From NCBI GenBank assembly GCA_012295275.1, contig CM022674.1, forward strand, positions 16,120,001-16,184,000: a DNA stretch of 64,000 nt, written 5' to 3'. Position 1 is the first letter of the stretch; the number at the start of each line of letters is the position of its first letter. The notes under the pieces were generated by a model. The model was given only the letters and a program-made list of their open reading frames with translations. It was not told the DNA's origin and searched no databases. Positions 1 to 64,000 of this stretch are shown here, one piece after another. The DNA comes from Chrysomallon squamiferum. Lineage: Eukaryota; Animalia; Mollusca. The translations under genes and the position numbers were made by a program.

Positions 1-471
1 ATATATTTTAGAAAACTATAATCCACAGCTAAGAACTTCATTGTTTATAGTTCTTGAATTCATTGTCAGAAAAAACTGAAAAAACGAGAAAATCTGAACA
101 CACTGAGAGTTGTGTATTATACATGCCAGTTAACTTTTTGACATATCTAGTGTAAAATTATGTTAAAACACAAGACTAGAATCTTTTCATTAACTCTTCG
201 TAAAATATACAGCTATAACAATTCATCACAACAAATAAATAAATAAAGTTAAACTATTTGTTTTTCTCTCTATTTAAACCTGTGCCAGACTAATTTCTCT
301 GAACCGCGTCACCCTTCAGAAACAGAAAGTAATTCCTACGTTTCGCCTGTAACACACATCTAAGTGCTAAGATCCCACGAGCAAACATACCTCTATGTTG
401 TTTCCTTTGTTGTTTTTATTTATTTATTTATTTATGTATTATTAATATTATTATTATTATTATTATCATCA

Positions 472-546
<75 letters not shown>

Positions 547-1553
547 GTATTATTTTGACGTTAACGTTGATTCCATGGACATAAAGATAAAAAATGTCAG
601 AGAATGTCCACGTGAAGATCTTTCTTCAAACTTACATGTTAACATATAATAATATTACAATCATGTACTTTTCTTTTCATATTGATTTTAACCTGAAATA
701 AACAATCAAATCAAATCAAATAAATAAACAAATAAATAAATAAATAGATAAATACAGTATTTTGTGGAAATATTAAAGATATTAGGTCAGATGGAAGACG
801 GTGAGCATTCCACGAACGTGCATAAAACAAATTACTCCTACGACAACCACTACAACAATCACTCGTAGAGCTACAAAAAGTACAACTACCACTAAACAAT
901 CACTTGTAGAATTACAAAATGTACAACTACAACTATTACCATATTAGTTCTATAATTTCCACAGCAACCAAAACTACCTCTGTCACCAAGACAATTATGT
1001 TGCTGCTGTGAATGTTATCATTATTATTGCTGGTAGAACTTCCACTGCTACGACTACGATCATTACCATCAACATTTCTACTTATTCTATTGGTGCTCCT
1101 ACTACTACTACACAACTATAACTTATATTATTACTACAACTACTACTAACGTTGCTGTAATGATAAAGCTATTTTAAATTTGCTAATGTCGCTAGGATGA
1201 CCAACAAGTTATTAATATAAAATGTTCACTTTACCTGATTTATTTTTTATTTAAAGGCACATACGCGTGTTCCGTATCTCCAGCATATGCGATGGTGATA
1301 ATAATAGTAATAACAACAACATTAATAATAATAATAATAATAAAAATAACGATAACAACAATAACAATAATAATAATAACAAAAATATCAGTAGAAATAG
1401 TAAAAACAATAATTATAAAATCAATTCAGTCAGACTAAAGTTACAAATATTTAAAATAATTACAAGGTATTGGTAAGAAGATATTTTGAGTATTTGTTTC
1501 TATGTATACGGTTCTAAATATGAGTGGTTGTCCGTTTGTTCTTTTGTTTCTGG

Positions 1554-1684
<131 letters not shown>

Positions 1685-1920
1685 CTACTGTGGTAAATAT
1701 GAGGAAAAAAATCTTACTGGTTTGTAAAGTTGAGTAATCAGCTAGATCAATGTCATGCACATAGTTGATACATAGCCAGGCTACTTGATGAAAGGCTCCG
1801 GTAGTTTAAAAAAAGAAATACTAATAAAGAAGAACCCCCCCCCTCACAAAAAGTACTTCATTCAAACAAACAAAACCAACTAACGTTCTATAATGTACTA
1901 TACTTGCTGCACTGTAACTG

Positions 1921-2021
1921 TTAGTTCATCACGATCCCCACACGCACGTAAACAAACAAACTTACCACGCTCCCAAACACAAAACTCAAGTATATTTTCA
2001 TCAACTGAATCAGTTGTGTGG
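1921..2021 (-). CDS. Possible hydrophobic (transmembrane-like) exon after the last Ig exon
   Basis: ttttAG acceptor at 2023-2022, compatible with phase 1. Reads ATQLIQLMKIYLSFVFGSVVSLFVYVRVGIVMN*; there is also an internal GTAAGT donor at 1965. No homology support. Confidence 0.3.
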
Positions 2022-2123
2022 CTAAAACATCACAATAATTTCAGAAATAATATAATTACACAGGTCTTACACTAAACTGCAAACAAATAAATAATAATGT
2101 ATCAAAAAGAACACGAGACTTAC

Positions 2124-2420
2124 CTTCACTAATAACTGCCAGTTTTCCAACCTGCTGAGTGATTCTGTTCAAACCAATGACATTGTTAGTCACAGCGCAC
2201 ACGTATGTTCCAGAATCTCTGTAACTGTACTGATGGATGGACAGGACATATTCGTTTGGTGACACAAACTGTCCATCAAGTTCTCTGATTTTCTCACCTC
2301 TCCAGATGTGAGTGAATTTAGAGAAGTGGTAGTCTGCAGGGCGACCTTCTGCTTCACATCTTATTTGTAGAGTTTTGTTCTTTGTGTAGAAGTGTGCGGA
2401 CATTCGTACTGTTGGTGCGT
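2124..2420 (-). CDS. Ig-domain exon (third of three) of a nephrin/hemicentin-like cell-surface protein
   Basis: Acceptor AG at 2422-2421, donor GTAAGT at 2123-2118. 297 nt, phase 1-1. Encodes (Y)APTVRMSAHF..LQIRCEAEGRP..YSYRDSGTYVCAVTN..AVISE, with both canonical Ig Cys and the DSGxYxC motif. Confidence 0.9.
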
Positions 2421-2873
2421 CTATGTAAAGTAAGAATTAATAGAATATTGACTGCAAGTGTATAACTCTACACATTTCGCTGAAACATTCTTTATTATTA
2501 GTTTTTGCACATCAGGCAGGAAATGTCTTTGATAATAAGTGTATTGTAAATCACTGAGGAATATGTATGTATGTTGTGTTACGAAAATAGTAATGAAAAA
2601 TATATCTTTAAATGTTGTTTTCTTAAACACAGAAATTAATAAAAATTGTTAATGAAAAGAAACGACAGTATACATACAAAATACATCCGTACATTGTATT
2701 CTTAAAATATGATTATTGTCTATCTACTTGCAATAATCAAAAGAGAATTATTTGTAGATAGAAAAATATTCGTTAAATGTAATAACATTAAAATACTTAC
2801 AGTTAACAAAAAGAAAAATATTTGTGGACACAAGATATTTGTTTATGAAATATAGTAATATTAATATACTTAC

Positions 2874-3170
2874 AGTTAACAAAAAGAGATACGCTTGTTG
2901 ACAGAATATATTTGTTTGTGACGTGTTTAGCTGTACACTGACATATTTTATTGTGGTGAATTCTTAACAGTTGAAAACTGACGAATCTAGTCTTCACGTC
3001 TCCAATGGTAACAAGATTCGTTTTCATGTTAATTCCGTCACAAACAAATATGACGTCAGAGACGAGTGGTTTTCCTCCTGTGACTTGACACGGCATTTTT
3101 ATAACGTCTGCTTCTCGAATTGGGACGCCCGAGTCGTAACCTTTTATTACTGGTTTTTCTTGAGGTACAT
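2874..3170 (-). CDS. Ig-domain (C2-like) exon of the same gene
   Basis: Acceptor AG at 3172-3171, donor GTAAGT at 2873-2868. 297 nt, phase 1-1. Encodes (Y)VPQEKPVIKGYDSGVPIREADVIKMPCQVTGGKPLVSDVIFVC..HHNKICQCTAKH..VSLFVN and splices in frame to the 2420 exon. Confidence 0.88.
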
Positions 3171-3208
3171 CTTATAATAATAATCATAATAATAATAATA
3201 ATATTATT

Positions 3209-3289
<81 letters not shown>

Positions 3290-3464
3290 AAGAAAAAAGA
3301 AAGATGAAGAAGACAGGATCGACAAAAGCTTCTACTTTCTGTTCTCTTTCATGTAAATCAAGGCGCATAACATATTTAATTAATATTAAATATTTCTTTG
3401 TCAGTAGAGACCATAACTTTTGTTTAGAACAAATGTTTTTATGATGAATTTAAACTCCAGTAGA

Positions 3465-3561
<97 letters not shown>

Positions 3562-3576
3562 AATTACGTAACTCAC

Positions 3577-3898
3577 AATTTAAATTCAGTTTTGTAGTTG
3601 ACGTCACTGGTTCAACTGCTGAGATATTTTTACTTTGTACTTGACATGTAATGACATCACCATCTTGATACCACACAGATTTAATATTTAGATATTGACT
3701 GGAAACAAAACCTCCACTCTTTGGTGTACTAACTGTATTTCCAATACTGTCAGTTATCTGTTTTACTCGTTTCGTTTATCCATTTGAAAATCACTTCAAC
3801 TTTAGACAGAAAGGTTTTGCAAATTAGCTGCATAACTTGAACACCCTCAGCGAAAAAGACAGCTTTGTTACAAGTGATTGAAACATTTGTTGGACCAT
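3577..3898 (-). pseudogene. Ig-domain (C2-like) exon with a 1-nt frameshift
   Basis: Acceptor tttcAG at 3900-3899, donor GTGAGT at 3576-3571; 322 nt, where 321 is needed for phase 1-1. The 5' half reads GPTNVSITC..MQLICKTF..VIFKWINETSK. The 3' half, in another frame, reads QITDSIGNTVSTPKSGGFVSSQYLNIKSVWYQDGDVITCQVQS..KLNLN. Confidence 0.75.
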
Positions 3899-3936
3899 CT
3901 GAAATATAAATTTAAAAATATAGATACTTATATGTG

Positions 3937-4079
<143 letters not shown>

Positions 4080-4364
4080 GTTTTTTTTTTTTTTTTTTAT
4101 TGTTATTATTTTACAGACTTGTTCAAAGTAAACATTTTAACAGAATTAAGAAATCTGTGCCTGGTCAGTTTCTACTTAAAACAATCATACAACGACTAAA
4201 GAGAAGATTCAGTATGGTGAAGAAAACGGTGACGATGATGTTGATCATGTTCTTGATGCTGCTGATGATGATGATACACTTTTCGTTTTAAGATACATTT
4301 AATATTAACTTTTGTTAAAAGATGCACTGCATTTTTTCATTTATACGTTTATGTTTAAAATTAC

Positions 4365-4527
4365 AATGCTTATCCCTAATAGCACCTTCCTGTTTAAACT
4401 TACACAGCATATTCTTTAAAACAGGTTCTTGTCTATACTTATTCTGTATATTTCTGTAACGTTTTTGTTTAATAGTGCACTGTATATTTCTAGTAATACA
4501 TTTCTTATTTATTTACAGTGCATATTT

Positions 4528-4588
<61 letters not shown>

Positions 4589-5675
4589 GAAGAATAATAA
4601 TATATAAAAGCTACACCCCATAATTCTAATAATACGTTTTTGATAAAGTTACATTGCATATTTCTTATAATATGTTTTTGTTTAAAGTTACACTGTATAT
4701 TTCTAATAATATTTTTTAAAATTAATTTAATACTGCATATTTCTAATAATATATTTTAGTGACCTGTATGTGTGCACAAATATATTCATGTTTAAAGTTT
4801 CTCTGTATATTTCTAAGAATATGCTTTTGTATAATGTTATGCTATGTTACCCTGAGTATTTTCTAATAGAGCGTTTTTGCTTAAAGTTAACCTGTATATT
4901 TTCTCATAATACGTTTTTGTTTAAATTCATCCTGTCCATTTTCTAGCTATATATTTACTTAAAGTTATCCAGTATATTTTGTAATAATCCATTTTTATTC
5001 TAATAATTTTCTAACGATGCTATTTTTTTTTTAAGTTCTCCTGTATATATTCCTAAATAATAGGTTTTTTTTGTATACAGTTTCACTGTATATCTCTAAC
5101 AATACGTTTTTTATTTAAAGTGTCACAATATATTTAAAAATAAATCGTTTTTGTTTAACATTGGCCTGTATATTTTCTAACAATTCGTGTTTTGTTCAAA
5201 ATGATCACGTGTATTGTCTAATAATAAGTTTTTGTTTAAAGTTACCCTGTATATTTTCCTAATATTTTGTTTAAAGTTGTTTTGTAAATTTTCCGATAAT
5301 ACGTGTTTTGTTTAAAGTTATCCAGTATATTTTCTAATAATACGTTTTCGTTTATAATTTCACTGTGTATTTCTACTAATATATTTTGTTTATAGTTACT
5401 CCGTACAATTCTAGTAACACCTTTTTGTTTAAAGTTACACTGTACATTTCTATTAAGACGTATTTGTTTAATTACCCTGATAAGATATTTTACTAATATA
5501 TTACTAATAATACATATTTGTTTAAAGAAATCCTTAATATTTTCTAATTAAATGTTTTTGATTAAAATTACGTGTATATTTGCCAATAATACGTTTTTTG
5601 TTTAAAGTTTCACTGTATATTTCTAATAAATCTGTTTTGTTTAACGTTACCCTGTATATTTTCGAGCAATTCGTG

Positions 5676-5725
<50 letters not shown>

Positions 5726-6775
5726 GATTATTATGATTATGATTATTAAATTGCTCAAGTATATTTTCTAGTAATACGTTTTTTGTTTAAATTTCTCTGT
5801 ATATTTCTAATAAAACGTTTTTGTATAACATTACACTATATATTTTCTAATAATACGTTTTAAATTAAAGATACCCTGTATATTTTCAAGCAATTCGAGT
5901 TTCATTTTTTATTTATTATAATTATTATTATTTTTTAAAGTTGTCGAGTATATTTTCTAGTAAGATGTTTTTGTTTAAAGCTTCCCTGTATATTTCTAAT
6001 AAAACGTTTTTTGTTCAACATTACACTGTATATTTTCTAATAATACCTTTTGCATTAAAAATATGCTGTATATTTTCTTACAATACTTTTTCTTTAACGT
6101 TATCCTGTATATTTTCTAATAGTATATTTTTGATTAAAGTTGACCTGTATATCTTATAATAATACGTTTCTGTCTAAATATATCGTGTATATTTCTTAAA
6201 AATACGTTTTTTGTTCAAAGTCATCCTGCATATTTTCTAATTATACGTTTTTGTTTCAAGTTATCATGTATATTTTCTAATAATACATTTTTCTTTAAAG
6301 CTTCGTATTCATTTCTAATAAACCATTTGTTTCAATAATACACAGTATATATTCCTAATAACACGTTTCTGTTTAAAGTTATCCTATATATTACTAATAA
6401 TACATATTTATTTAAAGAAATCCTTTATATTTTCTAATTATCTGTTTTTGATTTCAGTTGCCTGTGTATTTGCCAATAATACGCTTTTGTTTAAAGTTTC
6501 ACTGTAGTTTCCTAATAAATGTGTTTTGCTTAACGTTACCCTGTATATTTTCAATCAGTTCGTCCTTTTTAGTATTATTACTTTTTGTTTTAAATTTGTT
6601 CAGTATGTTTTCTAAATAATACATTTTTGATTAAAGTTTCACTGCATATTCTAATAAAACGTTTTTTGTTTAACATTACACTGTATATTTTCTAATAATA
6701 CGTTTTAGATTAAAGATATCCTGTATATTTTCTTACACTACGTTTTTCTTTAAAGTTACCATGTTATTTTTCTAA
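4365..6775. repeat. Diverged ~40-bp tandem satellite, roughly 55 units
   Basis: Recurrent unit close to ctgtatattttctaataatacgtttttgtttaaagttacc, interrupted by (ATA)n/(TTA)n runs. An internal higher-order duplication links ~5497 and ~6388. Confidence 0.9.
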
Positions 6776-7254
6776 TCAGCTTCAACAGGAAAACATAATA
6801 ATAATAATTAATAGCAGCTTGTTTATTTTTCATGTTTTCTTCTTGAATTTCATTACAGTTCTCATTCATGATGCCGAAAGATATAATATACAGCGCTAAA
6901 TGTGTTTTGAGTGCAGTTTCCAACAAGTTCTGGTAATAGTGCCAGTTTAAAAACAAATCTCCTGTCTTTTTCATCAATTCAATGCAAAACTGCTCATTAA
7001 TAAATAGTTATCTCTGTGTCAAGAATTCACCTTCAGTAGGCACAGTATTCCACATTGGTAAAAATAATAGGGAGATTACAACTTGGTAAGAGAGATACTT
7101 GTTTAAACATAATTGCTCATCTATCATTTCATTGTGGTGTGATTGTAACTTTGTGTTAACATTGTAATTCAGTGCCCCTTCCTTACTATCAGATTTCGAT
7201 GAACACATTCTGACAATAATTAACTTTTCCTTACTGACAGATGTAAAAGGTTCA

Positions 7255-7407
7255 TCAAACAATTCTGAAAGTAAATACTGTCCAGTGTTTCAGGTTGGTA
7301 GTTGCTTGCTTATCCTGCAACAACTGAAAAGATGACTGGTTTTTGTTGTTGTGTGGCTCAGTGAAGAAATCAGGTTGGATATCCATTCCAGACAACAAGT
7401 TGTTCCT
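7255..7407 (-). CDS. Second, chimeric and terminating exon of the PCSK7-like fragment
   Basis: CAG acceptor at 7410-7408, phase 0. RNNLLSGMDI matches PC7 NNRRSPGRDI. It then diverges (QPDFFTEPH..TFRIV) instead of NVTGVW and stops at TGA 7257-7255. Confidence 0.7.
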   Translation of the reverse strand, partial: RNNLLSGMDIQPDFFTEPHNNKNQSSFQLLQDKQATTNLKHWTVFTFRIV

Positions 7408-7790
7408 CTGTTTAATAAATAAATAAATAAATAAAATTAAAAATCAACAAATAAATAAATAAATATAATAAACATAATAAATAAACAAATAAATACATAT
7501 ATTAATAAAATAAAACAAAATATAAATGATTTTAGTAATTTTAGATAAAATACATGTAATTTAAATTAACACAATAAATTATCTCTCATTGTTACAGTCT
7601 GGTATTTCATATTCATGAAAATATGCAAAATTAAAATGTTAATCAAAGTGTGTTAAGAAGAAACTGGTTAGTGAATCCACATAAACAGACAGATCTGATG
7701 CTGTGTCACTGTTTGAGTGGATGCTACACAATGGAGCTAAGTTCTACTTTCACTACAACTGGAGATAAATTATGCAGATTATTTACTTAC

Positions 7791-8333
7791 CAAGTGCCAT
7801 TGTCGTGTGAAGAACGGATCTTCAAAATGAAGAGATCTTTTCTGTCTGACTCTCACTACATTGGGACTAAACCACTCAACAGAGTGGTTTCCCTGCAACC
7901 AGCTCTCTACTGTTTTCCTCACAGTGTTGAATCTGTGACGTTTTATCTTTAAGAGAAACTGGTGCACTTTGTGTAAATCTTCAAAGTTCAGTTTACTTGT
8001 TTTACTCAGTTCTAAAGTCTCTGGCCAGAAACAGAAAGTGAAATGGTTTAGGAAATTTGATATCTGTCCCACAGAGACAGGTCTGATGTCTGCAGCAGAA
8101 ATGACAAGTTGTCTCTCTTGAAGTGGTACGTAATGTTGAACTCTGTTGTGGATTTTCACCGTCCAGCACAGTGTGTCTTCGTGGTTTCCACTGTGGTCAA
8201 AATGATCAATTTTCTTCTCTCCACTCAATGTCAGTGACTGGGTGCATATCACAACAGGGAGAAAGACAAAAATGAAAACGAGGCAGAAAACCCTGTTGCC
8301 ATGATAACAAGACTGGCATGTCTGCAGTTGCAT
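7791..8333 (-). CDS. PCSK7: Proprotein convertase (PCSK7/PC7-like) first coding exon: signal peptide, prodomain, RQKR site and start of catalytic domain
   Basis: Hydrophobic leader VFCLVFIFVFLPVVICT. SVEWFSPNVVRVRQKR|SLHFEDPFFTRQWHL matches PC7 RRAKR|SVHFNDPKYPQQWHL. Phase-0 donor GTAAGT at 7790-7785; in-frame TAA just upstream of the ATG. Confidence 0.85.
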
Positions 8334-9578
8334 GCTTTACTGAATGAGTTCATCTGTAGAAGTGAAGAATCTGTGGACAAAAATGTTTAAAAATGTTTAT
8401 TTAAAAACAAGCATATGTTTACAAGTTTAATATTCTATCTGCACCTACATTTACCCACACACTCAGTAGTAAATTCGTGTCATGATCTGCACAGACAGAT
8501 ATGTAGATGTAGAGACAGATAGATAAACTAATCAATAAATAAATAGGTAGACACAGAGACAGAGAGATTGATATCTCAAACTAGTAAATAAACTGTCCTG
8601 ATATATCAAAGTTTTGAAACCTGTACACTGTAAATGTTATTTCTTAAATACAGCACTGTTCTAAATTGCAACTATAATAATTATTACACAAATATTTCTT
8701 TTTGTTTTTCTTTGTTTTAAATATTTCTTTTCATTTACTATATATACACACATCAGATGATCTGGACAACCGAATACATTAGAACCTTTGACTGCATGAA
8801 CTAAAACAGTCTTAAAAGAAATAAATAGAAACATTAAAATTTGTTCTAAGATATAAAACTGCACAGCTTCATAATTTATTCTTCAAATTTTAATATAAAC
8901 TGGTTAGTTTTGAATATTTGAACTGACAGCAGCCAGACTGTGGGATCCACCTATTGTTTTACCATCTTCCTGTTGTTAATTTATGTAGTCATTTTGTTAT
9001 CCAAAGAGGAATATAATTAATTACAGCTGACAGGTAAAACACAAATTTAACAACTTTGAAGGAACATGGTCTGTTGTTAGACATAAATTATCAAATATAA
9101 CCAGCATTTATTCAGTTAAACATCTCAGAATTTTGAGTTTTCTTCTTCTCGCAGTTGTTTCCTAAGCAGAGACAGCTCAGTGCGTTGTTATTTAATTTAC
9201 GTGTAAATTACATGTTTTCATCAAAGCCTGGTATCATCTACTTTACAGATTAAATATTTTGTCATTGTATTGTAAATTAATACAACCTCAGCAATATACA
9301 GGTTACTTAAACTTTATTCAGTTTTTAACTAAATTTATAAATATGTACAGCTATATACAAATGCATACACGCAAACACAAGTGTAAATATAATGAAAAGA
9401 ATTCTAAGATGTTTCTAACTCAGATTATGTAACAATTTATTTTATTAATTAGTTTTCTGTCACACCACATTTTACTTTTACAACTAATTTTTTAATAATA
9501 ATAATAAGTAAATAATCAATAAATAATATAATTGTAATTAATTGATATTTTGTACACACACATATAACTATTATTAAT

Positions 9579-9724
<146 letters not shown>

Positions 9725-10032
9725 TGGATGTTTTCAACACCGGATTCCCTTGGGACCAAACAGATACGCCGTTATATACAGAGTGACAGTTTATAAAGAT
9801 CAAAACGACCAAAAAATTGAATATGTTTTATCACAAATGTTACAATTAAATATCTAGCTGAGATTTGCCGGTGATTACTCGTTGATTTGCCGGTAAGTTG
9901 ACCTGATTGAAATGTTCACCATTTTGTAGAAAACTTCGTCTTTCTTTTAACCCAGGGAAAAGTCTAGTTGGCATTTCTTTATTTATTTATTTATTTATTT
10001 ATTTATTATTATTATTATTTTTTCAAAAAAAT

Positions 10033-10069
<37 letters not shown>

Positions 10070-11333
10070 CACTTGGAAGTCGAAACTATTGACACATTTT
10101 GCCTCTATTTTGTCCAAAGATGACTTGAATACGTTTTGCAGTCGGGCACCGAAATTATATTTAGTAATAAAACTGCAAGAATAGCTGCTGACATGCTTTG
10201 TTTTTGTGTTAACAGCAATTGACAATAAACACAGCTATTGACTTTTATTTTTTTTTTTTTTTTTTTATTATTATTATTATTTTTTTTTTTTTGTTGTACA
10301 AATTGAATTAACTGAGATGGACTGAACAGAATGACATGGTAAAGATTAGAATTAAGAAACCCAGTAAGTAGAGGTGGAGACGAGAGAAAGTAGGATACCA
10401 GTAGTATTAAACAAACATAAGAACAAAACTTTTCTTAAATCATTTTATCACTTATGCCATGAATGTGTATAAAATATGTTGTTAAAGTCCCTGTTTTACT
10501 AGATACAGAACATGTATACATGTAGATATTTAATTTTACCTTTGTGACAAATGCTTGGTTATGTCTTATTGTCTCATTTTGCTTTGACAAAGTGTCACTT
10601 ATCTGTCTACAGACAGAAGTGACTTCTCCCTGTTTTTCCAGCCTATCGTGAACTCTGCACAGCTAAATCTTTCTCTGTACACAGTGGATTTGTTGGAAAA
10701 TCTTCTATTAATTTTGTTTTAGAAAGTTCGTTCTGTGATTGCGACCAATTCAATAAGACAGTGAAAAATGTGCGTCATACGTATTTTATGCAGATTTCTG
10801 CTTCTGACTCTAAATGAGTGTTTCAACACTAATAATAATCTTGTTCATTTGGCTCAATATAGTAACTACACGATGTATGTAATTATCATTTGTTAAGCTT
10901 TCAAAGAATGGCAATTATTTAATATCACATGGTAACCTAATTACGTGAAAACTGCCGTCAGTTTTTTCAGAAGTGATCGTCCTTGCAAAATTGTTGACTA
11001 AACTAAGTATTATATAAGTTGTCTTTCCTTTTTTTTTTTAATTCTGGAATTTACACCCGAAGTCCGAAGTGTACAATGAAATGATTTGATTATCATAAAC
11101 TATAGGAAACAATACAGAGAAGAATGCATTACAGATATATTATAACAAAAACAAATTTAAATGCATATCCGAATTAGACACTATTTTTTCCATAACAGAT
11201 TAACGATAGCTGGAGAGGAATTTCACAAATTATATATGCTGATGATGATAATGATGATGATGGTGATGATGATGATGATGATGATGCTGATGATGATGGT
11301 GTTTTACAGGAGAAGGAAATAAAACAAACTCAC

Positions 11334-11547
11334 CCAGTTTCGGCTGGACTATTTTATCTCCTACTTTACTCGGGTGGATGATGTCTCGTTTAGAAAGCGA
11401 GTTCAGATCAAAGCCGTGATTCTGTCCTGAGTGGCTTCTCTTCGACTCGACAGTCTCCACATCTGAGTCAGACACCTGCACAGACTGGGCCAACGCTAAT
11501 AGCAGACAAAGAAACGCTAAGACAAAATGAAGACCGAGTCCCTTCAT
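11334..11547 (-). CDS. First coding exon of a secreted precursor with two dibasic KR sites; remainder not identified
   Basis: MKGLGLHFVLAFLCLLLALAQS is a classic signal peptide, followed by VQVSDSDVETVESKR SHSGQNHGFDLNSLSKR DIIHPSKVGDKIVQPKL. Phase-1 donor GTGAGT at 11333-11328; locally higher GC. Confidence 0.65.
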
Positions 11548-11781
11548 CTTTCTCGTCTCCGTCCGAATGATGGTGACGATGATGCTGTTGGGGTTTAAAT
11601 AGAGAAAGAAACAGGACGTTTTGAAACAAATGTCACCACTTCTCACTCGATTTCAACTGTGAACCTACCACCAACTAATTAGATTTACAGTTTCTTGTGA
11701 ATAGTAATTTATCTTTTGATATTATCATAATCGTTGTTGTTTTCTGGACGTCCGCTGGCTGTTAGTTGTAATAAAACACAC

Positions 11782-11849
<68 letters not shown>

Positions 11850-12106
11850 AATTAATAAATAAATATATAAATATATAAATAAATATATAAATAAAAAAAA
11901 AAAAAAAAAAAAATAATAATCCGGATGTTCTGAAACAAATGTTGTCATTTCTCAGTTTCGTTTAACTGATAAAAGTAACTGAATAACAACTTTACATTTA
12001 GCTGTGAAAACTAATTTAGTTTTAATCTTATCATCATCATGATCATTATAGATATGATTACATAGATAGATAGATACATATGGCACTGCGAATGGTGAAA
12101 TATAAT

Positions 12107-12270
<164 letters not shown>

Positions 12271-12335
12271 TCCTTTAGTAGTAACATTCAATTAACACTA
12301 AAGTTGGCTGACGTCACAGATCTAAAACAAACACA

Positions 12336-12390
<55 letters not shown>

Positions 12391-13445
12391 ATTTAATTAT
12401 AGAAACACGTTTATCGTAAATTTTACAAGATTAGTTTTGAGTTCAAATTTTAGTTCAGCGCTACATATTTTACGTTAATAAAAAAATAATAATAATAAAA
12501 AAAATAAAATAAAATAAAATAAAAATAAAATAAAATAAAGATTCGTACCAGTATCAAAGATCAACTTCTGATAAAATATCCTGAGAGTATTACAGTATAA
12601 AATTGTGAAATGTAACATTTTATAAATTTATAATTAAATACTTTCAGGAAGATAGCGGCTACTACTGATCTCTTATACCAGTTCCAAACGCTTCCTTTAG
12701 ACTGAATTGTCTAGTATATTTTGCGTATGTGTGCGGATGTGTGTGAGCACTATCTGTGTGCGTTTGTGGCTTATATATTTACGTATGCTTGCACATGTAT
12801 TTGTGTATGTGATTTTATATGCGTATGTAAATGTGTTTGAAATATTTCTACATTCTGTCCCCTGTACTGTGGTATATACGGTAATTAAAGTGAAAGTACA
12901 CTTATCAGTTAATTTCGTGGAAACGTTAATGTTTACATCAGCAGTAAATAAAAACTCAGTGTCTATACCACGTCATCAGATACATCCGCTGAAGCTGACT
13001 GCAAATGTTTGGTATGTAGACTTTTCTATTTCAAAACTGATTAAACACACATTTTGTTCTCTTCTGTTTTATTTGTTCCTGTATTTCTTTTCTAAACTAG
13101 GAGCGTAAAATGCAAATAAACAACATTAATTAATTAATTATTGTTGTTGTTGTTGTTGTTGTTGTTGATTGTATTGTTGTTATTGTTGTTGTTGTTGTTG
13201 TTGTTGTAATTGTTGTAGTTGTTGATAACGTGTTTGAAGAAGGGTGACGCCGGTGCGTGATATGACATATAGATACATTTTATATGTCTGTAAGTGTTAT
13301 TTGACATTTTGTATGACAGATTTGTATAACTGTAGTTACATGAACCATGCAACTGGCTACAAGAATGATGAGAACAAATTATTTTCAATTCGTTTTTTTT
13401 TTTTTCGTTTTTTTCCAGTCAGCTTCGTGACACTTATTGGTTTAC

Positions 13446-13503
<58 letters not shown>

Positions 13504-13550
13504 TATATACACACACACACATATATATATAAACCTGAGATATAAGAGAG

Positions 13551-13657
<107 letters not shown>

Positions 13658-13746
13658 TTGTTCGTATCCATGATAATACTACGTATAGAGAAAAAAAACT
13701 TCGTTTAATGGTTTAATGTAATTTAAAATCTCTGACATAAAATCTG

Positions 13747-13793
<47 letters not shown>

Positions 13794-16700
13794 TAATAAA
13801 TAAAATAAAATAAATTAAAAAATAGAAAGATGATAACGTGATGAATATAATAAATCAGCTATAAATAAATAGATAGATAGATAAATAAAAACAAATAAAT
13901 AAATAGATAGACGGATAGATAGATAAAAAAAACAAATAAATAAGTAAATAAATTAATACATTAATAAAAACTGCAGGAAACTGAAGGAAGTTTGCAGAAC
14001 GCTTTATCATTATTTATGGAAATAGTTGCATATAATTAGAGTCTTGTTTAATGATTTTAGTTTCTTCACATTATTTCTTGTTTCTTTCACTCCTTCCTAT
14101 CTTAAAATGTCTATAAGGTAAGTTATATACAAAGTACACTTAACTTGTTGTTAAATCCTGAAGTCACAAATCATTATTTAGACAAATGTGACATACATGT
14201 GTGTGTAGTGTATAACTGATTATACTAAATTAATGGAATATAATTGTATACACTGTTTTTCACCAGTGATTTAACACAGCTACAACCAGTTACAATCATG
14301 TTTACAAAATGTTAGATTATCAAATTTACTAAACATAGATTAATCAGAATATAACTAAACAAAGTTTAATCACAGTTTTATAGATTTATCGCAATAGTAT
14401 GCTGTACAGTACAAGTTAATTGAAAGAAACACACTTTAATTTTAAAACATAACACACTATACAAACATACACTGTATATAACATTGCCCTAACATAAAGA
14501 TTATGCAAGTATCAAACCACATTTAAAACAAATGTGTATAACGACGTTCTTGTATGAATAATTGTCAAATGTTTAACCTATGTAAGTATGTCTGTATGCG
14601 TATGTATACGTATTGTAAAATTAATAACATAAGCTGTTTCGATGTTTTAAGTAAATACATTAATAAAGCTATAGTTTGTTATGTTGGTGCATTATCATCG
14701 ACGCCAAATACATGTAACACAAAACAACCTTAGCCCAAAATGACTGGCATTTATGTCATTACCATTTCATAATATTATTTAAGCCTTCTATTTCATACCC
14801 TTTCTTTGTTTGTTCTTTCATTACTTCCTTTTGTACCTTCCTTCATTCTTTCTTGATTTTCTTGCCAGAAGTCTTAATACATATTGACCCTTCAGAATTT
14901 AAAGTGTTTTTGGTAAAGTAAAGTGTCTTGGAATAAACATTTAGAAAATTGTGCACTTACCCGGTTCAGAAATAAGATTTTCTTATGTTGGTTGGTGTCT
15001 GCGGTTCTGAAATATTCCTGTGATTTGAAAGAGACAAGATTTCTAAGTGAGTTCATTTTTCAATTTTAAGAATAAAATTTACAGACTTCGAATTTGAAAG
15101 CAGCAAACATCACATCATAGAAATTCCCTACTGGTAGATCACCATTGCAGAATATGGTGTAACTCATTTTGGATTTGTCACGATCAGTTTTCTCACTTTA
15201 GAGAAAGATGTACTAATGAATCAACACATTTAAAACACCTTGGAAACAGTGCACAAATTCATTAACACAACAAACCACGATGACCTAAAGTTACCTCGAG
15301 AGTGAGATTCTATGTCCAGACCAGCGATGAGTCAACTCTCTCTTCATCACAAAAAAACAGAGGTTAATACACAGAAATACTTTAGTTATGAATCGAAATT
15401 GCTCAAGGTTAAATGTTCACTGGTTATAGAACCTCTGAACCGAGGATGTCATTTAAAATTAAAGGCTTCATTTCAACACACAAATAACCGCTTCAAAAGA
15501 AAGACCTCCGATAATGAGATAACATCATCATTAAAGCAGGATAGGATGTTTTATGAACAGATCCTTAACGTTTCGTTTGCAAAATAAATATACTCGTATA
15601 TTTTATAAAGAATAAAATGATACCGCTGTTATGCACGAACACGTTGTTACAAAAATAATAAGCTATATTCATCTAATCTATGAGTTAGTATCACCTTGTT
15701 TCAAATGCATGCTCATCGTTTGCATTTCCTGATAACAAAAACAAAAAGATTACAGTTACTGAAATAACAAACAAACAAACACAAAATATAAACACCAAAC
15801 ACACAGCCACACACACACACACACAGACAGACACACACATACACACACACAGACACACACGCAGACACACACACAGACACTCACACAGACACACACACAT
15901 ACACACACAGACACACAAACACACACAGACACACACACATCCATACACACACACAAACACTCACACACACACGCACAGAGGAAGATGCACTCAAAAGTAT
16001 ATATTCAACACTAAAAATGAAACAAGAACAAAGAAGCAAACAGTACCAACCGTTTTGTTTTTTCAGTCCTCGACATATTAAAATAGTTGCAATAACAAGG
16101 TGGGTTAAAACGAGAATCGCTGATCCAGGATCCAACATCCACTGCTATCAAAGTTTCATTAGACACGCCATTTGAAATAATACTTGTTCATTTGAACACA
16201 AATATACCATGCAAACTATTCCTGCTTGATTTATCTACAGCATAACAAAATATAACATAAAGGTACATGTATTAAAACGCAGTAAATATAGTGAAATAAA
16301 GATTTAAAATATGACAGATATAAATAAGGAAATAAAAGTAAAAGTTAAAAGAAAAAAAATAATTCCAATGAATTGATATATAAAACTATTAATTAATGTT
16401 GTTATGATTTAGGAGATAAAAAGGCTTCATATATTAAGATCAGTTAGCATTAACGTTCAGCTGTATTGCAGCACAGTTTTAAAAATCAATATGTGAAAAT
16501 ACTGAGGATATTTATAAATTTGTTTATTTATTTACAAATTTCGTTATCGAACATTTCGCGGTGTGGTAATATTTAGACCCATGTTTCCGCTCAATCGCTT
16601 AATCAAATTTCTTAAAATACAAATATTTCAACTGGAATTGTTTTTCTTTGATATTCTTAGGCAACTAAAAGTTTGCTAATAAGTTTACTTCGTCTGTGAT

Positions 16701-17777
16701 GTCAGAGACTCTATCACTGTTGTATGGGTTGTATGTAGACGACGTCCTGGAAATGTCTCTATGAAGTTGTTCCAGTGTGTTGACGTGCTTTCTCTGAGAT
16801 GGAGGAAGAGTAACGGCCAACAGTTGGAAGATATGCTCGTTGGACAAACGTAAAGGAATTTTTGAATGAAAAAATGAATGAATAATCAGATATTATCAAT
16901 AAATGCCACAAAAATCGATTAATATGAAAAACCAACCGAAAAAAAAAGTGTGAACTGTAATCGAAACATACTAACTTAAAACAATAATAATAATAATTAT
17001 GCAAATATTAAAAATAATTTATGCACATTAACAAATATAATTAAAAGTAAAGAATAAAGAAAATCTAAAAACATTTTGGAGAGAAATTGTTCAGCAATAC
17101 AAAAGATTTGAAATAAATATCCATCTATATAGCTCAGAAGTATAATGTATTAAAGAAAATCTTAATTATAGGTATCATATGGGCAAATATAAAAATAAAC
17201 AACTTAAAAAAAAAGAAAAAAAGAAGAAATGTATGTAAATGAAATATTAAAATGACAATAAACATACTGCAATAGATATTTAAAATGATAACCCATAAAA
17301 TTATGTAAACAATACTGAACAGTACATGTAAACTAACTATTTAAATACAGTAAGATCAGTTTTAACAAAACACTCTAAGTATATTTTCAAATATTACCAA
17401 AAGAAGATGGTACACCTGTGTTAAACATGCAAATAATTAATATGTTCAGCTTACGTTTCAGAAGTGAAAGGCTGCATCAGAAAACTTCAGCAGAAGCTTC
17501 ACCATTTTTGTCCGGTGATTCATAGATGTAAATAACAATATAATCAAGATACGTTTCTGTAAATTGCTAATGAACAATAGTGCGTATGTAATGCAAAGCA
17601 CAAAACAAAATACTTAACTATCCCATAAAGCTGGTTAGTAAACTAGAAATATTTATATACAAAATAATCCATTTTCACTCGTTTAAGGTAAAACAAAAAC
17701 CAGGTTACTGACATAAAATATCAATTGGTTTTCTGTTAAATATATATTACAAACAAATGTTTGTATGTGTATGCTTG

Positions 17778-17892
<115 letters not shown>

Positions 17893-19106
17893 TATCTTAA
17901 TGTTTATCCTGATTCCTGTTTTTGTATACATAACATTCTGACTGACTAAGCTTAATCTTATAATCGGAAACCTAACTGAATTCAGATTTATACACTGTAT
18001 AATTATTCTAGATGTAAATGTTTGACAATTCATAAACAGGCACACAGACAAATATAAAATGTATTACAAATAATACAAGTATTTTGTAACCGGACAGCTA
18101 ACTTAACCCAACTTTTCACATTGTAGGATTATATGATGGTACGACTATTTCACAATGCATAAACGAGCAGACAAAGGATACTATTTAGATATGATTGTTG
18201 ACACTTAACAAAAGGGTGGACAAGCAGATGTTAAATATGTTAAAATATAACAACTGTTTCTCAGTGCTAAACACGGACTGACGACAACTTTAAATATTTT
18301 ATGATATTTCGAGCGGAAAATAGTCCGTTTCGTACTTTGCGGTTTTGAATAATTCTATACATGCGACTTTTGTAGATTAATGTTAAATATTGTGTAGCTG
18401 TTGCCTGTTTGTTGTTGTTGTTTCCGTGTATTTGTTTGTTTGTTTTCTAATTGTTATTTTATGTTATATATCGTTATAGCATACGTAAAGATAATTTTAT
18501 AATGCTGTTTTCGTTTTCCAAATATATCCCTGTCCATATAATGGTACTCAAATCATACTCGGATACCCAGTATAGCAAATTTGTGTTTGTTTGTTATGTA
18601 CGTCAGATAACAATAGTCTGTCACTGCTGCACGAGATACACAGAGGTACAACTGAGAGCTATTTACGACGATTTGAAAGATTCACTGTTTATACGGTGTC
18701 TGCGCGTAAGTGCAGAAATAAATAGGAAGATATGAAGTAATTTACGTTTATCAACATTCAAGATAAATAATAACACATGTTCAATAGCAATAATAACGAG
18801 AGAAACAACAATAATATACTATAAAACATGAAAAAAAGGTAAACAGATGTATTTGATTATTTGCTGCATTTAGATTGTTCTATGTTATCTTCTTCTTCTA
18901 CTTCTTCTTCCTCTTTTTCAGTTATTAATACGCAGGTTCGAACATCGTTTATCGACAAACCAGTGAAATACATTCTATATTCAAATTTTGTGAATTAGAT
19001 TCCAAGCAAATTTAAATCATAAACAGAGACGGGGTAGAAAAATATCTCAGAAAATTAAATAGCAAATCTTTGCTCTCAGGATTATCTTTGTTTACCGTGA
19101 AAGTCA

Positions 19107-19152
<46 letters not shown>

Positions 19153-19212
19153 GATAATCACAGTCATTAAGAATCTAAATTATGTTCTTAATTATGTGGC
19201 ACCCACGTCTAT

Positions 19213-19271
<59 letters not shown>

Positions 19272-20277
19272 ACTGAAAAACTCGCAGAGACAAGAATCAT
19301 ATTTTATCTGAAAATAATTTTAAAATGTTCTGCTGGTTGTTAACTGTTTACGTCTTAAAACCTCGTTTTCACTCATTTTCTAACACGTGAATATTTTTTA
19401 CTTAGATCAGACAGCAACAGCTCAGTACTGCTACCACGATAGCTAGACGCGTGTTTTGTTAGTTCAAATGAAGCAATAGTACTAGCCTAATGAAACAAAT
19501 ATATTAACTAGAGGAATAAAAAAATATGTATGAAACACAATTCCGAGTGACAGGAATTTTTTATGATTCAAAATATTGTAAATAATGCCTTTCAAATAAA
19601 AAAATAAACAATACAAAAAAAAAAAGAAAAAAAAAAGCAAACAAACAACAATAACCGAAAGACGGTTTCCCAAATTAATGAAAAAAAGAAAGCAATATGA
19701 AAGAAAATGTTTGAATTGTTAATGTGTTTTAGCTTTTATTTGATGTAAATCCATAAACTGCTAATTTTGAAACAATTGCTAAATGTAAATTTATAACACT
19801 TGTGAAATTTAATTTTATGTTTCTTTTCTTTGGAAAAAGTTGTTATATGTAAATTTACATAAACAAATGTTGCTGAATTATTTTATTTTAATTTATGTTC
19901 TGGATAAAGATATGTTTATGACAATATAAAAAAAAAAAATTGTCAATAACTGCAGAATATAATTTGTATCAGTTATTACTGGAAAAATACACCGAAAGTG
20001 CACGTAATTTGAAATAAATACATGAGCAACAATAAACATGGTAATAATAAGGTTTAGTAATATTCAGTCTCTTGTCATTAACATTATCTTATAACGGTAT
20101 TAATTTAATGTAAAATGATTATTGTTAGACTTCAGATATTATATTATATTTGATTTAGAACGAAGCTCCTCATTTACCTTAATGCATCTGTAAACGAAAA
20201 AGAAAGAATCATAGATACATACATACATAGGCATGTATGCCTCCACCTACACACACACACACACACATACACACACA

Positions 20278-20321
<44 letters not shown>

Positions 20322-20929
20322 CGGGCGCGCGCGGGCTTTTCCCCTGTACATGTGTGTTGTGAATTGAAACTGTCCTGATACTGTAGCCATAGATCACATT
20401 TAAAAAATGAAATGTATATAGTTTCAAACCTTCTTATTTAGCATTTCTGAAATAACTGAACTAAAGCTGTAAAGTGTGTGTGAGTTAGTTTTGTTTTCTT
20501 TCTCTCTGAAAATCTCTTTATCTAGTTTCTTTGAACTCGGTCATTACACTTTTCCATGTACTTTTTCTGGCTGCTTATGCTTCTTTTAAAGAAATAAATT
20601 GGTTAGATGAAAAAGTGTTTATTAATCAATTTTCGTATGAGATATCTAGAACGGGAAATAAGCATTTTGTAGTTAGATATTTATATATTTTCCAATTAGT
20701 ATTTGTTGTGCGTGGAAATTACACAAGACTTAAACATTAAGCTTATTGAAGTAATTAAATTGTGCTGTAATTAACTATTGTTATAATATAAGAAAAATAT
20801 TACAATTCGGTAAATTTTATTTATTGTTTATGAGTAATCAAGACAATACAATATGTTAATATGAATGCATATAAGACACTATTTTATTAATACTAATAAA
20901 AATAATAAAATAACTGAATAGTCAGTGAG

Positions 20930-21545
20930 TATCAAACGCAGTCGCGTTGTGTTGTCTGCCGGAGAAGAAGGAGAGAGAGAGAGACAACGTGGCAGTGCCT
21001 GTTCCAGCTGTGGACAGGGGCCGTGGTGACCCCAGGAGCCTGCTGGGTGTGATTGTAGATGTTGATGACAATGAACAGTGTACCATAGCATTCCCGTCTG
21101 GAATTTGTGAAAGGCAAATTTTGCAGGAACCAGTTTGACGTGTGTTTCCAGAGACTGCTGTTTGTGGATGATGTGAAAAGAGAATGCAAAATGCTTTTAG
21201 AGCAGCAGTGTCAAAGGAGTTACGCAGGAGGACAAGGGATTGTGAAATGCAACTATAGAGGAAAAAAGAGGTGTCAAACAAAACGTGTATGTTTCGAGAA
21301 CAAACGTTTGAACTGCTGTAATAAATAGAACACTACTAGATGAGTTACGAAATAAATATCTTCATCCGATTGTAAGTCATTCTTTTTCATTCAGTCATTT
21401 TGCCTAATGACTTGAGGTCTATTTCAGTCGTTTGGCCTATTTATTGGAAATATTAGACATTAGCCCAAATATCTGACGGTCTTGAGAGTTAGGCTAAACC
21501 TAAACATTTCAGGCATTAGACTTATTTCACATATTGGCTGTAATC
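20930..21545 (+). mobile_element. Decayed Ginger2/KRBA2-SCAND3-type transposase C-terminal fragment with probable 3' end
   Basis: Frameshifted pieces IKRSRVVLSAGEEG/DNVAVPVPAVDRGRGDPRSLLGVIVD/KGKFCRNQFDVCFQRLL/GGQGIVKCN..KKRCQTKR match the conserved DRGRGDPRN..GGQGFxKCxC..CxTxRCxC tail of this family. The DDE core is absent; a (GA)n expansion lies at ~20971. Confidence 0.8.
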
Positions 21546-21821
21546 TACACACACATATATATATATATATAGGTTTACCACACACACACCAACACACACA
21601 CAAAACACATACACATACATATACATACATACATACACACCTACGCTCATAACGCTATTTAAGAGATTGTGAGGGTTGACAAGTCATATATTGTTATGTT
21701 GCATATATTGTTGTGAACTGTTGCGGATCAGGAATTTTCAAAAAATGTTTTGTTAGTTGTTTCTTGTTTAGTAAAATTGCCTTTTACCTTTCTGTCTTTT
21801 GTGTCATTTAAAAACCGACGT

Positions 21822-21867
<46 letters not shown>

Positions 21868-22576
21868 AATGCATATACAAAGACACGCAGATACATTCAA
21901 ACATTATAACAATATTATATACACATTAATTACTCAGACGCACTAGATATAAACATATAAAAACAGACACAAACACAACATACTTAAGCAGAGGATTTCG
22001 CTAGGGAATACATTCTGTCTCTCTACAAATTCAATGCATCAAATACACTAGTTTACACACTGAACCGTTGCAGCTAGAGTTACGATTCTTGCCATTTATA
22101 AACAGGGAAATACCAACATTAATATAATAAATGTCATTGTTTCAGTAACATAACTTATTTAATAAACGTGTTTGGATATAATAAACTTTAGTTCATTGTC
22201 GATTATTAAATATATGAAAGGAACAGAAGACCAAAACATCCTTTGTAGCATAGACAGAATAGACAGAACATTTTATTTGCGCAGTTAATGAAGACTGCAG
22301 GGTGTCAGTTTAAGAATGGGTTGTATGCACGCTTCACTTAGATATCTCGCTTCTGGAACTAATATGTTGTTGGGCTTCACTCAGGGTTTACACATTTTTA
22401 ATGACATGTAGGTGAACTTTCATCCGAAAAAAGGTTTCATTGTAATTTCTATATTTCCTCTTTTATTGTTTGTAGCTAGAATTCTTTCTGATATTCAGTA
22501 TCTTCCTGTCATATCGTCTGTCCATGAATAATACACTGTCATTCTAGACACAAACAAAAAAAAAAAAAAAAAACAA

Positions 22577-22607
<31 letters not shown>

Positions 22608-22723
22608 AAAAAAGGAAAAAAATAACAAAACAAAACAAAAAAAGACAACTCGAAAAAAAAAAAAAAACACAAATAAAAACAAAAACAAAGAACAACAAAC
22701 AAAAAATAACAAATACAAATACA

Positions 22724-22823
<100 letters not shown>

Positions 22824-23049
22824 AACTTCAATATAAAGGCCATTCATACCATGTAAATCGTAATGAATTTAGCTCTTTTGTTTTTGACCGGAATTCCGCC
22901 GCTCTAATGTCGCACCAACAGCTGTGAACGTATTAAACTGGATTTTAATATTTATTGCGGAAAGCATCTGGAGTTAATACCATTCGATCTGCATGTCCAT
23001 TACTGAAAACACTATGAGCAGGCCACTTTAAACACGTGTCGCTGTCCTC

Positions 23050-23348
23050 GGTCACGTGATCTATGGAAACTATAATGACATCTGAAAATTAAGGGTATAT
23101 CGTGATGAAGGTTGGGTGATCGTTCCCTATCGCTGTGCTTGGGGTTATTACTGTTTCAAATGTGTTTGGATATTTCTTAATAAGAAAACTTGTATTTTCA
23201 CACATAACTACATTTAAATTAAACTATACAATAAAAATAAAATAAAATAAAATAAAATGTATAGTCCTAATGACAAGCTGATCATTTTAAAAGCTATTTC
23301 TTCTTCTCCTTCTTCGTAGTATTCGTTCCATCTTTTTTTATGACAAAG

Positions 23349-23389
<41 letters not shown>

Positions 23390-23895
23390 ACCACCACCTC
23401 CACCACCACCATAATCACCACCTCAAATAAAACATAAAACAAAGAAGAAAAAAGAACAAAGAAAATAAAAATAAAATAAATATAATACCAGTATGTTAAC
23501 TAAACAAAACTAACAAAAAAAGAAAAAGAAAAAGAAAAATATAAAATGATTATACTGGCAGCGCAATCCGTATGTCAAAGGGATTTAACAGCAACAGCTT
23601 TCATTATATACACTTTACTGGTTGCTTCCCTTTATCAACCATCCGCATGAAATTTGAAAAAAGAACCAAAGAAAAACATATAGCTTAATTTTTGAGTGCT
23701 GCTGTCTCTGTGGCATTATTACATTTAAATTACATAACTACAGTTAATCAGTACAAAATATCTTTAATCCTATTTGAAATATTTACACTTGCTTCTAGCC
23801 AAGGATTAAGAGCACGTATTTAAAATAACAATGATATTGGGCGTGGTTTATTGCAGACTCGGCCTGTCATTTTTAAAAATACGTTAACCAATGAA
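23050..23895 (+). promoter_or_regulatory. Putative promoter motifs of the receptor kinase gene
   Basis: GGTCACGTGATC E-box/CLEAR-like motif at ~23050, ATTGG plus GGGCGTGG GC box at ~23836-23847, and CCAAT at ~23888. They lie 150-990 nt upstream of the ATG at 24040. Motif matches only. Confidence 0.4.
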
Positions 23896-24039
23896 TTTCA
23901 AGAATGGTAATTATTGACAGGACGACCTGACCTAATTCAGCTTATGACCCGATTTTAGTAAATGTTGAACAGTGACATCACACCAGCAGTTTCCGATCTG
24001 TGGTTGTTATCGGAACTCTCGTATGTGAGAAGAAATGCG

Positions 24040-25106
24040 ATGAGTTCGCTAATCATTAGTTTTGTCGTCTTTATTCTGATTAATTCTCCTGAATCTGCCG
24101 TTTCTAATGTCTATGTAGCTGTCCCGTTTATACAGATAGGCTCATGTAAACTGGTTATAAGTACAAGAGACATAACTGATTTGAAAAGTTTACAACGCAG
24201 TGATGGCTTGCCGAGGTAATGCATGCAGATTTTTGTAATGTATACGAATTTTTATAAATGCTGCTTCTTATTTTTGTTATGCAAGCACATCTAAATTAAG
24301 TTAACTACAGTGGGGTTCTTTTTGTAAGGAATAAAAAGAGGATTATTTCTTAAAAATAAATTGAATAAATAAATATATGCATTTTAAAGATAAATATGAA
24401 GAAGAAAAATAAATAGCTAAATAAATAAATCATAACAAAATTAAAATGAATTTTGACTGAAATTATTAATTTGTATTCTAATATATTATTTAAAAGTGAA
24501 TATGCTTATTCTTCAAAACTGTTTTGTAACTGGTCTTACAGTCAAAACCACTAACACAAACACTAACTTTACCATGTACTGTTAAACCACAACCACAAGA
24601 ACATTATTACTTTGACTACCAACACTGCTATCACTGGTAACATTTAACCATGGATTATCATCTGCACCATCATCTATTATTATAATCATTATCATCAGCA
24701 GCAGCATTATTATTCTGATCAAGATAATCATCATAATTATCATCTTCATCATCAACTTTATCATTCTCAGCAATATTGTGGTTTTAACAGCAGATAATAA
24801 AATAGGATTTTACTATTTACAATTTCAATTTTTGTTGTTGTTTATTGTGGTTATTATGTTTCATATTTCACACTTCACCAATTCTTTTCTTTACCATGAC
24901 CTGTCAAGGTATTATTTTTTTGGTAATCACTCAAACATTTCAAATTTAAAAAAAAAAGAAAAAGAAATAAAAAAGTATATGTATATATAAATGAAAATGT
25001 GTTGAAGATTATTTGTAAAGTAACTGTGAGAAAATATCTTCAATGTATTTTGTGTAGATCTATTTCTTAATATGTTTTTATTTATTATGAAATGAGCTAC
25101 AAACTT

Positions 25107-25183
<77 letters not shown>

Positions 25184-25243
25184 ATTAGCCTTGACAAATA
25201 GTTTAAGTTCTCTCTCTTATTTAATTAGCCTTGACAAATAGTT

Positions 25244-25331
<88 letters not shown>

Positions 25332-27480
25332 CTTTTTGTTTTCATCTCTGTTATTTCTCTCTTTCTCTATCATTTGCTACCCCGTATATTACTCTATCTC
25401 ATTCTCTATCACTCTATTTCTATATCTCTGACATTTTTTCTGTTTCTCATTCTCCATCAGTATTTCTTTTTCCCTGTTTATACCTATCTTTCTTTCTCCC
25501 TTTCACTGTCTGTCTTTCACTTACTCACATTTTTGCTCTCTGTTTCTATAATTATTAATTAATGTTTAACTGTCAGCTACAAAATGTTTCATCTCTTTTT
25601 CATTGTTTTTTAAATATTTTTTTTTTATCAGGTATGTAAGTTCGACTTCAAAGAACAGAAACAATATTTTACTCTTGGATTGCAGAACTACGCCAAGTTC
25701 CGAGCCATTCGAGATAAGTACTTACACACTTCATATTTATCAGTGGATCATTATTTGTATTTAGTAATTGGAAATATACAGCAACGTTTCTTAAATTTCA
25801 TTTTAGGTTTTATGCATATAAGAATTTGTTTTTATTCATGTATGTACAGTTACATTTAGAAATTATAATAAGATCAGTAATGATGATGATGATAATTAAA
25901 AAAACAAGAAATAATAATCATGCTGTTACTGGTACATTAGTAATAATAATAATAACAATAATAATAAAAACAATAATAATAATAAGAAGAAGAAGAATAA
26001 GAATAAAAGAAAATGGTTTTATTGAAAGTATGTTAAAATTTTAATTGATATATCTAAATATATTTCTTTTGAAGATTACAAGTAGCAAAAAGCTGAAATT
26101 TTTAAGTAAACAAATTTGTTCTTAATGCCGATAGGTACATGCAGATTGCATGTAGATAAATATTTGAATTTATTTTCACTAGATTTATAAGCATGTACAA
26201 ACTTCATTATTATGTACAATGAAAAAACTATTTGTTTTTACTGAATACAGATACAGACACATTTTCTGTTCATAAAATTAAAAACAAAAATAAAATTATG
26301 AATTTTATAAACAGTTCAGTATTTATAATCCGAATTAATTATTTTTGTTGCATACAGATCTGTCTATTTTTCATGTTAACAAATATTGAAATTTGTTTTT
26401 GCTTGATATATGTAGATGTAAATCTCATATTTCTAAACAAAACAATGTTTCAGTTGTATTTGAATTAAGAAACATTTATTCACTATATTCATAAATTAAT
26501 TATTAGAATTTATTGTTACTGAATATACAGGTAAAAATACTCTTATATTTGTGAATATTTGAATTTATGGTCTTTCAGATTGCTATATGTGCTAATTTAA
26601 TATTTGCTTTTAATGTATATAAATACTTGCAGATATCATTTTTAAATAATAAGAATTGATTTTTAATGTGTACATGCTTGATTTATAAATATATATAAAA
26701 AATAGTTTTATTCCATCTGATAGATACTGGTCTTATATTTATAAGCATAACAACATACTTTTATTTTCAGGGTATATAATTTACAAAATTTCATATTTAT
26801 AAACATTGGTGACACACACACACAAAAACACAAAAATAGAAGCATCAAAAGTAACATTTAAACAAAAATGACTTTGATATAAATAAAAAGAATAATATTT
26901 AATTTATTTATATATTTCTTTAAATAATATTTTTCTTTTTTTTTTTAGATAAGTGCAACAAAGGAAAACAATAATTAAGTTAATTTGTGATGCAACGAGA
27001 AAAGAACCTGATGATGGTTTGTTTAAAATTATTGAAGATTCTGGTGTTGGAAATGCGGTATGTAATTTTAAATGTAAAATTTGGGAAGTTCATATGAAGT
27101 ATTTTAAAAACAGTGTTAATATTAAACATCAAAAATAATAATTGTAAATTTTGGAATTTGAAAACAGGAATAAGTGGCACTCTTTGTAAGGTTAGTAATT
27201 TTAAAATACGGGATTTTAAAAATGTGCATTCATTAGGTAGTATAAACTAAAATACATTTTTTCTTTTTCTGAACTTTTTTTGCTTCACATGCAAGCTTTG
27301 TTGAAAATATAATAATTTTCTGTCCATTTCTTCATGCTTTGTTGCTGTATTCATTATTTTTTTTAATTTATTATTTTACTGGATGCATTTTTTAAATATA
27401 TTTATTTATTTGTTTATAGACAGCAGAACTTCATCACCTCTGCTGTTGTCCAAATGGCTGTTTGCCTGTCAATATTTCAG
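24040..27480 (+). CDS. Signal peptide and MRH/ATG27-like ectodomain exons
   Basis: MSSLIISFVVFILINSPESAVS leader; GSCKLVISTRDITDLKSLQRSDGLPR; VCKFDFKEQKQYFTLGLQNYAKF; RKTIIKLICD..DGLFKIIED; TAELHHLCCCPNGC. Order and spacing follow the MRH-like pattern DLxxL..CQ..LG..RxTxIxLxCD..ELx3CxCP. Confidence 0.6.
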
Positions 27481-27491
27481 GTAAATGTATT

Positions 27492-27526
<35 letters not shown>

Positions 27527-28695
27527 TATAATAATAATAATCATAATAAATATACTACCACTTCTATTACTACTACTACTAGAGAAAACCAACAAAAAAT
27601 AAAAAATGTCCTGCTCAAGCAAACATAAAGAGAAAAGAAAAGAAAGAAAGAAAGAAAAGAACAAATCTATAAAAAAAACTCAGAAAAGAAAAGAAAAAAG
27701 ATATCTTCTAGACAGGACATGAACACATAACTTTCAATATCTTGGAGTACATTTGTAGAAAAATATTTTCTAAATGAAACACTTGAATAATAGCTGAACA
27801 ACTCATCACATATAACTAAAATGATTATTGTTGCTGTTGGTGTTGTTGTTGTTATTGTTATTGTAGTTTTGTAATTTGCAGAGTTCTTTTCAAGTCTGCC
27901 ATTAATCACATTTCACCAATTTGAAGAAAACTTCAATACAGTTAATTTGAATATTTTTAAAGTTTTAGTAAAATAAAAAGAATAATAATAAAAAATAAAA
28001 TAAAAAAAGAGTTAAAAAAACAACAAATAAAAAAACAAAAAAACAATACAAACATACGCAAACAACAACAACAATAAAGCAATTAACTGTTTTATTTTTA
28101 CTGATGTTCTAATCGAATGATGATGAATTTTAAGTTGTCTCCATAACTAACCTATTTACCTAGTAACACAGTTATTTATACAAATAATATTATAACACTT
28201 GGTACATCACACAACACTCTCATTAAACCTCACTGCAGAGTTATATTTCTTTACACCTTATTATGTAGCTTACAGTGCACACTATACAGAGTAATCGTTT
28301 ATATTCAGTATGTAGATAACAAGTTTAGATAATTATTTAATAGTGTCAGTAATGTTATCTTAATCTAGTGTATTAGTTACACACTCATAACAACATAATT
28401 GTGAATACTTTTACCTCAGCTTAAAGTGCAAATGGGGTAATTGTACATTAAATGAATTACCTGGTGTTGATGTATTTTAAAAAGAAATGTATGTGTGTGT
28501 TTGTATTAAATAAAATCTATATCTATCTATCTGTCTATCTGCCTGTCTATCTATATATTTGCCTAGCTATTTGTCTCTTAGTACACAGATATACATATAT
28601 ATTTGTGTTTTTCTATCTTTGTATCTATCTATATAGAGACACAGATGTAGATTGTTTTTGTATATATATATATATATAAACTATATATATATGTA

Positions 28696-28758
<63 letters not shown>

Positions 28759-30548
28759 ATATTTAAAAATAAATTCTGTAGCATTGTTTGATTCACAGAA
28801 ATGTAAGAACCCACATATAAGTTGATGCTTGAATGTTATCAGTGATTTATGCATTGTTATAGTTTACTTTACATACTTAACCTACATAACTGATCAGCAA
28901 ATAACTAGACAATTTTTCATATCCTCAGTCTGTTAGGAATTTTTCTGCTTTCTTCAAAGTAAAAATAATGGAAGATATTGAGCTTTGTATTTTAAAATGT
29001 GTAAATTATGTGATTTGAAGAATAAAAAAATGTAAGTAGAAATATGATTGTACAAAATTTGTTTTTAGAATTTATATCAGTTGTTATAGAGATATCTTTT
29101 GTTAGAAATGTAAAACATACAATATATTCTGAAATTTTAGGTTAGACGTTTTAGAATATAAATTTAGAGTTTGTCAGATAACAAGCATGACTGTAGCAGC
29201 AAATTATTATTTTTTTTAAATATACTAATGAGACTGCCATGTAATTAGTAATTAATTAATAATTTAAATAAATTTTACAAGACTGTTGGATGACAAGCAT
29301 CAGTGTAACTGCACAATACACTAATGAGAATGCCATCTAGTTAACAGTACTTGATAATTTAAATTTTGTGCAGAAAGGACAGAAAACCACAAGAGCAGTG
29401 ATATGTTTATTAAGTTTGGTGCTACTCTTAGCTTCTTGTTCATGGCGTTAATTATCAGATTCTTGTGTTACCTCAGTAGAACACACCTACCATTCTACTA
29501 CAAACTTCCAGGTGAGATTTTCGGAGTTCTGCATTTAAAATATTCATTTAGTGACACAAAGAACTGTTCTAAATAGAGTCTGTATTCTTCTGAGTTACAT
29601 TTTGTAATTATATCTGGCTTCCAATCTTTATTAATAATAAAGTTTAACAAATGTACCTTCGTTTTACATTTAATTTTGGTTTTGTAGCTTCCAATCTTAA
29701 TTAATAATAAAGTAGATTAAAAAATAGAATGCAATTTAAAAGTACCTGATCACCAACATTTTTCTATGGTTGCGACATCATTATATATATATATATATAT
29801 ATAAAAGTGTTTAAGAAGTCACATATTTGCTGTTTCAGTTACTGGAAAAATGAGAGGGTTTTCACACCATTCCCCCAATGATGACATTTATGACAGACGC
29901 CTAACAGCCCCATCACTGATGTCTGTTAGGTACCGGGATTATGAACCAGGATCGAAAGTGTCCAAGAAAAGTCAGCTGCCTGTTTTAGAGAATGCTGTTA
30001 TGTCTATTGACACGATTAAAATGAGACAGAGGTGAGCTACTGCCATGGTGAATTTACAAATGCAGATATAGGATTCGTATTTTTATTTCTTTTCTTTTTT
30101 TAATTATGTTTTTACATACATACATATATTTTATTTATATTTATTAATTAGATTTTTAAGGAAACGTTTTTACATTAAAATTGTAGATTAGTCAAGATTT
30201 TCTCACAATCAAATTTTGATCATGCCTTTGCACCATTTTCAACTTGAAAGCATGAAAGCATAGTACATTCCTTAAGAATGAAAAACATATCTTTATGATG
30301 TCACACATATCTTTATGATGTCATACTTGTCATGATTCAGACTGGGAGGTGGCAGTTTTGGAGACACTCATGTAGCAGAATGGCACGACATGACTGTGGC
30401 ACTGAAACGATTAACAATTAATATCCATGACAACCAGGTGACTGATGACATCATAGAGCTGATGAAGAAAGAAGTTTGGTTTCTCAGGTGAGAGAATAAA
30501 AAAGGGAGAGATATGAATAGAGAGAGAGATATGAATAGAGACAGATGT

Positions 30549-30628
<80 letters not shown>

Positions 30629-32776
30629 ACTACATAATAACTTTCAAAATTAATAATAACTTCAAAAAGGAATTAATATTCAAAAAGATTCTTTCCCTTG
30701 CTTCATACAATTAACTTAGATTTGTTTTCTCTTTTAGTCGCCAACGTCATAAAAACATCGTTGGGGTGCTGGGACTGTGCACTGATGGCAGACATCCATG
30801 TATCATCACTGAATTTGTGAATGGCAGCTGCATAAAAGATCTTCTTAAAATGAGAGACTTCAAGCTAATATGGCCGCATCGAGTCAAAATTGTACGTCTG
30901 CAAAATAATAAAAATGTATGTCTAGCACCAGGAATAATTAATTTAAAGTCATTTTTCGAAAATCTAAATAATTGTTTATTCACTACCTAAGCTTAAGTCT
31001 ATGAAATGAATGTTTAAATAGAGCTGATAACTCTTTGCTAATAATAAAGTATAAAAGAAGCTGCAATGATGATTTTTTTTTTCTACAAAGAGATATACAA
31101 AATAGGTTTTGCCATTTTACAGTGATTTATGTAATCTTCTAAAAACAAATTTATCACTGCCTTGACAAATATTATTATTATTTTTTGTTATGCTTTATAA
31201 CTAACAAATACTGTTTTAAAAATAAATCACAATAAAACAGTAACAGATTTTTCTTCCAATAATCCTGATTTATCAGTGATTTATAACAGGTTTCTAAAAC
31301 TTTTCTGACAGCAGGTTGCAAAATATTACAGTTGTTAACAAGTCAGTGATATTTTACACAGAATTGAACTTCAGAACTAAAGACAGCTTTTGTTGGCTGA
31401 ACACAAAGGTTGTTGAATGTGGCTGTGTTAAATCAAATGTTTGCTGTTTTATTTTGCAGTGTTCTGATGTAGCTAATGGCATAGCCTTTCTTCATTCGAC
31501 AAAACCTCCGATCATTCATCGAGATCTCCGCTGTGGAAACCTCTTTCTTCTCCACAATGATACTGCTAAGGTACCAAAACTAATTATTGTTATTATTATT
31601 ATTATTATTATTATTTTTTTTTTTTTTTAATCCTGGTTGTTTAAAGATACAGCTACGGTATTGAAATTAATTTTTTTTTTTTATTCTCAATTATTTGAAG
31701 ATAAAGAATCAATAAACACTAACACATTTTAGTTGTTAGACAGAAGGATGTGTAGACTAGAGGTAAAGCTCTCATATGGAATGCATTAATGACTGGTCCC
31801 TGTTAGTAGTAACTCTTTTGGGGGCATTTTCCCAATCCAACCAATTCTGTTTCCAGGTCAGACAGTGCTCTGTTATTGTTGGATCATAGGCCAAGTAGTT
31901 TTAGTGAAAGTGCAGATAAAAGATCCCTCGTAATTTATTTCCAGCAATTAAATAAAATAAAATAAAATTTTATAAAATTTCAGGTTGCTGATTTTGGACT
32001 GACAAAAATGATACAGCCACTAAGACAGAACTGTACAAAGGAAGACTGCTGCTGTGAGTTTTACCCACAATTACTTGAAACAAAAATGGCAGACATTATT
32101 GTTATGAACAAGAGTCAGTAACTGAACAATAAATAGAAATTATTGAATTTGTATCAGTCTGTTCCCATTTCTGTGAGAAAAACATGGATCTAGAAGACCA
32201 AGATTTTATTTCAAAAGGAAAATAAACTTTTAACTTGGTATTGGTGAATCTTTATGTGAATATTTTAATGCAAAATGAGAGATTTAATATAAAAATAAAA
32301 ATCTTATACATATAATGATTATTTATATAAAGTACTTATAATGATAATAAATAAATAAATAAATAAATAAAGAAAGAAAAAATTAAATAAAGAAAATATA
32401 TTTTTATACTTTACCCATAATGCCTTTTAAGAACTATGGTAGACAATATTATGAGTTTTTCTTGGCAGAGTTATCTCCCATTATCAAAGCTGTAGACTGA
32501 TATAAAACCATTTAAAATGTTCTGTTGTTAATATGTTCTAGTAGTTTATTAATATAACTGAATAAGGGTACATATTTGAGCATTAATGTTTGTAAGTATA
32601 AATATGAGATTATAACTGCATATGTTAATGTATGTATAGTTTTTGTATACATGTGTATGTGTATATGTGAGTGTGTGTGTGTGTATATATATGTGTGTGT
32701 GACTGTCCATTTATGTTTAAGTAGGTGTGTATGTGTTTATATGTATGTGTGTGTATGTGTGTATGTGTGTGTGGAC

Positions 32777-32807
<31 letters not shown>

Positions 32808-33477
32808 GTCTGTTTCCATTTCTTTATGGAAAACATGGAAGTAGAACATATGTGTCTGTGTATGTACGTATGTATATAATCTTAAAATATTCATTTAAAA
32901 ATAACAATAAAAGAAACATAAAATTTAATCTCAACAGCTATTAAGTTTTAGAATAGTTACTAAATGGATTGTACAAAGACACAAGTAACTTTACAGGTCG
33001 TCGTAACTACAGTGCATGTCCAGCCAACATTTGCTGGACAGCTCCAGAAATACTGCAGAACCCCACTGTACTCGAGGATGACGCAGTGATCACAACGGCA
33101 GCCGATGTTTACTCGTTTGGACTTGTAATGTGGGAGCTGTTTGTCTGTGAAGACCCATTTGAAGACATTGTCACAGAGGAAGAGGTAATTTGATGTGATT
33201 TTTGTGTGTGTGTGTCACTGTGTGTGTGATGATGTGTGTGTGTGTGTGTGTGGTGTGTGTGTGTGTGTATGTGTGTGTGTGTGTGTTAAGACCTGTTTGA
33301 AGAGATCGCCACAGAGGAAGGGGTAGTTTGATGTGATTTGTTTGTGTATATGTTTGTGTGTTTGAGTTTGTGTGTGTGTGTGTGTGTGTGTGTTTTTTGT
33401 GTGTTTGTGTGTTTGAGTGTGGATGTGTTTGGAAGGAGGAAGAGGTAATTTGATACAATTTGTTGTTTGTGTGTGTT

Positions 33478-33563
<86 letters not shown>

Positions 33564-34605
33564 GTGTGTTTGTTTGTGTGTGTGTTAAGACCAGTTTGAA
33601 GATACCACCACATAGCAAGATGTAGTGTGATACAATCTGTTATTTGTGTGTGTATTTGTGTATATATGCTTGAGTGTGCATGTGTGTATTTATGTGTGCA
33701 ATATATGTGTGGGTGTTAATGTGTCTGCATGTATCTGTGTACAAATGTATTTGAGTTGATATATTAATATATTTCTCTGTAAAGGTACTTATATTAGTAT
33801 CCAAATGCACGTATAAATAAGTTTATTTACATGCACTTGTTTCTGTGTGTGTGTGAATTCAAGCCGTCTGTGTGTGTGTGTGTGTGCTTGTGAGCGTTGG
33901 TGTACAAACACACATTAGTATGTACACACCTGTGATATGTTGATGTGTGTGTTAAACAACAGCAGTGTGTTTACAGGTGATAGAGCTGGTGAATCGTGGA
34001 AGCAGGCCGCGGCTGAACAGTGTAACAAACATGATGCCGCAGTACAAAGATCTCATGCAGAGTTGCTGGTCACAGCACTCAAAGGACAGGCCAACCATTA
34101 AAAAGGTGAGTGATCTCCCCTTAACAGCCCTCCAAGAAAAAAAAAAAAAAAAAAAAAACCCAAAACATCTAATATTAATTACAATTTAAATATGACTAAG
34201 AATAATTGCTCCATCAAAAAAACAAAACAGAACGAAACAAAGCTATATATATCTGTACCTCTCTGTGTATCTTTCTCCCTCTCTAATTAATTAAATAAAT
34301 AAATCAATTAAAAAAAAAAAAAAAATATAGACAAAAATGAAACAAAACAAAGACATTAGAATTAAACAAATGATATATTAATAAATAAAAGTTGTTACTG
34401 TACAAATGATGGGCGATATCACACTGCAATCATTTGCCAGTAACTAACAGTTATAATATACTTAAATATCTACGTAAATGTCATACACAAAATAACCTGC
34501 CACTATTTCTTCCCTTTTTATTTACAGGTTGTTCAGACCTTGAAGAATGTACAAAATCAGTCTGGATCATTTCAGAAAATAATTGACAGAAAAATTGAAG
34601 CGTGA
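24040..34605 (+). CDS. Single-pass receptor protein kinase (TKL/TK-like) with M6P-receptor/ATG27-like ectodomain; whole gene model
   Basis: Exons: 24040-24215, 25632-~25717, 26949 or 26954-27057, 27420-27480, 29374-29511, 29839-30031, 30341-30487, 30738-30891, 31460-31570, 31984-32053, 32997-33184, 33977-34105, 34528-34605 (TGA). From 26954 to the stop every junction is GT-AG and in frame; the first two junctions are unresolved. Confidence 0.75.
29374..30031 (+). CDS. Transmembrane and juxtamembrane exons of the receptor kinase
   Basis: Exon 29374-29511 (phase 1-1) contains MFIKFGATLSFLFMALIIRFLCYL. Exon 29839-30031 (phase 1-2) reads VTGKMRG..DIYDRR..YRDYEPG..IKMRQR and leads straight into kinase subdomain I. 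Confidence 0.8.
30341..34605 (+). CDS. Protein kinase domain (7 exons), catalytic residues intact
   Basis: LGGGSFG, VALK, KKEV (alphaC Glu), HKNIV, ITEFV, PPIIHRDLRCGN, KVADFG, WTAPE, DVYSFG..WEL, SCW..DRP. All exon lengths and phases checked consistent. Confidence 0.95.
33151..33640 (+). repeat. Tandem partial copies of a kinase exon 3' end and donor, separated by (GT)n
   Basis: aagacccatttgaagacattgtcacagaggaagaggtaatttgatgtgattt (33151) recurs in diverged form at ~33288, ~33432 (partial) and ~33587. Confidence 0.8.
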
Positions 34606-35755
34606 AGACAAACAAATAATTAACTTTAATGGTAAGGCCAAGCTGAAGTTCTTGTTCGACATGTTAACAACATGTGGAACTGATTGTAAACACTTTGGAC
34701 AAAATTGCTGATTAAGAAACTACAGGTTTAAAATTGTTAGTTTAACTTACATGGTTGTATTTTGTTTTCTTACTGTTTCGAAATGATTTTTATAAAAGTT
34801 GTGAATCAGAACATTTGTTTTTCTTCTTTTATTATAGAAACAATAATACACTTTTTTTTTTAATTATTTTATTCTACATTAATTTGCTAAGTGCATTTAA
34901 CTATTTCTTCAGAAAAGTAGTCTAAAAGCTTTTATTATATTTATTTTTGGTGATACAAAGAAATAGTCTGCATATTTCCTAATTCTATTTTATTTATTTC
35001 ATATTTTTTGCTGTCCAATCTTAATTAATAATTAAGTATAACAACATAACACAGGGTGTTATAATTGGTTTGAAATACATATTCATTTCTAACATTATTT
35101 CATATTATTTTATTGTCATACTTTGTTAGATGCAGTGATAGATGAACCAAAACAATAAATTAATAACATATAAATATACAGAATGTATGTTTCAGTGTAT
35201 TCATGTATGAATATATATATACTTTATGTCTGTTTTTATGTGCAAACTAATATATTTTTTGACTGTTTATTTGTAATTATATGTATCAAATGTTTTGCAC
35301 CAGCGGGTAAAATCTTTATATAAATTCCTTTGATCAGATGTATATTTAATTGGACATGATTTGTTTAATATTGTCATTATACAATTAATTACGATCACTG
35401 TATTATGCATTTGTACACAATAATTATTAACATGTATATTATAATACTATTACTTTATCAGTGGCTGTGTTATAATATCTGTATGTATTTATACCATTTT
35501 AAACAAACAACCTAAAAGCCACAATATTCTTAAAATAAAAGTTTTCTGTCACACGCAAGATTTATATTACCAAAGATGTTTATAATTACGTGTGATAATT
35601 TTGAGTGTACTGGAAATAAGATTATTTTGCTGTCATTTGTTGCAATGTTCTGCAAGAATTCATTGAACGAAATCAGTGTAATCAGTGAATGGAGTTACAT
35701 TGAAAATGTTCTTTAGAAAATTACATCATGTGAATCCTCATTTTGTGTACAGGTC

Positions 35756-35793
<38 letters not shown>

Positions 35794-35794
35794 G

Positions 35795-35856
<62 letters not shown>

Positions 35857-36309
35857 GTATGTATGTATGTATGTATGTATGTATGTATGTATGTATGTGT
35901 ATGTGTGTCTGTATATGTGTGTATATGTATCCTTTAGTGCCTATATGTATATGTTTGTAAGTATACATGTGTGTCAATACTTGTGCATATCTATGTATGT
36001 TTGCCTTCACAAATAACTTGTATCCGTGATTCCAGATACCTATCAATATAATATATTCCAAAAAAACCACCATATATATATAATTTATTTTTGAAGAATA
36101 ACTTTACAGTTGTTATTAAACCTGTTTTTGAATATGTTAAAACAACTCTTTCTCATTTCTTTATATTTGCAGTATGTATACAAAATCCCACTTAAATTAT
36201 TTTAATGACTTGTATTGTGTTCATCTTTTCTGTATATGCTCATAAACACACACACACACAAGTATACGGACTACAAACATACATACATACATACATACAT
36301 ACATACATA

Positions 36310-36888
36310 CCGTATATACATGTGTACAAGGCGACCTTATGTATAAGTCGATGTGTATTTTAAGACCAAAAATTGCGTCATTTTAGGTATTACTTGTGTA
36401 TAAGTCGACTGTAGATTCCAGGCACCGTCACTATTTTTAGACAAGTGTGACAGTGCTATGAAGGCCTACATTGTACGCCTACTGTAACATAACTTGCACG
36501 AGCTGTAACTTGCACGAACATACCATAATAACGTAAATGCATGTATTACACGAGCTATAGCCTAAATCATTGCAAGACGCCGTAAGGCATAACGCCGTAC
36601 TGACGGTTTTCTCGCTTTAAAATGTATTTTTATGTCATTAAACGGAAGAATATCATGTTTTACATTCATATTTGGTTTTGTTATTTAATTTTTCAAAAAT
36701 TTTTATACGATAAAATTATATTTTTGAAAAGCTGAAAGACCGCGATTATAACATCTCGTAGCAAAAATAGTCAAAATGGCGACTCTTCAGCAACAGCTAC
36801 AAAAGCATCACCTATGTATAAGTCGACCCCCAAAATATTACCTTAATATAGTCTCCCAAAAATTCGACTTATACACAAGTATATACGG
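36310..36888. mobile_element. Non-autonomous Tc1/mariner-superfamily (pogo/Tc2-like) MITE, 579 bp
   Basis: TA at 36308-36309 and 36889-36890. 25-bp TIRs CCGTATATACATGTGTACAAGGCGA and (reverse complement) CCGTATATACTTGTGTATAAGTCGA, 3 mismatches. Internal gtataagtcga repeats at ~36341, ~36397 and ~36816. Confidence 0.9.
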
Positions 36889-36989
36889 TACATGCACTTA
36901 CATACTGCTGTTACTAAAATGTTCTGAAATGAAGAAAGTTGTAATACATTTTTATTTGTCTTTTTTTTCAGTTAACATTTGATCATTCA

Positions 36990-37560
36990 AAATTTGTTAT
37001 ATTTTACATTTGAATATTCAGAAAAAACAAACAAATACGTAATAAATATTTTGCTTTTCCGCATTCCTAATTGTTACAAAAGTTACTTTAATTTGTATAT
37101 TCATAATATATTAGCATAATACTTTAATTTGCACATTCATAATATTTTAGTATAACAATTGCTTTTATTTCCCTATTCACGACAGATTACTGTTACAATA
37201 TTTTTACATTAGCAGATTCATAACACATTATTAAACCACTAAAGGGAAAAAACTGAACTGTGATAAAACTAGATGAAATCCAGGCTTTGTGTTTAGCCAT
37301 AACACAGTCATTGTGAGTGTTCAGCTTATTCCTAATTTGTTATGATAATTATTATTTTACATTTTTGTATTGAAAATAATTATGATTTAACAATTATTTT
37401 ACATACATGCATTTTAAATTAAATGTAATTTGTTATTATTAATATCATTTTTCATTTTCATATAGGTAATAATTATTCTACATTTTAAATTAAATTTGTT
37501 ATTATAATTAGTATTTTATATTTGCTTATTAATAATAATTATGTTTAATAATGATTAATT
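36990..37560. repeat. Degenerate ~35-bp AT-rich tandem repeat
   Basis: actttaatttgtatattcataatatattagcataat is followed by actttaatttgcacattcataatattttagtataac and by more diverged tttacattt..tattcataat units. Confidence 0.55.
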
Positions 37561-37700
37561 TTAATTTAAATGTTTGCAATTAATTATCAGTGAAATTAAT
37601 TTCTAAATTTACTCGAATAGGGTGCCCAGGACAGGCATGATTGAACATTGAGAATGAAAAATCATTCCAAACTGTTTGCTCATTATCCTTTTAATAATTT
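37411..37700. repeat. Local duplication, second copy at ~54553-54891
   Basis: Shared attttaaattaaatgtaatttgttattattaata..cccag(g/c)acaggcatgattga..cattgagaatgaa..ttttaataattt in direct orientation. Confidence 0.85.
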
Positions 37701-37981
37701 GTCAAATATCTTCGATTTGTTTGTTAACCATTTTAAAAAAAAAAATAATAAATCTGTTGTAAATCAGTTAATAATCATGATTTTTGTGAATAAAAAATCT
37801 TTTTAACTTTTGAATCAATTGTTACTTGTTTTATTAATAACCAATGGAAAGAAAGTGAAACTAGTGTAAAATAAAAATATTTATTCACAATAGTTGTGAA
37901 TTTATTTCAAACAGAGTGAATATATAACTTTTTCTGTGAATTCAGTGTAAACAATACGACAGCTATATATATGTGTGTGTC

Positions 37982-38019
<38 letters not shown>

Positions 38020-38509
38020 CACACACACACACATTTACTATAATAACACATTTACTTTTCTTCCTACTACTGTGCCCGTTTGTTTATTCCACGTAAAAGT
38101 GTTTCAGTAGATAACACGCAATTTTTTTTTTTTTTTTTATGCCTTCTTAATTTAATTAGAAAAACCCTTACATATGATAGAGTTAAAAGTAAATTTAAAA
38201 TATTTATTTCATATCAGTTTTACTTTTGAGGTACAACAGTATTATAATTTTATTCAACATTGTTGATAACCCACCCATTATGTTTTTGACTTTATCCTCA
38301 AATCATCTTTCAGAAACATGACAGACTCACAAAACTGACTGACATTTTAACCAGCTCTCAGTGATAATGCATTCAGCTAAACCAGTGACCTAGAACAAAC
38401 TGCTTTTTAGAAGAAAGTACATAAAGAAGATGAAACTTGAGAGATGGATGTGTTAGTCACGTGAAATATATTCTGAATGTAGGTAAAACAAATTGTACCA
38501 GAACATCAA

Positions 38510-38617
<108 letters not shown>

Positions 38618-39975
38618 AAAACAGTGTCTATTAGTAGTACTCTGAAATCTAAACAAAGTAGTAAATTTAAAATATTTATTTCATATGAGTTTTACTTTTG
38701 AAATACAGTAGTGTTATAAATGTATTCAACATTGTTGATAATCCACCCAATATCTTTCTGACTTTAACCTGAAATAAGCTTTCAGAAACATGACACCCTC
38801 ATTTTCGCCAAGTCACAGTGATAATGTATTAGCTAAACCAGTGATTCAGCTAAACCAATGTTTGATTCACAGAGCTGGTTCTTGTTGGTTCTTTATTTAT
38901 TTCACAGTATACAATCAATTCGTATTTTTATGTTATTGTTTCAAATTTTGTCAGGATGCGATGGCGAATGATTTGGGTCACTACTGCTGGTAAGGAAAAA
39001 AATGTCTCAAATGGTTTAATGGTATTTATCATCGATAACTGTGTTCCGAATCTCGGATGATTTGCGATTTTAAAATCATAAAAATGGCCATCTGATTTAT
39101 TTTTCCAAAAAATATTTAGTTTCCAGTAGCTTTTTATCCAATGTGTTATAAAGAATGTCTGCTTTAGAAAAAAGTGTTATTATTTTAATTTTACTTTTAT
39201 TCTTCAGTTATTTTTTCTTCAGTTAATTTTTTTGGCAGTTTTCCTTAAAATGTTTGTTTTTTGTTGATGTTTTTTTAAATATAATTTTAACAGACAGTAT
39301 AATAACACATTTACTTTTCTTCCTACGACTGTGCCCGTGTGTTCATTCTACTTTAAAGTGTTTCAGCAGATTAGACGTAAGATTTTAATTTTTTTACTTA
39401 AGGCTACTTAATTTAATTCGAAAAACCCTTTACTATGGGAGAAGTAAAAGTAAATTTAAAATATTTATTTCAAATCAGTTTTACTTTAGAAGTACAGTAC
39501 TATTATAATTTTATTCAACATTGTTGATATTCCACACAATATCTTTCTGACTTTAACCTGAAATAAGCTTTCAGAAACATGACACTCTTCGGAAATTGAA
39601 TGACATTTTCGCCAAGTCACAGTGATAATGAATTATCTAAACCAGTGACCTAAAACAAACTGCCCTTAGTACATAGTTCACAGTATACAATCAATTCGTA
39701 TTTTTATCTTATTTCATGAAATGTGATCAAGATGCTGCAAACATGCTAATTGTATTCTTTACCTCGTTAAACACGGTCATCTCGGCGTTGTATCGCTAAA
39801 GTGTCATGGCGGACCAAAATTCCTGTCCTCTGACTTATATTTGAGTATGGATGATATTGGCTTTCTTTATTCACTTCTTTGTGTTAGTTTATTTATTTAT
39901 TCATTATTTATTATTTATTTATTTATTTATTTTACTTTTATTCTTCAGTTAATTTTTGTGACGGTTTTGATTAAA

Positions 39976-40016
<41 letters not shown>

Positions 40017-40494
40017 AACAGTCAATATAATAACAGATTTACGTTTCTTCCTACTACTGTGCCCGTTTGATAATTCCACCTTAAGGTGTTTCAGAAGATT
40101 AGATGTAAAATTTGTATTTTATTACATAGGCCTACTTTATTTAATTATAACAAATCTTAGAGATAAGAGAAGTAAAAGTAATTTTAAATATTTATTTCAT
40201 ATCAGTTTTGATTTTGAAATACAGTACTATTATAATTTTATTCATCATTGTTGATAATCCACCAGTATCTTTCTGACTTTAACCTGAAATCAGGTTTCAG
40301 AAACATGACACACTCAGAAAACTGACTGACATTTCAACAATGTCACAGTGATAAGGTATTCAGCTAAACCAGTGACCTAGAACAAACCGTCTTGATAAGA
40401 AACTACATAAAGAAGATGAAACTTGAGAGATAGATCTGTTAGTCACGTGAATTTTATTCTGAATGCAGGTAAAAAAATTGTACCAGAACATCAA

Positions 40495-40590
<96 letters not shown>

Positions 40591-40919
40591 ACAGTGTCTG
40601 CCCGGAGCACTCTGAAAGCTACACAAAGTAGCTCATTGCTGGGTGATTAACAGAGCGAGGAGGTGGCGAATAAATTGTGTCACTTCTGCTCGTAAGGAAA
40701 ACTTATACTGTATTGTTTTTTGTAGTTTCTGTTGGTTCTTTATTTATTTCACAGTATACAATTCGTATTTTTAATCTGATTGTTCGAAATTTAATCAAGA
40801 TGCTCCAAACATGCTAATTGTATTCTTTACCTCGTGAAACACGGTCGTCTCGGCGATGTATCGCTAAAGTGTCATGGCGGACCAAAATTCCTGTTATATG
40901 ACTTGTGTTTGAGCAAAAC

Positions 40920-41280
40920 TTTTGCAAATTATGATCAGACTCATTATAAACTTTAAGTAATACTCGCCCTAACTGTAACTCTGATATTGACCCTAGCTCA
41001 AACTTATAAACCTAATCCTACCCAAGTCCAAACATTAAATCTTACCCTAACGCTACTTTTAATCACGACCCTCCCTTTTTTTACGCATTATCATAACACT
41101 CATAATAAAATTTAAATAACCCTAACCCTAACCGTAATCCTAACCCTGAATCTATCCCTAACTCTAAACCTAACCCTAACGAAGTCATTAAACTTAATTC
41201 TAATGCAATAATTTTGCACATTAAATAACCCCTGCTGTAATCCTAACCCTAACCCTAACCCAGCCTCTATCCCTAATATA
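40920..41280 (+). repeat. Degenerate telomere-like (CCCTAA)-rich block
   Basis: taaccctaaccctaaccgtaatcctaaccc variants, with spacer sequences shared with the 54890-56510 block. Confidence 0.8.
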
Positions 41281-42509
41281 CTTTGGCATTTTAGTTTTGG
41301 TAAGTGGCGTTCTAAAATATTTTATTATGATAAAGTGTCACAGCAAGTTTTCATTTATGATTGTTATGCACTCAAGAAGTTTATATTTTCATTTTCAGTA
41401 TATCATATTAATAAAATGTATTTGATTGGTTGTGTATGTCACATGATCGTAGGATTATCGTTGAAGGCTTTTATGTTGGGACTAATAACTGGGAAATTAA
41501 TTAATATTCTAGTATGAACAGTTGAACCTCTACCAGTTGCTTTGTTTAAACTTAAGTAAGTATTTTAATGAAAACGGATCTCTGTCTCATTATTAACAGT
41601 TTAACTTAGTGAAGTCAACTACAAATAAATAGATAAAAGATACACCTTCATTTCACAAGCAAAAAAAGGTATGACAGAGTATGTTTATTTGTTCACGATG
41701 CAATTCATAAATTCTTCTCAATGGTTTTTATACAAGAGTAAACTGTGTAATAACTGGGAAGATCTTTGCATTCTGGGTAAAAGACGTAATTACCACTTCA
41801 CGGATACCATAGAAACTTATCGAGTTTTAATACATTAACCGTGGATCAGTGGTTAGAATGGAAGAATATCAATTACGACAGCGATATGGAGCTACGAAAA
41901 AGAATAAAATAAAAAGAAATATGTAGGCAAACCGCCTGTTAATAATCATCTTTTCTTTTCCTTCATTATTTAGCACGAAAAAGTCTCTTAGATATGGTAA
42001 TTTTTCTGACAGTTTTGCTTAAAATGTTTATTTTTTATATATATAATTTTAACTGTCAATATAATAACACATTGACCTTTCTGCCTACTAGTGTGCCCGT
42101 TTGTGTATTCCTCTTTAAAGTGTTTCAGTACATTAGACGTCAATTTGTTTATATTTTTACACTTAGGTCTACTTAATTTAATTCGAAAAATATTTATTTC
42201 ATATCAATGTTACTTTTGAAGTATAGTAGTATTGTAATTTTATTGAGCCTTGTTGATAATCCACTTATTATGTTTCTGACTTTAACCCGAAATCAGCATT
42301 CAGAAACATGATACACTTACAAAACTCACTGATATTTTAACCGAGTCTCAGTGATAAAGTATTCAGATAAAACAGTGACCTAGAACAAACTGTTTTCAGA
42401 ACAATGTACATAAACAAGATTAAACTTGAGAGGTCGGCGTGTTAGCCACGTGAATTATATTCCGAATGTAGTTAAAAAAATTGTACCAGAAAATCAAAAT
42501 AACAATAAC

Positions 42510-42621
<112 letters not shown>

Positions 42622-43627
42622 ACAGTGTCTATTAGTAGTACTCTGAAATCTAAACAAAGTAGTAAATTTAAAATATTTATTTCATATCAGTTTTACTTTT
42701 GAAATACAGTAGTGTTATAAATTTATTCAACATTGTTGATAATCCACACAATATCTTTCTGACTTTAACCTGAAATAAGCTTTCAGAAACATGACACCCT
42801 CATTTTCGCCAAGTCACAGTGATAATGTATTAGCTAAACCAGTGATTCACAGAGCGAGGAGATGGCGAATGATTTGGGTCACTACTGCTGGTAAGGAAAA
42901 CTTATACTATATTGTTTTTTGTAGTTTCTGTTGGTTCTTTATTTATTTCACAGTATACAATCAATTCATATTTTTATCTTATTGTTTGACATTTTATCAA
43001 GATGCTGCAAACATGCTAATTGTATTATTTACCTCGTGAAACACGGTCATCTCGACGATGTATCGCAAAAGTGTCATGGCGGACATACGATTCCTGTTAT
43101 ATGACTCATGACAAATATATGACAAATATTTCCCAAATGATTTAATGGAATTTATCATCGATAATTGTGTCTCGAATCTCGGATGATTTGCGATTTTAAA
43201 ATCATAAAAATGGCCATCTGATTTATTTTTCCCAAAAATATTTAGTTTCCAGTTGCTCTTTATCCAATGTGTTATAAAGAATGTCTGCTTGATGGAGAAA
43301 AATAGTGTTATTGCGCGAAGATAGGAAGTTAATTAGTTAATTATTACAGAAAATACACCTACTTTAATTATTAGTTTTGAGTTATTTCCCTTATTTTGTT
43401 TTTTTTTTCTATAAGTCCTTGATCCCTCTCTTTGCATTCTATAAATACATCAATTGCAATTTGTATGTATTATCGAGTAAAAATGATAAAGTAATGCAAG
43501 ATCTCTGTATGACTGGTACAGATTATTTTATTACATAAGTTATTTCCATTGTACCATGACTATATCTAATCAGTCAAGAAGGCACTTTGATCTTATAAAT
43601 TGTCACTCTCCATCTATCTATCTATCC

Positions 43628-43774
<147 letters not shown>

Positions 43775-45298
43775 TATATACGCATATATATACATATATT
43801 AAGATTAAAGTGACAGCGTCATACAAATGTACATACACACACAGACAGACACACACACAATACACTGTGTTATGTGTACAGTGTGGCATCGTTTAAAGAA
43901 CGTGGCAAACATTTAATAACATTATCCGGTGTGAGAGACTGGACTCCTTAATATTAGGAAGGTCAGGACGGTTATCTACATTTTACATTATTGGACGTTG
44001 GTTTAGATGTAATAGCAAATATATATGTTATACAGAGACAAACGCATTATTGCTAGCTGGATTATTTTTTCCAAAAATAACTTGGTAATGATTGAATTAA
44101 AATGTATTCCCAAATTTGTATTTATTTTATTTTATTATTTTTTTTAAATACATTAAACCTTGTTAATGAAATGATTATTTTCTGGACTGTTTGAAACGCA
44201 TCAAAAGCTGAGTCCACATACAAGCCATAGAGGAAAGGGTACAATCATCCATTCAGGCAGGTTTTTTTCTCACTGCAATCGTGTAATAAACTAGTTTAAA
44301 ACTTACATCGAAATCAGTGTTGTCAGTGTCAAGTGAAAAATCATTTCATATTTTCTAAGCTATGCTATGTCACCTGTCATACTAATTATGACGGTTGTTC
44401 TTAAAGTTGCTAATTAATTAAAGCTGGTCACTCAAAATGTACTTGACCTAATAACTAATTGCATAAATCTGACGGTTTTGATAATAAAGTGTCAGGATAT
44501 TTTTTAAACAATGACAGAATGTTTTGTATTTTTCCTTGTTTTATTATTACAATTATTAGATATGCATTTGATTTTAATTCATGGAGCATTTATCCTATAG
44601 TGCATTTCTGCTGGTGGATTTTGTCAGCCTGTGCACTGCGAGATTGGGAGGGCACATGTCCGTATCCAGTTTCTATGACGTTCTTTCTTTCTTTATTAAC
44701 TTATTTGTGTTTATTTATTTATTTATTATTTATTTATTGATTTTACTTTTATTCTTCAGTTAATTTTTTTGGGCAGTTTTCCTTAAAATATTTGTTTTTG
44801 TTGTTGTTTTTTTAAATATAATTTTAACAGGCAGTATAATAACACATTTACTTTTCTTCCTACTACTGTGCCCGTGTGTTCATTCTACTTTAAAGTGTTT
44901 CAGCAGATTAGACGTCAGATTTTAATTTTTTTACTTAAGCCTACTTAATTTAATTCGAAAAACCCTTACTTATGGGAGAAGTAAAAGTAAATTTGAAATA
45001 TTTATTTCATATCAGTTTTACTTTAGAAGTACAGTACTATTATAATTTTATTCAACATTGTTGATAATCCACCCAATATCTTTCTGACTTTAACCTGAAA
45101 TAAGCTTTCAGAAACATGACACTCTTCGGAAATTGAATGACATTTTCGCCAAGTCACAGTGATAATGAATTATCTAAACCAGTGACCTAAAACAAACTGC
45201 CCTTAGTACATAAATACGATTAAACTTGAGAGATGGGCGTGTTAGTCATGTGACTTTTATTCTGAATATAGGTAACAAAATCTGTACCAGAATATCAA

Positions 45299-45367
<69 letters not shown>

Positions 45368-46314
45368 AATAAATAATAAATAAACAGTGTCTGCCCAGAG
45401 TACTCTGAAAGCTACACAGAGTAGCTCACTGCTGGGTGATTAACAGAGCTAGGAGATGGCGAATAAGTTGTGTCACTTCTGCTGGTAAGGAAAACTTAAA
45501 CTATATCGTTTTTTGTAGTTTCTGTTGGTTCTTTATTTATTTCACAGTATACAATCAATTCATATTTTTATCTGATTGTATGAAATGTTATCAAGATGCT
45601 GCAAACATGCTAATGGTATTCTTTACCTCGTGAAACACGGTGATCTCGGCGATGTATCGCTAAAGTGTCATGGCGGACATACAATTCCTGTTGTATGACG
45701 TGTTTGAGTATGGATTATATTAGATTATTTTTCTTAAATTACTTAAGAATCATAGAAAGAATATTTCCGAAATGATTTAATGGTATTTATCATCGATAAC
45801 TGTGTCTCGAATCTCGAATTATTTGCGATTTTAAAATGAAAAAAATGGCCATCTGATTTATTTTATAAAAAATATTTAGTTTCCAGTAGCTCTTTAACCA
45901 ATGTGTTATAAAGAATGTATGCTTGATGGAGAAAAATACTGTTATTGCGCGAAGTTAGGAAGTTAATTAGTTAATTATTATAGAAAATACACCTACTTTA
46001 ATTATTAGTTTTCAGTTATTTCCCTTATATTTTCTTGTTTCAATAAGTCCTTGATCCCTCTCTTTGCATTCTATGAGGATATACATTGTAATTAATTTAT
46101 ATCATCGAGTAAGAATGATAAAGTAAGACAAGGTCTCTGTACGACTGGTACAAATAATGTTATTACACCAGTCATTTGGGTTGTAGCATGACTATACTTA
46201 ATCCGTCAAGTAGTCACTTTGATCTTATACGTTTTCACTGTCTTTATATATATATATATATATATATATGTTTCTATCTATCTATTTATCAATCTATGAA
46301 CGTATGCATATATA

Positions 46315-46367
<53 letters not shown>

Positions 46368-48056
46368 ACATACACACATACATTAATAAGATTGTAGTGA
46401 CAACGTCATACAAATTTACATTCACACACAGACAGACACACAAACAATACACTGTGTTATGTGTACAGTGTGGCATCGTTTCAATAACGTAGCAAACATT
46501 TAATAACATTATCCGGTGTGAGAGACTGGACTCCTTAACATTAGGAAGGTTAGGTCTGTTGTCTACATTTTTCATTATTGGACGCTGGTTTAGATGTAAC
46601 CACAAAAATATATGTACAACAGACAGATAAAGAAATATAGCTCAACAGCGCAAACAAAAACTAAAGATACAGAAAGAACGTGACTAAACAAACGTCAGGT
46701 AGGCCCCTTAGATAAACCATTAGCTTCTATAATCTGTTTTGTAGTTCAAAGGAATCTGTGCATTTTAGAAAAAATTCCTGTATTGAGCGCATTATTGCCA
46801 GCTCGGTGATTTATTCCAAGACTAACTTGTTAAGGACTGAATTAAAATATATTACCCAATTTGTTTTATTTTCTTATTTTTTTGTTTTTTATTATAATTT
46901 TTTTAAATATATTAAACCTAGTTAAAGAAGCGATTAGTTTCTGGCTGTTTGAAACGCATCAAAGGCTGAGTCCACATGCAAGCCAAAGAGGAAAGGGTAC
47001 AATCATCCATTCATGGAGGTTTTTTTCTCACTGGAAACGTGTAATAAATTAATTTAAAACTTACATCGAAATCAGTGTTGTCAGTGTCAAGTGAAAAATC
47101 ATTCATATTGTCCAAGCTATGCTATGTCACCTGACATACTAATTATGTGGATTATTTTTAAAGTTATTCATTCATTAAAGCTCGTCACACCCAATTTACT
47201 TGACCTAATAAATAACTGCATAAATCCCACAATTAACAATAAAGTGAAAGGCAATTTTTTAAACAATGACTGAATGTTATGTCTGTTTTTCCTTTTGTAA
47301 TTATTATAATTATCAGATATACATTTTATTTTAATTCGTGGAGCATTTATCCTATCTTGCATTTCTGTTTGTGGATTTTTCCGCCTATGCACTTTATTAT
47401 TGGGGGGGGGGGCGGCATATGTCCGTGTCCAGATTCTACTTCGTTCTTTCTTTCTTTATTCACTTCTTTGTGTTTGTATATTTATTTCATATTTATTTAT
47501 TTATTTTACTTTTATTCTTCAGTTAATTTTTGTGACGGTTTTGATTAAAATGTGTTTTTGTTTTTAAATATAATTTTAACAGTCAGTATAATAACACATT
47601 TACTTTTCTTCCTACTACTGTGCCCGTTTGTTCATTCCACTTTAAAGTGTTTCAGCAGATTAGACGTCAGATTTTTATTTTTTTACTTAGGCCTACTTAA
47701 TTTAATTAAAAAACCCTTACACATGAGAGAATTAAAAGTAAATTTAAAATATTTATTTCATATCAGTTTTACTTTTGAGGTATAGCAGTATTATAATTTT
47801 ATTCAATATTGTTGATAATCCGCCCAGTATCTTTCTGACTTTAACCTGAAATCATATTTCAGAAACATGACACACTTAGAAAACTGACCGATATTGTAGC
47901 CAACTCTCAGTGATAATGCATTCAGCTAAACCAGTGACGTAGAACAAACCGTCTTTATAAGAAAGTACATAAAGAAGATGAAACCTGAGAGATAGATCTG
48001 TTAGTCACGTGAAATATATTCCGAATGTAGGTAAAAAAATTGTACCAGAACATCAA

Positions 48057-48131
<75 letters not shown>

Positions 48132-49825
48132 AATAAATAAATAAATAAACAGTGTCTGCACGGAGTACTCTGAAAGCTAAACAAAGTAGCTCATTGTGGG
48201 GTGATTAACAGAGCGAGGAGATGGCGAATAAGTTGTGTCACTTCTGCTGGTAAGTAAAACTTATACTATATTGTTTTTTGTAGTTTCTGATGGTTCTTTA
48301 TTTATTTCACAGCGTACAATCAATTCATTCTTTTTTATATTATTGCCTTTGAAAGTTTATCAAGATGCTGCAAACATGCTGATTGTATTTATTATTTATT
48401 TATTTATTTTACTTTTATTCTTCACTTAATTTTTGTGACGGTTTTGATTTAAAAAGTAATTAAATATAATTTTTACACTCACTATAATAACATTTTGACT
48501 TTTCTTCCTACTACTGTGCCCGTTTGTTCATTCGACTTTAAAGTTTTTCAGTAGACTAGATCTCAAATTTTTAGTTTTTTACTGAGGCCTATTTTTTCTC
48601 TAAGGCGTACTTAATTTATTTCGAAAATCCCTTACTCGTGAGAGAAGTAAAAGTAAATTTAAAATATTTATTTCATATCAGTTTTAATTTTGAAGTACAG
48701 TAGTTTTATACTTTTATTCAACATTGTTGATAATCCTTCCAGTATCTTTCTGACTTTAACCTGAAACAAGCTTTCAGAAACATGACACACTCAGAAAAAT
48801 GACTGACATTTCAACAATGTCACATTGATAATGTATTCAGTTAAACAAGTGACCTAGAACAAACTTCCCTTAGAAAGTACAAAAGATTAAACTTGAGATT
48901 CGGGCGTTTTAGTCATGTTACTTTTATTCTGAACATAGGTAACAACTTGTACCAGAACATCAAAATAATAATAATAATAATAATAGTAAAAAACATAAAC
49001 AAATAAACAGTGTCTGCTCGGAGTACTCTGAAAACGACACAAAGTAGCTTCTTGCTGGGTGATTCACAGAGCGAGGAGATGGCGAATAAGTTGTGTCACT
49101 TCTGCTGGTAAAGAAAACTTACACTATATTGTTTTTTTGTAGTTTCTGTTGGTTATATATACAGTCAATTCGTATTTTTATCTTGTTTGAACTTTTATCA
49201 AGATGCTGCAAACATACTAATTGTATTCTTTACCTCGTGAAACAGGGTCATCTCGGCGATGTATCGCTAAAGTGTCATGGCGGACCAACATTCCTGTTAT
49301 ATGACTTGTGCTTGAGGATGGATTATATTGGCTTATTTTTCTTAAATTACTTACATCTTACTTAAGAATTACAGAAAAAGATTTTCCAAATGATGTAATT
49401 GTATTTATCATCGATAATTGTGTCCCGAATCTCGCTTTATTTGCGATTTTAAAATCATAAAAATGGTCATCTGATTTATTTTTCCAAAAAATATTTAGTT
49501 TCCATTAGCTCTTTATCCAAACTGTTGTAAAGAATGTATGCTTGATGGAAGTTAATTAGTTAATTATTACAGAAAATACACCTAGTTTAATTATTATTTT
49601 TGAGTTATTTCCCTTATATTTTGTGTTTTCTATAAGTCATTGATCCCTGTCTCTGCATTCTATAAGTATATGAATTGTAATTTGTGTATATTATTGAGTA
49701 AAAATGATAAAGTAATACAAGGTCTCTGTATGACTGGTACAAATTATTTTATTACTCCAGTCATTTCGATTGTACTTGACAATACTTAATCAGACAAGTA
49801 GTCACCATGATCTTATAAATTGTCA

Positions 49826-49969
<144 letters not shown>

Positions 49970-50851
49970 CTATATATATATATAAAAACTAAAGATACAG
50001 AAAGAACGTGACGAAGCTAAGGTCAGGTAGGTCCTTTAGATAAACAATCAGCTGTTACAGTCTGTATTGTAGTTCAAAGGAATGTGTGAATTGCAGAAAT
50101 AATTCCTATATTGAAAGCATTATTGCCAGCTCGGTGATTTATTCCAAAACTATCTTGGCAAGGATTGGTTTTAAATGTATTTCCAAATGTTTTTTTAATT
50201 TTTTTTAATTTTTTAATTTTTTTAAATATATTAAGCCTAGTTAATGAAGCGATTAGTTTCTGCACTCTTTAAGATGCATCAAAGGCTGAGTCCACATGTA
50301 AACCATAGAGGAAAGGGTACAATCATCCATTCATGGAGGTTTTTTCTCACTGCAATCGTTTAATAAATTAATTTGAAACTTACATCGAAATCAATGTTTT
50401 CAGTGTCAAGTGAAAAATCATTTCATATTTTCTAAGCTGTACTATGTCACCTCTCTATGACTAATTATGACGGTTGTTTTTAAAGTTATTCATTCATTAA
50501 AGCTCGTCACACCCAATTTACTTGACCTAATAAATAATTGCATAAATCCCACACTTTTGATAATAAAGTGTCAGGCAATTTTTTAGACAATGACAGAATC
50601 TTTTGTCTTTTCCCCTTTTTTTATTATTATAATTATTAGTTATACATTTTATTTTAATTCGTGAAGCATTTATCCTATCTTGCATTTCTACTGGTGGTGT
50701 TTGTCCCCCTTGCACTTTTAGATTTGGAGGGCATATGTCCGTATCAAGTTTCTATTTCGTTCTTTTTCTTTATCATTTTTTTTTGTGTTTGTATATTTAT
50801 TTATTTTACTTTTATTCTTCAGTTAATTATTGTGACGGCTTTGATTAAAAT

Positions 50852-50882
<31 letters not shown>

Positions 50883-51301
50883 ACTTTAACAGTCACTATA
50901 ATAACACATTTACTTTTCTTCCTACTACTGTGCCCGTTTGTTCATTCCAGTTTAAAGAGTTTCTGCAGATTTGACGTCAGATTTTAATTTTTTTACTGAG
51001 GCCTACTTAATTTAATTCGAAAAACCCTTACACATGAGAAAAGCAAAAGTAAATTTAAAATATTTATTTCATATCATTTTCCTTTTGAAATACAGTACTA
51101 TTATAATTGTATTCAACATTGTTGATAATCTGTCCAATATCTTTCTGACTTTAACCTGAAATAAGCTTTCAGAAACATGACGAACTTCAGTGATAATGTA
51201 TTGATAAACCAGTGAACTAGAACAAACTGAGAGATTGGCGTGTTAGTCATGTGAATTTTATTCCGAATATAGGCAACAATTTGTTCCAGAACATCATCAT
51301 C

Positions 51302-51356
<55 letters not shown>

Positions 51357-51883
51357 TTATAATACTAAATAAATAAATAAATAAAATAATAAATAAACAG
51401 TGTCTGCCCGGAGTACTCTGAAAGCTACACAAAGTAGCTCATTGCTGGGTGATTAACAGAGCGAGAAGATGGCGAATAAGTTGTGTCACTTCTGCTGGTA
51501 AGGAAAACATACTGTATTGTATTATGTACTTAGGCCTACTTAATTTAATTAAAAACCCTTACACATGAGAGAATTAGAAGTAAATTTAAAATATTTATTT
51601 CATATCATTTATACTTATGACGTGCAGTAGTGTTATAATTGTATTCAACATTGTTCATAATCCACACAATATCGTTCTGACTTTAACCTGATATCAGCTT
51701 TTGGAAACACAACACACTGAGAAAACGTTTTCGCCAAGTTACAATGACAATGTATTGAGATAAAACACTGACCTAGAACAAAGAGCTTTTAGAAGAAAGT
51801 ACATAAACAAGATTAACCTTGGGCGTGTTAGTCAGGTGACTTATATTCCGAATGAAGGTAAAAGAAATTGTACCAGAACATCG

Positions 51884-51925
<42 letters not shown>

Positions 51926-51930
51926 ACAAC

Positions 51931-52055
<125 letters not shown>

Positions 52056-52262
52056 TGTACAACACAAAAACTAAATCTTCAGAAAAAAAGTGACTAAACT
52101 AACGTCACGTAGGCCCTTTAGATAAACAATTAGCTGGTATAATCTGTATTGTAGTTCAAAGGAATCTGTGTATATGAGAAATAATTCTTTGATTGAACGC
52201 ATTATTGGTAGCTCGATGATTTATTCCAAGACTAACTTGGCAAGGACTGAATTAAAATGTAA

Positions 52263-53320
52263 CCAGTTTTTGCCCACTCAGTAGTCTTAGAGAACAATAA
52301 AAAAGTACAGTGAGTTATGAACATGTTTAATTCTAGTGTTTCTTAACCAAGCATTAACAAATTGAATTAATAACAACAACAACAGTAACAGTAATTGTAT
52401 TTCACACACCTGTAGTTTACCTTTCTATGTCTTAATTAAATTGTAATCCCACATGCGTGTACATAAACTAGATGACCCTCTACTAAAACAGTAGACACAA
52501 GAGAATTGTCTTTCTAAATAGCTATTTGGATTTTCTCGCTATCTAGGTATCTGCATTTTTTGGCCCAAAAATATGAAATTATTTTATCACGACAATTTAA
52601 TGTAACAACAATTTTGACACAAAAAATCTTCCAAGATTTCATCCTGTCTCTTCTAATTATAACTCTCAGTTTTTAAGAGTTTGGATTTTGTTGTTCTGTG
52701 GTTGTTCTAGGAAAGAAAATGTTTTTTTTTTATTGTATTAATTTTTTTTAATTTTTTTTTTCTAAATGAACAATAGCACACATTTTAATAATTTGAAATA
52801 TTTTGTTTTATTCTACTGACAAGACTGAAAAGTTATATGATCAGTTACAACAACTGCTTTAACATACAATTGCAAGAATCTAAAGATGAGATACATTGAA
52901 TTATAAATAAGTAATTGTTTTGAGCGTAATATATCGATGTGCATAGGTAATTGTGCAGTGAGTGTTAAACAACAGATAATGGAAGCGATGAGTAATTCAG
53001 TAAATTATTTATAAAAGAGAATTCATCTCGGTATGTGTGGTTAATCTTAAATTTATGTCCTCAATTGACAACATATATTCACTCAAATGTTTTATTAAGA
53101 ATTTTTGTTTTCACGATGTTCAGCTATGACAAGGTTATACATCCACTTTCAGATGTCAAACTTGTGAAATCATCTCATGTTTTCAGTCAGAATACAGGTA
53201 GACATGTTATCTCAATAACTTGTGCACAGATAAAACTATCATGTGACTGAAACAAATCTGGTATATTACAAATACACTAGTAAATAGAGCTGAACTATCT
53301 TTTTTTAAAGTATGACTTTT
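52263..53320. repeat. ~1.05-kb direct duplication, second copy at ~59001-60050, partial third at ~60445-60545
   Basis: Colinear from ctcagtagtcttagagaacaa through acatgcgtgtacataaactagatgaccc to taaaactatcatgtgactgaaacaa..cactagtaaatagagctga. Confidence 0.9.
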
Positions 53321-53723
53321 TACTGTACATTAGACGTCACACTTTTATTTATTTTTTACTTAGGCCTACTTAATTTAATTCGAAAAGCACTTAGACATGG
53401 GGGAAGTAAAAGTAAATTTAAATATTTATTTCATATCTGTTTTACTTTTGAAGTACAGTAGTATTATAATTTTATTCAACGTTGTTGATAATTCACCCAA
53501 TATCTTTCTGACTTTAACCTGAAATCAGCTTTCACAAACATGACACTCTTCGGAAATTGAATGACATTTTCGCCAAGTCACAGTGATAATGTATTAGCTA
53601 AACCAGTGACCTAGAGCAAATTGCCCTTAGTACATAAAGAAGATTAAACTTGAGAAATGGGCGTGTTAGTCATGTGACTTTTATTCCGACTATAGGTAAC
53701 GATTTGTACCAGAACATCAGAAT

Positions 53724-53810
<87 letters not shown>

Positions 53811-54326
53811 AATAAATAAATAAAAAATAAATAAACAGTGTCTGCACGGAGTACTCTGAAAGCTAAACAAAGTAGCTCATTGTGTGTGTTTGACAGAGCA
53901 AGGAGATGGCAAAGATTTGGTTTACTAATTGTATTCTTTGCCTCGTTAAACACGGTAATCTCGGCGATGTATCGCTAAAGTGTCATGGCGGACCAGAATT
54001 CCTGTTATATAACTTGTGTTTGAGGATGAATAATATTGGCGTATTCTTCTTAAATTATTTACATCTTACTTAAGAATCACAGAAAAATATGTCCCAAATG
54101 ATTTAATGGTATTTATCATAAATAATTGTGTGTCGAATGTCGGATGATTTGCAATTTTATGTAGTAATCGCATTATTCATGTGACAGGAAGTTGGATACC
54201 CAGCAAGATACACAGACATTCTTCATTTAGTTTTTTAATTTGTTTTCAGAGCTCACTTTAGGGTTTAGAAATGTTTCCTAACATTACTAGATAAGTACGT
54301 AATCATATACACATTACTATTATTAC

Positions 54327-54357
<31 letters not shown>

Positions 54358-54889
54358 TTTTTTTTTTTTTTTTTTTTATTTTTTTTTTTTGACAGGGATG
54401 ACATTTGTCCGTATCCAGTTTCTATTTCTTTCTTTGTTTTATTTTTTATTTGTTTTATTTATTATATATTTTTTAATTTAATTTTAGCCACGTTACTTCG
54501 GGAATGTATTCAGCTAAACCAGTGAGCTAGAACAATTATTCTATTTTTGTGTATTTTAAATTAAATGTAATTTGTTATTATTAATACCATTTAACATTAT
54601 GATATTGATAACAATAATTGTGTTACATTTTCGTATTGATAATAATTATGATGTAATAATTATTCTACATTTTAAATCAAATGGAATTTGTTACTATAAT
54701 TAGTATTCATATTTGGTTATCAATACTAATTATCTTTAAGGATTATTAATTTTCATTTAAATGTTTGTGATTAGTTATGAGCGAAATTAACTTCTACATT
54801 TAATGGGAGAGTGTACCCAGCACAGGCATGATTGATCATTGAGAATGAAGAATCATTACAAACTGTTTTTTCATTATCTTTTTAATAAT

Positions 54890-56510
54890 TTTATCCCTAA
54901 CATTAACCCTAACCCTAATTCAAACTCTATTCCTAACACGAAGCCTAATCCTAACGAAGAGGTTAAACTTAATTATAATGCTAACACTAGTATTAACCGT
55001 GATAATAAAACTATCATAAGATTCCTAAATAAACTTTAAATAACACTCACCCTAACTGTAGCCCTACCTCAAATTATTTTCCACACTGCCATAACACTCG
55101 TATAAAATTTAAATAACCCTCAACTTCTGGACCTAATCCTACTCATGTCCAAAACGTTCATTCTTACACTAAGCTAGTTCCAATCGTCACCTTCAAATTA
55201 TTTAACACATTGCCATACCACTCATAATACAATTTAAATAATCCTAGCTGTAATCCTAACCCTAACCCTGATCCTAACCTAACCCAGCCTCTAGTCCTAA
55301 CTCTAAACCTAACCCCTTTGAAGTCGTTAAACTTATTTATAATGCTAGCTCTAGTACTAATCCTGATAATAAAACTGTTTTGCAGATTATCATGACTCAT
55401 AATAAAATTTAAGTAACACTCACTCTAACCCTAACTCTAACCCTAACCGTAACCCTAACCCTAACTCTAATCGTAACCCTAACCCTAGCGCTAGTTCAAC
55501 TTCTAAACATAATCCTACCCAAGTCCATAACATTAATTATTTCCCTTATGCTACTTCCAGTTGTGATCCTTAGGTTCTTTTGCACACTAACTTAACACTG
55601 ATAATAACATTTAAAAACCTAACTCCAGCCGTAACCCTAACGAAGTAATTAAACTTAATTCTAATGCAAACCCTAGTACTAAACCTGATAATAAAACTGT
55701 TTTGCAGATTATCATGACTCATAATAAAATTTAACTAACTCTCTCTCTAACCCTAGCGCTAACCCAAACGTTAATCCTAACCCAAACATTAGCTAAACTT
55801 TTAAACCTACCCAAGTCCCCAACATTAATTATTGCCCTATCGCTATTTCCAATCATGACCCTCAAATTCTTTTGTATACTATCTTAACACTCATAATAAT
55901 ATTTAAAAACCCTAACTCTAACCGTAACCGTAAACCTAACCCTAGCTCAACATCTATACCTGAACCTACCAAAGTCACTTAAATACTTTTGCACATTACC
56001 ATAACACTCAGAATAATATTTAAATAACCCAAGCTGTAATCCCAGCCCTAACTCTAACCCTAACTCTAACCATCACCCTAACGCTAACCCTAAGCCTAAC
56101 CATAACTCAACTTCTGAACATAATCCTACTCATGTCCCCAACATTCATTCTTACACAAAGGCTAGTTCCAATCGTGACCCTCAAATTATATTGCACATTA
56201 CCATAACACTCATAATAAAATTTAAATAACCCTAACTCCCTAACTCTAACCCTAACCTCAACCCTAACCCTAACCCAGATTCTATCGTTAACTCTGAACC
56301 TAACGCTAACGAAGTCGTTAAACTTAAGTCTAATGCTAACACTAGTACTAACCCTGATAGTAAAAGTGTTTTGCAGATTATCATAAGATTCATAATAAAC
56401 TTTAGCCTAACCCTAACCCTAACCCTAGCTCAACTTCTAAACGTCATCCCACGGAATTAATTCTTATCCTAGCGCTACTTCCAATCACGAGCCTCGAATT
56501 ATTTTGCATA
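54890..56510 (+). repeat. Telomere-like CCCTAA-rich minisatellite with recurring spacers
   Basis: Many CCCTAA/CTCTAA/CCGTAA hexamers interleaved with repeated spacers such as gaagtcgttaaactta..aatgcta..ctagtacta..cctgataataaaactgttttgcagattatcatgactcataataaa. Confidence 0.88.
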
Positions 56511-56794
56511 TCAGTTTTATTTTTGAAGTACAGTCCTATTATAATTTTGTTCAACATTGTTGATAATCCACCCAATATCTTTCTGACTTTAACCTGAAAT
56601 CAGCTTTCAGAAACGTGACGCACTTAGAAAATAGACTGACATTTTCGCCAAGTTACAATGATAATGGATTCAGGTAAACCAGTGAGCGAGAACAAACTGC
56701 TCTTACTACATAAAGAAGATTGAACTTGAGAGAATGGCGTGTTTATCACACGACTTTTATTCCAATATAGGTAAAAAATTGTACCAGAAACCAA

Positions 56795-56898
<104 letters not shown>

Positions 56899-57487
56899 AC
56901 AGTGTATGCCCGGTCTAGTCTGAAAGCTAAACAAAATATGTTCTTGCTGGGTGATTGACAGAGCGAGAAGATGGCAAAGATTTGGGTTTCAATTACTCGT
57001 AAGGAAAACTTATACTATATTGTTTTTTGTAGTTTCTTTTTCTTGTTATTTATTTCACAGCATAAAGTCTATTCGTCTTTATGTCTTATTGTGCTTGAAT
57101 TTTTTTTTAAGATGGTGCAAACATAAGGTCATTTTGGCGTGGTATCGCTGAAGTGTTATGGCGGACCAAGATTCCTGTTACATGACTCATGTTTGAGGAT
57201 GAATTATTTTGGCTTATTCTTCTTGAATTACTTACATCTTACATACTAATGATAGAAAAAGATATTCCAAATGATTTAAACGTATTTATCATCCATAATT
57301 GTGTGTCGAATGTCGGATGATTTGCGATTTTAAGAACTAGCGGTATTGTTAATGTTACAGCATGTTGCACACACAGCAAGACATACAAACATTGTTTATT
57401 TAGTTTTTTAATTTGTTTTGACAGCTCACATTACGTTTAACATATGTTTCCTAACAACCTTACAAGATAAATACGTAATCATACACA

Positions 57488-57584
<97 letters not shown>

Positions 57585-58013
57585 TACACTGGTAGGGCAT
57601 TTGTCCGCATCCAGTTTCTCTTTCGTTCTTTGTTTGTTTATTTATTATTTCATTATTTATTTTACTTGTATTCATCAGTTTTTGTGGCAGTTTTGATTAA
57701 AACATTTTTTTAAATTTAATTTTAACAGTCAATATAATAACAGGGTTATTCTCTTCCTACGACTGTGCCCGTTTGTTTATTCCACCTTAAAGTGTTTCAG
57801 TTAGACGTCAATTTTTTTATCTTATTGCTTGTCCCAAATGATTTAATGGTATTCGTCATCCATAACTGTGTGTCGGATGATGTATTGTTTGGGATTATAA
57901 GTAGTAGTAGCATTGTTCATGTTCCAGCATGTTGTACATACAGCAAAACAGACAGACATTGTTTATTTTGTTGTTTAATAAGCATTTCTTAACAACTTTA
58001 CTAGATAAATGCA

Positions 58014-58050
<37 letters not shown>

Positions 58051-60335
58051 TTTTTATTTTTTTTTTTTTTTTTTTATTTTTTTTTTTTTTTAAAGATTTT
58101 CACCCCTCTCCAGTTTGTATAGAGTATATAACTGAAATAAAGATCACTCTTGTTTAATCTTGATTGTCTACTGCTAAGTGCATTTCATTCTGTTACAAGC
58201 TTTTTGTTGTTTTTTTTTTGGTTTACTTTCTTTGTATTGCTTTTTTAATAGTTTGCTTTGAAAGAAAACAGAGATGAAATAAATATTCCAAATTTGCTTA
58301 TTTCAGTCTCGTATAACAATATTTTGAAAGTAGTTAAGAAAGTAAACGGACAAAGAAAATTAATATTCCTGACTATTAGTGCCCTATAAACTGAAGTTTA
58401 TATTATTTAATGTAGGACAGAAATCCCTTTGTTTTCCCAGGCAATCCTTGAAAAGGTGCCCCATATATTTATAAGCCTACCTGTGTATATTTAACCTGGT
58501 CACTTTGAACAACAAAATCACACACACACGGGAAATAACAGGTTACTGCATTTTTATATCTGAAAAGATAAAAATGCTGAACTGCACTGAGACATTCAAC
58601 ATTGAGCCTGACGAGGATAAAGTAGATATGATAAGACAGTAACGTTATTTCATTTTATGTGCAATCCTAAATATCACAAACAATACATTTTGTTCGCGTT
58701 GTAAATGAAATAATTTTTAATTTTTTTAAAGATAATGTATTGTTTTATTAAATGTTTTAAATAATGATTTTCCAAGACCTGAACCAGCAGCAACTGTGAA
58801 CGCTGTATGTAAATACATAATTTGTCAAAGTAAACACACATCTTTCATGAAAAGCTATATTATTTTCGGTCAGTGCCTAAAAACAAATTTATGAAAGTCA
58901 TCACATCTTGCCTATATGTCCTTTCAAAATTCTTTGTAATTCTGACATTGGAGCTCAACTAAATTTGGTGTTATAATGGGTTGGGTGATAAAAATGGACA
59001 CCAGCTTTTGACCGCTCAGTAGTCTTAGAGAACAACAAAAAAGTAAGCTGAGTTGAGAACATGTTTAATTTGAGAGTTTCTTAACAAGCATTAAGAAATT
59101 GAATTAATAACAACAACACTAATAATAATAATTGTAGGTTCACACATCTGTATTTTATCTTTCTATGTCTTAATTAAATTGTAATACAACATGCGTGTAC
59201 ATAAACTAGATGACCCTGTACTAAAACAGTAGACACAGGTGAATTGTCTTTCTAGATAGCTATTTGGATTTTCTCGCTATCTAGGTATCTTGATTTTTTT
59301 GCACTAAAAGGTTAAATTATTTCATCAGGAAAATTAAATCTATCAACTATTTTCATAAATAAAAAACAACATTCCAAGATTTCATCCTGTCTCTTCTAAT
59401 TATAACTCTTTCTGTTTTTGAGATTTTGGTTGTTGTTGTGGTTGTTTTAGAAAATAAAATGTTTTTTGTTCTATTAAATTTCTTTTATTTTATTTTGTAA
59501 ATGAAAATTAGCACATACTTTAATAATTTGAAAACATATATATGTTTTGTGTTATTTTATTGGCAGGACTGAACAGTTATATGATCATTTACAACCACTG
59601 GTTTAACATACAGTAGTAATAATCTAAAGATGGGATACATTGAATTATAAATAAATAATTGTTTTGAGGGTAATAGATCGATGTACATAGGTAATTCTGC
59701 AATGCGTGTTAAACAACAGCAAATGGAGGTGATGAGAAATTCAGTAAATTATTTAAAAAAGAGAATTTATATATCTGTGGTTAATCTTAAATTTATGTCC
59801 TCAAATGACAGCAGATGTTCACTCAATGTTTTATTAGGAATTTCTGTTATCACCATGTTCATCTATGAAATGGTTATATATCCACGTTCAGGTGTCAAAC
59901 TTGTGAAATCAGCTAATATTTTCTACAGAGGTAAATATGCTATCTCAACAACTTGTGTACATATAAAACTATCATGTGACTGAAACAAGTCTGGTATATT
60001 ACAAAATCACTAGTAAATAGAGCTGATCTGTTTTTTTAAAAGTGTGACTTTTTGTTTTTATTGTATTAGATTTGGTTCATAACATTTTATTTTGTAAATT
60101 AACCACATCCATCTACATTGATAATAAATAAATAAATAAATAAAATTATATTTTAAGCATCAGTTTCAAGTGTGTTAATGATTTTTGATACTGATTTTTG
60201 AAAAAATGGCAGTTATAACAGATTTATTTTTAATTTTAGTATTTTGTTCCTCTTGGTGCTTAATTCTTCTTTTTTATTTTTGTTTTTACTTTTTTTTTAA
60301 TATTTTGGGTAAATGGCAGCAATTCTTTCATTACA

Positions 60336-60377
<42 letters not shown>

Positions 60378-61316
60378 GTCTTACTTGACAATATTATTTT
60401 ATGAAGCAAGGTAAATCAGTGTGTAAGTTTTATATTGTTCTATTAACAGGACAGAAGAGTTGTATGGTCAGTTATAGACAACTGGTTTAACATACAGCAG
60501 CTAATGTCTAAAGATGGGTTAAACTGAATTGTAAGTAAGTAAATGTTTTGTTTGTTTATAATTAGTTACATTAACATTTAATGTTATAAGTGTGCAATGT
60601 ACAGTACAATACAGATAAAACTTTACTTGTCAAAGCCAGTCTCGGGTTAGGTCCAGGTTTTATTAAAAAGTAACTTTTCATTCTTGTTGTAGTTTGTTAG
60701 TTATAATTATTTCTGTAACAGTTTTCAACCTTTACATAAAATATATTACACTGACTTCAATAAGCAAATTTCATATTTGTCTCTGATACCAGAAACAGTT
60801 AATAATGAATAAAATTATTTTTTACCTTAGTTACCTAATGTTTCCTTTGTTGCTATTTATTTATTTATTTATCTACATTTCAAAAATGAAGTAACAGGCC
60901 TTACTGAACAGTTTGTAAGTGGAAACTCTGATCAGTGTTTTTTTTTTTTTTTCGAAGATAACAAAATGACTGTCACTTAATTCATTTAAGAAAGAAAATA
61001 AGTTGATATGTTTTCAGTCACTGAATATTCTTTGCTTTCTTCAAATATTTAATCAGTTGTCTGCAAGTTTTGTGTAATGAAGTAACCCCAGTTAGGTGAC
61101 ACTAACTTTAATGCAAACATTTTGAGGCATAAATACAGCAGTTTTTACCCCTTTTGTCTTGACATAGTCAAGAAAATATTTGTTTCCAGTGCAGCTGTGT
61201 GTTTGTGTATATATATCTTCAATCTGATATAAATCATTATACTTAGTGTAGAAAAACTATCATTCAGTAATCTATTAAATAATTTAAAAACCTAATAGGA
61301 TAATGACTATTATTAT

Positions 61317-61355
<39 letters not shown>

Positions 61356-61919
61356 ATTTACATTTAATATTTAAGTGAAGGAATACATGTTCAAACACAA
61401 TCATAGGTTATTATAATTACTCTAGAATCATGTGTAACTGCATGAAATTACTTTAAAACATTTATTTTATTTTCTATTTTTTTTACAAATACATGTATAT
61501 ATCTGGTGTGAAGAAATCATCTTTAAAAATTAATAGTAAATAAAGAAAGTCTTTGTACATAGTATGATAATGGTTGAACACTGTTCTATTCACAGATGTC
61601 ACTACTGTATTGGTGGTGTATTAAGATGACAGTTTCAAACACTGCACAGATGAAATATGTTTGTAAATTAACATGAAATCATTCCGTGATCAAGGTTTGG
61701 AATGAAGAATGTAGCAGATTATTGAAAAATGAAGTCTACAATTTCTCAAAGTATGTTTATATACAAAGAGACACAATACTGAAGAATAATCATACAATAT
61801 TTATTTAATAGATATAACAGTTTTGTCACCCTGATATAAAGTATCAGACATGTTCATACTGACTTATTCCAAAAATTCAAATTTTAAGAATGTTTTGTAT
61901 ATTACTAAGGAAGAGTTAC

Positions 61920-62130
61920 AGCATTGGTAGCATGTAGAGTGTTGAGGTCACTAATGGACTCATGTCTGTAATTGTTGTCAAACCGATGTCCTGTAGGTTT
62001 GAGCCATAACTGTTGAATGAACTCTTATTTTGTGTCATCTTTGTGTTTATGATGTTCACCATTGTGCCAAGTTGACACTGAATGAGAGATGTGCTAAACA
62101 AAGGAGTTGAAAATGTGATATTTGAGCTTG
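61920..62130 (-). CDS. Possible Ser/Thr-rich exon
   Basis: Pyrimidine tract plus ctgcAG acceptor at 62132-62131, open frame ASSNITFSTPLFSTSL..TTITDMSPLVTSTL, GTAACT donor at 61919. No recognisable family. Confidence 0.25.
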
Positions 62131-62817
62131 CTGCAGTTAAGAAAAACAAGAAAACATCATACACCGGCCTTTCACAGTGAAATCAGTTGTAACTGTCATT
62201 CAGAAACATAGAACATCATTCTGTTGTCAGTCATCACAACTTTGTACTTACTTGTCACATTTTAACTCATTATGTTCAGGTGTATATTGGTAATATTTTA
62301 ATTTGTATTGTTTATATAAAATAATTTAGTACAGTTGAAAAGACTAAGAACATTACTTATTAGAAATGTTCATGTTATAGTTATATTTGTATTGTTTATA
62401 CAATTTAGTAATAGGTCTGACAAAACTAAGATAGGAATTGATTATAATATTATTAATATGATGCCTCAGACATATCTGAATCCTGAACTATCTGAACTGA
62501 CGTAGCTGAGACAGTTCTGCGTATTTTAAAATTAAACACTATTACTCACAGATTATCTTTCTGACTTTCCGTTCTGTTTGCAGACTGATGTTGGTATGTG
62601 TTTACAGTTTGAAAAATGCACTAAATGGAAAGTTGATATCATGAAACCTGAATTAATACATTTAATGGCAATGCAGTAATTTTTATGGACTTTTGTTACA
62701 GTGCACTGGTTGTGTCATTTACAGTGATTTCTGACATGTGTTATGTTGATTTTTGTCATGTATATTTGTAATGTTTATAAAAAATTGGAATAGCACTTAT
62801 AAATCTGTGTTTTTCAG

Positions 62818-62937
62818 GTTGACTACTCGACAAAGCAGCAGAACAGCTGAGAAACACAGGAACCCAGAGCCAGAACCTGTCCCAGTCAGCCCATCACCAC
62901 CCCCTAAAAAGATGAAAAAGAACAAATCCAAAATGAG
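62818..62937 (+). CDS. Orphan internal exon of a probable nuclear protein
   Basis: ttttcAG acceptor and AG|GTAAGA donor; 120 nt, phase 2-2, GC-richer than flanks. Encodes LTTRQSSRTAEKHRNPEPEPVPVSPSPPPKKMKKNKSKM with a PPKKMK NLS-like motif. Confidence 0.65.
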
Positions 62938-63090
62938 GTAAGACTAATTAATTAGAACTGTGTTTTTAGGTAACGGTATTGTGAAATTGTGTTTTCTTGA
63001 GTATTTCTAAATAACATGATCAAACACTATTTAAAAAAATTAGTAGATTTATTTTAGCTTTTTCTCCATATGACTTCCCATTCTGTAAGC

Positions 63091-63466
63091 CAGAGGTGTC
63101 CAATACTTCGATTGTGATCGACTGGTCGATGGCCAATGTAATGCGGGTAGATCGCACAGCATTCACTGCAAGTCATCAAAGTGACATAAACATATTCAGT
63201 TGTATTGTGCTATAACGATTCATGCAGTGATGCAAAGTGTGCCAATATATAATTTATATATAAATATATTTAGTACGTATTTAAACATCCCTCGAAATAA
63301 GGATCGTGTCTAGTAACCAACCCATTTAGAAGTTACTGTTTTGTGGTAAGTTTATCAAGTTTACGATTCCCATTATTATTTTTGTGAAATCCCTAACATA
63401 CATGCATGGCGAACAGTATAATATATTTGTAATTTATACACATCACTGTTCTCATTGTATTAATAC

Positions 63467-63503
<37 letters not shown>

Positions 63504-64000
63504 TGTAGTGTACTGCATTTAATGAATAAACAATACAATAAAACAAATTATGACAATTTGTTTTGTTTTTATTGTTTTACTAAACTGAACAAACAATACT
63601 GATATGAGAATCTCAATGATGAACTTTGTTTCAGTTAGCATTTCGAGATGACACTGTCCTCAGTGTCTGAAGTATCAACTGTTTCATTTCGAGCATCATT
63701 CAAGTCCTCTAGATCTGATGTTGTAGCAAGAAAGTTCTCTACACACATTAGTTCATTGCAGGTTATTTTTATTACATCTGAAGAGGGCACAGGTGTCTTT
63801 TGAGTCTGACAATGAGTCTACAGTCAGGTTGTATATTGTACAAGATGCTGTTCTTTTTCTTCGTTTTATATCATTTGTATACTAGGAAACAGCTTTGTCT
63901 GTAAGTTTTTGTTCATATCAAGGGTGACAGCTTATAAGTGCAGGCAGGTTAACTATCACCAGCAAATCATCCAGTGTAGAATTGGACATGTTCAACCTGG
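63091..64000 (-). mobile_element. hAT-superfamily element end and decayed transposase C-terminus, running off the window
   Basis: CAGAGGTGTCCAA terminus at 63091, preceded by the 8-mer CTGTAAGC (nnnTAnnn). The minus strand from 64000 reads RLNMSNSTLDDLLVIVNLP..*..DKAVS*YTNDIKRRKR, resembling the end of the hAT dimerisation domain, with stop codons. Confidence 0.6.

Follow-up and report, generated by a model that had tools for sequence, protein, structure and literature searches.

An unnamed mollusc-annelid family of membrane kinases with a predicted MRH-fold ectodomain, and a copy with a broken ectodomain in Chrysomallon squamiferum

MRH domains are non-catalytic modules of sorting and quality control, and only a small, thoroughly studied set of ectodomains is found on animal receptor kinases. 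The ancestral layout of mannose-6-phosphate receptors (MPR) is described, in sections of the source, as a single MRH domain followed by a transmembrane (TM) helix and a YXX-phi motif (10.64898/2026.10.22.760878), and the QREY tetrad is presented in parts of another article as needed for sugar binding (PMC9388126). According to passages of a further source, domains 8 and 11-14 of CI-MPR are not among its four carbohydrate-binding domains, and domain 11 binds the protein IGF2, thus setting a precedent for a non-sugar ligand on the MRH fold (PMC7481795).

An earlier note on a stretch of 64,000 nucleotides from Chrysomallon squamiferum (contig CM022674.1, positions 16,120,001 to 16,184,000; hereafter the window) had proposed, from the letters alone, a receptor kinase with an MRH-like ectodomain that may sense glycans or lysosomal enzymes. 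With moderate confidence we read the locus as an orthologue in a mollusc-annelid family of single-pass kinases with a predicted MRH fold, in which a protein of the MPR type likely gained a Raf-like tail, and of which this particular copy has a broken ectodomain.

The locus and its relatives

The gene at 24040..34605 is genuine, and its features are compiled in Table 1. From position 26954 to the stop codon at 34603-34605, eleven exons with canonical AG/GT ends encode 456 residues without a single internal stop, so that the frame consistency claimed for this part is borne out. The chain specifies the last MRH strands with a Cys cluster, a TM segment, a juxtamembrane portion with YYKL and RDYEP and a full kinase featuring the Gly loop, VALK, HRDLRCGN, DFG and WTAPE; beta-3 Lys, alpha-C Glu, HRD..N, DFG and APE are all there. 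Four of the five kinase exons scanned matched Pfam PK_Tyr_Ser-Thr independently, while a word search with exon 30738-30891 gave no match. Three of 77 conserved kinase columns are broken (range 0-15 in 46 other members). The TM segment is less hydrophobic than those of 49 of 50 relatives, the 50th having been mis-scanned, and a Cys replaces the Arg, Ala, Gly or Ser preceding W-T-A-P-E. Exon 1 has a hydrophobic, signal-peptide-like start, as judged by crude hydropathy only, and its family score of 40.6 is higher than that of 10 of 39 members (shuffles, at most 11.4).

Table 1. Features of the gene in window coordinates
Feature	Position	Strand	Remark
Exon 1: start codon, signal-peptide-like segment, first MRH strands, phase 2 end	24040..24215	+	
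Intron; relatives carry an exon of ~41 residues here	24216..25631	+	without trace of that exon; long (CT)n tracts
Exon with VCK..YFTLG segment	25632..25756	+	donor uncertain: 25717, 25756 or 25763
Position of the relatives' phase-2 exon start	26949..26953	+	in-frame TAA 26950-26952; second AG 26952-26953
Exon: MRH strands, conserved Arg, Cys, Phe, Asp	26954..27057	+	score 59.8, above 37/40 members
Exon: last MRH strand and Cys cluster (ELHHLCCCPNGC)	27420..27480	+	
Exon: TM helix and YxKL motif	29374..29511	+	helix contains Lys and Arg
Exon: juxtamembrane segment, conserved RDYEP tyrosine	29839..30031	+	
Kinase exon: Gly loop, beta-3 Lys, alpha-C Glu	30341..30487	+	
Kinase exon: subdomains IV-V	30738..30891	+	
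Kinase exon: catalytic loop HRDLRCGN	31460..31570	+	
Kinase exon: DFG, Cys-rich activation segment	31984..32053	+	
Kinase exon: WTAPE, subdomain IX	32997..33184	+	
Kinase exon: subdomains X-XI	33977..34105	+	
Last coding exon and stop codon	34528..34605	+	

To judge by profile scores and tree position, the gene is a gastropod orthologue within an unnamed family of single-pass membrane kinases. The same architecture indeed recurs in other lophotrochozoans, as we found 50 proteins from gastropods, bivalves, cephalopods, a chiton and the annelid Owenia. In a profile search, 48 of them score 545-934 bits (eight were already in the query alignment) with the next match at 275; P0151 and Owenia P0055 complete the 50. 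A quick tree unites the family in one clade (SH-aLRT 100), mirrors mollusc phylogeny and provides no supported sister among 19 outside kinases, animal Raf or RTK sequences not being part of the tree and a twentieth kinase, P0238, having been dropped as too short. The window sequence is nested in the gastropod clade as sister to its nearest relative from Gigantopelta aegis (73% identity; 61% across residues 3-456). Its kinase branch measures 0.23 as compared with 0.11 for the sister, and relative-rate tests were non-significant in 15 of 15 cases (p 0.057-1.0). The family is mostly single-copy and present in all sampled mollusc classes, intact members being known in oyster (UniRef K1S285), Biomphalaria, Lymnaea, Aplysia and Octopus. 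A search with Owenia P0055 at E<=1e-60 retrieved only the protein itself and one mollusc sequence; the range beyond molluscs is therefore poorly sampled.

Database labels on members are unrelated to each other (FGFR3-like, Ror, EphA3-like, drkC, PERK5). Pfam finds the kinase alone in all 48 family matches and no Ig, Frizzled/kringle, ephrin-binding or FN3 modules in 12 rescanned relatives. The family thus lacks the ectodomain modules of the named animal RTK families (FGFR, Ror, Eph, PTK7), and the suspicion that it falls outside the named receptor kinases is supported, since no named family was matched. A whole-protein search of the ESM Atlas yielded generic kinases only, and the literature searched, mostly outside subscription journals, contains no description of an MRH plus kinase architecture. 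In relatives, ectodomain and kinase share one mRNA: 13 full-length members sit on intron-free Logan contigs of 2.0-3.9 kb, four of which contain fewer than 210 bases beyond the coding sequence. Spliced transcripts of relatives hence support the postulated joining of the two parts.

The ectodomain of the Chrysomallon copy

In the sequence as given, the ectodomain of the window copy is broken. The exons do not match in phase: exon 1 leaves off in phase 2, the frame with VCK opens at 25632 in phase 0, and exon 26954 calls for phase 1. Between exon 1 and the VCK exon, relatives possess an exon with a median of 41 residues, N-P-C and G-D-x-C motifs and two conserved Cys (model positions 52 and 70), both of which the window lacks. 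This N-P-C exon was not found in the window, where the best profile score is 6.0 bits; the 39 members from which the profile was built reach 45-78.5 on it. Downstream of the acceptor at 26947-26948, which suits the phase of the relatives, lies a TAA (26950-26952) in place of a codon that encodes Ser in 36 of 40 relatives. With the N-P-C exon absent and this stop present, the window copy holds no complete MRH domain in a single frame. In the VCK frame, the 5' half of this VCK exon still resembles the family (score 43.3, higher than 9 of 40 members), and the 3' half stays below each of the 40 members whichever of the tried frames is used. Taken to 25756, the exon has the relatives' phase and 42 codons; 39 of 40 members fall within 41-48, and the gene model of Gigantopelta aegis carries a segment of 77 residues in place of those 41-48. 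A replacement exon in 24260-25600 was rejected, as none combined a phase 2-to-0 transition with family similarity, and so were a mini-exon at 26771-26808 and two shifted frames of the VCK exon 3' half, all with shuffle-like scores.

The four ectodomain motifs quoted in the earlier note are all in the sequence. When the 4389 six-frame segments of the window are ranked against the family's ectodomain profile, they take the top four places. Of the exon chain proposed there, TM helix, juxtamembrane Tyr and complete kinase stand; the ectodomain motifs do not lie in a single reading frame, and the chain proposed through them is not confirmed, given the clashing phases, the absent exon and the TAA. 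This break had been overlooked.

If exon 1 and 25632-25756 are spliced to the part from 26954 on, the result is a stop-free, shifted frame of 557 codons. The lesions cancel because the missing exon comprises a multiple of three plus one base and the acceptor shift removes five bases. A stop-free shifted frame appears in 37% of synonymous recodings, so the open frame is weak proof of a real loss. The reading we prefer for this copy is that the N-P-C exon was truly and recently lost, together with the 5-base acceptor shift, by which the 557-residue frame would have been kept; the product would then be a kinase anchored in the membrane but lacking an MRH domain able to fold. In favour of a real loss we counted the cancelling of the lesions, the less hydrophobic TM segment and the longer kinase branch; against it we counted the VCK frame, still family-like though now read out of frame, the non-significant rate tests and the long microsatellites in the intron that lacks the N-P-C exon.

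A clearly less probable reading has the gene intact in the animal, the assembly having lost the N-P-C exon and got the codon at 26950 wrong. In its favour, conservation of exon 1, of the VCK half-exon and of exon 26954 is on a par with that in relatives, the phase and codon number of exon 25632-25756 are those of the family, kinase conservation is normal and microsatellite tracts occupy the intron. Such an explanation, however, requires two independent errors that cancel in frame by chance, drift is also apparent in the VCK exon 3' half and the TM helix, and the window is free of N runs. Slightly more doubtful still is a recent pseudogene that gives no working protein. The missing exon, the in-frame TAA, the charged TM helix, the Cys ahead of W-T-A-P-E and the longer branch would fit, but eleven consecutive exons have retained an open frame and canonical splice sites, the catalytic residues are intact and no rate test reached significance. 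If the lesions are true, as in the favoured real loss, the window copy exemplifies the frame-compensated loss of a receptor's sensing domain. It makes a poor representative for testing the function of the family.

Predicted fold, pocket and cytoplasmic part of the family

The fold was modelled on a relative, Haliotis P0162, and not on the window product (pLDDT of the ectodomain 93.6). Foldseek returned 34 matches at E<=0.001, and all rows among the matches listed are MRH proteins. In VIA-align the top 21 rows are all MRH (best Z 14.7, rmsd 2.4 over 132), with the first unrelated match at Z 4.2; in the ESM Atlas, CIMR clusters reach 0.92 with a family share of 35% and 11%. The family ectodomain of about 165 residues is therefore predicted to be a beta-barrel of the MRH fold. 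Conserved Cys at model positions 9, 52, 70, 76, 131 and 165 occur in 39-40 and those at 163 and 169 in 34 of the 40 members aligned; this alignment omits ten truncated or redundant sequences or such with model insertions (P0007, P0010, P0017, P0025, P0026, P0039, P0146, P0169, P0186, P0188). Sequence profiles did not lend support: Pfam CIMR, ATG27, Man-6-P_recep and PRKCSH matched none of 15 ectodomains at E<=5 and none of 12 relatives at E<=0.1, a PDB sequence search with one ectodomain found no MRH chain and a single chance match (E 0.61), and a PDB search with a 15-member ectodomain profile found nothing. The main idea of the earlier note, an MRH-like ectodomain on a kinase, thus holds for the family, because all close matches listed for the model of a relative are MRH proteins and the relatives' mRNA joins both parts; it passed the comparison of structures, failed that of Pfam profiles and does not extend to the broken window copy.

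The sites of the QREY tetrad were mapped tentatively, by spacing from cysteines and by predicted strands rather than by a residue-level superposition. By this mapping, the Gln site is Lys in 37 of 40 members, the Arg site Lys in 19 or Arg in 12, the Glu site Asp in 38 and the Tyr site aliphatic, with Tyr in none; a Tyr lies one column from the expected site in 13 of 40, and the full tetrad is found in 0/40. The tetrad appears to be replaced by K, K/R, D and an aliphatic residue, so mannose-6-phosphate sensing is doubtful and the suggested sensing of glycans or lysosomal enzymes is weakened. We consider it improbable that intact members sense mannose-6-phosphate-tagged lysosomal enzymes: the fold is nearest to CI-MPR and CD-MPR domains, YXX-phi is retained, as are Arg/Lys and Asp at two pocket positions, but the substitutions just listed speak against it, as does the presence of CI-MPR domains 8 and 11-14 among the best structural matches.

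A Y-x-K-[LVI] motif follows the TM helix (Tyr in 49, Lys in 46 and Leu/Val/Ile in 48 of 50 members) and is kept in the window. Behind it, the family has a complete kinase in place of the short non-catalytic tail of P-type lectins. His, Arg, Asp, Arg, Cys and Asn of the catalytic loop, the DFG Asp and the APE Glu are present in 50/50 members, the alpha-C Glu in 42 and the beta-3 Lys in 40, including the window copy. Thr or Ser takes the place of this Lys in the other 10, some of which may therefore be pseudokinases, and the third Gly of the Gly loop is gone in 15. Solved kinases nearest by sequence are BRAF, CTR1 and TNNI3K (E about 1e-33), and nearest by fold is CRAF (Z 31.9, rmsd 2.9 over 279). 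A role as cargo or sorting receptor, with the kinase domain as a scaffold or weak pseudokinase, would fit the MPR-like topology, the YXX-phi motif and the losses of Lys and Gly, but is improbable given the universally kept catalytic Asp, Asn and DFG Asp and the Lys in 40 members.

The family likely joins a lysosomal-sorting module to signalling. A one-domain protein of the mannose-6-phosphate-receptor type likely acquired a Raf-like kinase tail. Because the pocket positions are conserved but changed, the ligand of the MRH domain in intact members is likely a glycoprotein or protein and not mannose-6-phosphate, and the YxKL motif just past the membrane likely lets the receptor cycle between surface and endosomes or Golgi. 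Ligand-driven pairing would activate the kinase, probably one of dual specificity, which would phosphorylate the conserved juxtamembrane tyrosine and thereby create a docking site; the Cys-rich activation segment may be under metal or redox control. A bolder version, to which we give little credence, would see in the family an overlooked ancient class of receptor kinases derived from a lysosomal sorting receptor and signalling from the endosome or Golgi lumen, with a re-tuned MRH pocket and a metal- or redox-controlled activation segment, from which the snail lineage would have made a ligand-independent headless kinase via compensated exon loss.

Comparison with known receptors and kinases

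With CD-MPR and other single-MRH receptors (P-type lectins; ATG27-like) the family shares one predicted MRH domain, one TM helix and YXX-phi past the membrane. Against CD-MPR, the predicted fold aligns at Z 11.5 (rmsd 3.1 over 130); in contrast to CD-MPR, the family adds a full kinase after the sorting motif, has QREY apparently replaced and gives no Pfam MRH match. Domains of CI-MPR/IGF2R are the best structural matches (Z 14.7-12.1) and ELAPOR1 follows at Z 11.3, but these proteins have multi-domain ectodomains and no catalytic tail. On the cytoplasmic side, Raf-type TKL kinases (BRAF/CRAF, CTR1, TNNI3K) are closest by sequence and fold. Ser or Thr seven residues upstream of the APE Glu in 42 of 50 members resembles BRAF, whereas Raf-type kinases are cytosolic and the family is membrane-bound with a Cys-rich activation segment. 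The catalytic loop has Arg where BRAF has Lys, a replacement that is a tyrosine-kinase-like trait.

Plant malectin-like and lectin receptor kinases (CrRLK1L/FERONIA, LecRK) likewise reuse a lectin fold of the secretory pathway as kinase ectodomain; they are an analogy only, as fold, kinase group and kingdom all differ. The Venus kinase receptor (VKR) is described, in parts of the source, as an invertebrate kinase joined to an ectodomain from another receptor class (PMC3703292). Here, too, the likeness is analogy only: VKR combines a Venus flytrap ectodomain with an insulin-receptor-like kinase, and Pfam found no ANF_receptor match in the ectodomains of 12 relatives. A family that combines MRH and kinase, hidden by wrong database names, would constitute a new signalling input of lophotrochozoans.

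Exon chain and family of the window gene

Eleven exons from 26954 to 34605 with canonical splice ends encode 456 residues without internal stop, comprising the Cys-containing end of the ectodomain, a transmembrane (TM) segment, the juxtamembrane region and a complete kinase, in agreement with the earlier note. The window DNA is of animal type, AT-rich, rich in microsatellites and contains no N. Four of the five kinase exons scanned, each alone, match Pfam PK_Tyr_Ser-Thr, and no MRH (mannose-6-phosphate-receptor fold) family was matched by the window ectodomain exons in the Pfam scan. The proposal of one exon chain starting at 24040 holds only in part. The further motifs are located in exon 24040-24215 (exon 1) and in the exon at 25632 (VCK exon, named for its VCK..YFTLG motif), but these pieces do not connect in phase: exon 1 has phase 2 at its end, the VCK frame has phase 0 at its start and exon 26954 requires phase 1. 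In the intron that follows exon 32997-33184, amid (GT)n tracts, the 3' end of that exon recurs as two short degenerate copies at 33287-33325 and 33587-33625.

Searching with HMMER from a single kinase exon recovered full-length proteins of Solemya, Lottia, Physella, Octopus, Aplysia, Tegillarca and the annelid Owenia. With a profile of ten of these, 147 proteins were found at E<=1e-20, 48 of which (eight belonging to the query profile) scored 545-934 bits, the next score being 275. Together with proteins P0151 and P0055 (Owenia) they make up a family of 50 members from gastropods, bivalves, cephalopods, a chiton and an annelid. An N/D-P-C motif is present in 40 and an N-terminal hydrophobic stretch in 36 of the 50; most members lacking either are truncated gene models. 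Pfam detects only the kinase, and database names are arbitrary (FGFR3-like, Ror, EphA3-like, drkC, PERK5, TMK2). In a quick kinase-domain tree with 43 rows, the 24 family rows form one clade (SH-aLRT 100, stem 0.89), within which branching tracks mollusc groups and Gigantopelta aegis is the sister of the window gene (73% identity). Two copies were seen in Babylonia and one in each other species. Some two dozen unnamed exon fragments resemble the Owenia type, as does one 774-residue protein, P0078, whose ectodomain matches with a probability of 92%. The window gene is real, as is its family, which apparently has no name, and the gene product is not a named receptor tyrosine kinase.

Elsewhere in the window, 38000-58000 consists of roughly 9-12 diverged tandem units, each 2-3 kb long, and carries short repeated ORF-like pieces on its minus strand; this array may be a repeat-exon gene or stem from an old tandem duplication. 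The signal-peptide-like stretch and Lys-Arg sites of a 140-codon frame suggest a secreted precursor.

Features in the window
Feature	Position	Strand	Pfam
Activation-segment exon with four near-invariant cysteines	31984-32053		
Immunoglobulin-domain exon of neighbouring gene	2059-2436	-	Ig_2, E 8.6e-7
Open frame, 185 codons	7782-8336	-	no match
Open frame, 140 codons, signal-peptide-like stretch and Lys-Arg sites	11233-11652	-	no match

Predicted ectodomain fold and ligand pocket

The suspected MRH-like nature of the ectodomain is borne out by structure prediction for the Haliotis relative. AlphaFold2 with 40 sequences yielded an almost entirely beta domain (pLDDT 93.6). Foldseek, which had been suggested as a check, gave 34 matches at E<=0.001, those listed all being CI-MPR/IGF2R, CD-MPR, ELAPOR1 or XTP3B. 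In a VIA-align comparison against 48,161 chains, MRH entries occupy the first 21 ranks (best Z 14.7, rmsd 2.4 over 132; CD-MPR Z 11.5; Yos9, GNPTG, OS-9 and glucosidase II beta Z 7.2-8.4), followed by a drop to Z 4.2. ESM Atlas features indicate CIMR clusters (0.92; family shares 35% and 11%). The Pfam profiles likewise suggested returned no MRH family for any of 15 family ectodomains, and sequence searches of the PDB found no MRH chains; sequence profiles do not recognise the fold in this family, which explains why annotation missed the ectodomain. That ectodomain and kinase are joined is confirmed in relatives, where 13 full-length members were found on Logan contigs measuring 1982-3862 bases, four of them having just 122-207 bases beyond the coding sequence. 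These contigs represent spliced transcripts, because the gene, with its dozen introns and a length of 10.5 kb in the window, would be too long for them. By prediction and transcripts of relatives, the MRH-plus-kinase architecture is well supported.

Pocket sites were placed in the family by predicted strands and by spacing from conserved cysteines, a spacing that we presume to locate the Gln, Arg, Glu and Tyr positions. Lys is found at the mapped Gln site (37/40), Lys (19/40) or Arg (12/40) at the Arg site, Asp at the Glu site (38/40) and Val, Ile, Leu or Met at the Tyr site (37/40), with Tyr one column later in 13/40. By this mapping, none of 40 members holds the full tetrad that binds mannose in MRH lectins (PMC9388126; 10.64898/2026.10.22.760878), and the sensing of glycans or lysosomal enzymes put forward in the earlier note is doubtful. 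The product would work like a lectin-fold receptor kinase but is probably not a mannose-6-phosphate receptor. As to ligand and mechanism, we infer that the modelled pocket may be retained for a different ligand, because its sites are conserved yet altered and Glu158 and His161 are near-invariant in the family ectodomain.

Condition of the window copy

None of the six frames of the window contains the exon for model residues 34-75 (best 6.0 bits versus 45-78.5 in members). In no frame tried does the 3' half of the VCK exon reach the score of any of the 40 members, of which Gigantopelta is the lowest. The Gigantopelta protein (P0177) has a 77-residue Ser/Thr-rich segment in its ectodomain model, at the same place as the drifted part of the window exon, versus 41-48 residues in 39 relatives; this is either decay shared with the window copy or an annotation error. 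Models of relatives indicate that the next exon starts in phase 2, just ahead of a Ser (36 of 40). In the window, TAA comes after the acceptor that matches this phase (26947-26948), and 5 bases further there is another AG. Without the lost exon the reading frame is shifted, and use of this other AG as acceptor brings it back; a chain of exon 1, 25632-25756 and the exons from 26954 on has 557 codons (544 if the donor is at 25717).

The window copy is damaged or mis-assembled. Tentatively, at slightly less than even chances, we favor a real, compensated loss of the exon: the two lesions cancel in frame, the window TM includes Lys and Arg and is less hydrophobic than its counterpart in 49 of 50 relatives (the other one was mis-scanned), and in the quick tree the window gene has a longer branch than Gigantopelta aegis (0.23 versus 0.11). 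Real decay is opposed by a VCK frame that still resembles the family, by stop-free shifted frames in 37% of recodings, by non-significant rate tests (15/15) and by long (CT)n tracts in the intron without the exon; that the lesions stem from assembly error we consider less likely, and that the copy is a pseudogene a little less likely again. After compensated loss, the product would retain signal peptide, TM and kinase and be devoid of the barrel core.

Cytoplasmic part and precedents

Directly after the TM segment follows Y-x-K-[LVI] (Y 49/50, K 46/50, L/V/I 48/50) and then D-Y-E-P (Y 43/50). The kinase is closest by sequence to BRAF, CTR1 and TNNI3K and by fold to CRAF (Z 31.9), with ACK1, HCK and CTR1 at 27.7. 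Its signature is mixed: all 50 members have a catalytic-loop Arg, a tyrosine-kinase-like trait, in place of the BRAF Lys, and the position seven residues ahead of the APE Glu holds Ser/Thr in 42/50, as in BRAF, and Asn in the window gene and Gigantopelta. Because of these two traits we lean to putative dual specificity. Four near-invariant cysteines in the activation segment (48-50 of 50), which is ordered in the kinase model, and one in the catalytic loop (50/50) are unexplained; metal or redox control via those of the activation segment would be a guess. In ten of 50 members, all bivalve, the beta-3 Lys is replaced by Thr or Ser with Arg adjacent, and these are possibly pseudokinases or have a shifted catalytic residue.

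No description of an MRH ectodomain combined with a kinase was evident among the papers listed by literature searches. The oyster kinome paper sorts kinases by kinase domain, listing five entries as TK-unique and four as TKL-unique, and "mannose" does not occur in its main text (PMC4883820). The ancestral MPR layout has been described as a single MRH domain, TM and YXX-phi; "kinase" and "mollus" are absent from the main text of that preprint (10.64898/2026.10.22.760878). A receptor of this layout may have acquired a kinase C-terminal to its sorting motif. The nearest conceptual precedent for the family is VKR (PMC3703292). A precedent for a pocket with another ligand is CI-MPR, in which sugar binding is limited to domains 3, 5, 9 and 15 and domain 11 binds the protein IGF2 (PMC7481795).
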